Source: Alphaproteobacteria bacterium
GTDB lineage: Bacteria > Pseudomonadota > Alphaproteobacteria > SP197
Length of the DNA stretch: 64,000 nt
Assembly (NCBI GenBank): GCA_965228895.1
Contig: OZ245842.1
Span: 2,560,001-2,624,000 of the forward strand
Direction: 5' to 3'
Positions 1 to 64,000 of the stretch are shown in pieces. A program made the translations under genes and the position numbers. The notes below the pieces were generated by a model. That model was not told the DNA's origin. It worked only from the letters and a program-made list of their open reading frames with translations, and did no database searches. Every line of letters starts with the position of its first letter. The stretch's first letter is position 1.

Positions 1-286
1 CGATCGCCTCCTGCCGGTCACCATCGAAAGCGTAAGACGTCACGGCAACAATGGGGATGTGCATCAGCGCCGGATCACCTTTCAGGCGCCGGGTGGCTTC
101 GTGGCCGTCCATGCCGGGCAGTTGGATATCCATCAAGATGAGATCCGGGCGTTCGCGCTGGGCGACGTCAATCGCTTCGACGCCGGTTGATGCCTCAAGC
201 ACCGCATAGCCAGCACTGGTCAGGAGATCGCGCATGATCTGTTTGTTGTCGTCTTGATCTTCGACCACAAGGATGCGCCCGCTCAT
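1..286 (-). CDS. Single-domain response regulator (DivK/CheY-like), 3' end truncated by window edge
   Basis: Manual translation MSGRILVVEDQDDNKQIMRDLL...PDLILMDIQLPGMDG...IPIVAVTSYA; ATGA overlap with upstream kinase stop. Confidence 0.9.
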   Translation of the reverse strand, partial: MSGRILVVEDQDDNKQIMRDLLTSAGYAVLEASTGVEAIDVAQRERPDLILMDIQLPGMDGHEATRRLKGDPALMHIPIVAVTSYAFDGDRQEAI

Positions 287-3200
287 GGGAGATCCTCCTC
301 ACGTTGCGCTTGGATCGGCACCGTGAACAAAAACGTCGCGCCGCGCCCCAGCTCCGATTCAACCCATAGCTTGCCGCCGTGCATGTCGATAAAACGGCGG
401 GAAATCGTTAGGCCCAGACCGGTTCCGCCCTGCTCACGCGTGCTGGAACTGTCGGCCTGCTGGAACTCATCGAAGATGGCTTCGTGATCCTCCTTGTCGA
501 TACCCGGACCGGTGTCGCGAACGCGCACCAGGAAGTCGGTCTCAACAATGTCGACGTTTACCGTGACCTCGCCTTCATGGGTAAATTTGATGGCGTTGCC
601 CAACAGGTTGGTCAGAACCTGCGCCAAACGGTGACTATCACCATGACCGACCGGCAGGTCCGGCGGCACCGTCCAGACGAGATCGAGTTCCTTTTCCCGC
701 GCCAGGGGCTCAACGCCGGCAATGACGGACTCGACCACCTCGCCCATGGCGTAGGAATCGAGAGACAGCTTGAATTGCCCCGCTTCGATCTTCGACAGGT
801 CAAGGACGTCGTTGATCAGGCCAAGAAGGTTGCGGCCGTTCTTGCTGACCCGGTCGACGACCTTGGTGACCTGTTCGGGCACCTCGCCGTAGATGCCGTC
901 GTTGATCAGTTCCGTGTAGCCAAGGATGGCATTCAGCGGCGTTCTCAGCTCATGACTCATGTTGGCCAGGAAGCGGCTCTTGGCCTGGTTGGCCAGCTCG
1001 GCCTGCTCTTTGGCGTCGCGCATCGCAATTTCAGCTTCCTTGCGGAGCGTTATGTCGTGGGAGATGGTCAGCACCGCACGCACGCTGCCGTCGGCCTCCG
1101 CCAGCGGTACCTTGGTTGTGTAGTAGGTCGACCATCGACCACTGGCGCCGCGCGAGGTGTCTTCGAACCCCGGAATCGGCACGCCGCTCTCAATGACCTG
1201 CCGATCCCGCTCACGGGTTTTCGCGGCATATTCGGTATCGGTGACGTCGTCGATCGACTTGCCGGTCAGCTCGTCAGGGTCAAAGCCGTAGAATTCCGCC
1301 TGGGCCGGATTGGCAAGGATGAACCGTCCGTCAACATCCTTCAGGTTGATCACAGCCGGCGTCTGATCAATGACCGTCTTGAGCATGTGTTGGCTTTCGG
1401 CAAGCGCCGCCTCAGTCGCCTTTCGTTTCGTGATATCCGTCTGGATCGAAACGGTGCGGCCGAAGTCGGTCTTTCGATCACGGATCTGAAGCCAGCGTCC
1501 GGTCGTCAACTGGACGTCGATCGATCCGCGCAGGGTGCGACGGTGTTGGTCCCGCTTGCCAAGGTAGTCGTCGGAGTCATGCCCCACGACGACAATCTTG
1601 CGTTCGACATCCAGGCGACCGAGCTCTTGGAAAAGGACGCCCGGTTTGACGTCCTCATCGGTGTAGCCGTAGAACTCCTTGAACTGCCTGTTGCACAACA
1701 CCAGCCGATCGTCGGCGTCGTAAACAACAATGCCTTCCGACATGTTCTCGATAGCGTCGGACAGGCGCACTTCCGCTTCGCTGATCGCGACCTCGGCCGC
1801 CTTCAGTTCGGTGATGTCGGCTTGGATGCTGACGGTGCCGCCGGATGCGGTCTTGCGATCGCGGATCTGCAGCCAGCGCCCATCAGTCAGGCGGATCTCC
1901 AACGAACCCTCGTGTTCGTCACGCTGCCAGATACGTCGTTTGAAGTGCGGCGCGCCAACCTGATCGGCGATGACGCCGTTTTCCAGATCGAGCCGAATCA
2001 GATCATCAAAATGGGTGCCCGGACGAACATCCTCGTCGCGGTACTGATAGAAGTCCTGGAAACGCCGGTTGCACAGAACAAGCCGGTTGTCAGCGTCATA
2101 GACGACGATGCCCTCAGACATATTCGCGATGGCGTCGAGCAGGCGCGCCTCGGCAGCCGCCGCAGCGTCCTTGGCGCGCAGAATTTCCTCTTCGACCTGC
2201 TTGCGCTCGGTAATGTCGCGCAGATAGGCGGTGATAATCTTCCGGCTGTCGACGTCGCGCGCCGTGATCGCGATCTCGACCGGTATCTCGCTGCCGTCGG
2301 CGCGGACCGCCGGCAACTCCAGCCGTTGGCCAAGCACCCGTTCTTCGCCGGTGGTGCGATAACGTTCCAGTCCATCGGCGTGGGCTTCGCGCAAGGCTTC
2401 GGGTACGATCAAGTCTGATAGCCGCTGACCTATCGCCTGGTCGCGGGTATAGCCGAACGTTCGTTCGGCCGCCGGATTGAACTCCAGAACCTCGCCCAGT
2501 TCATCGATGGAGATAATGGCGTCAAGCGCCGACTCAAGCACCGAACCCTTAAGCGTCTCGCTGTCCAGCAGCGCCCTGCCGAATGCCTTTTCGTCACTGA
2601 TGTCGGTGCCAATCAGACCGATCGCGACGGATCCGTCGAATGGCATGGTGATGGGAAACTTGACCTCCATAAAGGTCCGTTCACCGCCCGGTGTGGTGAC
2701 GACCTGTTCGCGCGCAATGACATCGCCGGTGCTCAAGACTTCCCGATCATGCAGCGTGTAGGGATCGGCGAAGGACGCGGGAAACAGGTCACTCGCCGAT
2801 TTGCCGACAACATCGTCGTGCTGGAGTTCGTGGAGGTCGAGAAACTTTTGGTTGGCATAGAGGTATCGACCGTCTGCATCTTTCAAGCACATGACCGTGG
2901 GCGAGTGTTGCGTGATCGCCTCCAGCAGCACTTGCGTCTCGCGCAGCGTACGCAGAGCGGCCATGCGCTTGCTGACGTCGCGGCCATAGATGTTGACACG
3001 ACCGTTGTCGCGATCCGGATAAAGCTCGAACGTGTAGTCACACCCATCAAGGGCAAACTCGACCTCCTGATGGCGCCCGGACGTCGCCGCTTCGATGGCG
3101 ACGTCGCACAGCGCATCGGCCATCAGGCAATTGGCTGCCTCGTCGATCAGGCCAGAAATGGCTTTTGCGGCAACGTTGGCGAAAGCAAGGCGCCCGGTTT

Positions 3201-3621
3201 CATCGGTTGCCAAGACGGGATTGGGATTGTGTTCGGGAAAGTGAGCGAGATTGTCCTTCGCGCCCGACGATTCACGGCCGAAGAAGCAATACATTCCCTG
3301 GTCATCTGGCCCGACAATGTCGAAACCGAACGTCGTGTCGCCGAATGACACGGCCAGCGCATCGCGACCATCGCGTGCCGCAGCAAGCAGGTCGTCGTGG
3401 ATGCGGCCGCTTTCATCATCCTTCGTTTGTGTGGTCAGCCCGCCTATCGAAGCCGCTGCCTTGTTGGAGAACGCGATCCGGCCGTCGCCGTCCGTACTCA
3501 CGACCGGCCCAGGAAAGGCATCGACGGCGGTTGTCAGGATACCGTCGACACCGGGCGAGCGTGCGGAAGCCCGCGACCGCACGGGTCGCGTCTGCTCTGT
3601 TCCATCCGTTTGCTTCCCCAT
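283..3621 (-). CDS. Cytoplasmic multi-PAS sensor histidine kinase
   Basis: Repeated PAS/PAC units; H-box FLANMSHELRTPLN; N, G1, F, G2 boxes (NLLGNAIKFT, DTGPGI, GGTGLGL); no TM segment. Confidence 0.95.
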   Translation of the reverse strand: MGKQTDGTEQTRPVRSRASARSPGVDGILTTAVDAFPGPVVSTDGDGRIAFSNKAAASIGGLTTQTKDDESGRIHDDLLAAARDGRDALAVSFGDTTFGFDIVGPDDQGMYCFFGRESSGAKDNLAHFPEHNPNPVLATDETGRLAFANVAAKAISGLIDEAANCLMADALCDVAIEAATSGRHQEVEFALDGCDYTFELYPDRDNGRVNIYGRDVSKRMAALRTLRETQVLLEAITQHSPTVMCLKDADGRYLYANQKFLDLHELQHDDVVGKSASDLFPASFADPYTLHDREVLSTGDVIAREQVVTTPGGERTFMEVKFPITMPFDGSVAIGLIGTDISDEKAFGRALLDSETLKGSVLESALDAIISIDELGEVLEFNPAAERTFGYTRDQAIGQRLSDLIVPEALREAHADGLERYRTTGEERVLGQRLELPAVRADGSEIPVEIAITARDVDSRKIITAYLRDITERKQVEEEILRAKDAAAAAEARLLDAIANMSEGIVVYDADNRLVLCNRRFQDFYQYRDEDVRPGTHFDDLIRLDLENGVIADQVGAPHFKRRIWQRDEHEGSLEIRLTDGRWLQIRDRKTASGGTVSIQADITELKAAEVAISEAEVRLSDAIENMSEGIVVYDADDRLVLCNRQFKEFYGYTDEDVKPGVLFQELGRLDVERKIVVVGHDSDDYLGKRDQHRRTLRGSIDVQLTTGRWLQIRDRKTDFGRTVSIQTDITKRKATEAALAESQHMLKTVIDQTPAVINLKDVDGRFILANPAQAEFYGFDPDELTGKSIDDVTDTEYAAKTRERDRQVIESGVPIPGFEDTSRGASGRWSTYYTTKVPLAEADGSVRAVLTISHDITLRKEAEIAMRDAKEQAELANQAKSRFLANMSHELRTPLNAILGYTELINDGIYGEVPEQVTKVVDRVSKNGRNLLGLINDVLDLSKIEAGQFKLSLDSYAMGEVVESVIAGVEPLAREKELDLVWTVPPDLPVGHGDSHRLAQVLTNLLGNAIKFTHEGEVTVNVDIVETDFLVRVRDTGPGIDKEDHEAIFDEFQQADSSSTREQGGTGLGLTISRRFIDMHGGKLWVESELGRGATFLFTVPIQAQREEDLP

Positions 3622-3712
3622 CGGATGTCCGTCGCCAAGTCCTCACACACCGTCACCATAGCCCGACGCCGAGATCGCGAAAACCACGCTGTGCCAGATA
3701 GATGGACAGGAC

Positions 3713-4369
3713 CTAGGGACACAGTGCGGGGATGAGCCGGCCCGATTGTGTGACCCAGCCGAACAGGTGATTCTCGCCATAGATGAGTGCGATCGCCTCA
3801 TCATGCAGCGACTGTTCCTCTGCCGCGCAACAGTCTTCAACCGTCAGGCAGTAATAGCCGTAATCCACAGCAGAGCGCAGCGTCGAGTGCACACAACACT
3901 GGGTTGTCACTCCCATGACAATCAGGTGCGTGATCCCGCGCGCTTCCAGCATCGCCTGCAGGTCGGTTCGGAAGAAGGCGCTGAAGCCGGGTTTGTCGAT
4001 ATCCGGCTCGCCCGCCATCGGCGCCAACTCGGGCACCAGGGCCTGCCCTGCCTCACCGCAGATCAGAAAGCGGCCCAGAGGCCCTCGATCCTTCTCTGGC
4101 CGGCGCGCCTTTTTCATCGGCGACATATCGGAGCCATCGGCCCGATAGCCCTCGCGTGTGTGGACAATGAAGAGGCCGACATCGCGGGCCGCCGCCAGGA
4201 CCGCGCCGAACCGCGGCATGATCGCGCGCATCATCGTGATATCGCCGCCCATCGAGGCGACATAGCCCTCGGGATCCAGGAAATCCCGCTGCATATCGAT
4301 GGCCAGGAGTGCCGTTTTGTCGGGTTCAAACGAGAACGTCCGATCGAAATTGCACGGCACCGACACCAT
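3713..4369 (-). CDS. Cysteine hydrolase, isochorismatase family (biuret hydrolase-like)
   Basis: IDMQRDF, HTREG, DKPGFSAF, GVTTQCCV motifs; start set at ATG 4369 after AGGAGG. Confidence 0.85.
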   Translation of the reverse strand: MVSVPCNFDRTFSFEPDKTALLAIDMQRDFLDPEGYVASMGGDITMMRAIMPRFGAVLAAARDVGLFIVHTREGYRADGSDMSPMKKARRPEKDRGPLGRFLICGEAGQALVPELAPMAGEPDIDKPGFSAFFRTDLQAMLEARGITHLIVMGVTTQCCVHSTLRSAVDYGYYCLTVEDCCAAEEQSLHDEAIALIYGENHLFGWVTQSGRLIPALCP

Positions 4370-4495
4370 CGCGACCTCCTGACCCGCACCAAAGCGCCGA
4401 AATAGCGCCACATCGTGATCATAGGGATAAAGTGACGGAACGCACCATGAAAGCCGTTTTTCCTGGAAAATCAGGCCGGTACGATCAACTCTTGA

Positions 4496-5257
4496 GTGCA
4501 AATGACGAGAGCGTTGCCACAACAGCCGCGATTTCGGCAAAGCGCGCGGGCCCGGCTTGCCGTGCTGCTCGTCCTCGTCCCCCTTCTTATCCCCCTCATT
4601 GTCGGGGGCTCGCCGGCCCAGGCGGCGATCGACGAGACCGCCATTCGCGCCGCCGTCGACGAGGTCTACGACGGCAGCGACTACCAAACCAGCCTTCCCG
4701 GTGTCGACGAGCCCTTGCCCCAACCGGATCCGGAGCCGGAAGCCGCAGATCCCGCGTCCGAGCCCATGAACCTCGCCTGGCTGGCCGACGTGCTTGAGGT
4801 CGTCTCCTATGGCCTTCTGGCCGGCGCCGTCATCTTCGTTGTCTATACCGGTCTGCGCGCCTTCATGAACATGCGCTTGCGGCCCCGCCGGTCTGATTTG
4901 GACCCATCATCGGACGACGAATGGGGCGCCCACAAAGGCTCTCAAGAAGCGCGGCCGACGCAGTTCGCCGACGCCGAGGCCCTGGCGCGCCAGGGCGCCT
5001 ATGGGGAGGCCGTGCATGCCTTGCTGCTGGTCGTCGTCGAGGCGATGCGGCGGCGTTATGATACCGTCCGGCCAGCGCAGACCGCGCGAGAGCTGGTCCG
5101 CCACGTCGCTTTGGGCGCCAGCCGTCATGACGACTTCGCCGATCTGGTCGGCGCCGCCGAACTAGGCCACTTTGGCGGCCGCACAATCGATCGCGAAACC
5201 TATGAATCGAGCCACGAACGCGCCCAGCGTCTGCTGGCGGCACTGGCGGCAAACTGA
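4496..5257 (+). CDS. DUF4129-like membrane protein of MoxR operon
   Basis: Signal/TM segments, AEALARQGAYGEAV and TARE motifs; first gene of coupled operon. Confidence 0.75.
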   Translation: MQMTRALPQQPRFRQSARARLAVLLVLVPLLIPLIVGGSPAQAAIDETAIRAAVDEVYDGSDYQTSLPGVDEPLPQPDPEPEAADPASEPMNLAWLADVLEVVSYGLLAGAVIFVVYTGLRAFMNMRLRPRRSDLDPSSDDEWGAHKGSQEARPTQFADAEALARQGAYGEAVHALLLVVVEAMRRRYDTVRPAQTARELVRHVALGASRHDDFADLVGAAELGHFGGRTIDRETYESSHERAQRLLAALAAN

Positions 5258-6457
5258 TGGGGTCGCTCAACAACCGCATGCGTGCGCTGATCGGCGCGGT
5301 GATCCTGCTGGCCGTCGCCGCCGCTGCCGTCGCCTTGCGCCAGGATGTCGGTGACAACGTCACCGGCAGCGACCCCAGCGTCGTCTCCATCTCCGCGATT
5401 GGTAAAGGCGCGTTCTACGAGCTGTTGGAGGACCTCGACGTGTCCGTCGATGTCGACCGCGGCCGCGGTGGCGCGCCTGACAAACTCAGCGACGATCTGC
5501 GCGTGGTGACCGGAAGACCGGTCGACGCCGACAACAGAGGCTTTGTCGCAAGCCGCCTGGCCGGCGAGCGGCTCTTGGTCGTGCTGCCGAAATGGAACGT
5601 CGTGGACGATCCCTTTCACGCCGGCTGGGTCGGTGAGGCTACCGGCATGGAGGTGCGCGACGTCATCTCGATGCTGCGCATGGTCGTTCCCGACGGCAAG
5701 ATCGTGCGCCCGTCGTCGCCGGTCGCCTGGACCGTCAACGAACTCGGTTTCTCACCGACACTCACCCAACCGCAGCTGTTTGCTTCCGGCCAGGCACGAC
5801 CCATCGTGGCCAGCGATGACGGCATGCTGATCGGCGAGATCAGCTTTGGCAACCGCCGCATCTGGGTCGTCGCGGATCCCGACTTCATAACCAATCACGG
5901 CCTGCATCGTGACAGCAACGCCGCGCTTGCCGTCGCCATGATCGAGGCGATGGTGCCGGCCGACGGCCGCGTCGTTTTCGATCTGGCGGTCCAGGAGACG
6001 ATCGAACCGCTCAGCCTGACGCAGCTTCTGTTCGAGTTTCCAACCGCCATCGTGACTGTTCAGACCGCCATCGTGCTTCTTCTGCTGCTGTGGGCGCTCA
6101 CCGGATCATTCGGCACGCGCTACGAACTGCCGCGCCCTCTGCAGTCGGGCAGCGCGGCCCTGATCGCGAACATGTCGGCGCTGTTGATCCTCGGCGGCCA
6201 TTTCCGCGATATGCTGACGCGCTATGCTCAGGCGACTGTGCGCGATGTCGCCAACCGCCTGCACGCGCCCGCCGGCCTGGACCGTGCGGCCCGCAACGCG
6301 TGGCTCGAACGTGTCGCCGATGCGCGCGGTGTCAGCCACAACCTCGAACGTTTGACCCAAGACCTCGACCGTATGGCCGGCACGCGAAGCCGGCCGGATG
6401 CGCGGCGGACCATCGAAGCCGCCGCCGCCTTTCATCAATGGAGACAGGAGATGATCC

Positions 6458-6480
<23 letters not shown>
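5257..6480 (+). CDS. DUF4350-like membrane-anchored protein
   Basis: N-terminal [15 protein letters not shown] motif, second TM; position upstream of MoxR. Confidence 0.75.
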
Positions 6481-7410
<930 letters not shown>

Positions 7411-7414
<4 letters not shown>

Positions 7415-8724
7415 TTTACCCGACGCGACGCGCCATTCTGCTGGTGGCGGCCGGTGTGCCGCCGACCATGCTGGGCGTTGTCGCGTTGCCCGAACTGTGG
7501 GCGGTCGGTCTGGCCTGGCTGTGCGGCACCGTCTTGTTCGTGGTTTTGGATGGCCTTCTTGGCGTTTCGGCGCGTCGTCTTTCTGTCGACTGGAACGCGC
7601 CGTCGGTTCTTTACGTCGGCGAAAGCGACCCCTTCACCATTCACTTTGCGGCGGCCGGCGCGGAGCGGACGACACCGATAGACGTGCTCTTGGAGGTTGC
7701 CGGTGTTGTCGACCGGCCCGAGATGGCGCGCCGCCCCATCGATCACCGCCGCGACGTCGACGTCACCATCGCCCTGGTGCCCCACAGGCGCGGCATCGCC
7801 GCCATCCAGCGGCTGTGGCTGCGCTGGCGCGGGCCCTTCGGGCTGACCTGGCGCAAGGTCGGTCACCAGATCAACCTGGACATACCGGTGCTGCCCAACA
7901 TCCGCGCCGTGCGCCAATCCGCTCTGTCGCTGCAAGTACGCGATGCCTATTTCGGCAGCAAGGTGCAGCGCGAGGCCGGCGGCGGGTCGGAGTTCGACGC
8001 GTTGCGTGACCATGTGCCCGGACTCGACAGCCGGGCGATCGACTGGAAGCACTCCGCGCGTCACCGCAAACTCGTCAGCAAGGAGTTTCAGACCGAACGC
8101 AACCACCAGATCGTCATGGCGATCGACACCGGACGCCTGATGAGCGAACCGCTCAACGGCATCCCCCGGCTGGACCGCGCGATCAACGCCGGATTGGTCC
8201 TGACCTATACCAGCCTGCATGCCGGCGACCGTGTCGGTGTCTATGGTTTCGACGCGCAGGTCCGGCTCTTCGCTTCGCCCATGGGCGGCGTGCGCGCCTT
8301 CCCGCGTGTGCAACAATCCTTGGCCCAGCTCGACTATCGCGACGAGGAGACCAACTTTACGCTCGGTCTCACCGCATTGCTGGGCCGTCTAAAGCAGCGC
8401 TCTCTTGTCGTCGTCATGACCGACTTTGTCGATACGATCACCGCCGAGTTGATGGTCGAAAATCTGGGCCGCATGGCGAACCGTCACTTGATCCTCTTTG
8501 CCGTGCTGCGCGACCCCGTGTTGACCGGCGCCATCGAAGACCGGCCGGCAACCCTGGAAGATCTGTCGCAGGCGGTCATCGCCGGCGATCTCGCGCGTGA
8601 ACGCGCCGGCGTCCTGGAACGCCTGCGCCGCTTCGGCGTGCACTGCCTGGAGGCCGACGCGGCCAACCTGAACAGCGATCTTATCAACCGTTATCTGTCG
8701 ATCAAGCAGCGGGAGCTGATCTGA
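7411..8724 (+). CDS. DUF58 / vWA-like MoxR partner
   Basis: [39 protein letters not shown]. Confidence 0.9.
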
Positions 8725-8725
8725 C

Positions 8726-9736
8726 ATGGCGGAACCGGTTGGCAACAATGGCCTGAAGAGCGCGCTCTTCCGGCGCGAACGCGAGGCGACCTGGAAGAAG
8801 CTGCAGGAATTGCTCGCGCGCATCGAACGCAACGGCATCAAGAGCGCCTCCGCGCAGGAGCTACACGACCTGCCGATCCTCTACCGCGCGACCATGTCGT
8901 CGCTGTCGGTCGCACGGAGTATCTCGCTCGATCGCAATCTCCTGCAGTACCTCGAGAGCCTGGCCGCGCGCGGCTATTTCTGTGTCTATGGCGCCCGCGC
9001 GACGTTCGCCGAAACGCTGAAGGCCTTCATCTTCGTCGATCTGCCGGAGGCTGTGCGCGCCGCACGCTGGTTCGTCGGGCTCTCGGCGGCCTTGCTGTTC
9101 CTGGGCACCGCACTGGGCTGGCTTCTGGTCGCGCTGGAGAGCGATTGGTTCTACGCCCTGGTCGACCCGGGCATGGCATCGGGCCGCGACCCCGACGCAT
9201 CGCGTGCCGAACTGCAGGAGACGCTGGTCGACGACGGCGGCGGTTTGACCGACATGCTGATCGCGTTTGCCTCATTTCTTTTTACCCACAACGCGAAGAT
9301 CGCTCTGGCGTGTTTTGCCTTCGGCTTTGCGTTCGGCATTCCCGTCGTCTATCTGCTGTTCACCAACGGGGTCCTCCTCGGCGCCTTTTGCGCGGTCTAT
9401 GCGGAACGCGGCCTGGGTGTCGATTTCATTGCCTGGCTCTTAATCCACGGCTCGACGGAACTGGCCGCCATCATCCTGGCCGGCGCGGCAGGGTTTTTGC
9501 TCGGTCAGGCCGTCGGCTTCCCCGGTCGGCTCAAACGCCGTGCGGCGCTCGCCATTAAGGGGCGCCAGGCTGCGATCATCGCGCTGGGCGCCGTCGGCAT
9601 GTTGTTTGTCGCAGCACTCCTCGAAGGGTTCGGACGCCAGCTCATCACCGATACCGCATGGCGCCTGACGATCGCCACGGTCGCGCTGGCCTTCTGGATC
9701 GCCTACTTCGGCTTCTCCGGCAAACCGAGGCGCTAG
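8726..9736 (+). CDS. SpoIIM-like (DUF95) membrane protein
   Basis: FLFTHNAKIA, WLLIHGSTELAAI, AALLEGF motifs; multiple TMs. Confidence 0.9.
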   Translation: MAEPVGNNGLKSALFRREREATWKKLQELLARIERNGIKSASAQELHDLPILYRATMSSLSVARSISLDRNLLQYLESLAARGYFCVYGARATFAETLKAFIFVDLPEAVRAARWFVGLSAALLFLGTALGWLLVALESDWFYALVDPGMASGRDPDASRAELQETLVDDGGGLTDMLIAFASFLFTHNAKIALACFAFGFAFGIPVVYLLFTNGVLLGAFCAVYAERGLGVDFIAWLLIHGSTELAAIILAGAAGFLLGQAVGFPGRLKRRAALAIKGRQAAIIALGAVGMLFVAALLEGFGRQLITDTAWRLTIATVALAFWIAYFGFSGKPRR

Positions 9737-9738
9737 GC

Positions 9739-10698
9739 ATGGCTGACGCAGCCCCCCTCGGCGCCAAGCGCGACCGCCTTATCCGTCACATCACGACACC
9801 GGAAGGCGTGCCGCTGACCGTGCGGCTCGCCGAGCGCAGCAGCCGCTTGATGGCGCTGATTGTCGACCTCTTCATCATCATCGTGACGCTGTTGCTGTTC
9901 GCGCTGGCGCTCTATATCGCCCTCGGCGACTTCCTCACCAGCGGCTGGCTGGACGCCTTCCTCTTGCTGGGCTCGTTCCTGCTCAGAAGCCCCTACTTCA
10001 TCTTCTTCGAACTCCGGTGGCGCGGCCAGACACCGGGCAAGCGGCTCATGCACATCCGCGTTATCGACCGCCAGGGCGGCCCGCTGACGGCCGAGGCCGT
10101 GGTCACCCGCAACCTGACCCGCGAGGTCGAGGTCTTCCTACCGATTTCCGTCCTGATGCTGCCCCAGCTCTACGCGCTCGCCGGCTGGTTCGGCGTACTA
10201 TGCATGGTGTGGACGGCGCTGGTCTTCGTGCTCGTCCTGTTTCAACGCGACGCCATGCGCATCGGCGACTTGATCGCCGGTACCTGGGTCATCGAGAACG
10301 AGCGCCGCATCCTGAAGGACGATCTGAGCCAGAAGAAATCCGAGGACGTTGTACCTGAGGCCCGCTACACGTTCACCGAAGCCGAAATGGACGCCTATGG
10401 CATTCGCGAACTGCAGGTTTTGGAAGACATCCTACGGCGCAACGAAAACCAAAAAGACGAACGCACCATGGCCGATGTCAGCCGGCGTATCCGGCGCAAG
10501 ATCGGCTGGAAGGACGATCCCTTCTTCCGCGACGACGCGCGTTTCCTGCAGGACTACTACACCGCGCTGCGCCGCAGGCTGGAACAGGGTCTCCTGTTCG
10601 GCGAGCGTCGCGAGACCAAACACGACCCCGCGGTCTTCGATGCCAAGCGGCGAAACGGTGCCAACGGCAACAACGGAAACGGCGGCGCAAGGCCCTAA
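9739..10698 (+). CDS. RDD-family membrane protein
   Basis: TPEGV...SRLMALIVD, GQTPGKR, RIGDLIAGTWVI. Confidence 0.9.
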   Translation: MADAAPLGAKRDRLIRHITTPEGVPLTVRLAERSSRLMALIVDLFIIIVTLLLFALALYIALGDFLTSGWLDAFLLLGSFLLRSPYFIFFELRWRGQTPGKRLMHIRVIDRQGGPLTAEAVVTRNLTREVEVFLPISVLMLPQLYALAGWFGVLCMVWTALVFVLVLFQRDAMRIGDLIAGTWVIENERRILKDDLSQKKSEDVVPEARYTFTEAEMDAYGIRELQVLEDILRRNENQKDERTMADVSRRIRRKIGWKDDPFFRDDARFLQDYYTALRRRLEQGLLFGERRETKHDPAVFDAKRRNGANGNNGNGGARP

Positions 10699-11093
10699 CC
10701 GGCCTTCCAGTGCCCGTCGACCTCGAACGCCTCGTCGGGGCCCGGCCAAGGCGGCATGGTCACCAACACGAAGGTCAAAGGCGCCGCGCCGGTGTTGCGA
10801 AACTGGAAGTGGGTGCCCAAGGGAATGGTCAGACTGATGCCGGGGCGCAAAGGCGTCACCTCTTCGCGCTCACCGTGAGACCGCCACATCTCACCCTCGC
10901 CCGACAGCATGTACCAGACCTCCTCGACCGTGCGATGGGCGACCGCTACCGACACGCCGCCCGGATCGAGTGTGAAGTGCGCCATGCTGCCGCCATCGAG
11001 CCGGCACAACAGCCGCACCGCCGATCCGTCGGGCGCCAGCCCCTGGGGTTCATCGGGAAGTGCGATCGTATCGAAGGAGTCCGAAGTTGCCAT
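10695..11093 (-). CDS. Cupin-domain protein
   Basis: LAPDGS, HRTVEEVWYMLSGEG, IPLGTHFQFRN, TMPPWPG. Confidence 0.85.
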   Translation of the reverse strand: MATSDSFDTIALPDEPQGLAPDGSAVRLLCRLDGGSMAHFTLDPGGVSVAVAHRTVEEVWYMLSGEGEMWRSHGEREEVTPLRPGISLTIPLGTHFQFRNTGAAPLTFVLVTMPPWPGPDEAFEVDGHWKAG

Positions 11094-11155
11094 CGTGATA
11101 GGATCTCCGCATAGCGCTGTCCGATAGTCGTGCGACACGTAGCGCCGGAAATCAT

Positions 11156-12184
11156 TTGGTTCAAATCCCATCTGCGCTGGGAGTGGTTCCCATCTTCACC
11201 AAGGCAATACGATGCGGTCTTCCTGTTTCTGCGATTTTGGCCATGCTGGCCGTCATGACAGTGTCAGCGCACGCTACCTTTGACGAGATCCAGATCGAGG
11301 CACCCCGACCGGAAGGTCCGCTTCAGGGGTCGCTTCTGTTGCCCGACGTCGATGACGCGCCGGTCGTGCTGATCATCCCGGGCTCCGGCCCGACCGACCG
11401 CGACGGCAACAACCCCTTGGGCGTCAAGGCATCGACCTATCGCCTTCTGGCTGAGGGTTTGGCGCGCAACGGCATCGCCAGCGTACGCATCGACAAGCGG
11501 GGCATGTTCGGCAGCGCCGGGGCGGTGGCCGACCCGAACGCGGTGACGCTCAACGACTACGCGAACGACATCCACGCCTGGATCGCGACGATCCGCCAAC
11601 GCACCGGGAGGGACTGCATCTGGCTCCTCGGTCACAGCGAAGGCGGCACGGTCGCCATGCTGTCCGCGGCGGAGGGCGACGCCATCTGCGGCGTTATTGT
11701 GGTGGCGACGCCAGGTCGGCCCTACGGCGATGTCATTCGCGACCAATTGCGCGCCAACCCGGCCAACGCGCCGATCCTCGACGAAGCGTTCGATGCGATC
11801 ACGCGCTTGGAAGCAGGCGAACGCGTCGACACGGCAGCCATGCACCGCGCGCTCCTGCCCCTCTTTGCCGATGAGATCCAAGAGTTCGTCATCGACCTGC
11901 TCAGCCACGACCCCGCCGCCCTTGTTGCGGTACTGCACGTCCCGGTCCTCGTTCTGCAGGGCGCACGCGATCTCCAGACAACGCCCGAGGACGCCGAACG
12001 GCTGGGCGCTGCCAACAAGGAGGCGGAGGTCATCGTGCTCGACGACACCAACCATGTCTTGAAGGCCGTCGCCACCGATGACCGGGAGGCCAACCTGGCA
12101 ATCTATGGCGACCCCGACCTGCCTCTGGCGCCGGGTGTCGTCTCGGCCGTCACGGCGTTCATCCGTGGCGTTGACGACCAATGA
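11156..12184 (+). CDS. Alpha/beta-fold hydrolase, probably secreted (start uncertain, possibly ATG 11243)
   Basis: IPGSGPTDRDGN, RIDKRG, nucleophile GHSEGG, QGARDLQ, NHVLK. Confidence 0.9.
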   Translation: MVQIPSALGVVPIFTKAIRCGLPVSAILAMLAVMTVSAHATFDEIQIEAPRPEGPLQGSLLLPDVDDAPVVLIIPGSGPTDRDGNNPLGVKASTYRLLAEGLARNGIASVRIDKRGMFGSAGAVADPNAVTLNDYANDIHAWIATIRQRTGRDCIWLLGHSEGGTVAMLSAAEGDAICGVIVVATPGRPYGDVIRDQLRANPANAPILDEAFDAITRLEAGERVDTAAMHRALLPLFADEIQEFVIDLLSHDPAALVAVLHVPVLVLQGARDLQTTPEDAERLGAANKEAEVIVLDDTNHVLKAVATDDREANLAIYGDPDLPLAPGVVSAVTAFIRGVDDQ

Positions 12185-12254
12185 CGTTGGCGCAAGACTT
12201 CGACAGGTTCTAACGGGCGCGATGCGCCTTAGGACGGAATCGGCTGGAGGAGCC

Positions 12255-13133
12255 ATGAGTCCGGGAACACCCAGACCCAACGTCGAGGTATCGCCGGATG
12301 ACCGGCGAACGCCACGCGAGGCCTACTGGGAAGACGGCATCACGAGATTAGAAGGCGTTCTCGACCGGGACGTTCTCGCCCGGTGCCGCGATGCCTTCGA
12401 CTGGAGCCTCAGCAACCCCGGCGCGTTCACGAAAACGATCTACGAGGGTACCGAACACGAGCACTGGGCCGACAACGTCAACCCAGCCGCGCGCGAGCGG
12501 TGCCGGCAACTGGTGACGGCGCCAGTCTTCGCCGAGGTCGTTGGTGGCATCCTGGACTCACAACACGTCTGGTATTCGGCCGAGGAGATCTTTCTGAAGC
12601 GTGGCGCTTCCGTTGGCCGTACGCCCTGGCATCAGGACACGTCCTATGCGCCCTATGGCGGCAAGCAGTGGTGTAATCTCTGGATCAGTTTTGAGCCTCT
12701 GCCGGCACACAACGCAATCGAGGTCGTGCGCGGCTCGCATCTCGGGCCGCAGTATGACGGCAGTTCCTATGACGACCCGGACGCCCCCGCGAAACCGCTC
12801 CATGGCGGCGATTGGACACCGCTGCCCGATATCGAGGGCGAGCGCACCGCCGACCCCAGCTCCTGGGATGTCGTCTCCTATCCGTCTGAGCCAGGCGACG
12901 TCATCGTCTTCCACCCGCACGCGCTCCACGGCGGCGCGCCGTTGGATGCCGACTGCACCGAACGCCACACCCTGGTGCTCCGCTTCTTCGGCGACGACGC
13001 CTTCTACCGCCCCCTACCCCCGGGCAGCCACAGCATCTGGGACGACGATGCCGACGCCAACGTCCGCGAGGACTTCGAGGGGCTTGAACCCGGCGACCCG
13101 CTGAGCAGGGGTGGGTTCCTGCAGATCAGATAG
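12255..13133 (+). CDS. PhyH-family Fe(II)/2-oxoglutarate dioxygenase
   Basis: TPWHQD, PGDVIVFH..LHGG motifs; GGAGGAG RBS. Confidence 0.88.
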   Translation: MSPGTPRPNVEVSPDDRRTPREAYWEDGITRLEGVLDRDVLARCRDAFDWSLSNPGAFTKTIYEGTEHEHWADNVNPAARERCRQLVTAPVFAEVVGGILDSQHVWYSAEEIFLKRGASVGRTPWHQDTSYAPYGGKQWCNLWISFEPLPAHNAIEVVRGSHLGPQYDGSSYDDPDAPAKPLHGGDWTPLPDIEGERTADPSSWDVVSYPSEPGDVIVFHPHALHGGAPLDADCTERHTLVLRFFGDDAFYRPLPPGSHSIWDDDADANVREDFEGLEPGDPLSRGGFLQIR

Positions 13134-13189
13134 CTGCTTCGCGCACCAGAGAGCGCGACTCTGTTGATCGAGGTAGGACTTGGCAGGGC

Positions 13190-13444
13190 CTATGATAACC
13201 CAATCGAAGTGAACTGGTGCGCGCAATGATGGCGGCGCTCCTGCAAGGTCGGACCATGGTGTTTTCGCTGGTTGCCGCACATCCAGCATGAGCACATTTT
13301 GGGCTGTTCTTTGAACCGCGCCATGGCTTTGGGATCGCTCCAGCAGGAACAATCAAGGTCGTCGTAATGCTGGTTGCGGTCTTCCTTCAGGCGGCGGCGC
13401 ATATGACGCTGGGCCTGGTGTCGGCGAAAGGCACGGTTGCGCAT
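13190..13444 (-). CDS. Small basic Cys-motif hypothetical protein
   Basis: CSCW...CSCWMCGNQRK; AAGGAAG RBS; outside the prophage, next to the displaced tRNA end. Confidence 0.6.
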   Translation of the reverse strand: MRNRAFRRHQAQRHMRRRLKEDRNQHYDDLDCSCWSDPKAMARFKEQPKMCSCWMCGNQRKHHGPTLQERRHHCAHQFTSIGLS

Positions 13445-13534
13445 CAGGCTTCCTTAGAGTCAAGACTTCGGTGGCGTCAGTGCCGGCCGAGGCGCGCCTT
13501 CCCGTGGTCATCGTGCAGAAGCTAAGGAAAACCC

Positions 13535-13580
13535 TGGCATCCCCTAGGGGAATCGAACCCCTGTCTCCACCGTGAAAGGG
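13535..13580 (-). repeat. Prophage attachment site: 46-bp duplicate of the 3' part of tRNA-Glu
   Basis: tggcatcccctaggggaatcgaacccctgtctccaccgtgaaaggg identical to 56873-56918. Confidence 0.97.
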
Positions 13581-13679
13581 ACGGTTCTTCGGGAGAAAAC
13601 TGCGACTTTTCAGAAGGAATGGGCTACCGTGAAATGAGGCAAACTGCGGGTTTCTGAGAGGCATTTTGAAGGAATAGCG

Positions 13680-13817
13680 ATGTCAAGGGGCTTCCGCATA
13701 ACCGCCTCTCTCGCCTTCATCCTCACGCTGGGTGGGGTTATGGCGTTGGGCGACTTGTTCTGGGAGCCGCTGGTGGCTTTGGTGTTTTTGTTGGTGGCGA
13801 TATGGGTGGCGGATTAG
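13680..13817 (+). CDS. 45-aa two-TM membrane peptide (not in ORF track)
   Basis: MSRGFRITASLAFILTLGGVMALGDLFWEPLVALVFLLVAIWVAD; GAAGGA RBS. Confidence 0.55.
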   Translation: MSRGFRITASLAFILTLGGVMALGDLFWEPLVALVFLLVAIWVAD

Positions 13818-14008
13818 CCAGACGGCTCCTCGTACTCCACCACCAGAACACCGCCCAGAATCGTCTCGCAGTCCGGGTTGGCGCATTGGATATCGCCGGT
13901 ATCCCACAGGGTGAAGAAGATGCTGTCACACTCCGGGCAGGCATAACGGGAGGGCTCTGGGACGGCGGGTTTGGCGGGGCGGAACTCAATAACCTTGTCG
14001 TCACTCAC
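13814..14008 (-). CDS. Small zinc-ribbon protein
   Basis: CPEC...CANPDC; last gene of late operon. Confidence 0.6.
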   Translation of the reverse strand: MSDDKVIEFRPAKPAVPEPSRYACPECDSIFFTLWDTGDIQCANPDCETILGGVLVVEYEEPSG

Positions 14009-14249
14009 CGCAATTCTCGTCGATGAAGTCGTTGTTATCTTTGATCTGCTTGGCCGTGTTCCAGGTCAGTATGTCGCCGGGGAAGGCGAACAGGTCCACA
14101 CCATTGAGCGCCATTTCCTTATAGGTGTCACTGCCGACAACAAGGCGCTCCTCTGTTACTTTGACACGCTTGAGCCCGACACAAGAGTCGGTCGGGACAC
14201 GAACCGCGCTACAGCCCGCGCTCAAGATCGTTAGGAGTAAGATCGGCAT
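14001..14249 (-). CDS. Putative o-spanin (Rz1-like) lipoprotein
   Basis: MPILLLTILSAGC lipobox; overlaps 3' end of i-spanin-like gene in another frame. Confidence 0.6.
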   Translation of the reverse strand: MPILLLTILSAGCSAVRVPTDSCVGLKRVKVTEERLVVGSDTYKEMALNGVDLFAFPGDILTWNTAKQIKDNNDFIDENCGE

Positions 14250-14424
14250 TACGGCTTTCGATATCCGCACGATTTCGCTCCTTCTTAAGCTCGGCCTCCA
14301 GGCCCTCATTCCGGGCCTCCATTCGTCCGACTTTCCGCTGGCGGCTGTCCCACAAAAACTTAAGGACAAAGCCAACAACGGTGATGACACCGGACGCAAG
14401 GCCCAGGTACTCAACGAGGCCCAT
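14209..14424 (-). CDS. Putative i-spanin (Rz-like)
   Basis: One N-terminal TM then charged helical segment; overlapped by lipoprotein gene. Confidence 0.6.
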   Translation of the reverse strand: MGLVEYLGLASGVITVVGFVLKFLWDSRQRKVGRMEARNEGLEAELKKERNRADIESRNADLTPNDLERGL

Positions 14425-14597
14425 TACTCAGTGTTGGGAACAGCCCAGACGCCGATGGCCGTGAGGATCGGGATGGCAAACGACATGATCTGGTCTGCCG
14501 TCACACCAACCTCGAAGCCAGCGAAGTCTTTGAGGCCGATAAGGATGACGCCGATGATGGCGACGATGAACTTGTTGTAGCGGGATAAGCCACTCAT
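14424..14597 (-). CDS. Putative holin, 57 aa (not in ORF track)
   Basis: MSGLSRYNKFIVAIIGVILIGLKDFAGFEVGVTADQIMSFAIPILTAIGVWAVPNTE; two hydrophobic segments; TAATG coupling to next gene. Confidence 0.7.
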   Translation of the reverse strand: MSGLSRYNKFIVAIIGVILIGLKDFAGFEVGVTADQIMSFAIPILTAIGVWAVPNTE

Positions 14598-14600
14598 AAC

Positions 14601-14753
14601 TCACTCCTGTGTTGTGAAGAAAAGGCGCTCTTGTTCGTCACGCCATTCGTCGCGCTGCTTTTGCTCGGCAGCGGTTAGTTCTCGGTTTTCAAGGAAGGCT
14701 GTTCTGTCCAGGGCCTTGATGAGCTTGGACAGTTCGTAGGTTCTATCCGTCAT
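14601..14753 (-). CDS. 50-aa hypothetical protein (not in ORF track)
   Basis: MTDRTYELSKLIKALDRTAF...FTTQE; fills the gap in a coupled operon. Confidence 0.5.
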   Translation of the reverse strand: MTDRTYELSKLIKALDRTAFLENRELTAAEQKQRDEWRDEQERLFFTTQE

Positions 14754-15075
14754 CTGGGCCGTACGTTGTCTTGGCAAGGAACTCTATCTGCCACTGACTG
14801 AGAGCCTTCAGCAGATCGGCAAGAAACCTGTCGTCCACCTTGTATGCCGCCCTGCCCCCATACCCCTGAACGTTGAAGCTGAGCGTGTAGCCGTCGTTGG
14901 CCTTGTTCAGCGCAGGGCCAGTGGTTTTGCCGCCTGTCTCTACCAAGGCGCGCTCCTCGTCATTTATGGGTTGGAAACGCCCGCACAGAAGGCCAAGCGT
15001 TCGGATGTGATGTAGAGCGTCCAGGTAGCTTTGCTTGCCGTCCTGGAGAGCTTCAGACTTCGATAAGACCGCCAC
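14743..15075 (-). CDS. Hypothetical protein
   Basis: ORF track; in late operon; no motif recognised. Confidence 0.55.
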   Translation of the reverse strand: MAVLSKSEALQDGKQSYLDALHHIRTLGLLCGRFQPINDEERALVETGGKTTGPALNKANDGYTLSFNVQGYGGRAAYKVDDRFLADLLKALSQWQIEFLAKTTYGPDDG

Positions 15076-16009
15076 GAAACTCGGCCAGGCCAGGCTCGAT
15101 GACGTGGCAGAACTCCGGCCACATCAGCCTTCCCTGACGGAAGGTGAGCACCACGAAACCAGAGCGCCAATTTCTGGGGCCGTCCTCCAAATAGAGGAAC
15201 TGCTCACTGTAGGGCTCGGCCATCGTCCCGGTGTCGATACCGAAGCGAGTTCCCAGCAAGTCAGAGAACGGAGTGGCGCCCAAATTGTGAAGGTGGCCGG
15301 TTACCGTGTGCGTTCCGGCGTTGACGGTATTGTTGTGGCGAGCATGAACGCCGCCACGTATCCGATGCTTCACCACGACAGGAAGCACGTCCATGCCGTC
15401 GTTTATCCAGACACTCCAGCAGGGCTGCCAGTTGCCCTCGAAATGATCTTGCAGGTGAACCCCGTGCACCCTCGCGTACTCAGGAGCAACGTGGGCTATC
15501 TTGGACTCGAATCTGGCGTCGTGGTTTCCCAGAGGCCAGAACCGCTCTGCATTGGGTGCAGCTCTCTCCAGTTCTTTGAGTCTCGCTTGTGCTGCGAGTA
15601 TCTCGTCATGAACGGTTGGCTGGCTCTCCCACCCAATAGGCAAGTGGCGGGATATTTGGCCGAAGTCGAGAACGTCGCCGTTGGCGATAACAACCTTGGG
15701 ACGGAGTTTCTTGGCTAGCTTGCAAAAAGCCTTATGGGCTGTTGAAGGTTCTCCAGGCCAATAGTGGTGATCAGATCCGATCATCACGATGCCGTCGTAA
15801 ACCTTGGTGTAGAGCCTCCCTGGAAACAGTGGTTTGACGGGGGCGTTCTTGAAGTTGGGGCCAACGATGGTGATGCCCCGCCTCTTTTCTATCCTCCGTA
15901 GACGACTGTGGACGTTGCGTATGTTTTGGCCCAACTCATCGGCTGTGCCTTGGGGGCCTTTCGTCCGGCACAGCTCTATGAACTCGTCCTCGGGACACTT
16001 GGGGCGCAT
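15053..16009 (-). CDS. Calcineurin-like metallophosphoesterase with N-terminal HTH-like segment
   Basis: SDHH, NGDVLD, GNHD, KH, GHLH metal-binding motifs. Confidence 0.88.
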   Translation of the reverse strand: MRPKCPEDEFIELCRTKGPQGTADELGQNIRNVHSRLRRIEKRRGITIVGPNFKNAPVKPLFPGRLYTKVYDGIVMIGSDHHYWPGEPSTAHKAFCKLAKKLRPKVVIANGDVLDFGQISRHLPIGWESQPTVHDEILAAQARLKELERAAPNAERFWPLGNHDARFESKIAHVAPEYARVHGVHLQDHFEGNWQPCWSVWINDGMDVLPVVVKHRIRGGVHARHNNTVNAGTHTVTGHLHNLGATPFSDLLGTRFGIDTGTMAEPYSEQFLYLEDGPRNWRSGFVVLTFRQGRLMWPEFCHVIEPGLAEFRGGLIEV

Positions 16010-16030
16010 TCATCGCGTTCCCTCGCTGTT

Positions 16031-16348
16031 TCAGGGGGTAAGGCTGTCCAGGCGGAACTGGATAACCTCCACGTGTCGCTCTACTTCGTTCATTCTCGAT
16101 AGGAGCGGCGGGTGGCCGCCACTGACAGCGTGGTCCTCAAGTTCTTCAGTGTTGTGTTGAACAACCGTTCTGAACTCGGCTATCGCTATTTCCACGTCGC
16201 GGAGGCGAACCTCAACGTCGCGTTGGGCGTCATAAACGGCGCCCACCCCAGCGGAGACAACAATTAGCAAGCCACTGACAACGGCCTTGCCAATAACCTG
16301 GACGATGGGGTTTTGCTCAACCCTCTTGGCTGTCTCTTCGACTGTCAT
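16031..16348 (-). CDS. Single-TM coiled-coil protein
   Basis: MTVEETAK...VVSGLLIVVSAGVGAVY followed by heptad-like segment; TGATG coupling. Confidence 0.6.
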   Translation of the reverse strand: MTVEETAKRVEQNPIVQVIGKAVVSGLLIVVSAGVGAVYDAQRDVEVRLRDVEIAIAEFRTVVQHNTEELEDHAVSGGHPPLLSRMNEVERHVEVIQFRLDSLTP

Positions 16349-16662
16349 CAAATGTCTACCTGTGGTCCAAACATCATCAAGTCGTATGCCTCTTGGCGGC
16401 TCATCTCCAAGATCGTCAGAAGGCACCCGCGACGGAATATGAAGACAACAACGTTGCTCATTCCTGACACCGGACGCTCAAACACCATCGCTTGATCACC
16501 CGGCACCATTGGGTTGGGGATGTCTCTTAAGGAAACGGAAACCGTCAGCCCGTAGAGAACGGGGACTTGAGCCGCCACCTCATCGGGACGCGTGCATTCC
16601 TGGGCAACCGCGTTGGACACAAAAAAAGCCGCAAACGCGGCTGCCAGCAGGATATGCTTCAT
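16348..16662 (-). CDS. Secreted/periplasmic hypothetical protein
   Basis: Signal peptide MKHILLAAAFAAFFVSNAVA; Cys pair. Confidence 0.65.
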   Translation of the reverse strand: MKHILLAAAFAAFFVSNAVAQECTRPDEVAAQVPVLYGLTVSVSLRDIPNPMVPGDQAMVFERPVSGMSNVVVFIFRRGCLLTILEMSRQEAYDLMMFGPQVDI

Positions 16663-16664
16663 GG

Positions 16665-17153
16665 TTACACGCCGAGTCTGCCCGGCCCGCTCACCTCTTC
16701 GCTCGGTGTCGTCTCAGGCAAGTCCAAAGGCTGGACGTTCTGGATGTAGTCGGAAACAAAGCTCTCCATCTTGTCCATGATGGACTCGAACCGGAAGCTG
16801 TCGAACTCGACAAGGCCGGTAGAAACACGGGCGCTCTGCGAGTTGACGAGCTCAAACCACAGGGTGTGGAAGTCCCGCACGAGGTCGTTGATGGCCTCGT
16901 TCTCGACGCGCTCATGATCGGCCCAGTCTGGAAGGTTCTCAGCCGTGGGTGTCCACTCGGGCAAATCCAACTGCGGCTGTGCCATCACCCAGGCGTGGAA
17001 CTGTCTGAGAGAGCCGAAATACGAAACGACACGGGCCACGTCGAACTCCGACATGTCCGCGACAGAGTTTGAACGTGCCTTGTGAACCTCGTCTGCATAG
17101 CGCGCAATGCGGCGGCAGAGCGAGGCAACGTCTTGGTTGTAAACTTCAGCCAT
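16665..17153 (-). CDS. Hypothetical protein made of two ~80-aa helical repeats
   Basis: ...EFDVAR...QPQLDLPEWTP and ...EFDSFR...QPLDLPETTP; AGGAG RBS. Confidence 0.7.
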   Translation of the reverse strand: MAEVYNQDVASLCRRIARYADEVHKARSNSVADMSEFDVARVVSYFGSLRQFHAWVMAQPQLDLPEWTPTAENLPDWADHERVENEAINDLVRDFHTLWFELVNSQSARVSTGLVEFDSFRFESIMDKMESFVSDYIQNVQPLDLPETTPSEEVSGPGRLGV

Positions 17154-17202
17154 TTACTGCGCTCCTAAGTGTTTGTCTCAGTTGTCCGGTGAGACGTTCC
17201 GG

Positions 17203-18225
17203 TTACTCGTAACTGATGTTCATTGAGCCGTTGTCGAAGGTGTCGGCGCTGACAGATGTCAGGCGAATCCTGTCTAGCTCTCCTGAGAGAGCCTTGGAGC
17301 CGGAGACATAAGCACCGATGGTGGAGTCGTCGGCGGTGATAACACCGCTGCACACCCACAAGTTCGTTGAAGAGTTCAGCAATTCCAGGTGAACCATGCC
17401 CGTCAATTCTGTGGTAGCGGTTTGGGAGTTCAGGAGGATGAAGCCCGAGCTATGCGCGACACCCGACGCCTGGTTGCCCGCAAGGTTGCTGCCGCCATAG
17501 CCGGTTGTTTCAACGCCCCCGCTGTCGCCAAGCTGAAGGATGATGTCCGACGAGCCGTTGATGCTGACGTTCTGCAACATCACCTTGATGCGCTGTGTCC
17601 CGGCAGGGATGGACGTGAAGTCTATCGTCGTGCCGGAGGTGGTGTTCTGAGGCGTGGCGAGCGTGATACCAAACGTCGGCAAGTCCTGCATGGTCGGGGT
17701 GTTGCCCGCACCGTTCGAAGTCAGAACCTGGCCCGAGGTGCCCTCATCGATATCGGTGATACCAAGCGCAAACCAGTTGCTGCCGTCAGTGGATACGACG
17801 ACACCCTGCTGATCTGCAAGAGTCAGCGTGGTTTCGCCATTGATAGTCTCGGAGGCATTGCCATCAAGCGTGATGTCCGAGCCGCCGTCGTTTATCACCA
17901 TGAACACGAACGGTGCACCAACCGTACCTGCCGCTGGCGTGGTAATTGTGATGCTGCCAGCAGTGGCGCGGATCAGCTTGCCCTGGTCGCTGGATTGAAC
18001 TGTGTAGTTGACGCCCGTCGCCGTGACACCCGCGCCGCCAATGACTTTCCCAAAGGCCGAGGTGATGGCTGTCCAGGTGGCTTCCAACGCTGACTTGATG
18101 GGGTCTGCCAGCTTTGTCTTGTGCTTGGACCACGTGACAGTGTTGTCAGCGCCAGACGTGCCGTCATCGGGCGGGGGGCCGGAGTTGTAGCCCGATATTG
18201 ACGGTGGAGTGAAGGGGTTTGCCAT
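17203..18225 (-). CDS. Tail fibre / receptor-binding protein
   Basis: Gly/Thr-rich; GTSGQVLTSNGAG module, beta-rich C-terminal domain; follows ejection genes. Confidence 0.75.
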   Translation of the reverse strand: MANPFTPPSISGYNSGPPPDDGTSGADNTVTWSKHKTKLADPIKSALEATWTAITSAFGKVIGGAGVTATGVNYTVQSSDQGKLIRATAGSITITTPAAGTVGAPFVFMVINDGGSDITLDGNASETINGETTLTLADQQGVVVSTDGSNWFALGITDIDEGTSGQVLTSNGAGNTPTMQDLPTFGITLATPQNTTSGTTIDFTSIPAGTQRIKVMLQNVSINGSSDIILQLGDSGGVETTGYGGSNLAGNQASGVAHSSGFILLNSQTATTELTGMVHLELLNSSTNLWVCSGVITADDSTIGAYVSGSKALSGELDRIRLTSVSADTFDNGSMNISYE

Positions 18226-18407
18226 GCGTACCTCAACGAAAAAGGGCGGGCCTTCCGAGTCGAACAAGTAGACTCAACATTTGACTAATGCTTGCGGGTT
18301 TCCCACCATCCACTAACAACAGTGGAGAAGCCCATGGTCGATAATGACGAAACAGTCGTTCCGCTTTCCAAACACCAACCGCACACTCTCTCGACGAGAA
18401 AAGCGTC

Positions 18408-18587
18408 ATGACAGATGCAGAATTGCGCTTAGGCTGTCTGAAGTTGGCTATGGATAGTATTGACAAAGACACGATGGCAACCGAGCGGCTAGCTGCTCGA
18501 CCGCGCGTTATAGAGAGGGCTCTTGAGCTCTACGCCTTCTGCTTGGAGGGGCCCCCGGGGGAAACAGAGATGACACGTAGACGCTAG
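18408..18587 (+). CDS. 59-aa moron protein (not in ORF track)
   Basis: MTDAELRLGCLKLAMDSID...IERALELYAFCLEG; ATGA-coupled to a 25-aa ORF at 18334. Confidence 0.5.
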   Translation: MTDAELRLGCLKLAMDSIDKDTMATERLAARPRVIERALELYAFCLEGPPGETEMTRRR

Positions 18588-18643
18588 AAAACCCGGCCCC
18601 AATTCCAATGGCGTAGAGCGCGTAACAAGCCTATCTCCGCGCT

Positions 18644-18874
18644 ATGGAATGGTTGTCTGATGTTTGGGGTTGGGTTTCGCGAAATGACTTCGCGCTGGGC
18701 TTCATATTGGTGGCGGCGGTGGCGCTTGGCTCGTTAAGGCGTCAGCAAACCCATGAGGCCAGGGTAGAATTTGCGCTTAGTGTTATTGCTGGCGTTCTCT
18801 TCCTCATTGCGTACCTGCTTCTCCAGAACCACCTAGCGAGTTTCGGAGACTATCCATCTGGCTTTCTAGATTAG
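18644..18874 (+). CDS. Two-TM moron protein, candidate superinfection exclusion
   Basis: Two hydrophobic helices; counter-oriented between ejection gene and tail fibre. Confidence 0.55.
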   Translation: MEWLSDVWGWVSRNDFALGFILVAAVALGSLRRQQTHEARVEFALSVIAGVLFLIAYLLLQNHLASFGDYPSGFLD

Positions 18875-20789
18875 GGCCCGCCTGATTGGGCAAGCCCTCC
18901 TGCTGGAGGATCAACAAAAGCTGGTTTGCCACAGGGGCTATTGCGGGTTCCTGAGACGCGATTGCGTTCAGCTCTGCCGCATGGCGCACCCATGCTTGAC
19001 TGCCGATGGCCGTTGTTGGGGCGTTAGCCATCCACCTGACGAGGCGCGGTGACATCATCAATTTCGCCGCGACGGCGCTGCCTGCAACGGTTGCGCCAGC
19101 AGTCATAAACTGCTCCAGACCCACCATTAGCCCAAGGGTGCTGTAAACACCTATTCTAGCAGTGCCGCTGACATTCATCAGGCGTTCGGTTTGACGCAAG
19201 CGCGTCACCACATCCGCCAGGTTGTCTAGCTCATCCAGCAGCCCCTCGCGGCCGCCAAAAAGAACCTGCTTCCCGTCATCGGACAGCCGGTTAAAGTTTG
19301 TCATGAATGACGTAACGCTGAAATTCGCGTCAGCCAGTCTATCGACGTTTGCAGCGGTCGGGCGGCCCAACTCCCTGATGACGGCGGAGGCAACCTCGGC
19401 CCACTCATCATCAGGGATGGCCTCACGCAGTGCTTGAAGTTCCCGAATGTTCGCGGAACCCTTATCCCCCGCACGCCGTAGCAGCAGATCGAACGTTGCC
19501 TCGCCAGAGGCGTCTAGCTTAAGCAGCTTGCCGAGTGTAGTGCGTATTGTCTCGGCCCCCTCGCGATAGAAATCATCCGCTTGCTGAACGGCCTGAACCG
19601 CGTCAGGACCCACCTCTTTCGCGGCCTCCATAAGATCGTCAGACAGCGCCCCATACAGCTTTTTGAGGGCTTCGCTGTCTAGGCTCTCACCAAGAAGTAT
19701 TTCCGGTTTGCGAAGCAGCCTGCCCACCTCTGTACGAAACAGCCGCAAGTCATTGTATGATAGCGTGCCGCCGCTCTCTCTGATCAGATTGGCCCAACGT
19801 TGGAAGCGCGGCGATGTAAACTCCTCCCCCAGTTCAGCGAGATCGAACTTTTGCGCCGATCCCGCCAAGGCGTTCATCGCCTCATCAACGCGAACCGTCT
19901 CTGTCCCGTCGAAGAAACCGTCAACCCTCTGGAGCATGGCGTTGGATTTTAGAAGAAACCCCTCGCCTTCCGCCGCCACAAGATCGCGCACGGGCGTCTT
20001 GATGATCTCGGTTATTCTGTCAGCGGACAGGGAGATATCAGCCTGGACATTGCCCACGAACCGCTCAGCACCTCGTATGAGAGCCTCTCCACCCGCAAGT
20101 CTCGTTGAGGCAGTCCCGGTCGCAGCAGCAATACGTTCGGCTGACGCTGCGGCCTGAGTGCCCGAGCGCGTCAGGCCGGATTGAATGATGTCCGCACTAC
20201 CAGGCACCTCCCGCAGTGTGTTGGTGAGAGTCTGCGATGTCCGACCCTGGAACACAGCCGGGACAGTCGGCGATACCCCAGCTTGGTCCAGTTGGTTGAT
20301 AGCTACCTGCGATGGGCGAAGATTCGTCACCCCACTCGGGATCTTTGTAACGGGGCTCGTCAAGCCACCTAATGCAAACAGCCGGGCAGCCGCCATCAAA
20401 TCTTCGTCTGTCTCCGGGTTGCGAGCGTAGACCGTGGGCTTGCCGGTGTTGGGGTCCAAGAGAATGACGTGCTTCTCGGGGTCTACGTCCACCCACTGCC
20501 CACTTGATGACACAGCGATGGGCCCGAAGTCGGCCTCTTGGAGTTGCCCTACAATTTCGTAGTTAGGCTTGCCGGTGATCTGGTTGACGACTGGCGATGT
20601 GCCCTGGAACGCACCAAGAAACTCGTTCGCAAAACCCGTAGCAACTGCGCCGGAACCACTTAACGCTTGGCCCTCTGCCACAGCCGCGTCTTGCTCGTTC
20701 GTAACAACGCGCCCCGTCGTTTGCGGGAGTGTCTGCCCGCCCTCAAGCGACGAGCGAAGGCTTGCTAGTTGCTCCTCAAGGGACGACAT
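18804..20789 (-). CDS. Internal virion / DNA ejection protein (largest)
   Basis: Ala-rich helical 661 aa; third of three genes after the tail nozzle, as in P22 genes 7-20-16. Confidence 0.7.
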   Translation of the reverse strand: MSSLEEQLASLRSSLEGGQTLPQTTGRVVTNEQDAAVAEGQALSGSGAVATGFANEFLGAFQGTSPVVNQITGKPNYEIVGQLQEADFGPIAVSSSGQWVDVDPEKHVILLDPNTGKPTVYARNPETDEDLMAAARLFALGGLTSPVTKIPSGVTNLRPSQVAINQLDQAGVSPTVPAVFQGRTSQTLTNTLREVPGSADIIQSGLTRSGTQAAASAERIAAATGTASTRLAGGEALIRGAERFVGNVQADISLSADRITEIIKTPVRDLVAAEGEGFLLKSNAMLQRVDGFFDGTETVRVDEAMNALAGSAQKFDLAELGEEFTSPRFQRWANLIRESGGTLSYNDLRLFRTEVGRLLRKPEILLGESLDSEALKKLYGALSDDLMEAAKEVGPDAVQAVQQADDFYREGAETIRTTLGKLLKLDASGEATFDLLLRRAGDKGSANIRELQALREAIPDDEWAEVASAVIRELGRPTAANVDRLADANFSVTSFMTNFNRLSDDGKQVLFGGREGLLDELDNLADVVTRLRQTERLMNVSGTARIGVYSTLGLMVGLEQFMTAGATVAGSAVAAKLMMSPRLVRWMANAPTTAIGSQAWVRHAAELNAIASQEPAIAPVANQLLLILQQEGLPNQAGPNLESQMDSLRNSLGGSGEAGTQ

Positions 20790-22164
20790 TGAACCCTCGT
20801 CGTGAAAGCTCAGCACTCAAGGCAGCTTTTTCAGCATCTGACATGTTGGTGGTATCGATGTTCGCCAAATCCTGGTTGGACATGCCCACAAACCGGCTGG
20901 TATCCACCTCTTCTTCCTGCTCAAAACGAATGCGGCTGCGGACGACGTTACCCGGCGCGGCCCCCGCATTCAGCGCCAACTGCGTATAGAACTGCTCGCG
21001 CTGTTGTTGCTGGATAAGGTGCTGTTGGAAGAACTGCCCGGCAGAGTCCACCAGATCCTGCCTTAGATCCGTGGCCAGTATCTCACCCGTATCCAGGCGC
21101 TGCATCGCCGTGATGATTTGGTCCGGGAGTCCCATCGCACGAGCAGCTGTAGCGAACTCGCCCTCCCTGACGACTGACTGTGGATCGAGGGTTTTGAAGT
21201 AGGCGAACACAAGCGCGATATCGGACGCGCCAGTGTCGTCGTCGGCAAGGTTCTGCATGGCGATAAACTGCGTTTGAACCTCGTCGAAATTCTCACTTTC
21301 CTTCGTAAAGTCGCGCCGCAGATCCTGCTCTATCTTGAGCGTGTCTGTGGACGACGGGATGGGCGACTCAACAGCAGCCGCCGTGAGTTCTGGCGGTACA
21401 TCCAAGGACTCGCCCAACTGTTGAAGCTGGCCCAGCGCCTGTTGCCCGGCGTCCGAATCTAGGAAGTTCGGGTTGGACGATGTGGACGCCTGCACCCTCC
21501 CAAGCAGGGTGTCGTATTCCTGAAACTCTTGTGAGCGCAGTGTTGCGTTCAGGGTTTCTACTGAAATGGCAAGCCTGGCATCATCCCTGGCGTCCGCCAC
21601 CGGATCGGGGCCACCAGCCATAACAAGAAGCGTGCGGCCATCAACGGGAACGCCGTTGTTTCTGAGAGCTTGAACCTTCTTTTCGAAATCGGTGGGCTCA
21701 GCGGCGATGCCCGCAATGACATCAGCCCTTTCCTGCTCAACGCCGGAAGCCACTAGAGCGTCACTGGTGGCTGTCATGGTTGCTACGTCAGCCGTCGCCT
21801 CAACACGAGCGGCATCAACGGGTGTCGCGAAGCTTGTAAGAGTCTGCTCTGTTATTCCCGGCGGCAGCCCGAGGGCAGGCTCAAGGGTTTTCATCTGCGT
21901 CACGATGGCCTTGATGGTGCGCTCGTTCTGCCTGAGTGTCGTTTCGCCGTCGGACAGGGAGTTATCAAAGATGCCCTGGAGGGCCGCGTTGAGTTGGTCG
22001 TAAGCGCCCTGAGCCTGTTCCCGAATAGCGGCGGCTTCTTGTCCTGCCACTTGTCTCTCTGCAAGAGCAAGTCTGGACTCGTCCAGGTTGAGAGCCGTGC
22101 GGGCCTGCTGGCCTCGCGTGAACCCGCCAAGGGTTAAACCAACATTGCTACCACCAAATGCCAT
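20776..22164 (-). CDS. Internal virion / DNA ejection protein
   Basis: Helical; DIALVFAYFKTLDPQSVVREGEF motif; synteny. Confidence 0.7.
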   Translation of the reverse strand: MAFGGSNVGLTLGGFTRGQQARTALNLDESRLALAERQVAGQEAAAIREQAQGAYDQLNAALQGIFDNSLSDGETTLRQNERTIKAIVTQMKTLEPALGLPPGITEQTLTSFATPVDAARVEATADVATMTATSDALVASGVEQERADVIAGIAAEPTDFEKKVQALRNNGVPVDGRTLLVMAGGPDPVADARDDARLAISVETLNATLRSQEFQEYDTLLGRVQASTSSNPNFLDSDAGQQALGQLQQLGESLDVPPELTAAAVESPIPSSTDTLKIEQDLRRDFTKESENFDEVQTQFIAMQNLADDDTGASDIALVFAYFKTLDPQSVVREGEFATAARAMGLPDQIITAMQRLDTGEILATDLRQDLVDSAGQFFQQHLIQQQQREQFYTQLALNAGAAPGNVVRSRIRFEQEEEVDTSRFVGMSNQDLANIDTTNMSDAEKAALSAELSRRGFNVVP

Positions 22165-22167
22165 GAC

Positions 22168-22929
22168 TTATCTCCCGCCGCTACCGGACGGACTCAACAA
22201 GCCGTCGATGAATGTGTCGATGCTATCGGCCGCGCCTGCCAAGCTGTCGTTGAGATTGAAGCCGAGAAACTCACCAAGGCCCGATGCATTGGCCGCAGCA
22301 AGTTGGGCTTGCGTTTGGGCGGCTGAGGTCATGGCCGACTGAACGCCGGACAACACACTGGCTGTCGTGCCGAGTTCGAAGTTGCCTTGATCAAGCTCAA
22401 TTGTCGCCGCCCGAAGCGCCTGGTTGGTTCTCGTATCGATGAGTCGGGCTGTTAAATCGAGCTCCTCCAGGAGACTCTGCGCGCGGGCCATCGCTTCCTG
22501 CTCGGCGAACTCCCGCTCGGCACGGATGATTGTGTCCTGGGCAAACGATGAACCGAGTAAAGAACGGCGTTGAAGATTGGAGCGGAGGTTGGAAACACCT
22601 CTCCCGCGCGCCCTATCCACCGCCGCAACGCGGGCGTCCGTCAACTCCCCAAATCCGGGACGCACACGGCCAATCAAATCATCAAAGCCGGAAACCGCTC
22701 CCTCACCGACACTGCGTATCTCATCTAGAAGGTTCTGTGTCAGATTCGAGCGGGCAAAGATGGGCCCGGAGTTATCGAGAACAATCCTGCCGGACGGCGC
22801 GGATATCTGGCCGCCCGTCGCAAAGCTCGGGCCGATGTTCGGACCACCGCCGCCACTGGGAGCCAAAAGGCGGTTGGCACCGGCGCTGATAAGCGCGCCC
22901 GCACCAGCAACGGCTAGACTAGTTGGCAT
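22168..22929 (-). CDS. Pilot/ejection protein (P22 gp7-like position)
   Basis: Gly/Ala-rich N-terminus (AVAGAGALISAGA), NLQRRSLLGSS segment. Confidence 0.65.
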   Translation of the reverse strand: MPTSLAVAGAGALISAGANRLLAPSGGGGPNIGPSFATGGQISAPSGRIVLDNSGPIFARSNLTQNLLDEIRSVGEGAVSGFDDLIGRVRPGFGELTDARVAAVDRARGRGVSNLRSNLQRRSLLGSSFAQDTIIRAEREFAEQEAMARAQSLLEELDLTARLIDTRTNQALRAATIELDQGNFELGTTASVLSGVQSAMTSAAQTQAQLAAANASGLGEFLGFNLNDSLAGAADSIDTFIDGLLSPSGSGGR

Positions 22930-23683
22930 TGTTCAGTTCCTTGGTTTCGAACAGCACTGCCGGGCCGTTCGGATAGAGGCCGTGCAGGTGTCCAACCTTG
23001 CGAAGAATGCCGTGACGGCAGATCATCTCAAAGAAACCCTTATCCTTCATCTGCGCGAAATCCATCACATGGAACTCGCGGCGCATGGTGTCGAAGAACT
23101 GCACGGCGCCCTCGATACGGTTCCGGTTGGTGGCCCACGGATACCAGATCATCTCCCCCACCTGAACCACACGGCCCCTCACCCAGCCCACAATAAGGCC
23201 AACAGGCTCCCGTACATTCCGGCTACTCACGCTCTCGACAGTCCACGTCCCCACAGTCGAGATGCTAGGCTCCAAAGAGGCGTTCAGTTGAAAGACGCCG
23301 TAGTTGGCGTGTGCCCACCACGCAAAGGCCAACTTGAACATCTCGGGGTCATGATCTTCCTCAAACACCACATCGACGTCTTTGAAAGCGCCCATCTTGT
23401 AGGCGGCAAACGCAAAACTCCTGTCCCCCGGCAGCATGTGACGGACTTCCGGGCTCCTTGCGAGCGTACGCTTAAGTTTGAGAGGTGGCTTATTGTGTTT
23501 CTCAGGCTGCTTGGCTGAAGCTGAGGAAGACTTCGTTGATTTCGAAGTCCGTTTTCCCCTCGACCGTGAGCCGGAGCTGGACTTGGTTGGCTTGGCCTTC
23601 TGCGTGGAACTTTCGCCGTGTGAATCGTTGACTGAACGCGGTGCCGTAGGTGTCTGTTCCGCCGTAGACGTTTGAGCCTCCAT
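22919..23683 (-). CDS. Virion assembly protein, possibly GNAT-like (P22 gp14 position); true start uncertain
   Basis: Synteny between nozzle and ejection genes; 5' part overlaps upstream gene. Confidence 0.5.
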   Translation of the reverse strand: MEAQTSTAEQTPTAPRSVNDSHGESSTQKAKPTKSSSGSRSRGKRTSKSTKSSSASAKQPEKHNKPPLKLKRTLARSPEVRHMLPGDRSFAFAAYKMGAFKDVDVVFEEDHDPEMFKLAFAWWAHANYGVFQLNASLEPSISTVGTWTVESVSSRNVREPVGLIVGWVRGRVVQVGEMIWYPWATNRNRIEGAVQFFDTMRREFHVMDFAQMKDKGFFEMICRHGILRKVGHLHGLYPNGPAVLFETKELNNAN

Positions 23684-25109
23684 AAACCGTTGCTCCTGTT
23701 ACCGCAGGTAATGAGATTGTCTTGGTTTCGTTGAACACAGATTCACCGGAATATTCGAAGCCCATCGTTACCGTCGCGGCCTCGTTTTTCCGGTAGGACA
23801 AATACCCCTCGACATTGAACGCCTCTGCACCTAACGGGAGGTTGATGAGGGCCGATAGACGGCTTGTGGTTATGTCCGCAGACCCCGCGTCACCACTCCC
23901 CGAACCCTCCATGCGATAGAGGTTGCCGGAGCTGTCTCCGAAAAAGACGTACTCAAGCCCGTCGTTAGGATCTAACGCGGACCACATGGCTGTAGGATTG
24001 AAGGACGAGGCGTGTTGTGTCGTCCAGCGCATCCACGGTGAAAACTGTTTCTCCTCGAAGATGGGCTTGTTCAACACCCATAATTGAGATTGCGTGTCGG
24101 GATAGCAGTAAACCCGCTGGAACCGGCTGTTGTAGACAATGGCCCAGTCTTTGAAATTCTCGATTTTGTCGGCAATGGGAACCGAAGGATCGGTGTTCTC
24201 GATGTCACCAAATTTATCTGTCGCAACAAGGGACTCGATAACGCCCTGCCGCCCGTAGAGAACGTCGTTGCCTACATACACAAGTGCTTCGTCCCCCGAA
24301 CCCGGAGCGCCCGCATAAAGCTCGTCAATCTCGTAGTCGTTCGAGTCAGAACCAATGAGCGAGTAGATATTGCCGTCCCTCGACAAGAAGATGAGTCTGC
24401 CAAACGCCCTCGTGAGTCCCTTGATGGGTTTCAAGTCATCGGGCGTCAGAAAGAATGGGTCCGCCGCGCCCAACGCCGAAGAGGGGCGATCCGAAACCGA
24501 GAGGTTATCGTGGTTTTCCAACTCCGAGCCCACCAGGAGCTGGGGTGTGGCGGTAGCGTTCGATTCGACGTTCGCATAAAAGGCTCTGTTCTCCGCCACC
24601 GCCGCATATCGCGCCTTGAAGTCTCCTGTCAGGTTGTGAGTCATGTCGGAGAGGGTTGTGCCGTCCCACTCCTTCACCGATTCCGCCAGAGCGATGTCCG
24701 TTATCAAAACCAAGTCATCCAGAGACCAGTTTTGAGACAACGGCCCCCTCAGTCTCGCAGACGAACTTACTGTGCCCTTGGAAGAACCGAACGAAGTTCC
24801 GTCGAACGCATAAACCGTGTCGTCCGCCTGGACGAGCATGGAGATATCGCCATTCCGCTTCTGGAGATTGGCGAACCCGTTAATACGTCCTGCATTTGGA
24901 GCGGTGTCGATTAAGTCGAACGGCTTCCTGTTGCGGAAGTTGCCGTTGCGGAAATCCAGTTGAAAGTTCTCCCCGTCAACACACTCTCTGCCGTCAACGT
25001 CCTCTTCGGAGGCACGGGAGTTGATACCGCCTCCAAACTTGATTGTGACATCGCCGTCCCTGACTTGGCTAACGCGGCCAAGAGCGCCGCCCGAGATTAG
25101 CTCCACCAT
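23502..25109 (-). CDS. Tail nozzle / packaged-DNA stabilisation protein (P22 gp10 / T7 gp12-like)
   Basis: FGGGIN start, beta-rich 535 aa, follows adaptor. Confidence 0.75.
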   Translation of the reverse strand: MVELISGGALGRVSQVRDGDVTIKFGGGINSRASEEDVDGRECVDGENFQLDFRNGNFRNRKPFDLIDTAPNAGRINGFANLQKRNGDISMLVQADDTVYAFDGTSFGSSKGTVSSSARLRGPLSQNWSLDDLVLITDIALAESVKEWDGTTLSDMTHNLTGDFKARYAAVAENRAFYANVESNATATPQLLVGSELENHDNLSVSDRPSSALGAADPFFLTPDDLKPIKGLTRAFGRLIFLSRDGNIYSLIGSDSNDYEIDELYAGAPGSGDEALVYVGNDVLYGRQGVIESLVATDKFGDIENTDPSVPIADKIENFKDWAIVYNSRFQRVYCYPDTQSQLWVLNKPIFEEKQFSPWMRWTTQHASSFNPTAMWSALDPNDGLEYVFFGDSSGNLYRMEGSGSGDAGSADITTSRLSALINLPLGAEAFNVEGYLSYRKNEAATVTMGFEYSGESVFNETKTISLPAVTGATVYGGSNVYGGTDTYGTAFSQRFTRRKFHAEGQANQVQLRLTVEGKTDFEINEVFLSFSQAA

Positions 25110-25762
25110 GTGTCACGCTGGGCTCCGGTGCGCGCGTAGTTGGCAGCGCGTGCTGTTGCATTATCGAACTGTTCAGTAGAGAAGTTCTTCCTGTTGATTT
25201 CCTTCCACTTCTCGGCAACGCCCGGCTCCAAAGCCCTCGCGACAACATCGGCAAATGGCATGGTATCGTCAAACGCTGCCAAAACTGTATCCTTCTGGTA
25301 GCGGTATTTGTAGACGAGGCCGTTCTCATCCGAAGTCGGAATTGTGTCGAGATAGAGTTGCCCGTCTGTGGGGCGGATTGTTCCGAAAGAGGGAAGCCCC
25401 GTGTGATTGGCGGGGAAGTTCTGGACCGCCACTAGATGCTCATAGCCCGGGCCGTATTCGAAGATGTATCTGCCGTTCGCCTCGTCCAGAAGCGGCCACA
25501 GTAGTTTTGTCAGGTCCGACGCCAACGCATAGTCTCTGTCGCTTGTCACAAGCGTAACCGTGCCTTCCGCCATCGCGTTGGGGCGCGGTTTACCTATGCG
25601 GCGGAAGAACTCGTCAATGGTGTCGTTCCACGCGTCTACAGCTGTATCAATAAAGTGCTGGCGCGCGGAGTCGGTGAGTGACGCTAGTTCCCCGTCATCA
25701 CCCGCTACAAGGCCGACTCTTTTCAGGACGCCGTTAACGCCCTGCAACAGTGTCGTCGCCAT
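25097..25762 (-). CDS. Head-tail adaptor (tail tubular protein A-like)
   Basis: TLLQGVNGVLKRVG start, DYALASD, LYLDTIP motifs; synteny. Confidence 0.75.
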   Translation of the reverse strand: MATTLLQGVNGVLKRVGLVAGDDGELASLTDSARQHFIDTAVDAWNDTIDEFFRRIGKPRPNAMAEGTVTLVTSDRDYALASDLTKLLWPLLDEANGRYIFEYGPGYEHLVAVQNFPANHTGLPSFGTIRPTDGQLYLDTIPTSDENGLVYKYRYQKDTVLAAFDDTMPFADVVARALEPGVAEKWKEINRKNFSTEQFDNATARAANYARTGAQRDTWWS

Positions 25763-26304
25763 TAGATGGTATCGGCCACGATGGTGGGGCCGGGCACGAA
25801 CGAGGAGGTGCGTTTCTCCATGTCGTCCGCCTCCAGAAGAGCGATAAGCTCTGTGCGTTTCGTCTTAACTGTCTGCTTCAGGCCCCGTGTCTTCACAAGC
25901 TTACGAAGCTGGGGCATCTTCATCGCTTCGTAGCCGGGGGCCTCGGGGGCTTCCACGACCTCTGTCGGCAGCTTGCCGGGAGGTTTGCCCTCTAGCATAG
26001 CCACCAAGTCTTCGCGTGTGGTTTCGGGGCCCTGTGGGAATCCAAGCTTGCTCGCCTCTGCCCTCAATTCGGGCATGGACATAACCTCGTAACCAGACTT
26101 CTCAGGCACGGGCTCAGCACCGCTGAACCCTCGCTCGCGAATGAGCTTCATCATCGTCTGCGCCGGGGCATCCCTTTCGTAGGGGATGTTGTAATGATCG
26201 GCGAAGCGGTAGAGCTCGCGCCGTCTCATTTTCCCAAGGGGAGTCCGGGGGTCTTCGATGTTCTGAAGCGTCATAGAGGCGCTTGAGGTGACTTGGTTCA
26301 GCAT
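25762..26304 (-). CDS. Protein with three HeH/SAP/Rho-N-like helical repeats
   Basis: KMRRRELYRFADHYNI, VMSMPELRAEASKLGF, AMKMPQLRKLVKTRGL. Confidence 0.7.
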   Translation of the reverse strand: MLNQVTSSASMTLQNIEDPRTPLGKMRRRELYRFADHYNIPYERDAPAQTMMKLIRERGFSGAEPVPEKSGYEVMSMPELRAEASKLGFPQGPETTREDLVAMLEGKPPGKLPTEVVEAPEAPGYEAMKMPQLRKLVKTRGLKQTVKTKRTELIALLEADDMEKRTSSFVPGPTIVADTI

Positions 26305-26313
26305 GACTTCTCC

Positions 26314-26344
26314 AAAAAGAAAGGGCGGCTCCGAAGAACCGCCC
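26314..26344 (-). terminator. Rho-independent terminator after major capsid gene
   Basis: Minus strand GGGCGGTTC-TTCG-GAGCCGCCC then TTTCTTTTT. Confidence 0.85.
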
Positions 26345-26369
26345 CCTCAGTTGAACCGCGTCGGGAGGA

Positions 26370-27452
26370 TTACGCGGTGATGTCAGTGGCACCAACCTTG
26401 AGAGCGCGCGCCCAATTTGCATTGAGAATCGCGCCCGCGTGCCACGCTTTCCAGGCCATCGTCTCGATCTCGTCGTAGGGATCGGACGTACCACCGGAGC
26501 CCCGCATGTGATGGATGATGTCCACCACCGGCAGAGGATCACCGGCCATGTAAGCGCCAACGGTATGCTGCTGACCGAGGCCAACCGAACCGACCGCATC
26601 CATGCCGTAAATCGAGATGGTGTAGAGATCGATGTTGGTTGAGCCACGCAAACCAGTCGAACCCGTGGTGCCACCGGCACCGGCGTCCGTGGAAGCGTCC
26701 TCAGTCTGAAGGAACCGCAGCGCCTGACCCGCAAGCGAGTAGGTGCCAAACTCTCCCAGGCCCGTTTCCACCTGACCGGCGTACTTCTCAACGGAAGTGA
26801 AACCAGTCAGACCGGCCACGTCAGCCGCGACATGCGGATGACAAATGGCCCAGTAGGCGGGCAGGATCGGAGACGTTCCGATGTTCTGCGAGCCCGTGGT
26901 AAGGGGCGTGAAAGTCATCGCCGAATTGGTGTTCAGCGTCAGAATGACTTCCTTCAAGGCGTTGGCGGTGACAGCCGAAACGATAGCGCCGTCCGACGCA
27001 ACCGAGCCGACACGAACCACCGTGGCATTGTCCTCGATGACGTTACGCTGAAGCTGGTTCAGCGAACGGCCCGCAGAAATACCCAGCGTCTCGAAAAGCT
27101 TGTCCGACTGGCCGTTGAAGTTGAAGATGTCCACTTCCTCGTTGAGGATATAGAACTGTCCGTACTTCGCGAGCGTGGCCGTCACGTCGGTGAATGACGC
27201 AGCCGAAGAATCCCGGCCCTGCATGTAACTTGCAGCACCAGTCAACTCGGCAAGGGCCGTGGTTGTCGGAGTCAGGTTTTCGATACGCCGCCACTTGATG
27301 GTGGATGTACCGCCGTTCCGGGCGATAGATCCCGGCTGCGTGCCCATGAAGTAAGGGCAACGAGCCTTGGCGTTACGCAAAAGCGTCTGTTGAAAAATGA
27401 CGTTTACCGGCTTTTGCAGTTCGGTATCCGTCGCGGAAATAGTGAGTGCCAT
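26370..27452 (-). CDS. Major capsid protein (N4-gp56-like family)
   Basis: IKWRR..L....AL.E, DVTATLAKYG, AICHPHVAADV, SDPYDE...AWKAWHAGAILN. Confidence 0.88.
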   Translation of the reverse strand: MALTISATDTELQKPVNVIFQQTLLRNAKARCPYFMGTQPGSIARNGGTSTIKWRRIENLTPTTTALAELTGAASYMQGRDSSAASFTDVTATLAKYGQFYILNEEVDIFNFNGQSDKLFETLGISAGRSLNQLQRNVIEDNATVVRVGSVASDGAIVSAVTANALKEVILTLNTNSAMTFTPLTTGSQNIGTSPILPAYWAICHPHVAADVAGLTGFTSVEKYAGQVETGLGEFGTYSLAGQALRFLQTEDASTDAGAGGTTGSTGLRGSTNIDLYTISIYGMDAVGSVGLGQQHTVGAYMAGDPLPVVDIIHHMRGSGGTSDPYDEIETMAWKAWHAGAILNANWARALKVGATDITA

Positions 27453-27477
27453 GGGCTACCTCGTAGTCGATGGCCTC

Positions 27478-28074
27478 CTAGAACCCTCCGTGCTTGAGTT
27501 TCCAATCGCGCAACTCTCTATCCGTCGCGTTCATGGCCCAGTCGTCGAAGTCCTTGTCTTTACCTGCGGAGGCCGGGGTTTGTGACGCCCGGACAGCAGA
27601 GGTAATGGCGTTCACGTCGGCAGTAGCCGCTTCGTCGGTGGGCTTGAGATCCTTGACGATATCCCTTGCCACCTTCGTTACGACTTTCTTGAAGCCGTCG
27701 GGATCCCGATAGCGCATCGCAAACGCGGTCCTGAAGGATTCGCTCTCACGAGCGTGAGCCTCCAAGGCAGCGCGGCGAATGCTTGTCGGGATGGGGACGG
27801 GGAGATCGTCGAAAACCTCGGAGGCCATATCGACAACCTCCGTAATGGCCTTCTCAACCGCCTCGTCCGCCCTACGTTGCTTCTCTTCCTTTGTGAACTT
27901 CGCCCACTCCTTAACGTCGTCCATCGTAACTTTGATGTCTTCGTCAGGAGCCCCTTTGTCCGGAGTTGAATCGTCGAATTGTTTCAAGAACTTTTCGACG
28001 TCCTGTGCGTCGTCAACCTCCGCGCCAGGCGCTGCCTGGGCATCAGTCTTATCGACCACGGCTTGCTCTACCAT
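27478..28074 (-). CDS. Capsid scaffolding protein
   Basis: Acidic helical protein immediately upstream of capsid gene. Confidence 0.7.
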   Translation of the reverse strand: MVEQAVVDKTDAQAAPGAEVDDAQDVEKFLKQFDDSTPDKGAPDEDIKVTMDDVKEWAKFTKEEKQRRADEAVEKAITEVVDMASEVFDDLPVPIPTSIRRAALEAHARESESFRTAFAMRYRDPDGFKKVVTKVARDIVKDLKPTDEAATADVNAITSAVRASQTPASAGKDKDFDDWAMNATDRELRDWKLKHGGF

Positions 28075-28308
28075 TTACTCTTCCTCTGGGTTGATGAACA
28101 ACAGGGCCTTCCACCTCTTGTGCTGTTCCAGTCTCCCGTTAAAGAAAATGTACTCATCGAAAACCGCTTCACGCGGCCTGTCCTGTGAGGGCGCGTACGG
28201 CTTCAACTGCGGGGCCAGTGCCGCCGATATTTCCTGCCACTCCGGACGTCCCTTGAGCTCCCGCAGGAACTCCCGGGCCTCCGGTGTTAAAGAACTGATC
28301 GATGTCAA
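28075..28308 (-). CDS. Small protein overlapping the portal 3' end
   Basis: TTG start after GGAAGGA; occupies portal-scaffold junction. Confidence 0.55.
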   Translation of the reverse strand: MTSISSLTPEAREFLRELKGRPEWQEISAALAPQLKPYAPSQDRPREAVFDEYIFFNGRLEQHKRWKALLFINPEEE

Positions 28309-30049
28309 TCCATCTTCCTTCCAAAAGGATCTGTCTCTGGATCGCTTCAATATCCATTGACGGCTGTTGGCCGAGTTGAACCTTCGACGCCTCCAGGGCC
28401 ACGGCCTGCTGCAGGGCCAGGAAGCGCGCTTGCATCTTTGTGGCCTGCTCTTCCGGCCCACCGGCACCGAAGACGTCCCACCTCACCAATTCGGGGAGGT
28501 GTTTCTGCTCTATCTCGACAAAACCACCGTAAGCGTCGATGTAGAAGGTACGTGTGCCCTTAAACTTGCGGCCCATCTCATATTGCATATCCATAAAGCG
28601 GGTAAGCGGGCCCTTGTTTGTCGAGCGCACGTAGTCAACCGTCCGCACAACACCTCTGTTGAGTTCTGCGTCTTTCGCAAAGGCGGTGGTGTGGGACTTG
28701 GTTTGTGCTCCCAGTCTCGGGAGGTTAACGCCTGTGACGTTGTGGTACTGGTTTATCGCCTCCAGATAGACGGAGAGCATGGTCTGCGGATCGCCGACGT
28801 CGAGAACCTGAATGTCGCCTATCGTCGGGTTCTGCGCGCCGGGGAACAGTCTGGGGCCGCCCTGAGCTTGGAAATACGGATCGTCGGATTCGTACCCGAT
28901 GGGCGGTTGGTTCTTCAGGGCAGCGGCATCCAGAAGACGATTCAGTGCATCCACCGCCGCCATCTGAAGAGGGCGGCCCTTCATTAAGGGAGAAGAAGGA
29001 TAGACGACAGCCTGATCCTCCCTGTGATACGGAAACTCCAGATAGCTTGAGAAGGGAAACTGCCTGATACGGAAGCGAACAACGGAACTTATGAGTTTCT
29101 TGTCCGACTTCCCGACCATCACCGTAACGATGGCCCCGGGAATGAAGAGTGAGCGCGATTCCCTTCTGGGAACCACCAAGTCACCCTCGTACTCAATGAG
29201 CTCAACCTGGTCGTCGTCTACATCCTTAAGCCCGGCGACCATCCAGCCACCGTTTGGATCGGACGCCTCTTTTGATCCCTTCTGAGCGGCCATAACGAGA
29301 TCGACGAACCTGATTTTTCTCCGGCTGACATCAGCGGGGCCGACAATGTGTCCTTCGTTCGCGAGGTTGTGCGCGGAGTTGTCGAGGTAGGTTTCCTTGA
29401 TGGAGCGCGGGAAGAGAATGGGTATCTGCTGCTCTTCCTTCACCACACCCCTCGCGGTGTTGATGAAGACCTTTTTCGTAGCCATGCGAACACGGCCTAT
29501 ACCGACTCCGTACTTGAACGCCTCCGCGTTGATGAGGTCGATGTTCCCCCAGAAGTCGTACTGCGCCATCTGGTGGGAGCAGAAGCCCTCAGCCAGCTTG
29601 TCAGCGGCGTCCTGGGTAATCTGGGACGGAACGTCATTCTCATCGCCTGCGACAATCGAGGCGAAGTCAGCCTTTCTCAAAAACTCGTCCGTCAAAGCCG
29701 AATGCCCGACAAACCACGGCCCGGAATCCGGGGACATCATGCGCCGCGCGTCAGCCGTTAGAACCTCCAGCGTCTGGGACTGCAACGGAAGCTCCATTGC
29801 CGCCATCCACTGCTTCTTGGGATCGTTGCGACCGACTTTGCCCTCAGCATCGACAAAGCGTTTGTGAGCGTCGTCCGGCTCCATCCGGAGCTGGCGATCT
29901 ATGTCGGACCAGTGCTGCTCTCTGAGCTTTCTGTCTTCCTTCCGCTTTTCCGCCTCCGCAAGGATGTACTCGGCGATCGCGGACCAGTCGTCGGGTGTGA
30001 TTTCGCGGTCCTTGGTTTTGCCGTCCGAGACTTCGGTGACTTCCGTCAT
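28169..30049 (-). CDS. Portal protein
   Basis: 626 aa between terL and scaffold; AFKYGVGI, TGVN...LG...TA motifs, Gln-rich tail. Confidence 0.85.
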   Translation of the reverse strand: MTEVTEVSDGKTKDREITPDDWSAIAEYILAEAEKRKEDRKLREQHWSDIDRQLRMEPDDAHKRFVDAEGKVGRNDPKKQWMAAMELPLQSQTLEVLTADARRMMSPDSGPWFVGHSALTDEFLRKADFASIVAGDENDVPSQITQDAADKLAEGFCSHQMAQYDFWGNIDLINAEAFKYGVGIGRVRMATKKVFINTARGVVKEEQQIPILFPRSIKETYLDNSAHNLANEGHIVGPADVSRRKIRFVDLVMAAQKGSKEASDPNGGWMVAGLKDVDDDQVELIEYEGDLVVPRRESRSLFIPGAIVTVMVGKSDKKLISSVVRFRIRQFPFSSYLEFPYHREDQAVVYPSSPLMKGRPLQMAAVDALNRLLDAAALKNQPPIGYESDDPYFQAQGGPRLFPGAQNPTIGDIQVLDVGDPQTMLSVYLEAINQYHNVTGVNLPRLGAQTKSHTTAFAKDAELNRGVVRTVDYVRSTNKGPLTRFMDMQYEMGRKFKGTRTFYIDAYGGFVEIEQKHLPELVRWDVFGAGGPEEQATKMQARFLALQQAVALEASKVQLGQQPSMDIEAIQRQILLEGRWIDIDQFFNTGGPGVPAGAQGTSGVAGNIGGTGPAVEAVRALTGQAA

Positions 30050-30381
30050 TTCGTCACCAGCCCGGACTCAATGGCGGCACTCATCCACTCGTACGCTTTC
30101 TCCAAGGACTTTGCCGTTCTTGCTGTCTGACGTGAGCCCAAGGGCATGTGGATGTCATGCATGGCGTCGAAGATGGACTGGCCGTAGGCTGTCGCCTTGC
30201 TGTCAACATGTGTCCAATACTGAACGTAGGCGCCGTACGGGAACTCGACAGGCGCAACCTCCGGGTCCTCTCCGGGCGAGACGAAGGCTTCGGAAATTAG
30301 CAACTCACCATAGGGAGTCGTTTCGCGGTGGATCTGGTGGCCCTTGCCCTCGAACGCCTTGATGATGTCTTCTTTTTTCAT
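30046..30381 (-). CDS. Hypothetical protein
   Basis: Translationally coupled between terL and portal. Confidence 0.65.
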   Translation of the reverse strand: MKKEDIIKAFEGKGHQIHRETTPYGELLISEAFVSPGEDPEVAPVEFPYGAYVQYWTHVDSKATAYGQSIFDAMHDIHMPLGSRQTARTAKSLEKAYEWMSAAIESGLVTK

Positions 30382-31775
30382 AGATGCATCCCAACGGAGG
30401 GCATGACCTCAATTTTTCTGTGATGTGGTTTTGTCTTCGCGTAGCGACGCATCATCACGGCGTAGAAGCACGCCTTCAAAACATCGTCCCGCTTGGCAAC
30501 GATCTTGCCGGAGTCGTCGCGGTGGTAGCTGCGGAACTCCTCGAAAAACTCCTTGCAGCTCTCAAAGACCTTGAACTGGCCCTGCTGCATCATGTTGATG
30601 ACGTCTTGAACCACCGGCTCGACAGCCTGCCTGCCGCCCGTCTTGTTGTCGTAACGCGCAGAGCGGGAGAGCATCTTGACGCCCTTCTCGACGTACTGGT
30701 GTCTCAGCTCTTTCCCCGAACCCTTGTCGTGCTGGTGGCCGTCATGCGGCCATGAAACGGGAGCCCACGAGTCAACGCGGTTGATAGCTTCCGCGTGTGT
30801 TGCGGCGTCCCCCCCGGTTTCCCGGTAGGAACGGGTGACGTAGATGATGTCTTTGTCTCTATCGATGGCCAGATCACACAGCCCGAAAGGATGGCCGTAA
30901 CCGAAGTCGATGCCCTTGATCTTCGCAAAGTGCGGGGGGATCGGCATGACGGAAACCTTGATGTCTTCCTCGGAGAAGGGGAACACCCTGCCCTGTCCCA
31001 TCATTGGGACACCCAGAGTCCGGGCCTCAACCTCATAGTCCGGATAGGACTGCTTCAGCTCGTTCTTGTCGTCTTCATCCAAGTGAGGCGCGTCGTCCCA
31101 AGTCGCTGTTACAAGCTGCGTACCCCGTAAGCCTTCCTGGAAGTGGAGAACCAGGTCCGTCACACCCAATAGAGGTGTGAACGTCACCATTATCGTGCCC
31201 TTGGATGTCAGGATTCGTGTGAGGGCTTCGGTGTAAATCTTGTAGTCGTCGGGCTCCTCATCCAACCACACAACGATGGGCGCGGTGCCCTGCCACTTCT
31301 GCCAACCCTGATCGTATGTCTTGAAAACAATCGTTGAGGTGCCGCGCCTGTGCTTGACTTTAACTGTGTCAACAACGTCCGACACGCCAGCCTGGCGCAT
31401 CTTCGGTTTGCCTTTGATCTTGGACTTTGGGATGAAGCCGGTTCCCAGCTCCTCACCAATTCCCCCAATCAAGGCCCTTTGTGTAATGTCACGTGAGGAC
31501 TCCGATGTAACCGAGCCAACCCATATCAGGCCGGGTTTATCGAACCTCTTTCCTTCCCACCAGTCCGGGTATTCGCCGGTTGCGTGCATGGCGACTTCAG
31601 CGGCGGCGCATTGGGTTTTGCCAACCCGGTTTGCCGCCATGACCATCCGTTCCCGAACATCGGTGTGATGGGCTTTCTGGAAGGGATAGGGCTCATAAAA
31701 CTCCAAGGCGTTCTCAGACAGAAAGGCGTCAACCTTGTTGAAAAACTCGGCTGTCAGGGCCTCTAGGTTGTCCAC
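30378..31775 (-). CDS. terL: Terminase large subunit
   Basis: PYPFQ, Walker A AANRVGKT, Walker B VWLDEEP, TFTP, nuclease GIDFG...DDV. Confidence 0.95.
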   Translation of the reverse strand: MDNLEALTAEFFNKVDAFLSENALEFYEPYPFQKAHHTDVRERMVMAANRVGKTQCAAAEVAMHATGEYPDWWEGKRFDKPGLIWVGSVTSESSRDITQRALIGGIGEELGTGFIPKSKIKGKPKMRQAGVSDVVDTVKVKHRRGTSTIVFKTYDQGWQKWQGTAPIVVWLDEEPDDYKIYTEALTRILTSKGTIMVTFTPLLGVTDLVLHFQEGLRGTQLVTATWDDAPHLDEDDKNELKQSYPDYEVEARTLGVPMMGQGRVFPFSEEDIKVSVMPIPPHFAKIKGIDFGYGHPFGLCDLAIDRDKDIIYVTRSYRETGGDAATHAEAINRVDSWAPVSWPHDGHQHDKGSGKELRHQYVEKGVKMLSRSARYDNKTGGRQAVEPVVQDVINMMQQGQFKVFESCKEFFEEFRSYHRDDSGKIVAKRDDVLKACFYAVMMRRYAKTKPHHRKIEVMPSVGMHL

Positions 31776-32392
31776 TCTCTAGCCCTCCCTGACAAAAACC
31801 TGACTCTGCCGTTGAAAACCTGCTTGCAGGCATTCTCCCAGATGGACTCCTTGGCCTCCCGGTTGAAGTTCGTCCAAGCGGGCTTCTCTCCGTATTTCAA
31901 AAGAGAACTCTCATCGGGCGGGTCGAAGTAGTGCCCGCTGTCGTCTAACGGCATGCCTGCGACGGTGACGGACTCGTAACCCAACCCAAGCGCTGTATAG
32001 ATGGCATTGAGTCCTGATGTTCCGTGGCCCGGCCACGGCCAGACGTGCTGAACGTGAGACTGATAGCCGCACGAATGCGTCATCAACCGGCTGTCGTAAC
32101 CTTTGTATCGAAAACTTCTTGCCGTCACCCATGTCGGGATCTGATCGCCGTGCATGGAGAACCAATGTCTGATTTCACACGGCAGGTGCATACCGATGTC
32201 ATTAACAACAAGAACATCGGCGTTGTAGATGTTGACGTTTTCAAGATCGTCCCAGACACACCTGCCGGACGCGATAACGATGCACTCACCGGAAAACGCC
32301 CCCGCCACCTCCGGTAAATCCTTGTTCGCCTTGAACCCCTCGTCCCTCAACCACTTGCTGTTGAGGATGTCAGCGGTAGGCGAAGCCGCCAT
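31763..32392 (-). CDS. Maf/MptE/sialyltransferase-like (Rossmann) enzyme
   Basis: IVIASG, VVND, GTSGLNAIYTALGLGYESVTVAGMPL...HYF pattern. Confidence 0.55.
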   Translation of the reverse strand: MAASPTADILNSKWLRDEGFKANKDLPEVAGAFSGECIVIASGRCVWDDLENVNIYNADVLVVNDIGMHLPCEIRHWFSMHGDQIPTWVTARSFRYKGYDSRLMTHSCGYQSHVQHVWPWPGHGTSGLNAIYTALGLGYESVTVAGMPLDDSGHYFDPPDESSLLKYGEKPAWTNFNREAKESIWENACKQVFNGRVRFLSGRAREWTT

Positions 32393-33005
32393 GGTGCGTA
32401 AGCTTTATTGAGGGGTCGGCCAAAACCTTGAACCCACAAGCGCGGGCGTCTTTACAAAACGCGTAATCTTCCGAGAGATAAACGTCGTCATCGACGCGAG
32501 GGTTGAACCACGCATACGAGCGTCTGTTCTTTTCTCCGGGCACACCTTCCCAGTGTTCCAATTCAGGTTTGGCGGCGCGCATATCTACCAGAACCCCTCT
32601 GTCAATCATCATGAAGCCGGTTCCGGCGTAATCGACTTCAGTCACTCCGTCGAGCCCCGACGCCTCCACCATCTTTCCCCCGACCCACGCACATGTCGGT
32701 GAGTCCGGGCGCTTCATCGGATAGAGCCCAACCGCGATGTCCGTATCCATGTTCCAAAGGGTCGCCACGTCTTCCGTTCGAAACTCAATGTCCGAGTCGA
32801 TGAACATCAGCTTTTGAAACTCTGTCTCCAAGAACGTCGTGGCGATGTTGTTGCGTGCCCTTTGAATGAGCGACTCGTTCCACACCAGCAAAACATCGTG
32901 GGCGATGTTCCCCACAGTTAAGTCTGCTCTGAGCTCCATCATCGAGCGGGCGTATGGTGAATCAGCCTTGCCCCCGTAACACGGCGTGGCGAAAAGCACG
33001 CTCAC
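32370..33005 (-). CDS. GT-A (family 2-like) glycosyltransferase
   Basis: ATPCYGG, ESLIQRARN, FIDSD (DxD), AGTGFMMI, LSEDYAFC, LTHHG. Confidence 0.85.
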   Translation of the reverse strand: MSVLFATPCYGGKADSPYARSMMELRADLTVGNIAHDVLLVWNESLIQRARNNIATTFLETEFQKLMFIDSDIEFRTEDVATLWNMDTDIAVGLYPMKRPDSPTCAWVGGKMVEASGLDGVTEVDYAGTGFMMIDRGVLVDMRAAKPELEHWEGVPGEKNRRSYAWFNPRVDDDVYLSEDYAFCKDARACGFKVLADPSIKLTHHGGFAYR

Positions 33006-33121
33006 CGGAAGCCCATCAGGCGTCCGACATTCACAAGCAGCCCCCTCCTTGGGGTATCTTCGTCAGCGGGTGCGTCGGCTGGGCTTCCGCCCATGCCTAG
33101 GTTTGTTATCCAAAGCAGCAT
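33002..33121 (-). CDS. 39-aa peptide (not in ORF track)
   Basis: MLLWITNLGMGGSPADAPADEDTPRRGLLVNVGRLMGFR; TAATG and GTGA overlaps at both ends. Confidence 0.7.
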   Translation of the reverse strand: MLLWITNLGMGGSPADAPADEDTPRRGLLVNVGRLMGFR

Positions 33122-33855
33122 TAGCCAACCCCCAACAGCGCCAGGCGCGGTATGAAAACAACGCCGCTAATACCCAACCGGCTGTTCACGTCGTCTGTCT
33201 CAATGCCTGCCGCAACGCCAAAGGTGATGAAGCTCGATAGGTCCTGGCTGGTTTTGATTGTCGATGTGAACTGCCCGGACCTCAGCAATGCCTTGGGGCC
33301 GGTGGATAGCGTATGGTATGTGTCAGAGCCGTCCCACGACATGGCGCGCGGGTTTGTGCCGGCGGCGATGCTGTCCTTCAGCGTCGAAGTAAACTGGCCG
33401 GAGGTCAGGTAAACCTTATCATCACCGCGCCCCGTCCACGGCGAGTTAGTGCCGTCGTATGTAATGCCCTCCAAGGCGTTATCGATCGTGCCAACGCTCT
33501 CGCTGGTTTTGATTGTCGATGTGAACTGCCCGCTCGTCACATAGAGTTTGTCGTCGCCCGAACCGCACCAAGGGGTGTTCGTTCCATCCCAAGATATGCC
33601 GGCCGGGGCGGTATCGATCGACCCGACAGACTCACTGGTTTTTATGGTTGAGGTGAACTTGTCGCTGGTCAGGTACAGCTTGTCGTCTGTGGTGCCGCAC
33701 CAAGGCGTATCGGTCCCGTCCCAGGCAATACCAAACGCCGACGCCTCTATGGCAGAAACGTCTTCGCTGTCCCGAAGCGTCGTGGTGAAGACACCGCTGG
33801 CCAAAAACAGCTTATCAACGCCCGGCGCGGCATAGAGAATTTCAGTTGTGGCCAT
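33121..33855 (-). CDS. Five-repeat (~44 aa) beta-propeller-like protein
   Basis: DKLY.TSGQFTSTIKTS...GI.WDGT.TPW repeats; 132-bp DNA periodicity; C-terminal RLALLGVG. Confidence 0.75.
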   Translation of the reverse strand: MATTEILYAAPGVDKLFLASGVFTTTLRDSEDVSAIEASAFGIAWDGTDTPWCGTTDDKLYLTSDKFTSTIKTSESVGSIDTAPAGISWDGTNTPWCGSGDDKLYVTSGQFTSTIKTSESVGTIDNALEGITYDGTNSPWTGRGDDKVYLTSGQFTSTLKDSIAAGTNPRAMSWDGSDTYHTLSTGPKALLRSGQFTSTIKTSQDLSSFITFGVAAGIETDDVNSRLGISGVVFIPRLALLGVG

Positions 33856-34474
33856 TCATAGCACCAAACGCCCGAGCTACTTCTGTCAGCTCGATCTCGT
33901 TAAAGTGGAGGCATGGATAATTGTAGTGCATCCATATCTCGAACCCCCTTGCCCTTGCTCGCTCGCAAAAAGCAATGTCGTTGCCCTTATCCACGGTCCC
34001 GTCCTCGTTGTGGGTTCGCTGGAACGGGGCCTTTCGCATCTCAGGATCTTCGAAGACACGCCGCGCGACCATAAAACAGCCGGTTCCAACAGCATCCACA
34101 CGCTGTAGCCCCCCACCTGGTGGGTGTTCCTTGTAGGCTTTGCCGGAAGAGTCATAGCCGTTGTAATAATACGGACGATCACCAGGCTTGGCGTTGTGCC
34201 AAACCGGCGTCGGGCAGCCGATCACGTCCTTGTCGTAGAGAACCAGATCGAGCGGGTTGCCTATGGGCGGGTTATCGGAGTCAAACGACAGCCAGTAATC
34301 TTCGTTCCCGGACATGAAGTCATTGACGATGTGATGCAGATTGTTCTCGAACGGCGTATGCGTCGGCAGGAGTATCCTCAGTTGGAATCGCCTATCCTGC
34401 TGTATCCTCAAAAGCGCAAAAGCGCAGTGTTTGTGTATCCACCCCGTTGTCGGGACGGTGACAAGGACCCTCAA
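33842..34474 (-). CDS. GT-A (family 2-like) glycosyltransferase
   Basis: VTVPTTG, SFDSD, AVGTGCFMV, GNDIAFC, CLH; TTG start in TTGA overlap. Confidence 0.82.
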   Translation of the reverse strand: MRVLVTVPTTGWIHKHCAFALLRIQQDRRFQLRILLPTHTPFENNLHHIVNDFMSGNEDYWLSFDSDNPPIGNPLDLVLYDKDVIGCPTPVWHNAKPGDRPYYYNGYDSSGKAYKEHPPGGGLQRVDAVGTGCFMVARRVFEDPEMRKAPFQRTHNEDGTVDKGNDIAFCERARARGFEIWMHYNYPCLHFNEIELTEVARAFGAMNGHN

Positions 34475-34995
34475 CGTGTTTGCTTGATCGTCACGCCCAT
34501 GGCGGCCTTCCGGGCGGCCCACGTCTTTCCTGTGTTTCTTCGCCTACCGGGCGTCGGATCGTCCGGGTCCAGTGCCTTGTCGATCTCGGCCTGGGGTATC
34601 GTTTCACCCAACGCACGCCGGTTCGTCAGATTCTGGATGGCGTCCAGATCCTCATTGACCTCCGGCTCGTGAGCGTGGGCACGGTTGTCGTGAAAGTCCG
34701 CAAACTCAGTCTCTGGGATGATGGAACAAACAGAGGGAAACGCGGCCACGGCCTGATTGGCGAAATCCTCATCCACCAAAAGACAGCCCCATTGCGTGCC
34801 TCTTGGGGAGCCCGCCTCCTCTACGTCGTGGCCCGCCACCTTGTCATAGTGCCAGCCTCCCCCAACCATATCGACGTAGTGGGACCAGTCCTGGCTGGAT
34901 ACCTTGACGACCGCAAGGGCGTTGAAGTCGGGATATTCAGCGCGCTTGTTGGCGCGTTGGCCGATCCTGACCTTCAGGGCAACAAGATCCATCAC
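34471..34995 (-). CDS. Hypothetical protein
   Basis: Coupled on both sides within the terS-terL insert. Confidence 0.65.
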   Translation of the reverse strand: MMDLVALKVRIGQRANKRAEYPDFNALAVVKVSSQDWSHYVDMVGGGWHYDKVAGHDVEEAGSPRGTQWGCLLVDEDFANQAVAAFPSVCSIIPETEFADFHDNRAHAHEPEVNEDLDAIQNLTNRRALGETIPQAEIDKALDPDDPTPGRRRNTGKTWAARKAAMGVTIKQTR

Positions 34996-36602
34996 GTATA
35001 CCCCGCGTTGACAAAGACTCCATTCGTTCCCGGGTCGCCCGTCGAGCCATCAATCGTTGTGGTGACAACCAGCGTGATGGCCGTCGCAAAATCCTGCCCG
35101 TTCGGACCAAGGGGAAGGTTGAAGCCAGCGCCGTTTGTGCTGCCAGCCGTCGGGATTGGGAATGTGAAATCCGGTGTGGTCGTGCCCGGCGTAACGCTTG
35201 CCGTTGTCGCATCGTAAAGATGCAGATAGGCAACGGCAGCCGTCATATTCATGACGTGCAGCCAATCCAGACGCCCGGCGCTGGCCTTTATGGCCGCTTC
35301 TGCATTGGCGTCAACATTGCGGTACATCGACGCGGCGGGTGTTGTCTGCGTGTCGATATTGTCCAGAACCGCATTGTCCGTCGCACCCAAGTTGACTGTG
35401 CCGATGGTGTTTGAACCAGTAGGCAGCGCCGATGCAATATCAACATCACCGATGTTGTTTGTCCCGGCAGGCAGCGCGGACAGGGCCACAGCCTCACTGT
35501 CGAGCGTTACCTTGAGGTCGCCCACCGAGTTTGTCTGAAGGTTATGCCGGTCGGTGCCATCGTCGGCCTGCAACAGAACGCCGGAACTAAGGACAGCCGC
35601 GCCCTCTGCCGCGTAGGCGTCGGCGATAAGAGACAGAGTGTTGTTCGTGGCCGCGCCGCTCGGTAAGGCGGACGTAACGACATCCACTTGCATCTCCGAA
35701 CCGGACACGGCCCCGGCAAGGGTGCCAAGGTTCGTGTCCATGCTGGCCGTATCAGCAAGGATGGCGTCCGAATTGAAGTCCTGCACCCACAAAGCACCCT
35801 CTGCGGTGCCCCTCAACCCGATCCAGTCGCCCTCAACCGGCGTGACTGTGGTTAGAGCGTCGTCACGCTCAATAAGCGTGGCCGTGCCGGAGATCGTCGC
35901 TGGGGTCGCAGCGTCTTCGCTGTATTCCGTCCCCGAACCGCCACCGGAGAGAACATCAACCTGCAGATGACCATCCGTATCGACAAGAACGTTGGTTCTG
36001 TCCGTCCCATCGTCCGCCTGCATAAGGACGCCGGAACCGAGAGCAGAGCCCTCTGTCGCAAAGCCCGCCGCGATTGTGTCGGAGTTCGTGTGTATGTCCG
36101 ACGTGTCGGCATCGATGGCCGTTAGAAGCGCCTCGATGCCATCAACATGCCCGATGATGGTTGATTGGTTGGCGGCGGTAGAAGCCCCAGAGGGCAAGGG
36201 AAGCGACGCGGCGGAAACCGGCTGGGTGACACCGGAACCATCGACTGTAACCGTATTTGTAACATCGACTTGGACATCGCCCGTGGTGGCATCGACGTTA
36301 ATGTTCTTTCTGTCGGTGCCGTCGTCGCCTTGGAGAAGAACACCGGAGCCTAGAGCGGCACCTTCCGCAGCATAACCTGCTGCAATGGCGTCTAGGACGG
36401 CGTTGTCGGTCGCGCCAAGGTCCACAACGAAGGCGTTGGCGGAATCGTTCTGAACAGGAAGGCCGTTGGCGGATGTAACGCGGGTCTGGGTGTTATCCGC
36501 ACCGTATGCGGCCTTTATGTACTGCCAGTGCGCCGTGCCGTCGTCGTCGGTCTTAACCGTTGCCCCGCCCGTGCCGGGGTCGAGGACTACATTGTCAGCC
36601 AT
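34992..36602 (-). CDS. Acidic Ala/Thr/Ser/Gly-rich repeat protein, likely virion (head) fibre
   Basis: Three copies of IAA.Y/FA.EG.A..SGVL.Q.DDGTDR.N; ALP.G.N.IG repeats; beta-sandwich-like C-terminal domain. Confidence 0.65.
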   Translation of the reverse strand: MADNVVLDPGTGGATVKTDDDGTAHWQYIKAAYGADNTQTRVTSANGLPVQNDSANAFVVDLGATDNAVLDAIAAGYAAEGAALGSGVLLQGDDGTDRKNINVDATTGDVQVDVTNTVTVDGSGVTQPVSAASLPLPSGASTAANQSTIIGHVDGIEALLTAIDADTSDIHTNSDTIAAGFATEGSALGSGVLMQADDGTDRTNVLVDTDGHLQVDVLSGGGSGTEYSEDAATPATISGTATLIERDDALTTVTPVEGDWIGLRGTAEGALWVQDFNSDAILADTASMDTNLGTLAGAVSGSEMQVDVVTSALPSGAATNNTLSLIADAYAAEGAAVLSSGVLLQADDGTDRHNLQTNSVGDLKVTLDSEAVALSALPAGTNNIGDVDIASALPTGSNTIGTVNLGATDNAVLDNIDTQTTPAASMYRNVDANAEAAIKASAGRLDWLHVMNMTAAVAYLHLYDATTASVTPGTTTPDFTFPIPTAGSTNGAGFNLPLGPNGQDFATAITLVVTTTIDGSTGDPGTNGVFVNAGYT

Positions 36603-37074
36603 CGAACAACCTCAGAACGGCCATCAGTTCTTCCCTGTTTTTCTGGAATTTGGCCTTTTCCTCATGAAATTCGGCCCTAGCGACGTCAAGCCGCGCTGCG
36701 CGGTCGTCCATGTCGTTGGATTTTCTCGTATGCTCCTCAATGGCCGCCTCAAGTTCGGCCCCCCGCTTCCCAAGGTTGTCTTCACGCTGTTTTAGGGCGC
36801 ACTCCCTTTCTGTCAGGGCCGTTTTTTCGTCTTCAAGGGCTGACCTCGCGGCCTCAAGGGCCTGTTCCTGCCGTGCAAGTTCCCCGGCGCGGGCCTTCAG
36901 CATTCTTTCCATATCGAGCTGGGATGCGTCCCGGCTATCGAGCTCGTTCACGCGCCTTTCGAGCTTGGCAAGCGTCTTGTTGGCGCTCTCCTCTTGGGCG
37001 ATCAGGTGGTCCAGCCGCTTTTTCGTCTCGCCGGGATCGGTGGCGGCCTCCAAAATCTCGTAGGGAACATCCAT
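36595..37074 (-). CDS. Coiled-coil protein
   Basis: E/K/R/A/L heptads; TGATG-coupled start. Confidence 0.7.
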   Translation of the reverse strand: MDVPYEILEAATDPGETKKRLDHLIAQEESANKTLAKLERRVNELDSRDASQLDMERMLKARAGELARQEQALEAARSALEDEKTALTERECALKQREDNLGKRGAELEAAIEEHTRKSNDMDDRAARLDVARAEFHEEKAKFQKNREELMAVLRLFDG

Positions 37075-37382
37075 CAGCTGCACTCGCTTACCGTACAAAA
37101 GCCGGAGGCTCCGCTGGCGATAACGGCGATTGAGTCTCCGGGCCAAATAGGGATGTACTCCACAGCCCCTGCGCCCAAAAACGGGTCGTTGGTCGTCGCC
37201 GTCGGCGCGTCCTCTATTTTGTAGTGAATATCGACGCTCGCCGAGACACGCAGGTGCGTTGTCGTCCTGGCGGGGGCTGTAGACAGCGGATTGGTTGTTC
37301 CGGTAACCGCCAGCCTCTCTGTCCTACCCGGTCTAAGGGCCGGTGTCGGATGGCCGCCGCTATCCCTCGAAATCCTCGTCAA
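37074..37382 (-). CDS. Small beta-rich protein, possibly structural
   Basis: TTHLRVSASVDIHY...PTATTND; TTG start after GGAG. Confidence 0.55.
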   Translation of the reverse strand: MTRISRDSGGHPTPALRPGRTERLAVTGTTNPLSTAPARTTTHLRVSASVDIHYKIEDAPTATTNDPFLGAGAVEYIPIWPGDSIAVIASGASGFCTVSECS

Positions 37383-37930
37383 TAGTCCACTCTCCAAGTC
37401 TCAGAGATATTCCGCGCCCGATTGAGCCAGGTGACTTCACCGGAAAACCACTCTCGGAAGAGCCTGTCCCATTCCTCATAGGGCCGGATGTTGATGTGCA
37501 GATCCCGGTTCAAGTGATACGAGGGCTGGTTGTTGGCCGTCAGAACCACATGCCGTTTGGCAACCCTGTCCAACTCTCTACAAGCGAGTTCATCGTCTCC
37601 TTGAGGAAGGTGCTCGATAACGTCGAACATCGTGATGACATCGTATGTACAGTCAGGAAACGGGAGCTCGTGACACAGCCCCTCGAACACGTCGCCCCCG
37701 GTTAGATAGTCAACCGCCTCCAAACCATGGGCCGGGTAGAACCCCAACTCCTTGGCTTGAACGATCATCTCACCCCGTCCGCACCCAACATCCAGATAGG
37801 ACATCGTGCGGCCGTTCAGGAGAGATCTAAGAACCTCGCAGGCGTGTTCGTGCCGACGCGGGCCCATTTTGTAGTTGTCTGAAAGGTACGCCTCTTCGTA
37901 CTTCACTATTTCTTCAGCGCGGGTTTCCAA
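37379..37930 (-). CDS. Class I SAM-dependent methyltransferase
   Basis: YLDVGCGRG, LPFPDCTYDVITMFDVIEH. Confidence 0.9.
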   Translation of the reverse strand: METRAEEIVKYEEAYLSDNYKMGPRRHEHACEVLRSLLNGRTMSYLDVGCGRGEMIVQAKELGFYPAHGLEAVDYLTGGDVFEGLCHELPFPDCTYDVITMFDVIEHLPQGDDELACRELDRVAKRHVVLTANNQPSYHLNRDLHINIRPYEEWDRLFREWFSGEVTWLNRARNISETWRVDY

Positions 37931-38202
37931 TCTTCCCTCACACCAGATGCACGAGCATCGCCTATGTCAGTTTTCAGTATCTCCGCCACCGTCGATGGGA
38001 ACGCCCACATCGGCATTACCGAACCCGTGTCCCACGACGTGTATGCCTCACCGTCTGAACCGATACCGACAAGCGCGTAAGCTCTGATGTCACAGTCCTT
38101 CGTCATCTTGCGGGCAGCAGAGGCCATGCTGTCGGCCAATTCACGCTTGCGGCGCTTCTCGATGGTGTTCTTGTGAACGGAAAGCTCAACGCTCTTGGGC
38201 AC
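37906..38202 (-). CDS. Hypothetical protein
   Basis: ORF track; coupled in operon. Confidence 0.6.
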   Translation of the reverse strand: MPKSVELSVHKNTIEKRRKRELADSMASAARKMTKDCDIRAYALVGIGSDGEAYTSWDTGSVMPMWAFPSTVAEILKTDIGDARASGVREDWKPALKK

Positions 38203-38410
38203 GCCGTCTCCTCATGTAGTCACGCATGTACGCGTTGTAGGCAGATCGATTCTTAGAGCGCCACCTGGCATTGCGGGTGTTAGGTGACGTTTGAACTTCG
38301 GCCGGGCTGTTAGGTGACGCGTTAGGTGACGCCACATCGGGCGCATTGGCGCACGGCCTACCGCACCAAGTGCGAGAACCGCAGACTGAACAACGTTCGT
38401 CTAGGCGCAT
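38186..38410 (-). CDS. Small Zn-finger protein with SPN repeats and basic tail
   Basis: CSVC..WC..PC; ASPNASPN...TSPN; YNAYMRDYMRRRR. Confidence 0.6.
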   Translation of the reverse strand: MRLDERCSVCGSRTWCGRPCANAPDVASPNASPNSPAEVQTSPNTRNARWRSKNRSAYNAYMRDYMRRRRAQER

Positions 38411-38513
38411 AGGGCCTTTCAAATTCGGCCGGGTGTATGAGAGGCGACTACGCCCGCGCCCGCAGGCCCAGGGGGGTGGCCCCGGCACCCTCCAGCAGCC
38501 AATAAGGCGCTGA

Positions 38514-38541
38514 AAGTCGCATAAGCTACATTATGGAAAAT
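38514..38541 (+). other. dif-like XerC/XerD recombination site
   Basis: AAGTCGCATAA-GCTACA-TTATGGAAAAT vs E. coli dif GGTGCGCATAA-TGTATA-TTATGTTAAAT (7/11 and 9/11 arm matches, 6-bp spacer); intergenic. Confidence 0.8.
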
Positions 38542-38706
38542 GAATTACCGTGCTAGATCAATAGCCTAGCTATTCTGCATGACAAAGCCACACGTTTATG
38601 CCCGATCAGAGCCAGGCAGCCACACACCAGGCGTTGTAGCCATGCTGTAGAAGCATGTCGTCGTGTGCGCGTGTGTCGTTTGGAATGAGCAACAAACAAG
38701 GGCGAG

Positions 38707-38916
38707 TCACGCGGTATCTGCGTACCTGGCCCTGATCCTGTCTTCAATCATCGCACGAAGCGCTCTGTACCATTCACCAGCAAGCACAGCCATGTGTCTT
38801 TCACACAAGCACCAGCCCGCCTCGCGTAGCTTGGTGTCTATTGGTTCGCTGCATACCGTGCAGTTTGTTGCGAATGATGTACTAGCCATTAAGTGCTCTA
38901 GCTGTGCGCTCGTCAA
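38707..38916 (-). CDS. Small Cys-rich protein (start uncertain)
   Basis: CTVC...CLCERH. Confidence 0.45.
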   Translation of the reverse strand: MTSAQLEHLMASTSFATNCTVCSEPIDTKLREAGWCLCERHMAVLAGEWYRALRAMIEDRIRARYADTA

Positions 38917-38985
38917 TGAGCCTGGCCGCCTTGTCCAACTCGCGGATCATAGCCTTAGCGCGCTCAAGCATTCTCTCTACGTCAC

Positions 38986-39507
38986 TCAATGCCTCTGCAT
39001 CCTTGCTTCCAGCTGCTTGTACAGCGGGTGTGTTGTCCATGCCTCTCCGAAGAGCTCCTCGCCTTTGTGCAGGATGTCTGCAAGGCTCTCGCGTGGTGTC
39101 TCGTCCTTGATGCGATCGATCAGGTGCCCCTCAACCTTACCAATGATCTCATGGAACCCGCGTGCCGCCGTCCACTGCCCAGCCTTTAGTGCGCCCTCCT
39201 TAAGGGCCTCAGTCTCCGACACATACTGCTCCCTTGAGCGGATTACCTGGCCCGACACACCAGCCAATCTGAGCAGCGAAATCGCTAGGGCCACCTTAGG
39301 GCTGTGCTTTAGCCTCGCGGCCTCCACAGATACGCTCGCGTCACCCATGTTCTGAGCGTCATAGGCAAGCCTGTAAGCCTCGATATTCGCCTTGCCCTCC
39401 AAGAGAGCCGTCACAAACGCGACCTGCTTCTCGGTAAGCTCGGCAAGGACCGACAGATCCTCCTCTGTGATATCTGGGCTATGCGAGGGCTTGGCGTTCT
39501 GGGCCAC
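38986..39507 (-). CDS. terS: Terminase small subunit
   Basis: LTEKQVAFV...EAYRLAY...EAARL..SPKV pattern typical of Terminase_2-type proteins. Confidence 0.85.
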
Positions 39508-40003
39508 TTAAACTCTCCAACATCTTCACCCTGTCTACTGCGTCAAAGTATCCCGACATACACCGAAACACGTCATCCTCAGCTCTCTGGAGCGTCAGCC
39601 GATCTACGGCATGAAGATGCGCGGGTGTGTAGTCAGCAACATTCACAGGATGAGCTATGAGTGTGATGTCACCAAAAATACCGTCGTAACGCTCCCAGCG
39701 AATCTTGCTGTCGCGCACAGCGCCCGGCTTGGCCGCCCACCTTCGCGCCCTAGCAGCATGGCGCTCAGCAATGGCGCTCATAAGAGCTAGCAAGGGCTCA
39801 GCAATAAGCCCGTCGCGCTTACGACGGTTACACAGCGAACAGGCCAAAACCATGTTGCTTATATCGTCCTTCCCACCTCTAGCCAAAGGCACGACATGAT
39901 CAAGGTCCGACGCACCTGGTGCGCCACAGTATTGGCAGTTGCCGCCATAAGTCGAGATCAGCGCCGCCCTTAAGTCTTTATTCAGCGTCTTACGTTGTGC
40001 CAT
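39479..40003 (-). CDS. HNH endonuclease
   Basis: CQYCG...[10 protein letters not shown]...N...CSLCNRRK; adjacent to terS. Confidence 0.9.
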
Positions 40004-40057
40004 TTATCTTAAATAATTCGCCTAGTTAACCTTGAAAAGTTTACAGCCATCCCCATC

Positions 40058-40189
40058 TATAATGTATGGGCAACGGCATATAGCCAGCGCCAGCCGGGTT
40101 AGCCCCGGTGCCACGATCTGGGACGTGGCGAGCACCGAAATCCCGGTGACATTCCGTCATCGGGTAAGTCGGGAAGGGGGTGAGGCTCT
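40058..40189 (+). promoter_or_regulatory. TATAAT -10 box followed by structured 5' leader and strong SD
   Basis: TATAAT 40058-63; stems ccggg/cccgg, ggtgc/gcacc enclosing gccacg/cgtggc, cccggtgac/gtcatcggg; SD GGAAGGGGGTGA; no clean -35. Confidence 0.55.
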
Positions 40190-40264
40190 ATGCTGAAACT
40201 TCGTTTCCGGCTTAGGTGGCGGGGTAGGAAGATAACCTTGGTTATCAACCTAACCCTCACCTAG
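40190..40264 (+). CDS. 24-aa cationic amphipathic peptide (not in ORF track)
   Basis: MLKLRFRLRWRGRKITLVINLTLT with strong SD. Confidence 0.6.
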   Translation: MLKLRFRLRWRGRKITLVINLTLT

Positions 40265-40350
40265 TCGGTAGGCGGCGGCGTCCAAATGGCTATCAGGGCC
40301 GGGCGTCGCCGCCACGGCTGAATGTAAGCTCTCTAACACTTGAGTTCAAC

Positions 40351-40527
40351 ATGACACCTGAACAACTAGCAACCAAGGCCAGACGAGCATTTGGTGCCAA
40401 ATGGCAGTCCAAGCTAGCCAGGGCCTCCGGGTACTCTAAGTCCTACATCTCGCTCATTGTGGCGGGGCGCAGGAAGGTGCCCGATGAACTGGTGAAGCTG
40501 CTGGACGCAAAAACGCCCCAGCGGTGA
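40351..40527 (+). CDS. 58-aa XRE-family HTH protein (not in ORF track)
   Basis: MTPEQL...WQSKLARASGYSKSYISLIVAGRRKVP. Confidence 0.75.
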   Translation: MTPEQLATKARRAFGAKWQSKLARASGYSKSYISLIVAGRRKVPDELVKLLDAKTPQR

Positions 40528-40569
40528 GGCTGAGGCGCTAGACAGACTGAATGTACAGTACCCAAAATC

Positions 40570-41055
40570 CTACGCCCGGCATTCCAAGAAGTCAAGCTCG
40601 CGCTTGTGTAGCTCACGCTGCCCAGCCATAAACCGCCGATAGCGGGCCTCAAGCTCATCCTCGTCGATGATCTCCGCGTCAAGATCCAGGGCCGCCAACA
40701 CAACCGCCTCTTCGGCTTCTTCAACCCCCACTGTGAACCACTCACCCCGAAGGTTCTTGTCTGATAGCAACTCGTGGGCGCGCCTCTCTACCCGCTCAGA
40801 GACCAAACGCCCCACAAACCAAAAGAACGTGCCCAGCTCCAACTCGCGCCAGCTATCACACTGAATGCCCCGCAGCCTGCTCTCAGGGTTTTCTGCCATG
40901 CCTACTTTGCAGGGGCTGCCAAGCTCCTTGTCTCGAATGATGTAGACACAGTGATACTTCGAGTGCAGAGCAAACGCGAACGGCGTTAACGGGAAGCCAA
41001 ACTCATCAGTGTGTTTCCGGCCTCTACGCCCCAGCTCTAATTGCGCGTCGATCAT
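40570..41055 (-). CDS. GIY-YIG / T5orf172-like protein
   Basis: VYII...KVGMAENPESRL..IQ, VERRAH..L...RGEWF. Confidence 0.8.
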   Translation of the reverse strand: MIDAQLELGRRGRKHTDEFGFPLTPFAFALHSKYHCVYIIRDKELGSPCKVGMAENPESRLRGIQCDSWRELELGTFFWFVGRLVSERVERRAHELLSDKNLRGEWFTVGVEEAEEAVVLAALDLDAEIIDEDELEARYRRFMAGQRELHKRELDFLECRA

Positions 41056-41458
41056 TTTGCTCCTCGTCGTTTATCAGAACAGCCAGCCTTAGATAAATCT
41101 CCATGAGCCGCCGTCGCGCGGTAGACTCGGAAACCCCCATCATTTTGCCCAGCTCAAAGAGCGTGCGGCGGTTCGCCCTTGCCCACACCAACCTTGCCTC
41201 GTCCTGCGGCAAGAGCTGTAGCCACGGAACCGCCTCATCCATTCGATCAATCTCATCCGGAGAAGGTAGAATCCGGCTCTTCAGCGTTAGATCTCTTAGC
41301 GCGGCCTCTGTTGCGTACTTGTCCCACGGGTCGCGTATCCACTCCGGCCAATGCGTTCTATGGCCCATTGGCCCCCGAACAGGCGGCAAGCGGCGAAGCG
41401 TCCGTGCAGCCTCCTTCATCCTAACGGCTATCTCAGCTCCGGTGATGTCGTCACTCAT
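41024..41458 (-). CDS. DUF6362-like, sigma region 4-type late transcription regulator
   Basis: EAARTLRRLP...WPE...PSPDEIDRMDEA..WL..L...LVWARA...GVSESTARRR; Q-like position. Confidence 0.7.
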   Translation of the reverse strand: MSDDITGAEIAVRMKEAARTLRRLPPVRGPMGHRTHWPEWIRDPWDKYATEAALRDLTLKSRILPSPDEIDRMDEAVPWLQLLPQDEARLVWARANRRTLFELGKMMGVSESTARRRLMEIYLRLAVLINDEEQNDRRAIRAGA

Positions 41459-43520
41459 CGGGGCCTCCGCAGTTCGCCCGTATCGCGCGCCATTGGCTTT
41501 TCTTGTCGCGCTCCACCTCCCGCGCCAGCCTTGCTATCAACTCAAGGGCTTTGTCGGCTCGCATCACGTCGTCGCGATACTTCGAGTCTTCTGCCTCTTG
41601 GGCTATGCGTTGGAGTTCGTTCATTCGGGTGGCTCGCTAGGCAGTTTCCAATGCGTCGGTTGGGGCTCCATGTCGTCGCCACAACACGGGAAATACGCTC
41701 GGCCCTCGGTGTCGATGCAGCCGCCACCAACCTCAATCCATTCGGGGGACCAAAGTTCGAGGTTTACGCCGCGCGGCGCGTTCGCAATATCTTCTCGCCA
41801 GTCACTCATCGCTCATTGAACCCCCTGTGTATCAAGCACACCCAACTCTGCGCGAAGGGCCTCTTCTGACCCGGCCTCGCCCACCAGCCATCGGAGCACA
41901 TCAGCTATCGTGTGGCTGTCAGTGATAACGTGGTATTCGTCGCCCTGCGGTTCGGACACGAACTTCAAAAGCGGAGTCTTAATCTCCATCGTTAAACTCC
42001 ATCGCCATCATCTCGTGACCCAAGAAACCCTTCGAGTCTTCGATCAAGCTCTTGCTGCCATTGGTCTTGGTGCAGATGACAGTAACCGTTGTCCGTTGCG
42101 CAGTTCTTACATTGCCTATCGCGCCAGCCGTTTGAGCCACGGGCAATAACAATTGCCTTGCAAAGGCCGTCATCATCCATCGTTAAACTCCCGTATCCTC
42201 TTGCCACTCACCGCACCATTCATCGCCTGTGGTGAAGGGCCAAACACCGTCGTGTGCCGTGCCACCAGCCCACTCATAGGCTTTCAGTGAAGGTGCGTGA
42301 CGACGGCATTGAAATGAACCGCGCTGCGCACCCGCACCACGCCAAAACCGGCATGTTGCACAACACTCTGTCTTGTCCGGGCCTCTGTCAGACATCGTCA
42401 ACGATCCGCTCTACTTCTTCCCGCGTCACCTTGCCGGGATTCTCAATTTCCATCTCGCCGTATATCCAACTGATGCGCTGGGCTCGCTTCTCCTCTGGCG
42501 TCATCTTGTGATGTTTTGCCGCCTCCAAAAGTTCGTCGAGCTTTGGCCTGTCAGTCATTGGTTGTGTTCCCTGACTCTCCGGTGTGTTGGGCCAACTCAG
42601 CTTTGCCAGACGTGCAATTCGGGCATAGAACGATGTTGTCGAGGTTGTCTTTGCAACGGATGTAGCCGGTGTCAAAGCACGTCGCGCACGATGGCTTGCC
42701 CGCCCTCTCCAGCTTCGTTAGGCGCTCTTCAAGGTGTTTGACGACGCTTTCCAGATTCAGAAGCCTAGCCTCGTCTGTCATTCACCCTCTCCATCTTTGG
42801 TGGCGTGTGCAATGAGCGCCAGCAACGCTTCGGTATCGTCCACTTTCTCGAATTTCCATGGCCTGTTCTCGAGGACGCGCACCGCTTCATCTGGAGCCAG
42901 ACCGCCGCGCGAAGCCAACGTTTCAAGCGACTGACTGTGGTTCGCCTTGGCGCGTTCTTCGTGAGGAGCAAACAGCGACCACGGCAGGTAAATTCGCTTC
43001 GGCATCATGATCGGGAACTTGCGCTCACCCATTGCCGTTCTCCTTGGCCTCAGTACCTTGTCAGGTATTCGGGGTTGTTGAGCATGGCTTCGCGCTCCTC
43101 GACGTGTTTCTCCTTGGCCTCGTGTGCTTGGATGAGGGCTATGCAGAGGGCTAGGGCAGTGCATTTGCCGCCGCGCCCGTTGAGGCCGCCTTGGTATTCG
43201 GCAACACCCTCATCGTTGTCCGCCAGACAGCGCAGCCACGCCGAGTCTTCTTCGAGCGTCCACACCCACCCCTCCGGCACCAGTGACAGGGCGTCGTCTA
43301 CCGAGAAGCTGGGATGTGGCCGCGCTTCGTCTTCGTAAATCGGGCGACACATCGCGCCGTCGTACAAGCGAGGCTCCGGCGCGCTCCACCACGTCTCTTG
43401 GCCCTTGTCAGTGTGTGTCCACCCAAGCGCCAGCAACACCTCGTCAGACAAAGCGCGTGAGCCCGAAGGGGCGGCGTGGAGCCTTTGGAGGAGTGAGTTA
43501 GTCATAAGACGTGCCTCCAT
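41451..43520 (-). other. Cluster of small coupled nin-like ORFs (incl. DUF551-like and Cys-rich proteins)
   Basis: ORFs at 41451-41624, 41621-41809, 41813-41989, 41992-42180, 42183-42401, 42551-42781, 42778-43032, 43050-43520. Confidence 0.6.
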
Positions 43521-43960
43521 GTCCGCCGATTGAGCACAGAGGCGACGGCCGAATCAGAAACTTCGAAGTGGCGCGCTATTTCTCGTTTGGTGAACGACCC
43601 CGACATCTGCCTGATAGCGCGCACATCACACTCTTTTAGTTTTGCTCTTCCATGGTTCCTCCCCAAAGGTGGACGATGACGCCCCTTCCTCACCATATCT
43701 GCCATGTTTTCCAGTTTTATCCCCAAGAACAGATGCAAAGGGTTCACGCAGGCGGGGTTATCGCAACTGTGACAAACCTCAATCCCTTCGGGTATGGGGC
43801 CGCGCGCCACCTCATATGCAATCCTCGATGCGATCCGTGACTTGCCGTCACGCCAGAATCTCCCGTAGCCGCTGTTGAACAACGATAACTTCCAAGGCCA
43901 ACAGTCATCATCGCCACCGCGCTCGTAACTGCGCTCAAAACGTCTCAACCATTCATCCAT
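43502..43960 (-). CDS. HNH endonuclease with C-terminal HTH
   Basis: CWPW...GYG, CHSCDNPACVNPLHL...NMADMVRKGR. Confidence 0.9.
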   Translation of the reverse strand: MDEWLRRFERSYERGGDDDCWPWKLSLFNSGYGRFWRDGKSRIASRIAYEVARGPIPEGIEVCHSCDNPACVNPLHLFLGIKLENMADMVRKGRHRPPLGRNHGRAKLKECDVRAIRQMSGSFTKREIARHFEVSDSAVASVLNRRTWRHVL

Positions 43961-45322
43961 TAGCGTCTCCGTCGTCTGGGGCGGGCTTAGCGAACTGGAC
44001 AATGATGGGCGGCGGGTTCAGCGCTTTCTGTAAAATGATGGGGTCCATGAGCGCCGCGATGTGTTCGTCCTTCATGGCGATAACCTTGCGCAGGTGGTCA
44101 TTCTCTCGCTGCAATTCGTCGCGATGTCGCTCAATTGCCTTCCAATAATTTTCGGATGCGCTCAAGGCTCTACCCTCTCGTCTGCTGCCCAGGGGGCGCA
44201 TTCATACGGATAGAACTGATCGCAATTCGCACAACGCCAGCCGTAGTATTCTTCGCGCCAGTCGTGTCTCCACCCGCACTCGCGCGGCGCATTCTCCATG
44301 TCTGTGCGCCATGTCATGACAGCAACCACACAAGCGAAACAACGCCGAGCAAGACAATGAGCGCGCAAATGACTGTATCGGTGTGGCTCATGTCTCCGTC
44401 CCCACACTGACATAGACAGGGCCAAGCCAAAGAACGAAGCGCCCGAAATGCCCGCAGTCCCGGCCAACAAAACAGCCCCAAATTGGAAAGCGCATCGTGA
44501 ACGTCATGCCTTCTCTCCCACACTGACATCGGGGGCGTCCAATTCTGACTCGTGCATGGATAACGTGATGTTCCCGGCGCTAATGCTGACAACATCGAAG
44601 CCGCGCTTGCGGAGACGCTTAATGAGCTCTTCGGCTTCGGCAATATATCCAGAGTACGCGCCGCCCAAGGCACCCAACTCCAATTCTTCTGCCCTCTTAC
44701 CAAGGCGAAACTTGTCCAGCTTCCCATCAATACTGGCCCACACCTCCGCCAATGCTTTCACGTTCTCTGGCGCTTCTACGGGTGTGTTCATGGGGAGTCT
44801 CCGTAGATGGGGTGTTCAGTCCACAGCACGAAGTCGTCAGCCTCGTACACGTCGCCACGCTCAACCGCGTCGTGAAACTCCACCTCATCGAAGATGTCTG
44901 CGCCGCGCGACGGCCAGCACCACTTCTGCAACGGCTCACCATCGTCGTACTTCTCCACCCATCGGGCGGTTACCACCGTGTCGCACACGCCAAAGTCAGA
45001 TTGCGGACGGCAAACAACGATGGGCTCGCCGTCCTTGCGCGCTGTTTCAATTGGCTCCCAGTCCATATGTCTCTCTCCCGTGCTAGGCTGCGCTGTCTTC
45101 AAACTCGCTACCCGCAACCCAAACAGCCGAGCCGCCCGTAAACTCCATGTTCGCCCACTCGCAGCGGTAATAGGCCCTGCCGTCCGAGCCAGCGTTTCGC
45201 ACATAGCCCTGAGCACCCCACGGCTTTGGCTCCGACACCACCATCAGGCAGCCCGCGAAACGCTTGTCGTGTTCGGGATCGATCTGGACGATATCGCCCG
45301 GTTTGAGTTCGCATGGTTCCAT
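43953..45322 (-). other. Cluster of small hypothetical ORFs (incl. DUF551-like MDWEPIETARKDG)
   Basis: Tightly packed ORFs, e.g. 44504-44791, 44788-45066, 45083-45322. Confidence 0.55.
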
Positions 45323-45348
45323 CTCTCATCTCTCCCGTGGTGTGGGGG

Positions 45349-45906
45349 TTAGGCCATCAAGTTGGCTTTGACTTCGGCAAGCACTTCAGCAACTCGCGCC
45401 TTTTCCTCGTCAGTCGGCGGTGTCCATGGCTCGCGTTTCGGCTTGGCGTTGCCTTTTGCGATATGCTCGGCACGCCACAACTGAGCACGGCGCTCTTTCA
45501 ACAAGGGCTCGGCAATGGCCAGCAAGTCGGAAACGGCGGGCCACCACGGCTCGCTTCTGCGCCATACGTCCACGGCAGTTTGCAAGATGTCCGATGGGAT
45601 CTCCGACAAGTCCCGCTGGTAGTCCTCGAAGATGAGCTTCCATTGCCCGTCGGTGTGGCCCGGAACGTTTCGACAGTGCAGCTTCAGCCGTGCCAGAAGG
45701 GCCACCACCTCGCGGCTCTCGGCAGGCTCTAGCGCCGCCTCAATGCGGCACGCAGCCGCCTTGTAAGCCAGCCTGTCGTCGTCAGGGACGTCAGGACACT
45801 TCCACCGTTTGAACTCACCGTCGTGGTAGTCAGTGTTGTTCGCCAGCGATGACAGAATGTGCGGCTCGCATAAAGGCATCGTCTTCTGGGTTGGTAGGTT
45901 TTGCAC
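45349..45906 (-). CDS. Replication accessory protein (helicase loader/inhibitor-like)
   Basis: Follows initiator; Y..DLSEIP..IL..A...WRR...WWP..SDL. Confidence 0.6.
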   Translation of the reverse strand: MQNLPTQKTMPLCEPHILSSLANNTDYHDGEFKRWKCPDVPDDDRLAYKAAACRIEAALEPAESREVVALLARLKLHCRNVPGHTDGQWKLIFEDYQRDLSEIPSDILQTAVDVWRRSEPWWPAVSDLLAIAEPLLKERRAQLWRAEHIAKGNAKPKREPWTPPTDEEKARVAEVLAEVKANLMA

Positions 45907-46576
45907 CGCGTAGTCTCCTCGTTATCCAGGCGATAGGATCAACAGGCGTGTTCTTCTGCGCCTCAGCTATCGCCGCCATCGTCAGCTCGTCTCCAAACTC
46001 CGAACACCACTTGCCAGCAAGCGAACGCAGCCTGTCCTTCGGCTTGTCAGCAGCACCCGCCAACCACGTCAGGCCATCACCGAAAATCATCTCTCGGAAC
46101 GTCGGCGGCGAAGCGCCAGAACCGTTAGGTTCTGAATCTTTAGAGGGTATGGCTTCTGGCTTATGGGTCATGGGATGCCCATTGGGTAACCCATTGGGTG
46201 CGGACTTTTTTTGTTTGGTTTCAGCATCTTGCGGCCAACGCTTTCTTGCGTGTTTCTGGCCTTCTTTGGCTCTTTTCGCGTCGCGAACCATGCGACGGCT
46301 GTAGATGCGGCCTTTGCGATCTCGGGAGAAGATGCCCCATCGATCAAGCTCGTCCATGAGGGTTGCCGCCTCGGCAGCTGAGATGGCGGCGGCTTTTGCG
46401 ACACCATTCGCATCAAGGGGTTTGCCTCTAATGGCGAGATAACCTGTCGGCTCGGCTTTCGCGCAGATGCAAAGCATCCGCATCCACAGTCCTTGGGCAG
46501 CAAGTGAGCACTGCCTAAGACCTTCATCTGATTCCCAATCGGACCAGAAGAATTTCGACCATGATGTTCCACTCAC
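45830..46576 (-). CDS. Phage replication initiator (winged-helix, DUF1376-like)
   Basis: WSKFFWSDW.SD..LR.CSLAAQGLWMRMLC, IYSRRMVRD; internal iterons. Confidence 0.75.
   Translation of the reverse strand: MSGTSWSKFFWSDWESDEGLRQCSLAAQGLWMRMLCICAKAEPTGYLAIRGKPLDANGVAKAAAISAAEAATLMDELDRWGIFSRDRKGRIYSRRMVRDAKRAKEGQKHARKRWPQDAETKQKKSAPNGLPNGHPMTHKPEAIPSKDSEPNGSGASPPTFREMIFGDGLTWLAGAADKPKDRLRSLAGKWCSEFGDELTMAAIAEAQKNTPVDPIAWITRRLRGAKPTNPEDDAFMRAAHSVIAGEQH
46160..46222. other. Putative phage origin of replication (iterons inside initiator gene)
   Basis: CCCATTGGGT at 46178 and 46190, further ATGGG units, adjacent T-tract. Confidence 0.55.
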
Positions 46577-46932
46577 AAAACAACCTTCGTGTGCTTGCGC
46601 GAGTTACACGACTTGCAGAGTGTCTGGAGGTTGGCGGCAACAGTTTCGCCACCAAGTGCAACGGCAAAGATATGATCGACTGTCAGTCGGCGGCGCGCGC
46701 CGCATTCCTGGCATGTGAAGTCATCGCGCTCCCAAACTTCCCACCGCAATAACTCAGGAATGGGAGTCCGTTTTGCGCGCGGGTTTACTCGTGTGTTGAG
46801 GCAACGCAGCGGGATGCTGGTAGCTCGCCTGCCGTGCTGGTGCTGAGTAATGCGGACGACACCATTAGCGCCATACTGCTCAGTCGCAGCGCCGAGCAAT
46901 TCCCCCCTGACATCTTCCCAGAGCTTGCTCAC
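46573..46932 (-). CDS. HNH endonuclease
   Basis: VWERD.FTCQECG...LTVDHI...GG...NLQTLCKSCNSRK. Confidence 0.9.
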   Translation of the reverse strand: MSKLWEDVRGELLGAATEQYGANGVVRITQHQHGRRATSIPLRCLNTRVNPRAKRTPIPELLRWEVWERDDFTCQECGARRRLTVDHIFAVALGGETVAANLQTLCKSCNSRKHTKVVL

Positions 46933-47300
46933 TACGCCGCCTCCTCAATGCCGTACAGGGTGACGCCGCCGCCGTACTTGCGCTTGAAGAGGTTGTGCTC
47001 TTCCTCTTGGCAAATGAGGTATACGACAGCCTGGTAGACAGCGGGCAGAACGCCGTCATTATCGCGCTCGCACGCCCTGTTCCACTTCTCCAGCGCGTAC
47101 TTAACGGATGTGTGGTGAAGCCCCCACATGCGGGAGATGTCTATGGGGCGCATCTCGTAGTGGATGCGCATGACGCGCATGATGAGCCAGCGTGTCTCGG
47201 CACAGTCACGTTGCCGGTAGCCAGCCATGACGCGGCGCTTGTCCACCTCCATCTTTTCGCACGCGAGGTTAACGAGGAAGTCGAACTGTCGTTTGTTCAT
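46932..47300 (-). CDS. DnaA C-terminal-like HTH protein
   Basis: R..IM.VMR......DISRMWGLHHTSVKYA resembles DnaA domain IV (DHTTV). Confidence 0.7.
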   Translation of the reverse strand: MNKRQFDFLVNLACEKMEVDKRRVMAGYRQRDCAETRWLIMRVMRIHYEMRPIDISRMWGLHHTSVKYALEKWNRACERDNDGVLPAVYQAVVYLICQEEEHNLFKRKYGGGVTLYGIEEAA

Positions 47301-47680
47301 GACAACCCCCACACAGACACACTGCACGTCTTCTTCTTCTGCTCTGGGTGCTTTTCTACGGTGAGGTAGTCTACGTACCTGTCGTCGCGTATGACGCCGT
47401 GCATCTGGAGTGCATCCAAAATCGGCTTCAGTCTGTTGTCTGCGTCGGAGCGTCGGCATGTTGGAATGCGGACATGGACAGCAACAGCTGCCGGGAAGCC
47501 TCCCACACCAACAAAGGCCGGTGCCGCCTCCTTCTGCCAGGCAATGTAGCGTTTCGTCTTGACGCGGCCCCTGCCCGGCACGTTCCGGTAGATGGCGTTG
47601 ACGCTGGGGGGCAATGGCAGGTGCAGCATGAGGGCATCCGTCACCATCGGCATACCGACTAGGTGCTTTGCCACTGTCAT
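47297..47680 (-). CDS. RusA-like Holliday junction resolvase
   Basis: LPLPPSVNAIY, DADNRLKPILDAL, IRDDR. Confidence 0.85.
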   Translation of the reverse strand: MTVAKHLVGMPMVTDALMLHLPLPPSVNAIYRNVPGRGRVKTKRYIAWQKEAAPAFVGVGGFPAAVAVHVRIPTCRRSDADNRLKPILDALQMHGVIRDDRYVDYLTVEKHPEQKKKTCSVSVWGLS

Positions 47681-47972
47681 GCCGCCCTCGTGAGGTGTGG
47701 GGCGAGCCACCGACTATTGTCTAAGTCGCCGCCGGTGATGGCCATGACTGCTCGCCCTCCCCTTGCGGGGAACTGTGCGGGGCAGCAGGTGATGTAATGC
47801 GGCGGTTCGTCACCGCCCTGCAACTGCTGCCCCGCTAGCGTCCCGGAAGGGTGTACAGGACGCGAAAGAGTGGACGGCTGGCCGGGTTTGGGAGGGGCAA
47901 TAACCAGCCGCCCCGGCGTGACGAACGAATTGGAGGTGGGGTTTCTCCACTTTGCTGAACACGCCAAACTCA

Positions 47973-48299
47973 TCAAGCAGCGCTCCGCATTTCAGCGTCC
48001 TGCTTGTTCCATCCTGCGTTCCACATGTCGTAGTAGATGTGGCCGGGTATATGTGGGTTAGCCTTGAGGCTTTCGTTCCGATATCGAGCGGCCACGCCCA
48101 TCTGAAAGCGCATACCCAGGAAGCCTGTTGTGGGGCGGATGCCAAACTTGTAACGCGGGTAGTCGCGCTCTGCGGCAGCCTTGATGCGCTCGGCTGTCTC
48201 CAGTTTCCTGTAGGGGCCGCCCCAGCGTTTTTGATAGCCTTGGCCGTCGGCAAACAACACATAACCTTCGATGGGAAGTTCCATAGTTACCTCCGTCAT
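47973..48299 (-). CDS. Hypothetical protein
   Basis: ORF track; coupled to CII-like gene. Confidence 0.55.
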   Translation of the reverse strand: MTEVTMELPIEGYVLFADGQGYQKRWGGPYRKLETAERIKAAAERDYPRYKFGIRPTTGFLGMRFQMGVAARYRNESLKANPHIPGHIYYDMWNAGWNKQDAEMRSAA

Positions 48300-48775
48300 G
48301 CCACCACTCCAGGGCGGCGTTTCTGAACTTCATCAAGAACACGCTGCGCGGCGTCTACGGCTTCCCGCGCCTCTTTCTCAGCGCGCGTGTAGTCGGCGAA
48401 GTCGAACTGCTCCCTTCCTCGAATTACATCCACCGCCTCGCCCAACTCTTTCGCTGCGTCCAACAAGAGCTCGTCAAGGCTGGAAACATGCGGCGGCTTG
48501 TCGTCATTCGGGACTAGGCTATAGCCCTGTAACCGTGCTAAACTGCGGGTTACGGCGGGTTCGCCTATGTCCTGTTCCAAGTCCAACACAGCATCGATGG
48601 GTATGCAGTCGGACTTGTCCGGGTTGCCGTAGTTCGAGAGTGACGACTTCGAACGGTTCACCACCTGCGCGGCTGACTCACACCCGCCCGCCATCTTGAC
48701 GGCATGACGTGTTGCAGCTTTCAGCGCGTAGACTTGTTCCTCACGCCTCATTGGAATTTCTCCCGACTTGTCCAC
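48296..48775 (-). CDS. CII-like phage regulatory protein
   Basis: LKAATR..V...GG.E.AA....RSKSSLSNYGNP...IPID....LE; downstream of cro. Confidence 0.7.
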   Translation of the reverse strand: MDKSGEIPMRREEQVYALKAATRHAVKMAGGCESAAQVVNRSKSSLSNYGNPDKSDCIPIDAVLDLEQDIGEPAVTRSLARLQGYSLVPNDDKPPHVSSLDELLLDAAKELGEAVDVIRGREQFDFADYTRAEKEAREAVDAAQRVLDEVQKRRPGVVA

Positions 48776-49085
48776 TCGCCGAACAACCAGTCGGCGGGCA
48801 TATTCCCAATCATCGAGTCCGTTAAAAGCAGGTGAGATTTATGGGCGCACTTCTCTCTGTCGCTGAGCTGTGTTCCAGACTCGCCAAGGATGTCGCGAAG
48901 GCTGGGTTCGTCGGCCCGGTCGTATTTCCGTTGGCTATCCGTGCTCATGTGACCTCGCGCACGAAGGCCGCCGATCGCGGAACAAAAGGCGCACTTGGTG
49001 GAACGCTCGTGATAGAATTGGGACCAACCCACACAACGCGGGGGTTAACCCAATGGGAGAAGTTGTTTGTTTGGCGACACATAGG

Positions 49086-49298
49086 TCAGGCCGCCTCGGA
49101 GTTTTCGGAAAAGAACCTTTGGAACTTTTCGTACGTCCGAACGGTGAACCCCGCGCCCTCCTCAAGTCGCGAGAAAAACGCAGTGTCGTTCATGACTTTC
49201 CGGCCCAGCGTCGGAAGGCTCATCCCCTCCGTCGCGCAGAACTGGCGAGCCTGCTCCAGAAGCTGTGTGCGAAGCGAGGTGTTGTGATGGATGTTCAT
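49086..49298 (-). CDS. Cro-like HTH regulator
   Basis: 70 aa, GMSLPTLGRKVMND..FFSRL; divergent from repressor. Confidence 0.75.
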   Translation of the reverse strand: MNIHHNTSLRTQLLEQARQFCATEGMSLPTLGRKVMNDTAFFSRLEEGAGFTVRTYEKFQRFFSENSEAA

Positions 49299-49310
49299 GA
49301 TTTCCTGTAT

Positions 49311-49382
49311 AGCGGATTTTCCCGTGACACCGCAAGCGGTTTTTCCCGTGGTGCTATTTGGGGTCGGGTGCGGGAAAATCCA
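49311..49382. promoter_or_regulatory. Operator region between cro and cI
   Basis: AGCGGATTTTCCCGTG (49311), AGCGGTTTTTCCCGTG (49335), inverted CGGGAAAATCC (49371). Confidence 0.8.
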
Positions 49383-49385
49383 TAC

Positions 49386-49721
49386 ATGGCGTTGGACACT
49401 TTTTTAGAGCGGCTGGATTGGGCGATAGCCCGCGAGGACACGAGTCGTCGTGCTGTGGCTATCGAGTGTGATCTTCACCCCAACTACTTCACGGCATTCA
49501 CGCAGCCCAGCCACAAGCGCACAAAGAGCCCCCGCGCCGAAACGGTGGTGGCTATAGCTAACCATCTAAGAATAGACGCAAAATGGCTCGCAACTGGCGA
49601 GGGTGAGCCAGGCGGTGATGAGAGCCTACCGGCGGAGTATGGCTCCCTAGACGGCGCAGACCGGGCATTCGTCCACGACTTAATCCGCCAGCTCGCCGCG
49701 CGGGCCAAGCCAACCGGCTAA
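49386..49721 (+). CDS. CI-like XRE repressor, 111 aa, no S24 peptidase domain
   Basis: FLERL...SRRAVA...SPRAETVVAIANHL.IDAKWLATGEG. Confidence 0.85.
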   Translation: MALDTFLERLDWAIAREDTSRRAVAIECDLHPNYFTAFTQPSHKRTKSPRAETVVAIANHLRIDAKWLATGEGEPGGDESLPAEYGSLDGADRAFVHDLIRQLAARAKPTG

Positions 49722-49782
49722 AGTACCTCCCCCAACCTCCCGTGACGAACCGACTGACGCAGAGCTTTAATTCTGCCGTGTG

Positions 49783-49823
49783 ACGGATTTTCCCTTGACA
49801 GCGGATTTTCCCGTTGCTACCTA
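49783..49823 (+). promoter_or_regulatory. Early rightward promoter overlapped by two operators
   Basis: TTGACA (49795) flanked by CGGATTTTCCC copies at 49784 and 49802. Confidence 0.75.
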
Positions 49824-49844
49824 GTAGTCCATCCCAATGCGGAG

Positions 49845-50267
49845 ATGGACATGCAAGAAGCCCTCTACACCCCGCGCCAGTGGAGCCTAACCGGCCTCCA
49901 CAACGAGCTGCGCCATGCCGTCGCGCATCCCGGCTCCCTCGTGCGCCAGCGTGTCGATCGGTGGCTTGAACAGCTTTCAGACGAACACCGCACGCTTCTG
50001 ACTCTCCGCGCTGAGGGCAGGCAGTGGCATGAGATAGAGCAGGAGATGTTCGGGCGTTCGGACGCGCCTCATTTCTACCAGTCCGGGCGTCATTGCATAC
50101 AGGCGGCGGGCAACAGCTTCCATCGGCTGAACAGCATGTACATGGAAGCGTTGAGCGAGCTTCTCACCGTCGCGACGTTCGACACCCACGACACCACCCA
50201 AGCCATCAAAGAGACAGGTGAGCGCATCTGTGAGCGTGCAGACGCCATGGCCGAGAGGCTGTCATGA
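49845..50267 (+). CDS. Sigma region 4-like protein resembling the 41024 regulator
   Basis: WLEQLSDEHRTLLTLRAEGRQWHEI...YMEALSEL. Confidence 0.55.
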   Translation: MDMQEALYTPRQWSLTGLHNELRHAVAHPGSLVRQRVDRWLEQLSDEHRTLLTLRAEGRQWHEIEQEMFGRSDAPHFYQSGRHCIQAAGNSFHRLNSMYMEALSELLTVATFDTHDTTQAIKETGERICERADAMAERLS

Positions 50268-52824
50268 GCGGTTCACCGAAATTCAAAGTCTACAACCCGT
50301 CTGGCGAATACATCGGTTGCGTCAAGTACGCCGAAGATGCCGCCGCCCTTGTCGCCCTCTACGGCGATGGCGCGAAGGTGAAGTATCAGCACAGCAAAGT
50401 GCTTTGGCACGAAGGCCAGGAGTCCATCGGGGCCGGTGAGAGTTATGACGAGGCGGGCACCATCATTAGGACTCGCGAGCACGGCATGCACGCCGCCTCC
50501 TTCGCCAAGGTGTATGCGTCATGACAACACCCTCTGTTGCAGAGCGGTTGCGTGGGTTGGCCAAAGAGCGGCGGGCGTTTGGGCCAATCGACAACAGTCC
50601 GCTTTACGAGAGCCTGCGCGAGGCCGCCGATACCATCGAGCGGTATGAAGCTGCGCTGAACGACATTTCAAAGTGCAACATCGTTGGTTACATCCTGAGA
50701 GGCACCGAGCGCCACGACGACCTGAAAGACCTAATTCAAACGCTGAACCGAGAACTACAGCGCCGCGTTAATGCCGCGAAGATAGCACTCTCAGGTGGAG
50801 GGCAGTCATGAGCGAATGGACGCCAGCCGAAATAGCCGAGGCGCTGGAAGAGTGGGGCGCACAGGAACCCATGACGCCGCACGGTGAGCACATCCTACAG
50901 CAAGCATCAAAGGCCATAACCACACAACAGGAACAGATAAAGGCGCTGAGCGAGGCGCTGATAGCAACGCACACACAAGTCTACAACGCCAGAGAGTGTG
51001 TCGGCGATGATGAGCGCATGGAGTATCTCGCCAACGCCAGCAACATCATCGGTGCCGCACTCACACAGCAGGGAGCGGAGTGATGCAGATCAAATACGAA
51101 ATAGGCCAAGAAGTTTGGCGCGCGACCTGCAACCGCGAAGAAACGTCCGTCGAGTGCCCCGACTGCGGTGGGACCGGACGAATCCGCGTGACCTTCCACG
51201 ACGACACAACCGTATCAATCGACTGCCAGAGATGCGCGCTGGGCTACGAGCCGCCAACTGGCCGAATAGCAGTCTACGACCGCGTTGCGAAGGCTGAGCG
51301 AGTTACCATTACTGGCATCGATGTGCGGAGCGGCGAAGAGCCCGAGTACCGCACCAACGTATCCTACATCATAGACGAAAATCGTCTGTTTGAAACGCGC
51401 GAAGAAGCCCTCGCCTGTGCAGAAAAGCTCGCGGAGGAATGGGACCGCGAGGAGCGCGAGAAGATCGCAAAGAAGGAAAAAGACACGCGCTCATGGGCTT
51501 GGAACGCAAGCTACCACCGCAATTGCATCAAGAGAGCCGAGCGGGAAATCGAGCACCACACGGCAAAGCTGAACGTAGCGTCGTTGAAGGCAAAAGAGCA
51601 GAAGGCCCGCGCTACACCCGAGGAGCGTGAGTGATGTCCTGCATGTATTGCCAGGCAGGCTGCGGGCGGCTCGTGGATACCGATGACGAGCCCGAGAGCT
51701 TCGATAACGACGCAGACAAGTGCCTATGTTCGTGGTGTCGCGAGGCATTCGTTGGCGAAGACGGGCACTACTCAGACCCCGAGGAGACGAGCTAATGGGC
51801 GACAAACGTAAAGCTTCCGTGTCGCAAGCACCCTCCCATGACGGCGACGGATACGGCTGGGGCGGCGACTACTACCTGACTATCGGGTTTCTCACCGTGA
51901 ACTTCGGCCCACGACACGCGGCGGCAGAAATTGCCAAGGAACTGGCTGAACTCTGGAACACACGCACAGGGGAAGCCAATGCTGAGTGAGGAGACGCGCA
52001 AATGACTGAGGACGACAAAACACCCAACAAACTTTCCATGGAAGTGGACCCTGCGGCCATCAATGCGATCATCAAGCAGACAGTGAACGCGCAGATCGCT
52101 GTGGCCCTTGAAAAGAATGGCCTGAACTTCACCGACGCCGTTGTCGATGCTGTGCTTACGGCAAAGGTGGATCGCGACGGTAAGATCATTCCGAAGAGCC
52201 ATTACAGTTACCGCGACAGCAAAACGTCTTGGTTCGACAGCGAGCTTGAGAAGCTAATTCGCGAATGCGCCAAGGGCGCGATGATTGATTTCGTCGAAAC
52301 GCAGAGGCCGAAGATCGAGGCGGCAATGCTCGCTGCGTTCAAGAAGCGCACGCCACAGATTGTTAAGGCCATGACGGATGGAACCCTCAAAGCGTTCACC
52401 AGCAAGTGGGGGTTCAATTTCAATGTGAGTTTACGGCCCAAGGATGAGTAGCAATGAGCCTCACCCAACACACCCGCGAACACATGGCCGATGTTCTCGC
52501 TAACGACAACAGACGCATTGAACCTGATGTGTGGAGCGGGCCTAGCAGGATGCTTGGGGTGGTGCTGCCCTACGCGGTTTGCGTTCTCTTACTGGCCGCT
52601 ATGGCCGTCTACCACTTTGACCTGGAGCCTTGGTGATGACACTGGACTTTGACTTTGACGTAGAGGCCGATGAGGTAACGCTCCATCTCACGATGGACAC
52701 CGATACATGGAGGCGCGTCTTCGAAACATACCGCGACGTGTCAAGTGGCCTCATCGGGTTTGCAGAACTGTTCCGGGAACACGAGGACGCGATTCTGTCA
52801 AAAGTCGCGCAGCTTAACCAATGA
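50264..52824 (+). other. Cluster of early small hypothetical ORFs (incl. Zn-ribbon 51080-51634 and 51634-51795)
   Basis: Coupled ORFs 50264, 50521, 50808, 51080, 51634, 51795, 52002, 52454, 52630. Confidence 0.6.
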
Positions 52825-53558
52825 CTGAACCCACACCCAAGAACGGCACCGACAAACTCGCAGAGGCGCTTGCCAAGGCGCAGGGTGAGATAGAGATGCC
52901 CGAGCGGAACAAGACTGTTGAGGTCCGCATGAAGTCCGGCAACACCTACACGTTCAAGTACGCCACGCTGGACAACATCATAGACACCGTGCGCGGGCCA
53001 CTCTCCAAGAACGGGCTGTGGTTCGTGCAACTCCTGCATGGCGAGGAAGGCGGGAAGCGCGAAGTCGAAACCATCCTTCTCCATGAGAGCGGCCAGAGCA
53101 TCAAGAGTCGGATGCCAATTCTCATGTCTGACAGCGGTAACCAAGCGCTCGGCTCAGCCGTTAGCTACATGCGTCGCTACGCCCTGACATCCATGCTTGG
53201 CATTGCCGCAGAAGACGATGACGACGCGAACATTGTAGACGATAACACTGTGTCATCAAAGGATAATCAGGCTTTCGGCGGGCCGCTCAAGAAGACAGAA
53301 CTGAAGAACAAGATGCGCGAAATGGCGGGCAAGCTGGCGCAGGTTGAAGACATGGGTACGTTCGTCAATCTGCAGAACGAGTATGTTGAAGTGATCGACC
53401 AGTGCATCCGCGATCTGCCCGAATGGTACTACGGCAAGAAGTCCACGGTTAACGGCCAAGTCATTCAGGAGAAAGGCGCCTACGAAGCCATTGAGGCCAA
53501 GCGCCAGGAACTCGCCGAAGCCGACCCCTCCGCACAAACAGTTATGGATGCAGGCTGA
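52821..53558 (+). CDS. erf: ERF-family ssDNA annealing protein
   Basis: ALAKAQ, YATLDNI, T.LLHESGQ, GSAVSYMRRYAL..MLGIA.EDDDDAN. Confidence 0.92.
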   Translation: MTEPTPKNGTDKLAEALAKAQGEIEMPERNKTVEVRMKSGNTYTFKYATLDNIIDTVRGPLSKNGLWFVQLLHGEEGGKREVETILLHESGQSIKSRMPILMSDSGNQALGSAVSYMRRYALTSMLGIAAEDDDDANIVDDNTVSSKDNQAFGGPLKKTELKNKMREMAGKLAQVEDMGTFVNLQNEYVEVIDQCIRDLPEWYYGKKSTVNGQVIQEKGAYEAIEAKRQELAEADPSAQTVMDAG

Positions 53559-53805
53559 TGAGCAGCGTGCGCCCATTCACACCAAACCGTTACACCCGCT
53601 TTCTACAGAAGGTGGACGTTGCGGGCTTTGACCCAAACGCTTGTTGGCTGTGGAAGGGGGCGGGGAAGGGAAATGGCTACGGCCATGTGAAGACCGCCGA
53701 CTAAGGGCGGGCCATTCGTCGCGAAAAATCGCAAATCAGATGGACCTCAACTACGGGACCGTCGCCGCCATCAAGAGAGGCAGAAGCTATGTCAGCATCA
53801 CTTAA
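53558..53805 (+). pseudogene. HNH endonuclease remnant with internal deletion and frameshift
   Basis: N-terminal RFLQKV...CWLWKG...GYG stops at 53704; C-terminal HTH ([27 protein letters not shown]) continues in -1 frame; HNH core absent. Confidence 0.75.
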
Positions 53806-54205
53806 TCGCGTGGCCCTGATAGGGAACCTTGGGCGTGACCCTGAGATAAGGCGGCTCAACAGCGGCGACCCGGTGTGCAACCTGTCTGTTGCCACCAATG
53901 ACCGCTGGAAAGACAAGCAGACGGGGGAGCGTAAGGAGCGGGTGGAGTTCCATCGCGTGGTGATCTTCAACCCGCACATCTGTGACGTTGCCGAGAAGTA
54001 CCTGCGCAAGGGTTCGATGGTCTACATCGAGGGCGCGCTACAGACGCGGAAGTGGCAGGACCAGCAGGGCCAGGACCGCTACTCAACGGAGGTTGTCGTT
54101 CAAAACTTCCGTGGCGACCTGCAAATGTTGAGCTGGCACGACGACAGGCCGGGAGACGCCGCCCCCGCCGCGACCAGCGAACCTGACGACGAAATCCCGT
54201 TCTAA
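53789..54205 (+). CDS. ssb: Single-stranded DNA-binding protein
   Basis: [15 protein letters not shown]...DDEIPF. Confidence 0.95.
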
Positions 54206-54642
54206 TGCCCAAGCTCAACCTCATATGCGCCCACCATATGGGCATGGTTCCTGTGGACGATGATGGGCGCGCGTTCCTTCAAAAGCACATGGGCAAGACG
54301 GTGACGGCTGAACTGAAGGTGCAGCGTTCGCCGCAGCACAACAGCATGTTCTGGGCTGTCGCCCAGAAAACCCACGACAATCTACCCGACCACTACGCCA
54401 GAGCGTGGCCAACGAAGCGGGACATGGTGAAGTCGCTTCAGCTTGTCTACGGGTTCACGGACAAGATCATGAAGCCCGTCAAGGGGGGCACATGGGAAGT
54501 CATACAGGAACCCAAATCGCTCGACTTCAGCAACATGGAGCAGGACGAATTTAACCTCGTCAGCGAGAAGCTATTTGAGGGCATGGCCCGCTGTTTGAGC
54601 GTCACCGTAGACGAACTACTGAACGAAACGAGGGCGGCCTAG
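54205..54642 (+). CDS. NinB/DUF1367-like recombination protein
   Basis: RSPQHN..FWA, PKSLDFSNMEQDEF. Confidence 0.7.
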   Translation: MPKLNLICAHHMGMVPVDDDGRAFLQKHMGKTVTAELKVQRSPQHNSMFWAVAQKTHDNLPDHYARAWPTKRDMVKSLQLVYGFTDKIMKPVKGGTWEVIQEPKSLDFSNMEQDEFNLVSEKLFEGMARCLSVTVDELLNETRAA

Positions 54643-54644
54643 AT

Positions 54645-54824
54645 ATGCGGTGCGAAGCGTGCAAGGGCACCGGCCAGTTTCCCACCATCAACACGGATGG
54701 ACAATACGGCCCGCTCTACCCGCGAACACTCCCCTGCCCTGACTGTGGCGGCACCGGCATTGCGTACTGTTGTGAGGGCTCTGAGAGGCACGGGCAATTG
54801 AGTGATGAAGACACCACGACGTAG
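54645..54824 (+). CDS. 59-aa DnaJ-type Zn-finger protein (not in ORF track)
   Basis: CEACKGTG...CPDCGGTG. Confidence 0.65.
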   Translation: MRCEACKGTGQFPTINTDGQYGPLYPRTLPCPDCGGTGIAYCCEGSERHGQLSDEDTTT

Positions 54825-55146
54825 GAAAGCGCCCAAGCTAGGCGTCAGGGACAGGCCACAGGTGCGGTGCCCGCAGCATTTGCAGTGGGTGCGTGGGCAT
54901 GAGTGTGCTGTGGCAAACGGTGAGTGCGAGGGCCGCGTTGAGGCGTGCCATGTTCGTTGCAACACGGATGGTGGGACAAGCCTCAAGCCATCGGACACTT
55001 GGACGATTCCCATGTGCAGTCACCACCACCGCCTTCAGCACACGCTCGGAGAATTGGCGTTTCAGATGACGTACAGCATAGACATGAAAGCCATTGCCGA
55101 GCAGCTAGCCAGGCGCTCGCCTCACAGACACAGGTGGGAAGAATGA
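54802..55146 (+). CDS. DUF968-like putative HNH-type nuclease
   Basis: HLQWVR..EC.V, EACHVR, KPSD.WTIPMC..HH..QH..GE..F. Confidence 0.75.
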   Translation: MMKTPRRRKAPKLGVRDRPQVRCPQHLQWVRGHECAVANGECEGRVEACHVRCNTDGGTSLKPSDTWTIPMCSHHHRLQHTLGELAFQMTYSIDMKAIAEQLARRSPHRHRWEE

Positions 55147-55544
55147 GTGACTTCTGGCACCGCGAGAACCTGTACTTCATGGCCCGATGGTTCGGCCCTG
55201 TCGCCGCTGTGGCGCTGGTCGTGGGGTTCTTGGTGGGGGTGTGGGTGTGAGAAAGGAAACTCATTTCATTTGCCACGCTGGTGTCCGCGTACCCATCGAT
55301 GGGAAGTGCCCCAAATGTCTCTCAGACAGTACGGGCCAATGCGGGCGGCTCTATGAGGTTGGCTGGAACGAGGCGATAGAGGCGGCGGCACAAGAGTGCG
55401 CTGAATTTGGTGACGACGCCCAAAAAAGGGCCTCCGTCGAGCTGGGGACTGGACGGCCTAGTGCTGCCATGGACCGCACACTGGGTGCTTCGGTAGCGCG
55501 TTTCCTGGCAAACACCATACGCGCCCTCTCCAAAGAGGAGACGG

Positions 55545-55805
55545 ATGAGTCGGCCTAAGCCAAAATTCGCACCGGAGCCGCGCATTCTAAACGGCTACCA
55601 GGTGGCCTGCCGCCTGAACAAGAGCGAGGTATGGTTCGGCCAGAAGAGACGTCAACTGGAACAGATGGGATTCCCACGCCAGGACGAATTTCTAGGCGGT
55701 TGGGACGCCGATGCCATTGAACGATGGATCGATGAGCGATCCGGCCTATTCTCCTCCAAGAGCACGTTGAGGGAGGAGATGGAGGAATGGCAACGATGCG
55801 GGTGA
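55545..55805 (+). CDS. Excisionase-like HTH protein
   Basis: Small basic protein, FP......WD..AIERWID; overlaps integrase start. Confidence 0.7.
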   Translation: MSRPKPKFAPEPRILNGYQVACRLNKSEVWFGQKRRQLEQMGFPRQDEFLGGWDADAIERWIDERSGLFSSKSTLREEMEEWQRCG

Positions 55806-56836
55806 AGTATGTCACCGAACGGAACGGCTCATTCTATTTCGAGCCGTCCCAAAAGATGCGTGACCACGGGTTCCGGCCCGAGGCCCTGGGGAAAGACAGC
55901 GTTGCCGCCTACGCCCGCGCCAAAACGCTGAACGACGACTGGAAAGCCGTTCAAGATGGTCTAAAGGCGAAGCCTGACGCGATCGTCAAGGGCACCCTGA
56001 AGTGGCTCATCCGCGAGTATCAGAACAAGTCCGCGTGGTATGCAAAACTAGAGCCCCCCACAAAAGCCGAATACGACCGCCATCTTCAACGTGCCCTCGC
56101 ATCACCCATGGCACACCACCCCGTTCGAAGCATCCAACGCGCCGACGTTCGGATATTCTACGACAAGACCTTCGCGGATGCGACGCCCTGGGTGGCCCAT
56201 GACGCGCACAAGGTTTTAAGTCGCCTGCTCTCCTATGGAGTTGAGCTTGGTCTGATGCCAACCAACCCCGCCGCCAAAATGGAGATAGCGGAGCCCGACA
56301 GGCGCAAGGTGACTTGGCAGCCAGAACAAGTAGACAAGTTCATTGCCATGGCGCTGGCAGAGAACAGGCTGGGGTGGGCTTTGGCTGCTTCCATAGGCTA
56401 CGACAGCGGCCAGGACTTAACCGTCATACTCCACCGGCTATGGACGCACTATGACGGCGAAGGAATGGATTTTCGGCGCACCAAAACGGATGTGGAATCG
56501 TGGTCCCCCATGCGGGAAACAACACGAGGGCTTCTTGAGATAGCGCCGCGCTCATCCGTGAGAATCATCACGACAAGCACAGGCAGGCCCATCAACAGCC
56601 GCTCCTACTTCGGCAGGGTTTTCAGAGAATTGAGAGACAAGGCGGGGCTGCCCAAAGGGCTGAGGTTTAGGGACCTCAGACGCACCGTGGGGACGGAGAT
56701 AGACGCTGGTGGGGGCAACCCAGAATCGGTTCTGGGTTTGACGCCAGGATCACCCGTCAAGAAGCACTATGTGGTGCCCAGCAAGGACGCCGCACGAACA
56801 GCTCAGGCGAGCCGAAAACGGGAACAAAAGGGCTGA
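55787..56836 (+). CDS. int: Tyrosine recombinase / phage integrase with atypical active site
   Basis: Core-binding domain (NPA), RTKT, FRDLRRT, KHY; adjacent to att. Confidence 0.9.
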   Translation: MATMRVKYVTERNGSFYFEPSQKMRDHGFRPEALGKDSVAAYARAKTLNDDWKAVQDGLKAKPDAIVKGTLKWLIREYQNKSAWYAKLEPPTKAEYDRHLQRALASPMAHHPVRSIQRADVRIFYDKTFADATPWVAHDAHKVLSRLLSYGVELGLMPTNPAAKMEIAEPDRRKVTWQPEQVDKFIAMALAENRLGWALAASIGYDSGQDLTVILHRLWTHYDGEGMDFRRTKTDVESWSPMRETTRGLLEIAPRSSVRIITTSTGRPINSRSYFGRVFRELRDKAGLPKGLRFRDLRRTVGTEIDAGGGNPESVLGLTPGSPVKKHYVVPSKDAARTAQASRKREQKG

Positions 56837-56872
56837 GATTTTTTGAAAGCCGAGCCCAAACTTTTTGAAAAG

Positions 56873-56918
56873 TGGCATCCCCTAGGGGAATCGAACCCCT
56901 GTCTCCACCGTGAAAGGG
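56873..56918 (-). repeat. Prophage attachment site within the intact tRNA-Glu
   Basis: Identical to 13535-13580. Confidence 0.97.
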
Positions 56919-56947
56919 TGGTGTCCTAACCGCTAGACGAAGGGGAC
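56873..56947 (-). tRNA. tRNA-Glu (anticodon TTC), intact, 75 nt with encoded CCA
   Basis: GTCCCCT...CCACC-CTTTCAC-GGTGG...GGTTCGATTCC...GCCA cloverleaf; upstream TTGATT-N17-TATGTC at 57009-56981. Confidence 0.97.
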
Positions 56948-57150
56948 ACTGTGGGTCGGCCCGGCGGCAGAAGAAAGCGTGACATAAACGCTCGACCGCG
57001 CGAAATCAAGGGGTGACGGTCACAGGCCGGACGAGGCCTTGTGCGGGCGGCGGGCTGGCACGCTATAGTGGCCGGGTTTCGCGACCTGACCCAGCCGGAA
57101 CGGCCGCCGCCGGCCTGACCGAAGAGCCCCCGCCCCACCCGAGAGGACCC

Positions 57151-58431
57151 ATGAGCGATTCCACCCTTGCCCACGCCATCACCCAGGCGGTTGACGACCT
57201 GTTCGATGACGAGGTCGCTTTTCTGCAGGAGCTCGTGCGGTTCCCCTCCCAACGCGGCCAGGAGCACACGGCGCAGGACTTCATGCACGACGCCATGAAG
57301 CAGCGCGGCCTGGCCATGGACCGCTGGGCGATCGACGTGGACGCGATCAAGGACCATCCAGGCTTTTCGCCGGTCTGTGTCGACTACGACAACGCCATCA
57401 ACGTGGTGGGAACCCATCGCCCGCGCGAGGCGGTCGGCCGGTCGCTGATCCTGAACGGCCATATCGACGTGGTGCCGACCGGCCCGGTCGATATGTGGAG
57501 CTTTCCGCCCTATGAGCCCGCGATCAAAGACGGCTGGATGCATGGCCGCGGCTCCGGCGACATGAAGGCCGGGTTGGCCGCGAACCTTTTCGCCTATGAC
57601 GCCCTGAAGCGGGCGGGCGTGCAGCCGGCGTCGCACGTCTACTTCCAGTCGGTGACCGAAGAGGAGTGCACCGGCAACGGTGCGCTTTCCTGTCTGATGC
57701 GCGGCTATCACGCCGATGCCGCGCTGATTACCGAGCCGACCCACGACAGCCTGGTGCGCGCCAATGTCGGCGTCATCTGGTTCCAGGTCGAGATCCGCGG
57801 CCGGCCCGCCCATGTCGCGGAATCCGGCAGCGGCAACAGCGCGATCACCGCCGCCTACCGCATCATTGACGCGTTGCAGGCGCTGGAGGACGAATGGAAC
57901 GCCAAAAAGGACGAGCACCGCTACTTCGATGATATGGATAAGCCGATCACCATCAATGTCGGCAAGATCGAGGGCGGCGACTGGGCATCATCGGTGCCGT
58001 GCTGGTGCCGGCTGGACGTGCGCGCCGCGTTCTATCCCGGCACCAAGGTGAAGGACGCCCAGCGCGACATCGAAGCAGCGATCGCCGGCGCGACGCGCGA
58101 CCATCCCTATCTCTCCAACCACCCGCCGTCGATCACCTATAACGGCTTCACCGCCGAAGGTTACGTGCTGGAAGAAGGCAGCGAGGCCGAAGCCTGTCTC
58201 AGGCGCGTCCACAGCACCGTGTTCGAGCAGGAACTTGCGTCCGGCGCGACACCGGCCTATCTCGACGCGCGTGTCTCCGTGCTCTATGACGACACCCCGG
58301 CCCTGGTCTATGGCCCGATCAGCGAACGCATTCACGGGTTCGATGAGCGGGTCGAATTGAACTCGCTGCTGCGCGTAACGAAGTCGGTGGCGTTGTTCAT
58401 GGCCGACTGGTGCGGGACCGAGTCTCCTTGA
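57151..58431 (+). CDS. ArgE/DapE-family (M20) deacylase
   Basis: LNGHIDVVP, GRGSGDMKAG, EEE, EP, IHGFDE. Confidence 0.92.
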   Translation: MSDSTLAHAITQAVDDLFDDEVAFLQELVRFPSQRGQEHTAQDFMHDAMKQRGLAMDRWAIDVDAIKDHPGFSPVCVDYDNAINVVGTHRPREAVGRSLILNGHIDVVPTGPVDMWSFPPYEPAIKDGWMHGRGSGDMKAGLAANLFAYDALKRAGVQPASHVYFQSVTEEECTGNGALSCLMRGYHADAALITEPTHDSLVRANVGVIWFQVEIRGRPAHVAESGSGNSAITAAYRIIDALQALEDEWNAKKDEHRYFDDMDKPITINVGKIEGGDWASSVPCWCRLDVRAAFYPGTKVKDAQRDIEAAIAGATRDHPYLSNHPPSITYNGFTAEGYVLEEGSEAEACLRRVHSTVFEQELASGATPAYLDARVSVLYDDTPALVYGPISERIHGFDERVELNSLLRVTKSVALFMADWCGTESP

Positions 58432-58435
58432 GCGG

Positions 58436-59548
58436 TTGGGGTTGTTGACGATGCGTTATCTGGTGCTTGTGTGCTGTCTGCTCCTGGCGTGGCCCGCTTC
58501 CGCGCAGGAGAGTGACGAATCCGATGAGACCGTGACCGAGGGCCAGGTCCAGCAATCCGAGAGCCCCGGCGAGGACGAGGCAGCGGAAACGAACGATGTG
58601 GACGCGGAGGATGCGGAACCGCAGCCACTTGAGCCTTTCACGCTACAGATCAAGTGGCTGCCGCAGGCTCAGTTCGCCGGCTACTACGTCGCCCAGGCGA
58701 ATGGGTTCTATGCGCAAGAGGGCCTCGACGTCACGATCCTGCCAGGCGGACCCGACGTCGATCCGCTGGACACGCTCGGCCACGGATCGGCTGATGTCGC
58801 GATCGATTGGTTGCCGCCGGTCCTGCACGCCAGCGAACGCGGCGCGTCGCTGGTCAACATCGCGCAGATCTTTCAGTTCTCCGGCCAGACAATCGCCTGC
58901 CGCGATGCCGCCGGCGTCGAAACCCCTGAGGACCTGCGCGGCAAGACCGTCGCGTTCAACAAGGGCGGCGACGAATATGCGGTGCTCGCCTGGTTCAATA
59001 CGCTGGGCATACCGGTTGACGGCTCGGACGACGGCATCACACTGATCGACCGTGCGGCCGGTGTCAGCGACATCATCGACGGCACCGCCGATTGCATCAC
59101 CGCGCAGACCTATAACGAGCTCGGCCTGCTCGACGAACGTGGTTTCAATGCCAACAACATGACCATCTTCGACTTCGAGGAACTCGGCGTCGCGACACTG
59201 CAGGACGGGATCTACACGACACAGGCAGCGCTTGGCGACACGGCCAAGGTCGACCAGATCGTCCGGTTCCTGCGTGCGTCTTTGAAGGGCTGGCGCATGG
59301 CGCTTGCCCGGCGCGACACCGCCGTTCAACTGGTCATGCAGATCATGCAGGACCCCGCGGCCTCGCGCGATCATCAGCTCTACATGATCACGGAAGTCGG
59401 CCGCCTGATCGGACCGACCGATGACTTTCTGGGCCTGCTGATGCCCGAAACCTACGAATTGACCATCGACCGCCTGGAAGAAGGCGGCGTTCTGGCAGAG
59501 GTTCCCCAGCAGGGCTGGTCGCACTCACTCTGGCTCCAGGCGCAGTAG
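58436..59548 (+). CDS. NMT1/THI5-type ABC substrate-binding protein
   Basis: Signal peptide; KWLPQAQFAGYYVA...GLDVTILPGGP. Confidence 0.9.
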   Translation: MGLLTMRYLVLVCCLLLAWPASAQESDESDETVTEGQVQQSESPGEDEAAETNDVDAEDAEPQPLEPFTLQIKWLPQAQFAGYYVAQANGFYAQEGLDVTILPGGPDVDPLDTLGHGSADVAIDWLPPVLHASERGASLVNIAQIFQFSGQTIACRDAAGVETPEDLRGKTVAFNKGGDEYAVLAWFNTLGIPVDGSDDGITLIDRAAGVSDIIDGTADCITAQTYNELGLLDERGFNANNMTIFDFEELGVATLQDGIYTTQAALGDTAKVDQIVRFLRASLKGWRMALARRDTAVQLVMQIMQDPAASRDHQLYMITEVGRLIGPTDDFLGLLMPETYELTIDRLEEGGVLAEVPQQGWSHSLWLQAQ

Positions 59549-59555
59549 GCCCATC

Positions 59556-60335
59556 ATGTCCCCGCATCACATGCCCCAGATGACATGGCAGGAAGTCGGC
59601 CAGCGCTTCGAGGATGGCGCGATCGTATTGCTGCCGATCGGCTCCAACGAAGGCCACGGCAAGCACCTTCCCCTGGCGACCGACACCATCGTCGCCGTGC
59701 ATACCTGCGAGCTTGTTGCCGAACGGATCGATGCGGTGATCGCGCCGGCGATTCCCTGGGGCTACAAGTCGCAAATGCGTACCGGCGGCGGCCACCACCG
59801 GACCGGCAATATCGGCCTGACCGCCAACACGCTCTCGGCGCTCGCGGCCGAGGTCCTGGTCGACCTGATGGAAAAGGGCGTGCGCCGTGTCGCCCTGATC
59901 AACGGCCACTACGAGAACACATGGTTCATTACCGAGGCCTGCCACCGCGCGATCCGCGAAGCCGGTTTGCCGGAAGGCGAGTTGCGCATGCTGAGCACCG
60001 CGTGGTGGGAGCTGACCGATGACGACGTGCTGAAGGCATGTTTTGAACGGCCGCCCGGCAAAATCGAATACGAACACGGCGCGCTTCTGGAAACCTCCAT
60101 CATGCTGTCGGCCAGACCCGACCTCGTGCATATGGACCGCCTGCCCCGTCACGACTTCCCAGAGTTTCCGCCCTATGACATTTTCCCGCCCGATATGAGC
60201 TGGGCGAACGAAACCGGCGTGCTGGCGCCGACGGACGGCGCCAACGCGGAGTCCGGCGCAAAGCTCATGACCATCATTGCCGATCGCATCGCGGAAGCCG
60301 TGATCAAGGAACTGGGCGCCATCCGGCGCGTCTGA
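59556..60335 (+). CDS. Creatininase-family amidohydrolase
   Basis: PIGSNEGHGKHLPLATD, NGHYEN, EHGALLETS. Confidence 0.9.
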   Translation: MSPHHMPQMTWQEVGQRFEDGAIVLLPIGSNEGHGKHLPLATDTIVAVHTCELVAERIDAVIAPAIPWGYKSQMRTGGGHHRTGNIGLTANTLSALAAEVLVDLMEKGVRRVALINGHYENTWFITEACHRAIREAGLPEGELRMLSTAWWELTDDDVLKACFERPPGKIEYEHGALLETSIMLSARPDLVHMDRLPRHDFPEFPPYDIFPPDMSWANETGVLAPTDGANAESGAKLMTIIADRIAEAVIKELGAIRRV

Positions 60336-60341
60336 ATCGTC

Positions 60342-62114
60342 TCAAGATTTGGCCGGCGCCACGTCCTCGACCACAAGCTGCGCGCCCTCGCGGCCCTGCC
60401 ATCGATCGGCCCGCAGATGGCCGGCCACGTGCAACGGCGCACCGCCTGCACTCATCAAGGTCTGGCCCAGCGGCGTCCCGGCGGCGCGAAAGGCGATTGC
60501 CTTCAGACGCGCGCCATCACCGCCGCCCAGGATGCAGCGCACGTGGTCGGCACCGACGACATCAGCGCGCACGACCCTGGCATCGGCAACGGCAAAGCGC
60601 GGCTCCGCGTTGCCGACCCCAAACGGGCCCACCCGCTCAACCGTGTTGACCAGTTCGGGCGTTGCCGCGCCTGCACTCAACGCGCCGTCGATGCCGATAT
60701 CCGGTGTCGTGCCCGTGGCAACACCGGCGTCGGCCAAACGCGTCTGCAGAAACGCGGTGACGTCACCAAGCCTATCCGCATCGACCGTGATACCGGCCGC
60801 CATCGGATGGCCGCCGCCGTTGATCAACAAGCCGGCTTGCCGCGCCGCCGTGACGGCCGCGCCAAGATCGATCCCCGCCACGGAACGGCCCGAGCCCTTG
60901 CCGACGCTGTCGGACAATGACACGACAACGGCCGGGCGATGGAATCGGTCGACCAAGCGGCTCGCGACAATGCCGATGACGCCGGGATGCCAGCTCTCGG
61001 ACGCCACCACGATCAGACTGGGGTCGGAATCTAAGGCGGCCTCGGCCTGATCCAGCGCTTCGTTCAAGACGGCCTTTTCAAGCGCGCGGCGTTCGGTGTT
61101 GAAACCATCAAGCCGCATGGCGATCCCTACCGCCTCGTCGGCATCGTGGGTGCTGAGCAGGCGCGCACCGAGATCCGGCTGGCCGACGCGACCGCCGGCG
61201 TTGATCCGTGGCCCCAACACGAACCCCGCATGGTAAGCGCCAGGGGTTTCGTTGACGCCCGCTATCTCCGCCAGCGCGTTCAGACCCGTGTTACCGCGCC
61301 GGCCCAGCACCTTCAAACCCTGCGTGACCAAAGCGCGGTTGAGACCCGAGAGCGGTACGGCGTCGCAAACCGTGCCGAGGGCAACGAGGTCCAGCCACGA
61401 CATGAGGTCGGGTTCCGTCCGGTCCTTGAACCAGCCGCGCTGACGCAACATGCGGTTGACCGCCACGACGGTCATGAAGGTCACGCCGACTGCGGCAAGC
61501 TGACCGAGCCCGCTGCTGTCATCGAGACGATTGGGGTTCACGACCGCATGCGCGCGCGGCAAGTCGGCCTCGGCCATGTGGTGGTCCAGGACAATCACGT
61601 CGATGCCGGCCTCGGCAGCAAGACGCAACGGTTCGTGAGCCGCGATACCGCAGTCGACGGTGACGACGACGCCCGCCCCACGGTCGCGCAACCTGACCAG
61701 CGCCGGTGCGTTGGGTCCGTAACCTTCCTTGATGCGATCGGGTATATGGATTGCGATACCGCCACCGACCGCCTGGACATAGCGCGATAGAAGCGCCGAT
61801 GAGGTCGCGCCGTCGACATCGTAGTCGCCGAACACACCGATCGTCTGCCCGGCCTCGATAGCGTCGGCCAGCCGTGCTGCCGCGCTTTCCATGTCGGTCA
61901 GCGACAGGGGATCGGGCAGCGCCGAGCGCAAGGTGGGATTGAGGAACGTCTCGACGCCGTCAAGATCGACACCGCGCGCGGCCAGAACACGGCCTACAAC
62001 CTCGGGCAGATCCAGGCGCTGGGATAACGCCACGGCCAGAGCCTCGTCTTTCAGGCGCGGCCGCCAACGGCGTCCGGTTACGGAACGGTCGACGCCGAGG
62101 ACCGCGTCCGTCAC
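60342..62114 (-). CDS. recJ: ssDNA exonuclease RecJ
   Basis: GDYDVDG, VDCG, DHH, GPRINAGGR, GSGRS, GGHPMAAG. Confidence 0.97.
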   Translation of the reverse strand: MTDAVLGVDRSVTGRRWRPRLKDEALAVALSQRLDLPEVVGRVLAARGVDLDGVETFLNPTLRSALPDPLSLTDMESAAARLADAIEAGQTIGVFGDYDVDGATSSALLSRYVQAVGGGIAIHIPDRIKEGYGPNAPALVRLRDRGAGVVVTVDCGIAAHEPLRLAAEAGIDVIVLDHHMAEADLPRAHAVVNPNRLDDSSGLGQLAAVGVTFMTVVAVNRMLRQRGWFKDRTEPDLMSWLDLVALGTVCDAVPLSGLNRALVTQGLKVLGRRGNTGLNALAEIAGVNETPGAYHAGFVLGPRINAGGRVGQPDLGARLLSTHDADEAVGIAMRLDGFNTERRALEKAVLNEALDQAEAALDSDPSLIVVASESWHPGVIGIVASRLVDRFHRPAVVVSLSDSVGKGSGRSVAGIDLGAAVTAARQAGLLINGGGHPMAAGITVDADRLGDVTAFLQTRLADAGVATGTTPDIGIDGALSAGAATPELVNTVERVGPFGVGNAEPRFAVADARVVRADVVGADHVRCILGGGDGARLKAIAFRAAGTPLGQTLMSAGGAPLHVAGHLRADRWQGREGAQLVVEDVAPAKS

Positions 62115-62119
62115 GGCGA

Positions 62120-63094
62120 CTAGTTGCCCATCAGATAGGTCTTGCGCGCGAGATTGTGATCCGCCGAGACCTTACGCACGGTTCCGCTGCGCGAACGCAT
62201 GACAATCGATTCCGTCTGCACGTGATCGCCGTGGCGATGCACACCGCGCAACATCCAACCGTCGGTAACGCCGGTGGCCGAAAAGAAGATATCGCCATGG
62301 GCGAGTTCACCGATGGCATAGGTCTTGCCAAGATCGGCTATGCCCATCTTGCCGGCGCGGACCTTTTCGTCATCGTTGCGGAAATTGAGCTTGCCCTGAA
62401 ACTGGCCGCCGATGCATTGCAGCGCGGCGGCCGCAAGCACACCCTCGGGCGCACCACCAATGCCCATATAGATATCAATGCCGGTTTCCGGCCGTGTCGT
62501 CGCGATGACGCCGGCGACGTCGCCGTCCTGGATCAAACGAATTCGCGCGCCGGAGTCGCGGACCGCGGCAATCAGATCCGCGTGGCGTGGCCGGTTGAGG
62601 ATCAGAACGACCAGATCCTCAACGCGCTTTCCCTTGGCTTCGGCAAGTCGGTGCAGGTTCGCCTTGGGTTTGTCGTTGAGGTCGATCACGCCGTCCGGCA
62701 GACCACCGCCAACGGCGATCTTATCCATATAGGTGTCCGGCGCGTTCAAGAAGCCGCCATCCTCCGCAAAAGCGAGGACGGCCAGCGAATTGGCGCCACC
62801 GGTCGCACAGATGGTCGTGCCTTCCAGGGGGTCGAGGGCGATATCGACCTTCGGACCCTTTCCGGTACCGACCTTCTCGCCGATATAGAGCATCGGCGCC
62901 TCATCGCGTTCGCCCTCGCCGATAACAACGGTGCCCTCGATGTCCAGGCCGTTCAGCCAGGTACGCATGGCGTCGACCGCGACCTGGTCGGCTGCTTTCT
63001 CGTCACCACGCCCCATCAACGATGATGCCGCGACTGCGGCCGCCTCGGTGACGCGAACGGCTTCCAGTGCCAGATCCCGATCCAGCTCCGTCAT
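62120..63094 (-). CDS. glpX: Fructose-1,6-bisphosphatase class II
   Basis: VIGEGERDEAPMLYIGE, DPLEGT, GGAPEGV. Confidence 0.97.
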   Translation of the reverse strand: MTELDRDLALEAVRVTEAAAVAASSLMGRGDEKAADQVAVDAMRTWLNGLDIEGTVVIGEGERDEAPMLYIGEKVGTGKGPKVDIALDPLEGTTICATGGANSLAVLAFAEDGGFLNAPDTYMDKIAVGGGLPDGVIDLNDKPKANLHRLAEAKGKRVEDLVVLILNRPRHADLIAAVRDSGARIRLIQDGDVAGVIATTRPETGIDIYMGIGGAPEGVLAAAALQCIGGQFQGKLNFRNDDEKVRAGKMGIADLGKTYAIGELAHGDIFFSATGVTDGWMLRGVHRHGDHVQTESIVMRSRSGTVRKVSADHNLARKTYLMGN

Positions 63095-63128
63095 GGTTCC
63101 TCCTGTGTTCGGTCCCCTGCAGTCTAGG

Positions 63129-64000
63129 CTACAGGTTTTCAATCCTGATCATGCGCGGTTGTTCGACCATGACATCAAGCGCGGCAATACGCTTCAGCGC
63201 TTCCATCATGGCGGACTCTTCGGTGTCGTGTGTCGTCAGCACCACGGGAACCCGCTCGCCGGGATCGCGGCCGCGCTGCAGCAGGCTTTCAAGCGAGATC
63301 GCCTGGTCGCGCAGGATGGCCGAAATGTCAGCGATGACGCCCGGCTGATCGACCACGTGCAAACAGATGTAGTAGCAGCCAAAGCGCCGATCCATCGGCG
63401 CGCCGGGCTGTTCCTTCAACTCGTTGGCCGGCATGTTGAACAGCGGCAAACGGATGCCGCGCGCAATGTCGATGATGTCGGCCGCCACCGCCGACGCGGT
63501 GGGGCCGCCGCCGGCGCCACGCCCGACATAGGTCGTGACATCGGCCTGGTCGCTTTCCACCTCCACGGCGTTAAACACACCGTTGACGTGCGCGATGTTG
63601 GCATCCAGCGGCACCATGCAGGGATGAACGCGCTGAGCTATGCCGTGGTCGGTCTCCTCGGCGATACCCAACAGCTTGACGTCGTAGCCGAGCTCCGCGG
63701 CGAACGCGATATCCTCTGGCGTGACAGGCTCGATGCCCTCGACATGCACGCCATCAAAGTCTACCGGCCGGCCGAATGCCAGGCTGGTCAGGATGGCGAG
63801 CTTGTGGGCGGCGTCGCCGCCGCCGACGTCCAGGGTCGGATCGGCTTCGGCGTAGCCCAGCTCTTGCGCCTCGGCCAGCACGTTGGCGAATGGCGCGCCG
63901 TGCTGACCCATCTGGGTCAGGATGTAGTTGGAGGTGCCGTTCAAGATACCGTAGAGGCGCTTGATCCGATTGCCGGCCAACCCCTCGCGCAGCGCCTTGA
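63129..64000 (-). CDS. hom: Homoserine dehydrogenase, 5' end outside window
   Basis: GILNGTSNYIL, GYAEADP, GRGAGGGPTASAV, C-terminal ACT domain. Confidence 0.95.
   Translation of the reverse strand, partial: KALREGLAGNRIKRLYGILNGTSNYILTQMGQHGAPFANVLAEAQELGYAEADPTLDVGGGDAAHKLAILTSLAFGRPVDFDGVHVEGIEPVTPEDIAFAAELGYDVKLLGIAEETDHGIAQRVHPCMVPLDANIAHVNGVFNAVEVESDQADVTTYVGRGAGGGPTASAVAADIIDIARGIRLPLFNMPANELKEQPGAPMDRRFGCYYICLHVVDQPGVIADISAILRDQAISLESLLQRGRDPGERVPVVLTTHDTEESAMMEALKRIAALDVMVEQPRMIRIENL

Follow-up and report, generated by a model that had tools for sequence, protein, structure and literature searches.

A candidate XerCD site with host-type dif arms and a centre of its own near the terminase genes of a tailed alphaproteobacterial prophage

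Recombination by XerCD at the chromosomal dif site requires FtsK, and at plasmid sites it requires accessory proteins. Strand exchange by tyrosine recombinases, including the Xer enzymes, depends on matching centres in the two partner sites. In plasmid Xer sites, PepA together with ArgR or ArcA binds a stretch of about 180 bp of accessory DNA that adjoins the XerC arm. Plasmids, and small phages without tails that use dif for integration, are textbook hijackers of XerCD. A tailed phage with a recombination site of its own is P1, in which loxP is located near pac; the first headfuls carry loxP at both ends and are circularised by Cre, and loxP also resolves dimers. IMEX carry phage-borne dif-like sites and use the host XerCD, examples being CTXphi, VGJphi, TLCphi, gokushoviruses and DJR phages (PMC2731167, PMC12715192), and such integration is established there for filamentous phages, microviruses and DJR phages (PMC2731167, PMC12715192, PMC7062461, PMC9226527). 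Searches of the literature found no dif-like site described beside the terminase genes of a tailed phage and no conserved hijacking of XerCD in tailed phages; the Xer exploitation that they found concerns filamentous phages, microviruses and DJR phages, together with phage-encoded Xer-like genes in Bacillus plasmid-prophages.

The window analysed here is the whole stretch of 64,000 nucleotides between positions 2,560,001 and 2,624,000 of an alphaproteobacterial genome assembled as a single 5.53-Mb contig. It contains a 43.4-kb tailed prophage with an internal dif-like site located 25 kb from attL. The site and the elements next to it are the following (window coordinates).

38471–38493, no strand assigned: GC-rich stem of a G-run and a C-run, separated by 20 nt from the XerC end of the core
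38514–38524, plus strand: XerC-type arm AAGTCGCATAA, matching at 11 of 11 positions the left-hand arm of the dif that the host has at genome position 2268576
38525–38530, plus strand: six-nucleotide centre GCTACA, differing at three of six positions from the host dif centre TATATA
38531–38541, plus strand: XerD-type arm TTATGGAAAAT, matching at 11 of 11 positions the right-hand arm of that dif
38556–38568, plus strand: IHF-like motif GATCAATAGCCTA, 14 nt past the XerD arm, with two mismatches to WATCAANNNNTTR, which we take to be the IHF consensus

The first-pass annotation of this DNA had described an intergenic dif-like sequence with an 11-6-11 layout and CATAA/TTATG symmetry, and the window reads exactly so: positions 38514–38541 are AAGTCGCATAA GCTACA TTATGGAAAAT, a 28-bp core with inner dyad symmetry. 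The GC-rich stretch that it had placed about 20 nt from the core is also present. No ORF of 40 aa or longer crosses the site, which is flanked by a 55-aa plus-strand ORF stopping at 38513 and a 64-aa minus-strand ORF beginning at 38553, neither of which matched anything in family searches. Neither a promoter-like nor a terminator-like site was found at the core, an Rfam search of the site region returned no match at E values up to 1, and blastn of positions 37900–40100 against named phages gave no match. Two sequencing sets from one study, both in the form of contigs, pass through the site with neither joints nor end pile-ups, a result that carries no weight on termini, recombination or expression.

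The host genome contains a second site with the same arms, AAGTCGCATAA TATATA TTATGGAAAAT, at genome positions 2,268,576–603 and 330 kb away from the prophage site. The GGGNAGGG motif, which we take to be KOPS, switches strand between genome positions 2,267,829 and 2,272,292. Because the site at 2268576–2268603 falls inside this 4.5-kb interval, it is the true chromosomal dif. Cumulative GC skew reaches its maximum at 2.30–2.38 Mb and its minimum at 5.05 Mb, and the most strand-skewed octamer of the genome is GGGCAGGG (285:38). The prophage site itself was rejected as the chromosomal dif for its position away from the terminus and from KOPS convergence: it lies 330 kb off the KOPS switch, the KOPS motifs surrounding it retain the polarity of their replichore, and the small number of motifs within the prophage shows no convergence toward it.

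The annotation had assigned the site to the dif type and proposed a comparison with the chromosomal dif, and this comparison bears the assignment out, the arms of the two sites being identical at all 22 positions. When the whole genome was scored on both arms against the 2268576 site, only the dif and the prophage site reached 22/22, and the next best place reached 19. Across the 5.53 Mb of the genome, the inner pattern CATAA-N6-TTATG was counted 11 times; given a match to this core, chance agreement at the 12 other arm positions has a probability of ∼6e-8. The flanks of the prophage site and of the host dif are unrelated, so the phage site is not a captured fragment of the terminus. The host encodes a XerD-like gene (NF001399, 366 bits) and a XerC-like gene (TIGR02224, 318 bits), with scores slightly below the NCBIfam equivalog cut-offs and, for the XerD-like protein, above the subfamily cut-off. 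It also has an FtsK with a gamma domain and three genes of the HU/IHF family; no XafT-type activator (DUF3653) was found in the host or the prophage. Binding by the host enzymes is the sole reasonable reading of 22 identical arm positions, and XerCD of this bacterium very probably binds the prophage site.

The prophage site thus shares with the chromosomal dif of Alphaproteobacteria the 28-bp 11-6-11 layout and both arms of its own host. It differs from it in lying off the terminus, in having GCTACA rather than an AT-rich centre such as TATATA or TGTATA, and in its surroundings, which contain an IHF-like site and a GC hairpin that the flanks of the host dif lack. GCTACA departs from TATATA at the two bases nearest the XerC arm and at one of the last three. 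Since the centres differ at three of six positions, full exchange between the phage site and dif should be hindered. The expectation that the prophage places a second dif-like site on the chromosome therefore stands in that such a site is present, in direct orientation and 330 kb from dif, but the two are not equivalent in their centres. For the bacterium, it would be a second, predicted XerCD-binding site, one that could disturb FtsK/Xer function if its centre came to match that of dif.

A sample of 401 genomes of the host's class was surveyed with the pattern CGCATAA-N6-TTATGGAAAAT. The pattern was present in 76 of them, and a reversed control in none. Exactly one copy was found in each of 75 of the 400 other genomes, and three copies in the host genome. 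The centres of these 75 single-copy chromosomal sites, by our count, include TATATA 28 times, TGTATA 17 times and TTTATA 6 times, and 63 of the 75 have at most one G or C. The same pattern was found in 51 IMG/VR contigs (reversed control, 0). Each of the 25 viral records checked contains exactly one copy, 11 of these records being at least 90% complete. Among the 51 viral sites there are 36 different centres. Centres with two or more G/C account for 40/51 viral sites versus 12/75 chromosomal ones (Fisher p ∼1.5e-12). The viral sites thus keep host-type arms and avoid a host-type centre, a combination that, by the mechanism of tyrosine recombinases, should let a site recombine with another copy of itself and hinder exchange with dif.

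Exact arms together with an avoided centre make up the signature expected of a site that would be bound by host enzymes and recombined only with its own kind. Our preferred reading, to which we give a probability of about 0.5, is that host XerCD recombines the prophage site only with another copy of the phage site, in a Cre/lox-like circularisation or monomerisation of the phage genome. P1 offers a likeness, a single recombination site in a tailed phage (P1 packaging by headfuls, and the window phage presumably so, to judge by its large terminase), with the difference that P1 encodes its own recombinase and the window phage would rely on XerCD of the host.

The boundaries and the main genes of the prophage, which bear on the other uses that the site could have, are given below.

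13535–13580, plus strand: attL, duplicating the 3′ part of tRNA-Glu, one half of a 46-bp perfect direct repeat with a spacing of 43,338
30378–31775, minus strand: large terminase, TerL (Pfam Terminase_6N 7.4e-22, Terminase_6C 2.1e-18)
31763–38488, minus strand: block of eleven genes that separates the module from terL; most have no known function, and one encodes a methyltransferase
38986–39507, minus strand: small terminase, terS-like (PHROG phrog_51, 1595 and 641; best E 3.8e-7)
39479–40003, minus strand: HNH endonuclease upstream of terS (Pfam HNH 7.2e-14; PHROG HNH 3.1e-19)
52821–53558, plus strand: ERF-family recombinase (Pfam ERF 3.8e-21)
55787–56836, plus strand: phage integrase adjoining the tRNA (PHROG phrog_1 7.9e-17; in Pfam only Phage_int_M, 7.9e-5)
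56873–56947, minus strand: tRNA-Glu, with attR at 56873–56918

G+C content is 0.55–0.59 from ∼13.5 to 57 kb and 0.62–0.66 in the flanks. Integration at a tRNA with a duplicated att site, as first proposed, is borne out by the 46-bp perfect repeat at 13535–13580 and 56873–56918. The integrase is seen by phrog_1 and weakly by Phage_int_M only, and was detected neither by PF00589 in a search of the whole genome nor by NCBIfam, which makes it a divergent tyrosine integrase. Because the prophage is bounded by the tRNA-Glu repeat and has this integrase, the dif-like site is not its integration site, again as the annotation held. Beyond the tRNA integrase no Xer-like gene was found in the prophage, which contains a single dif-like site and is not flanked by any. 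Further genes encode a major head protein, a portal-like protein, SSB, RusA and several HNH proteins. Three HNH genes (39479–40003, 43502–44002 and 46573–46932) and a T5orf172 (GIY-YIG-like) gene (40570–41055) lie in the same prophage, a set that suggests several free-standing homing endonucleases.

These boundaries weigh on the possibility that the site is a second attachment site of the IMEX type, at which host XerCD would integrate the phage or recombine it at dif, and which would be the only route to lysogeny for carriers that lack an integrase. The likeness to an IMEX attP is that a dif-like site is carried by a phage, the use of XerCD being predicted in the present case, and integration of this kind has precedent in filamentous phages, microviruses and DJR phages. 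Most carriers could be in need of such a route, 24 of the 25 being without a tyrosine integrase and 24 of 25 without a serine recombinase. Some viral centres equal chromosomal ones (TATATA, TATGTA and GATATA are examples), and the centre usually ends in A next to the XerD arm, a feature in common with dif. IMEX elements, however, are untailed and integrate at dif; the window phage is tailed, sits at tRNA-Glu by means of its own integrase and holds the site intact in its interior. Its centre departs from dif at two XerC-side bases and at three of six positions overall, and no XafT-like protein accompanies it. By these features (tRNA-Glu flanks, own integrase, non-homologous centre), the window site departs from an IMEX attP. 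Most viral centres are likewise unlike the chromosomal ones. A second copy of the site occurs in none of the 76 genomes with this arm type except the host, which argues against frequent dif-flanked prophages, and the single record classed as a provirus has its one copy in an internal position. An IMEX-type role is decidedly unlikely.

The prophage site is one instance of a recurrent phage module, in which a GC hairpin, a spacer of ∼20 nt, the XerC arm, the centre, the XerD arm, a spacer of 14 nt and an IHF-like site follow one another. The window fits this layout with its GC stem at 38471–38493, core at 38514–38541 and IHF-like motif at 38556–38568. An exact IHF consensus, for which the background is 0.084 per kb, stands no more than 90 nt from the site at 21 of the 51 viral loci. 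In nine of the 51 it is placed at exactly +14 from the XerD arm, with a spacer of unconserved sequence. The GC-rich stem of the window is not terminator-like and shows no significant fold alone (z = -1.5 for the 161 nt from 38440 to 38600); it is probably the third part of the module. The sequence GGTGCCGGGGC(C)ACCCCC follows the site in the window, L019 and L083.

A second pattern, derived from locus L083, matched at least 119 contigs. The matches listed provide an internal control, comprising 49 non-redundant sites with a dif-like inner arm and 59 without. Among these listed matches, a G or C run of six or more lies within 100 nt of 32/49 dif-like sites versus 7/59 controls (p 7e-9), and an IHF consensus with at most one mismatch accompanies 30/49 versus 16/59 (p 4e-4). 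A ‘class 2’ of sites with a different XerD arm was considered and rejected, as it proved to be a reverse-strand reading of sites with the XerC arm TTGTCGCATAA.

The position of the module relative to the terminase genes was analysed in the same two sets. Among the second-pattern matches listed, a TerL homolog is found within 1.5 kb of 33/49 dif-like sites versus 6/59 controls (p 4e-10), and 23 of the dif-like sites have the TerL match only 86–210 nt away. At 19 of 44 non-redundant loci of the first set, one of the two ORFs closest to the site on either side encodes a terminase. With both sets taken together, TerL lies within 1.5 kb at 50 of 95 non-redundant sites; among these listed matches, the site is upstream of terL in 50/50 and its XerC arm faces terL in 42/50. 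The window site has the same polarity, with TerL on the XerC-arm side at a distance of 6.7 kb. The order terS, site, terL is contiguous in L020 and L009; the site directly follows terS in L019 (3 nt), L025 (22 nt) and L051 (24 nt) and directly precedes it in L007 (11 nt). The same module, with fixed spacing and polarity toward terL, is present in about a hundred viral contigs.

The link to packaging genes suggested by the annotation is thus matched by a positional association that recurs in other phages. Its wording ‘just downstream of terS’ holds for the side but is loose as to distance, the stop of the terS-like gene lying 444 nt from the site. The window terS aligns with the site-adjoining terS of L019, L051, L025, L013, L024 and L026. 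The nuclease domain of the window TerL matches PDB 4DKW (E 6.3e-48), which we take to be the headful nuclease of P22, and the window TerL is presumably of the headful type. Among the carriers, Terminase_6 or Terminase_3 was recognised in 9 of 14 TerL proteins, and Terminase_1 or GpA in none of the 14. Inteins were observed in the TerL genes of L007 (3640–6327) and L008 (953–3319), identified by Intein_splicing and LAGLIDADG domains and by matches to a DnaB intein in the PDB.

Directional placement of this kind raises the alternative that the module is an architectural or regulatory landmark at which no recombination takes place, with XerCD and IHF bound next to a GC hairpin in the pac/cos region. 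Such a complex might aid the assembly of terminase, set the direction of packaging, or block or check a translocase, terminase or FtsK, that comes in from the XerD side. In its favour are the placement itself (50/50 upstream of terL and 42/50 with the XerC arm toward it, among the matches listed), the 23 sites at 86–210 nt from the TerL match among those listed, and the fixed spacing of the IHF site. GC-run motifs adjoin the site, and in L004, a 100%-complete linear record, a C-run stands at the start, 126 nt ahead of the site; in 5 of 25 records the site lies within 1.2 kb of a contig end. A landmark or roadblock would explain the polarity and the GC motif by contig ends, but not the private centres. 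Neither the exact copying of both dif arms nor a six-nucleotide centre that avoids dif is needed for it, and we know of no precedent for XerCD as a packaging cofactor, which counts against the proposal. We regard a pure landmark as unlikely.

The polarity is also a difficulty for the preferred reading, recombination between two phage copies. Simple circularisation fails to predict that the XerC arm should face terL in 42 of 50 cases, and cutting at the GC motif followed by packaging toward terL would leave the site outside the terminal redundancy. Three records flagged for direct terminal repeats carry a single copy of the site away from their ends, which counts against circularisation. The window phage has a general recombination function of its own in the ERF gene, and with ERF, SSB, RusA and an integrase, it has no obvious need for Xer. 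The two mismatches in its IHF-like motif, the absence of a XafT-type activator from the search results and the presence of the site at just 2 of 101 TerL-relative loci also count against it.

These 101 loci (40–58% TerL identity) bear on the scan of related phages for sites near terS that the annotation had proposed. A relaxed pattern gave one site among the 80 viral loci and one among the 21 genome loci; a strict template scan of the 80 viral loci gave no match, but it missed L083. A site near terS is thus conserved in L083, 22 nt past that gene, and not among the relatives at large, with sites at only 2/101 loci. L083, the viral locus with a site, is the closest of the relatives that also have the terS, portal and head genes in common with the window phage (TerL 56%, MCP 60% and terS 33% identity). 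Its terS stop is followed after 22 nt by an 11-6-11 site, then by an exact IHF consensus and the GC motif in common with the window; the XerD-side arm of this site is unusual. L077, the other relative sharing terS, has the GC motif only. The window terS protein found no relative in viral_contigs, and a search of 32 further genomes from the family of the host did not recover the gene. The module is conserved in position, yet patchy along the lineage of the window phage.

Two observations were made at other loci. L052, a Nitrospinaceae MAG contig that is the best TerL relative in genome_contigs, has at its very end (positions 1–28) the dif-like sequence CCGTCGCATAA TATGTA TTATGGAAAAT, with terL 3.6 kb downstream; repetition of this site elsewhere in the same genome may be the reason for the contig break. 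Four related viral contigs (L091 at 6696, L093 at 763, L094 at 2533 and L095 at 2934) share an 11-6-11 inverted repeat, ATCCATAGTAA CGCTCG TTAC..., ∼1.2 kb upstream of TerL, possibly a site for a recombinase with different arms. By its palindromy alone this repeat did not stand out from chance, a scan for arm palindromy having performed no better than on shuffled sequence.

The distance between the module and terL varies. It is 6.7 kb in the window, and the gap between terS and terL is 1.3 kb in L077 and 5.4 kb in L083; the gene content of the block also differs between relatives. One could read the site as a landing pad at which gene cassettes or hitchhikers insert with the help of Xer; the variability of the block would then follow. 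The 6.7 kb of mostly unknown genes directly after the window module, the contiguity of terS, site and terL in other phages (L020, L009) and the presence of at least 11 further dif-like sites in the host speak for such insertions. However, the block is without a further flanking site that scores at least 15/22, the best on that side being 14/22, and the genes at 32370–33005 and 31763–32392 are conserved beside terL in relatives, so that part of the block is core phage DNA. A landing pad is very unlikely. An integrated IMEX was rejected as the origin of the gene block for want of a second flanking site. The block also contains a 41-nt unit repeated four times at 33244–33671 with a spacing of 123–132 nt, inside a 244-aa ORF (33121–33855); the repeats correspond to a repeated protein module.

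The gene content of the carriers bears on a role of the plasmid type. In the 25 carrier records, one tyrosine integrase (PF00589), one serine recombinase and no ParA (AAA_31) were found. Being nearly without integrase, resolvase or ParA AAA_31, the carriers indicate that most sites serve neither an integrase of the phage itself nor a partitioned plasmid. ColE1 cer and pSC101 psi resemble the prophage site in borrowing XerCD from the host and in combining dif-like arms, a non-dif centre and accessory DNA beside the core. A core with a non-dif centre and accessory-looking DNA nearby is the pattern of plasmids, and the site could accordingly be asked to do no more than resolve multimers of a plasmid-like prophage. 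Unlike cer and psi, the recurring accessory features are short (a GC hairpin flanking the XerC arm, an IHF-like motif beyond the XerD arm), the carrier is a tailed phage, the position is fixed by the terminase genes, and carriers lack ParA (0/25 for AAA_31). The window phage, moreover, is integrated, and a plasmid-type role leaves the fixed position and polarity by terL unexplained. It is the least probable of the alternatives. Each of these three, the IMEX-type attP, the cassette landing pad and plasmid-only resolution, is less well supported than the landmark.

Recombination between phage copies, the preferred reading, could proceed as follows. The 28-bp element would be a working copy of the host XerC/XerD site, kept for the DNA of the phage itself, within a packaging region ordered terS, IHF-like site, XerD arm, centre, XerC arm, GC hairpin and terL. 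Host XerC and XerD would occupy the two arms. Exchange with the chromosomal dif would not be completed, and exchange with another copy of the same site would be possible. Two copies would meet on one molecule in concatemers or multimers; the redundant ends of the first headful would also carry two copies, provided that packaging begins within or close to terS and proceeds toward terL. Their recombination would yield a circular or monomeric phage genome without a phage recombinase, with the neighbouring bend site and hairpin as accessory architecture. Circularisation or monomerisation would explain why the site lies near terS and terL, why each genome has just one copy and why phages that lack an integrase carry it.

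A broader proposal is that the directional three-part module upstream of terL couples host Xer recombination to packaging in a large group of alphaproteobacterial tailed phages, most of them integrase-less and including relatives of HTVC010P-type pelagiphages. This might take the form of circularisation or monomerisation by host enzymes only, or of a translocase (terminase, in a role analogous to that of FtsK) that reaches the XerCD complex on its XerD side and triggers it or is halted by it. We put such coupling forward tentatively, as less likely than not. The TerL region of one carrier resembles HTVC010P-type pelagiphages, with 65–69% DNA identity over short stretches; at the ends of HTVC010P no site better than 15/22 was found.

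New in this analysis are the direct comparison of a phage site with the located dif of its host, the contrast between viral and chromosomal centres, and the three-part module with fixed spacing, polarity toward terL and internal controls. If the site is functional, XerC, XerD and IHF would be host factors for these phages, the centre would be a phage-specific ‘address’, and the site would be a marker for host prediction, its arms reporting the dif type of the host. If the coupling to packaging is true, it would amount to a new host-factor dependency in the lytic cycle of abundant marine phages.

The host genome also contains a further dif-like family of at least 11 sites, with the core CCATAA-TCTGCA-TTATGG followed by AAAAT and an XerD-type arm matching at 9–11 of 11 positions. 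Eight copies are in one orientation (genome positions 345425, 366728, 381798, 383035, 399780, 402640, 427145 and 451356) and three in the opposite one (4224334, 4237508 and 4251535), the orientation depending on the replichore. Loci L073, L074 and L076 belong to this family. An Rfam search of four of the host loci at the gathering threshold gave no match. Most copies are followed by a conserved flank of 60–280 nt, which occurs alone at six other places. One pair of sites brackets a pdxJ-like gene, and one copy has the centre TCTACA, a single base off the prophage centre GCTACA.

Follow-up and report, generated by a model that had tools for sequence, protein, structure and literature searches.

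A stretch of about 280 nt within an alphaproteobacterial prophage, located at the end of the early gene block, is predicted to fold into six consecutive hairpins when transcribed from the plus strand, and our modeling makes it a candidate regulatory RNA that is single-copy and orphan. Our tentative explanation, to which we give a little less than even credence, is that the stretch is the structured leader of a counter-oriented cassette expressing a small helix-turn-helix (HTH) protein, and that the short ORF found in the leader is incidental. The parts of the locus, with positions counted in the 64-kb stretch of DNA that was analyzed as a whole (the window), are as follows.

40004 to 40065, AT-rich spacer that separates the structured RNA from the start of the HNH gene (40003, minus strand) and probably serves as a divergent promoter region
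40070 to 40350, plus strand, putative leader or non-coding RNA of ~280 nt with six consecutive hairpins, its start placed from the -10 element
40190 to 40264, plus strand, 24-codon ORF encoding MLKLRFRLRWRGRKITLVINLTLT, judged incidental
40351 to 40527, plus strand, XRE/Cro-like HTH gene, 58 aa, without a Shine-Dalgarno (SD) sequence

The strength and the strand preference of the predicted fold argue for an RNA. The multistem leader proposed by the first-pass annotation was borne out by folding calculations, in which the plus-strand RNA of 40066-40350 reached -138.7 kcal/mol against -106.8 ± 5.0 kcal/mol for 200 dinucleotide shuffles (z -6.39), none of which folded as well, whereas its reverse complement reached -113.8 kcal/mol (z -3.90). 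When 1276 windows of 250 nt covering both strands were ranked by folding energy regressed on GC content, the top three plus-strand outliers of the 64 kb all fell at this place (z -4.47, -3.86, and -3.82), and on the minus strand the same place ranked ninth (z -2.47). The minus strand thus also beats the shuffles, and we have counted this against the reading as a plus-strand leader. Partition-function folding of this one sequence gave the following hairpins.

40093 to 40109, plus strand, H1: 6 pairs, mean pair probability 0.91
40110 to 40129, plus strand, H2: 6 pairs, mean pair probability 0.99
40142 to 40164, plus strand, H3: 9 pairs including 1 G·U, pair probability 1.00
40167 to 40212, plus strand only, H4: 17 pairs including 5 G·U, pair probability ~0.7
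40214 to 40262, plus strand, H5: long imperfect stem spanning most of the small ORF, pair probability 0.84-1.00
40271 to 40313, plus strand, H6: 13-pair GC stem with a 4-pair tip, pair probability 1.00

The GC stem of H6, which had been described as 13 bp long, is indeed present (40271-40283 with 40301-40313, 13 pairs including two G·U), and so is the 16-bp palindrome GATAACCTTGGTTATC at 40231-40246. The latter has 7-bp arms around TT (GATAACC-TT-GGTTATC), forms the tip of H5, and is unremarkable by chance when taken alone. In H4, codons 3-6 of the small ORF are the predicted pairing partner of an SD-like run. An alternative closing stem, formed by 40074-40080 and 40189-40195, is predicted to compete with H4 and would bring H1-H3 into a four-way junction in which the AUG of the small ORF is buried. 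The complementarity between CCTCACC (40255-40261), at the end of the small ORF, and GGTGAGG (40178-40184), which had been taken for a fold-back onto the SD region, does exist, but it is not the favored pairing: the fold prefers to pair AGGUGG (40214-40219) with 40257-40262.

The wobble positions of the stems also speak for the plus strand. Four hairpins (H1, H3, H5, and H6) form on both strands, and their stems contain seven non-Watson-Crick positions, each of which is G·U on the plus strand. There is no A·C juxtaposition, which would be a wobble pair on the minus strand; the other irregularities of the stems, judged by eye, are bulges and G·A or A·A mismatches. Against a 50:50 null, such a 7/7 bias has a probability of about 1/128 by our own arithmetic. 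Such a pattern would be expected from selection on a plus-strand RNA and not from palindromes that function as duplex DNA. Because the wobble positions break the seeds, the region does not appear among the 25 of 33 pairs in a window-wide listing of inverted repeats made with an 8-nt seed.

The same asymmetry bears on the possibility that the region is a site acting at the DNA level, that is, a pac/cos packaging region or an operator cluster to which the HTH protein would bind. The region adjoins the HNH gene and a weak terS-like gene, and it contains GC-rich inverted repeats and the palindrome with 7-bp arms, a half-copy of which, GTTAACCTTG, lies in the spacer (40024-40034 versus 40230-40240, 10 of 11 positions matching). 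Strand asymmetry of the fold and of the wobble pairs would not be expected for duplex DNA, however, and no direct-repeat array was found in the region, where repeats of 9 nt were unremarkable. Moreover, HNH-dependent cos cutting goes with HK97-type terminases that adjoin an HNH gene, whereas the large terminase of this prophage is of the Terminase_6 type and is encoded 7.7 kb away. A DNA-level role is, in our judgment, decidedly improbable.

If the region is transcribed from the plus strand, the most obvious promoter element is the perfect TATAAT at 40058-40063, which the first-pass annotation had pointed out correctly. It is the sole copy in the 64-kb window when both strands are read (128 kb in total), where about 9-10 copies would be expected from base composition by our own arithmetic, and accordingly the minus strand has none anywhere in the window. 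The -35 element is poor, the nearest candidate being TTGAAA at 40032-40037 with a 20-nt spacer to the TATAAT, and a two-hexamer promoter scan did not call the site at 40058. Neither a CtrA box nor a GANTC methylation site was seen by eye in the spacer. On the minus strand, the consensus scan found no promoter-like site in 40004-40350, which a weak promoter could nevertheless escape.

At the other end of the leader, H6 resembles an intrinsic terminator in having a GC stem, but a U-run is absent on either strand, and the terminator scan did not call it. Nor was a terminator-like site found on the plus strand between H6 and the HTH gene or past the gene. Transcription from 40058 should consequently enter the HTH gene, although H6 could halt it despite the lack of a U-run.

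The 58-aa HTH protein, which had been absent from the automatic list of ORFs and was recognized in the first-pass annotation, is the product of a real gene, as judged from profile matches, a close homologue, and the pattern of substitutions. The profile matches are borderline for Pfam HTH_3 (23.2 bits versus a gathering cut-off of 23) and below the cut-off for HTH_31 (23.5 versus 27), and a phage immunity repressor and a designed HTH protein of solved structure gave weak matches as well. Among 5.8 billion proteins, one close homologue was found (P0001), which has 58 aa, is 91% identical, has the same start, and is encoded on a contig of 5,219 nt. When the gene is compared with the related contig described below, 8 of the 12 substitutions fall at third codon positions by our own count, and the shift caused by a one-base insertion is undone by a deletion 5 nt away. 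The absence of an SD sequence is shared with the HNH gene; such a sequence was present in 12 of the 22 genes checked. A search of genome contigs with the HTH protein gave one partial match of 45% in an actinobacterial MAG, and no match was obtained among viral contigs or, with P0001, among metagenome contigs.

Whether the leader belongs with the HTH gene can be judged from the contexts in which relatives of the gene occur. Contigs of four public runs were compared over 39400-41100; among the public runs listed as containing the stretch, there was no RNA run. An aquatic-metagenome contig of 1,957 nt, which gave identical results in two of the runs (X3 and X5), matches the window at ~96%; the match sets in exactly at 40351, which is the first base of the HTH start codon, and continues past 41100. 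Position 40351 is therefore the left edge of the shared module, and the 828 bases upstream of it in the contig have no match to the window at 80% likeness, a 30-letter loose end being unlike it as well. A further run with the same organism label (X2) contained identical short pieces of 39606-40276, which are not independent; apart from X2, the likely source run was the only public run to match the leader. More distant relatives of the HTH protein were found by tblastn in 11 phage records at 41-44% identity, and two of these were inspected. In Pseudomonas phage PPpW-3, the HTH relative overlaps the preceding gene, and in Caulobacter phage C2, it follows that gene at a distance of 18 nt; both relatives lie inside operons, and neither has the leader.

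Thus, the HTH and T5orf172 genes make up one mosaic module, and the leader and the HNH side another; at the mosaic joint, the leader goes with the HNH side and not with the HTH gene. Given that the joint lies exactly at the ATG of the HTH gene, the leader is not needed for expression of that gene in the relative. The first-pass annotation had treated the leader, the peptide, and the HTH gene as one unit and had made this depend on a conserved peptide or hairpin upstream of homologous HTH genes. Neither was found in any of the three contexts (the related contig, PPpW-3, and C2), and hence they are not a conserved unit with the HTH gene, which leaves that part of the earlier proposal largely untenable.

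A joint at the ATG fits an independent RNA gene, or an element of the left module, equally well as it fits a leader. One alternative that follows this line is a stand-alone non-coding RNA of ~245 nt, reaching from 40070 to about 40315, which would be part of the HNH-side module and act in trans, as an antisense RNA, or as an immunity-type RNA, the HTH gene merely lying downstream. Besides the sharp joint at 40351, which makes the RNA and the HTH gene separable modules, the plus-strand-specific fold, the -10 element of its own, and the very stable H6 at its 3' end would suit such an RNA. H6 is, however, without a U-run and was not called as a terminator, no significant complementarity to the RNA exists elsewhere in the 5.5-Mb genome (the best match being 17 nt, E 0.09), and the RNA has no Rfam family and no credible structural look-alike among 33 genomes of the family and 151 of the class, the window's own genome included. 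We consider this alternative unlikely, if still worth attention, and tentatively keep to the leader of the HTH cassette.

The searches for relatives of the leader were uniformly without a credible hit. In blastn against 50,697 phage records, the leader had no match, and in its own 5.5-Mb genome, it matched itself alone, the next best match being the 17-nt one mentioned above. Against 33 genomes of the family, which make up the whole order, the result was one 54-nt chance match inside a coding region, and against 401 genomes of the class, there were short GC-rich chance matches alone, the best with an E-value of 4.6e-5 per genome. An Rfam scan, which had been suggested with the first-pass annotation, was run on 5 kb and on 571 nt and gave no family at E <= 10 in 40004-40350. 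Single-sequence covariance models were built for H1-H4 (R1) and H5-H6 (R2). Both found themselves alone in the own genome, which was the scope of the R2 search, and the best E-value for R1 in the 33 family genomes was 0.06. As far as these searches reach, the leader appears to be an orphan, with no homologue in anything searched.

Several candidates were discarded. In the 151 class genomes, among them the window's own, R1 gave one match (29.6 bits), which lies in a long ORF that reads as pyruvate kinase. A tRNA-like cloverleaf for 40074-40195 was rejected on the sizes of its arms and loops, which are wrong, and ARAGORN found nothing; no tRNA or tmRNA was found in the region. A hairpin MITE or another repeat of this genome was ruled out by the single-copy nature of the region.

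The orphan status of the leader could be taken as a sign that it has no function and is either a chance hairpin-rich spacer or the decayed remnant of a hairpin-forming mobile repeat, and hairpin MITEs are indeed known in the same genome. Yet no other copy, not even a partial one, exists in the genome, the fold is the most extreme of the 1276 windows ranked, and the region adjoins the window's single TATAAT. We find a functionless origin the hardest to believe of the explanations considered.

The central claim of the first-pass annotation is that the 24-codon ORF encodes a micropeptide serving as a toxin, a defense factor, or an exclusion factor under the control of the HTH protein. Such a reading, in which the ORF is translated as a type-I-toxin-like, exclusion, or regulatory leader peptide and is gated by mRNA fold-back together with the HTH protein, is not without attractions. 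A G-rich SD-like run extends over 40172-40184, and its GAGG lies 5 nt upstream of the ATG of the ORF. As had been proposed, this run is paired in the predicted fold (in H4, at ~0.7), the AUG being placed at the tip of the hairpin; in this prediction from one sequence, the SD and the AUG have mean unpaired probabilities of 0.32 and 0.49, respectively. The stop codon precedes H6 by 7 nt, and translation could in consequence affect H5 and H6.

The properties of the peptide itself, on the other hand, do not agree with a toxin. Eight basic residues are found among the first 14, and the sole uncharged run consists of 10 residues, ITLVINLTLT, which include T and N; a run of 10 is too short to span a membrane, for which a helix of about 18 or more apolar residues is needed. 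None of four libraries (Pfam, NCBIfam, PHROGs, and PADLOC) gave a credible family match, the only match in Pfam being the C-terminal domain of a glycosyl hydrolase at 17.2 bits versus a cut-off of 22, and none of the seven small ORFs of the region matched a PHROG. With 21 validated prophage genes as the reference, the codon adaptation of the ORF is 0.65, which falls in the 13th percentile of in-frame 24-codon windows and in the 69th percentile of open off-frame windows and is hence typical of off-frame ORFs. The 4 kb around it contain 71 ORFs of 20 aa or longer, this one included, and its presence is not beyond chance. In addition, the scan gave no antisense promoter, none of the three contexts has the element upstream of the related HTH gene, and there is no homologue that could show purifying selection. 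The alternation of basic and hydrophobic residues that had suggested a beta-hairpin is present in the peptide, but it is the product of reading through the NGG-rich arms of H4 and H5, and the ORF is most likely a by-product of G-rich hairpin arms. A translated peptide of this kind is accordingly very improbable in our estimation, and the toxin proposal is unsupported, for want of a membrane segment, a family match, coding-like codons, and an antisense promoter. It also serves as a caution that short ORFs within G-rich hairpins are easily misread as toxin peptides.

Comparison with authentic type I toxin-antitoxin loci, such as hok/sok, ldr, ibs/sib, and tisB/istR, leads to the same view. Like them, the locus has a short ORF within an extensively folded mRNA, with the SD-like run predicted to be base-paired, and it lies in a prophage. 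It differs in that no membrane-spanning peptide, antisense promoter, or conservation was found, and in its codon usage, which is like that of noncoding sequence. Three of the four features of type I systems that were tested failed, namely the membrane peptide, the promoter for an antisense RNA, and a conserved peptide.

The setting of the locus in the prophage also bears on what the RNA might do. Within the 64-kb window, the prophage spans roughly 13.5 kb to 56.9 kb, where the GC content drops from ~0.64 to ~0.57, and its gene layout is lambda-like, with genes for ERF and SSB on the plus strand. The long minus-strand array of the prophage contains, in order, a RusA-like gene, two HNH genes, the DUF6362 gene, the T5orf172 gene, the leader/HTH locus, and then an HNH gene, a terS-like gene, a methyltransferase gene, genes of unknown function, the large terminase gene, and a connector-like gene. 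The features needed here are the following.

30378 to 31775, large terminase gene, Terminase_6N/6C, 7.7 kb from the leader/HTH locus
38986 to 39507, minus strand, terS-like gene, weak PHROG match to phrog_51 (E 3.8e-7)
39479 to 40003, minus strand, HNH endonuclease gene, 174 aa, HNH match at 7.2e-14, without an SD sequence, divergent neighbor of the leader
40505 to 40530, minus strand, terminator-like hairpin with a T-run, called by a consensus scan, placed for transcription out of the T5orf172 gene and inside the 3' end of the HTH gene
40570 to 41055, minus strand, T5orf172-domain gene, convergent with the HTH gene and kept alongside it in the related contig
41024 to 41458, minus strand, DUF6362 gene with weak Sigma70_r4 similarity, end of the early block
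48296 to 48775, minus strand, CII-like gene
48870 to 49721, plus strand, repressor-like gene, divergent from the CII-like gene at ~48.8 kb
55787 to 56836, integrase-like ORF adjoining tRNA-Glu (56873 to 56947)

As had been noted earlier, the HTH unit is divergent from the HNH gene and runs counter to the minus-strand genes that flank it; the leader/HTH locus is the only counter-oriented spot where the early block ends and the next block begins. The designation of that next block as a late HNH-terS operon is weakly founded, with the terS match being weak and the large terminase lying 7.7 kb off. The HNH protein appears from database searches to be an orphan beyond its HNH motif: in 401 class genomes, it found itself only, no relative was obtained at E <= 1e-10 among 5.8 billion proteins, and tblastn against phages gave HNH-motif matches alone, at <60% identity and <=40% coverage. 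No loci were found in viral contigs with the HNH, T5orf172, or DUF6362 proteins, and a literature search on DUF6362 found nothing.

One feature of the HNH gene recalls IscB/IsrB systems, in which a long structured RNA, the omega-RNA, likewise lies beside an HNH gene, and the HNH motif here scores 40.6 bits on the NCBIfam IscB model. An omega-RNA of the IscB type was nevertheless rejected: the score is far from the cut-off of 175 bits and comes from the HNH motif alone, the protein has 174 aa and is without RuvC, the RNA is favored on the other strand than the HNH gene, and there is no Rfam match at E <= 10, which covers HEARO RNA (which we take to be RF02033) if it is included in the release.

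This setting also raises the possibility that the minus-strand HNH block has the region as its 5' leader, of a late type like lambda pR'-tR', which would be read through with the aid of an antiterminator or activator such as the DUF6362 protein. Lambda-type late control regions involve Q, pR', and the 6S RNA with tR', and Stx phages have the StxS small RNA. Our locus is similar in its position, after the last early genes and a terminator-like site and before the block that leads toward the packaging genes. A promoter-like site (40595-40567) and the terminator-like site (40530-40505) lie just upstream, the DUF6362 gene with its weak Sigma70_r4 similarity ends the early block, the leader belongs to the HNH side of the joint, and the minus strand still folds at z -3.9. 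Unlike in lambda, however, the structured RNA is favored on the opposite strand, with a clearly better plus-strand fold and all seven wobble positions on that strand; no Q homologue was identified; and the sites are consensus matches alone, no commoner than chance, with 2 promoter-like sites versus 1.2 expected and 3 terminator-like sites versus 1.9 expected in shuffles. The AT-rich stretch by the HNH start would be a likelier place for a promoter of that block. We regard a minus-strand leader as improbable.

The mechanism that we tentatively prefer for the plus-strand leader is as follows. Transcription would start from the promoter containing the TATAAT at 40058 and proceed through the six-hairpin leader into the 58-aa HTH gene. 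The cassette would thus sit where the early block, whose end is marked by the DUF6362 and T5orf172 genes and the terminator-like site, meets the minus-strand block that starts with the HNH gene. The stacked hairpins might stabilize the transcript, gate it, or both, with H6 standing 38 nt before the SD-less start of the HTH gene and with H4 and the closing stem as alternative states. In the lysogen, counter-transcription may also set up a barrier between the two blocks by way of antisense RNA or transcriptional interference. The GATAACC/GGTTATC palindrome, along with the half-copy of it that lies in the promoter spacer, is a possible binding site of the HTH protein. A bolder version, which we think quite unlikely, is that the RNA is a strain-specific element for immunity or timing, of a type outside Rfam, which adopts two conformations (with H4 or with the closing stem) and, with the HTH protein as its partner, keeps transcription from entering the block running from the HNH gene to the packaging genes until induction, through an antisense effect or interference.

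Phages do use regulatory and antisense RNAs in the lysogen or in early infection, such as lambda OOP and paQ, P22 sar, P1 c4, and P4 CI RNA, and RNAs of the immunity type are also strain-specific. The similarity to our candidate lies in a short structured RNA that is transcribed at a regulatory junction, either opposite to a major operon or alongside it, near small HTH regulators. In contrast to them, our candidate, with its ~250 nt and six hairpins, is much longer, has no complementary target besides the opposite strand, and has no Rfam match at E <= 10, while the P1 c4 family is presumably represented in Rfam. Phage morons, which are units of a promoter and a gene inserted between conserved phage genes, provide another parallel, since our cassette is likewise a small counter-oriented unit with its own putative promoter, placed between two gene blocks and bounded by a mosaic joint. 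It differs from morons in the lack of a terminator and of a GC shift, and in its cargo, which is a regulator and not a fitness factor. By analogy in position and orientation, the element would stand closer to the phage antisense/immunity RNAs and to moron-like inserts than to type I toxins, even though neither sequence nor model searches linked it to any of them.

At present, the value of the element is that of a candidate for transcript mapping and not of a finding that changes the picture. If it is transcribed as predicted, however, it would represent a structured RNA not described before, placed where the early genes of a temperate phage of a marine alphaproteobacterium give way to later ones; in lambdoid phages, the key decisions on timing are made at junctions of this sort.

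An integrase-like ORF directly adjoins tRNA-Glu(TTC), the two together spanning 55787-56947, and the tRNA gene is likely to be the attachment site and the right end of the prophage. Judged from GC content only, the left end probably lies near 13.5 kb. The large terminase gene (30378-31775, Terminase_6N/6C) lies 7.2 kb downstream of a gene with a weak match to small terminase subunits (terS-like, 38986-39507), and the interval between the two contains a methyltransferase gene, two phrog_1574 genes and an ORF of 536 aa without a family match. The true small subunit may instead be encoded by a candidate ORF at the start of the large terminase gene, which gave no match either:

31763-32392, 209-aa ORF overlapping the large terminase start

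The early block has at its end a DUF6362 gene (41024-41458; 79.6 bits), which occupies the position equivalent to that of Q in lambda. Its product, which shows weak similarity to sigma-70 region 4/ECF-sigma proteins, is a candidate regulator of late genes. No mention of DUF6362 was found when the full text of the literature was searched. Two sites, ~35 nt apart and both recognized from consensus matches only, recall the pR'/tR' arrangement of lambda:

40595-40567, minus strand, promoter-like site (TTGACT-17-TAGGAT) where the T5orf172 gene ends
40530-40505, minus strand, terminator-like hairpin and T-run, overlapped by the 3'-terminal part of the HTH gene

The hexamer TATAAT occurs once on both strands of the 64-kb window, at 40058, where we estimate that base composition would give ~9-10 occurrences, and this deficit suggests that strong -10 hexamers are generally avoided.

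The early region of the prophage is nuclease-rich to an unusual degree: 8 kb of it hold the T5orf172 gene (40570-41055), whose domain is GIY-YIG-related, together with three others:

39479-40003, minus strand, HNH-domain gene
43502-44002, HNH-domain gene
46573-46932, HNH-domain gene

In the first of these proteins, only the N-terminal HNH motif (residues ~23-64) is recognizable, and the C-terminal ~100 residues contain no recognizable domain. A search of 5.8 billion proteins found no relative at E <= 1e-10, and none turned up in 401 genomes of the class.

When the window was compared with an aquatic-metagenome contig of a related phage, ~96% identity over 40351-41100 was found to begin exactly at the start codon of the HTH gene (40351), upstream of which the contig is unlike the window. 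The differences are clustered: 40351-40488 contains 12 substitutions plus 2 indels and 40570-40699 contains 10 substitutions, but 40489-40569 and 40700-40980 are free of differences. This pattern points to a mosaic history.
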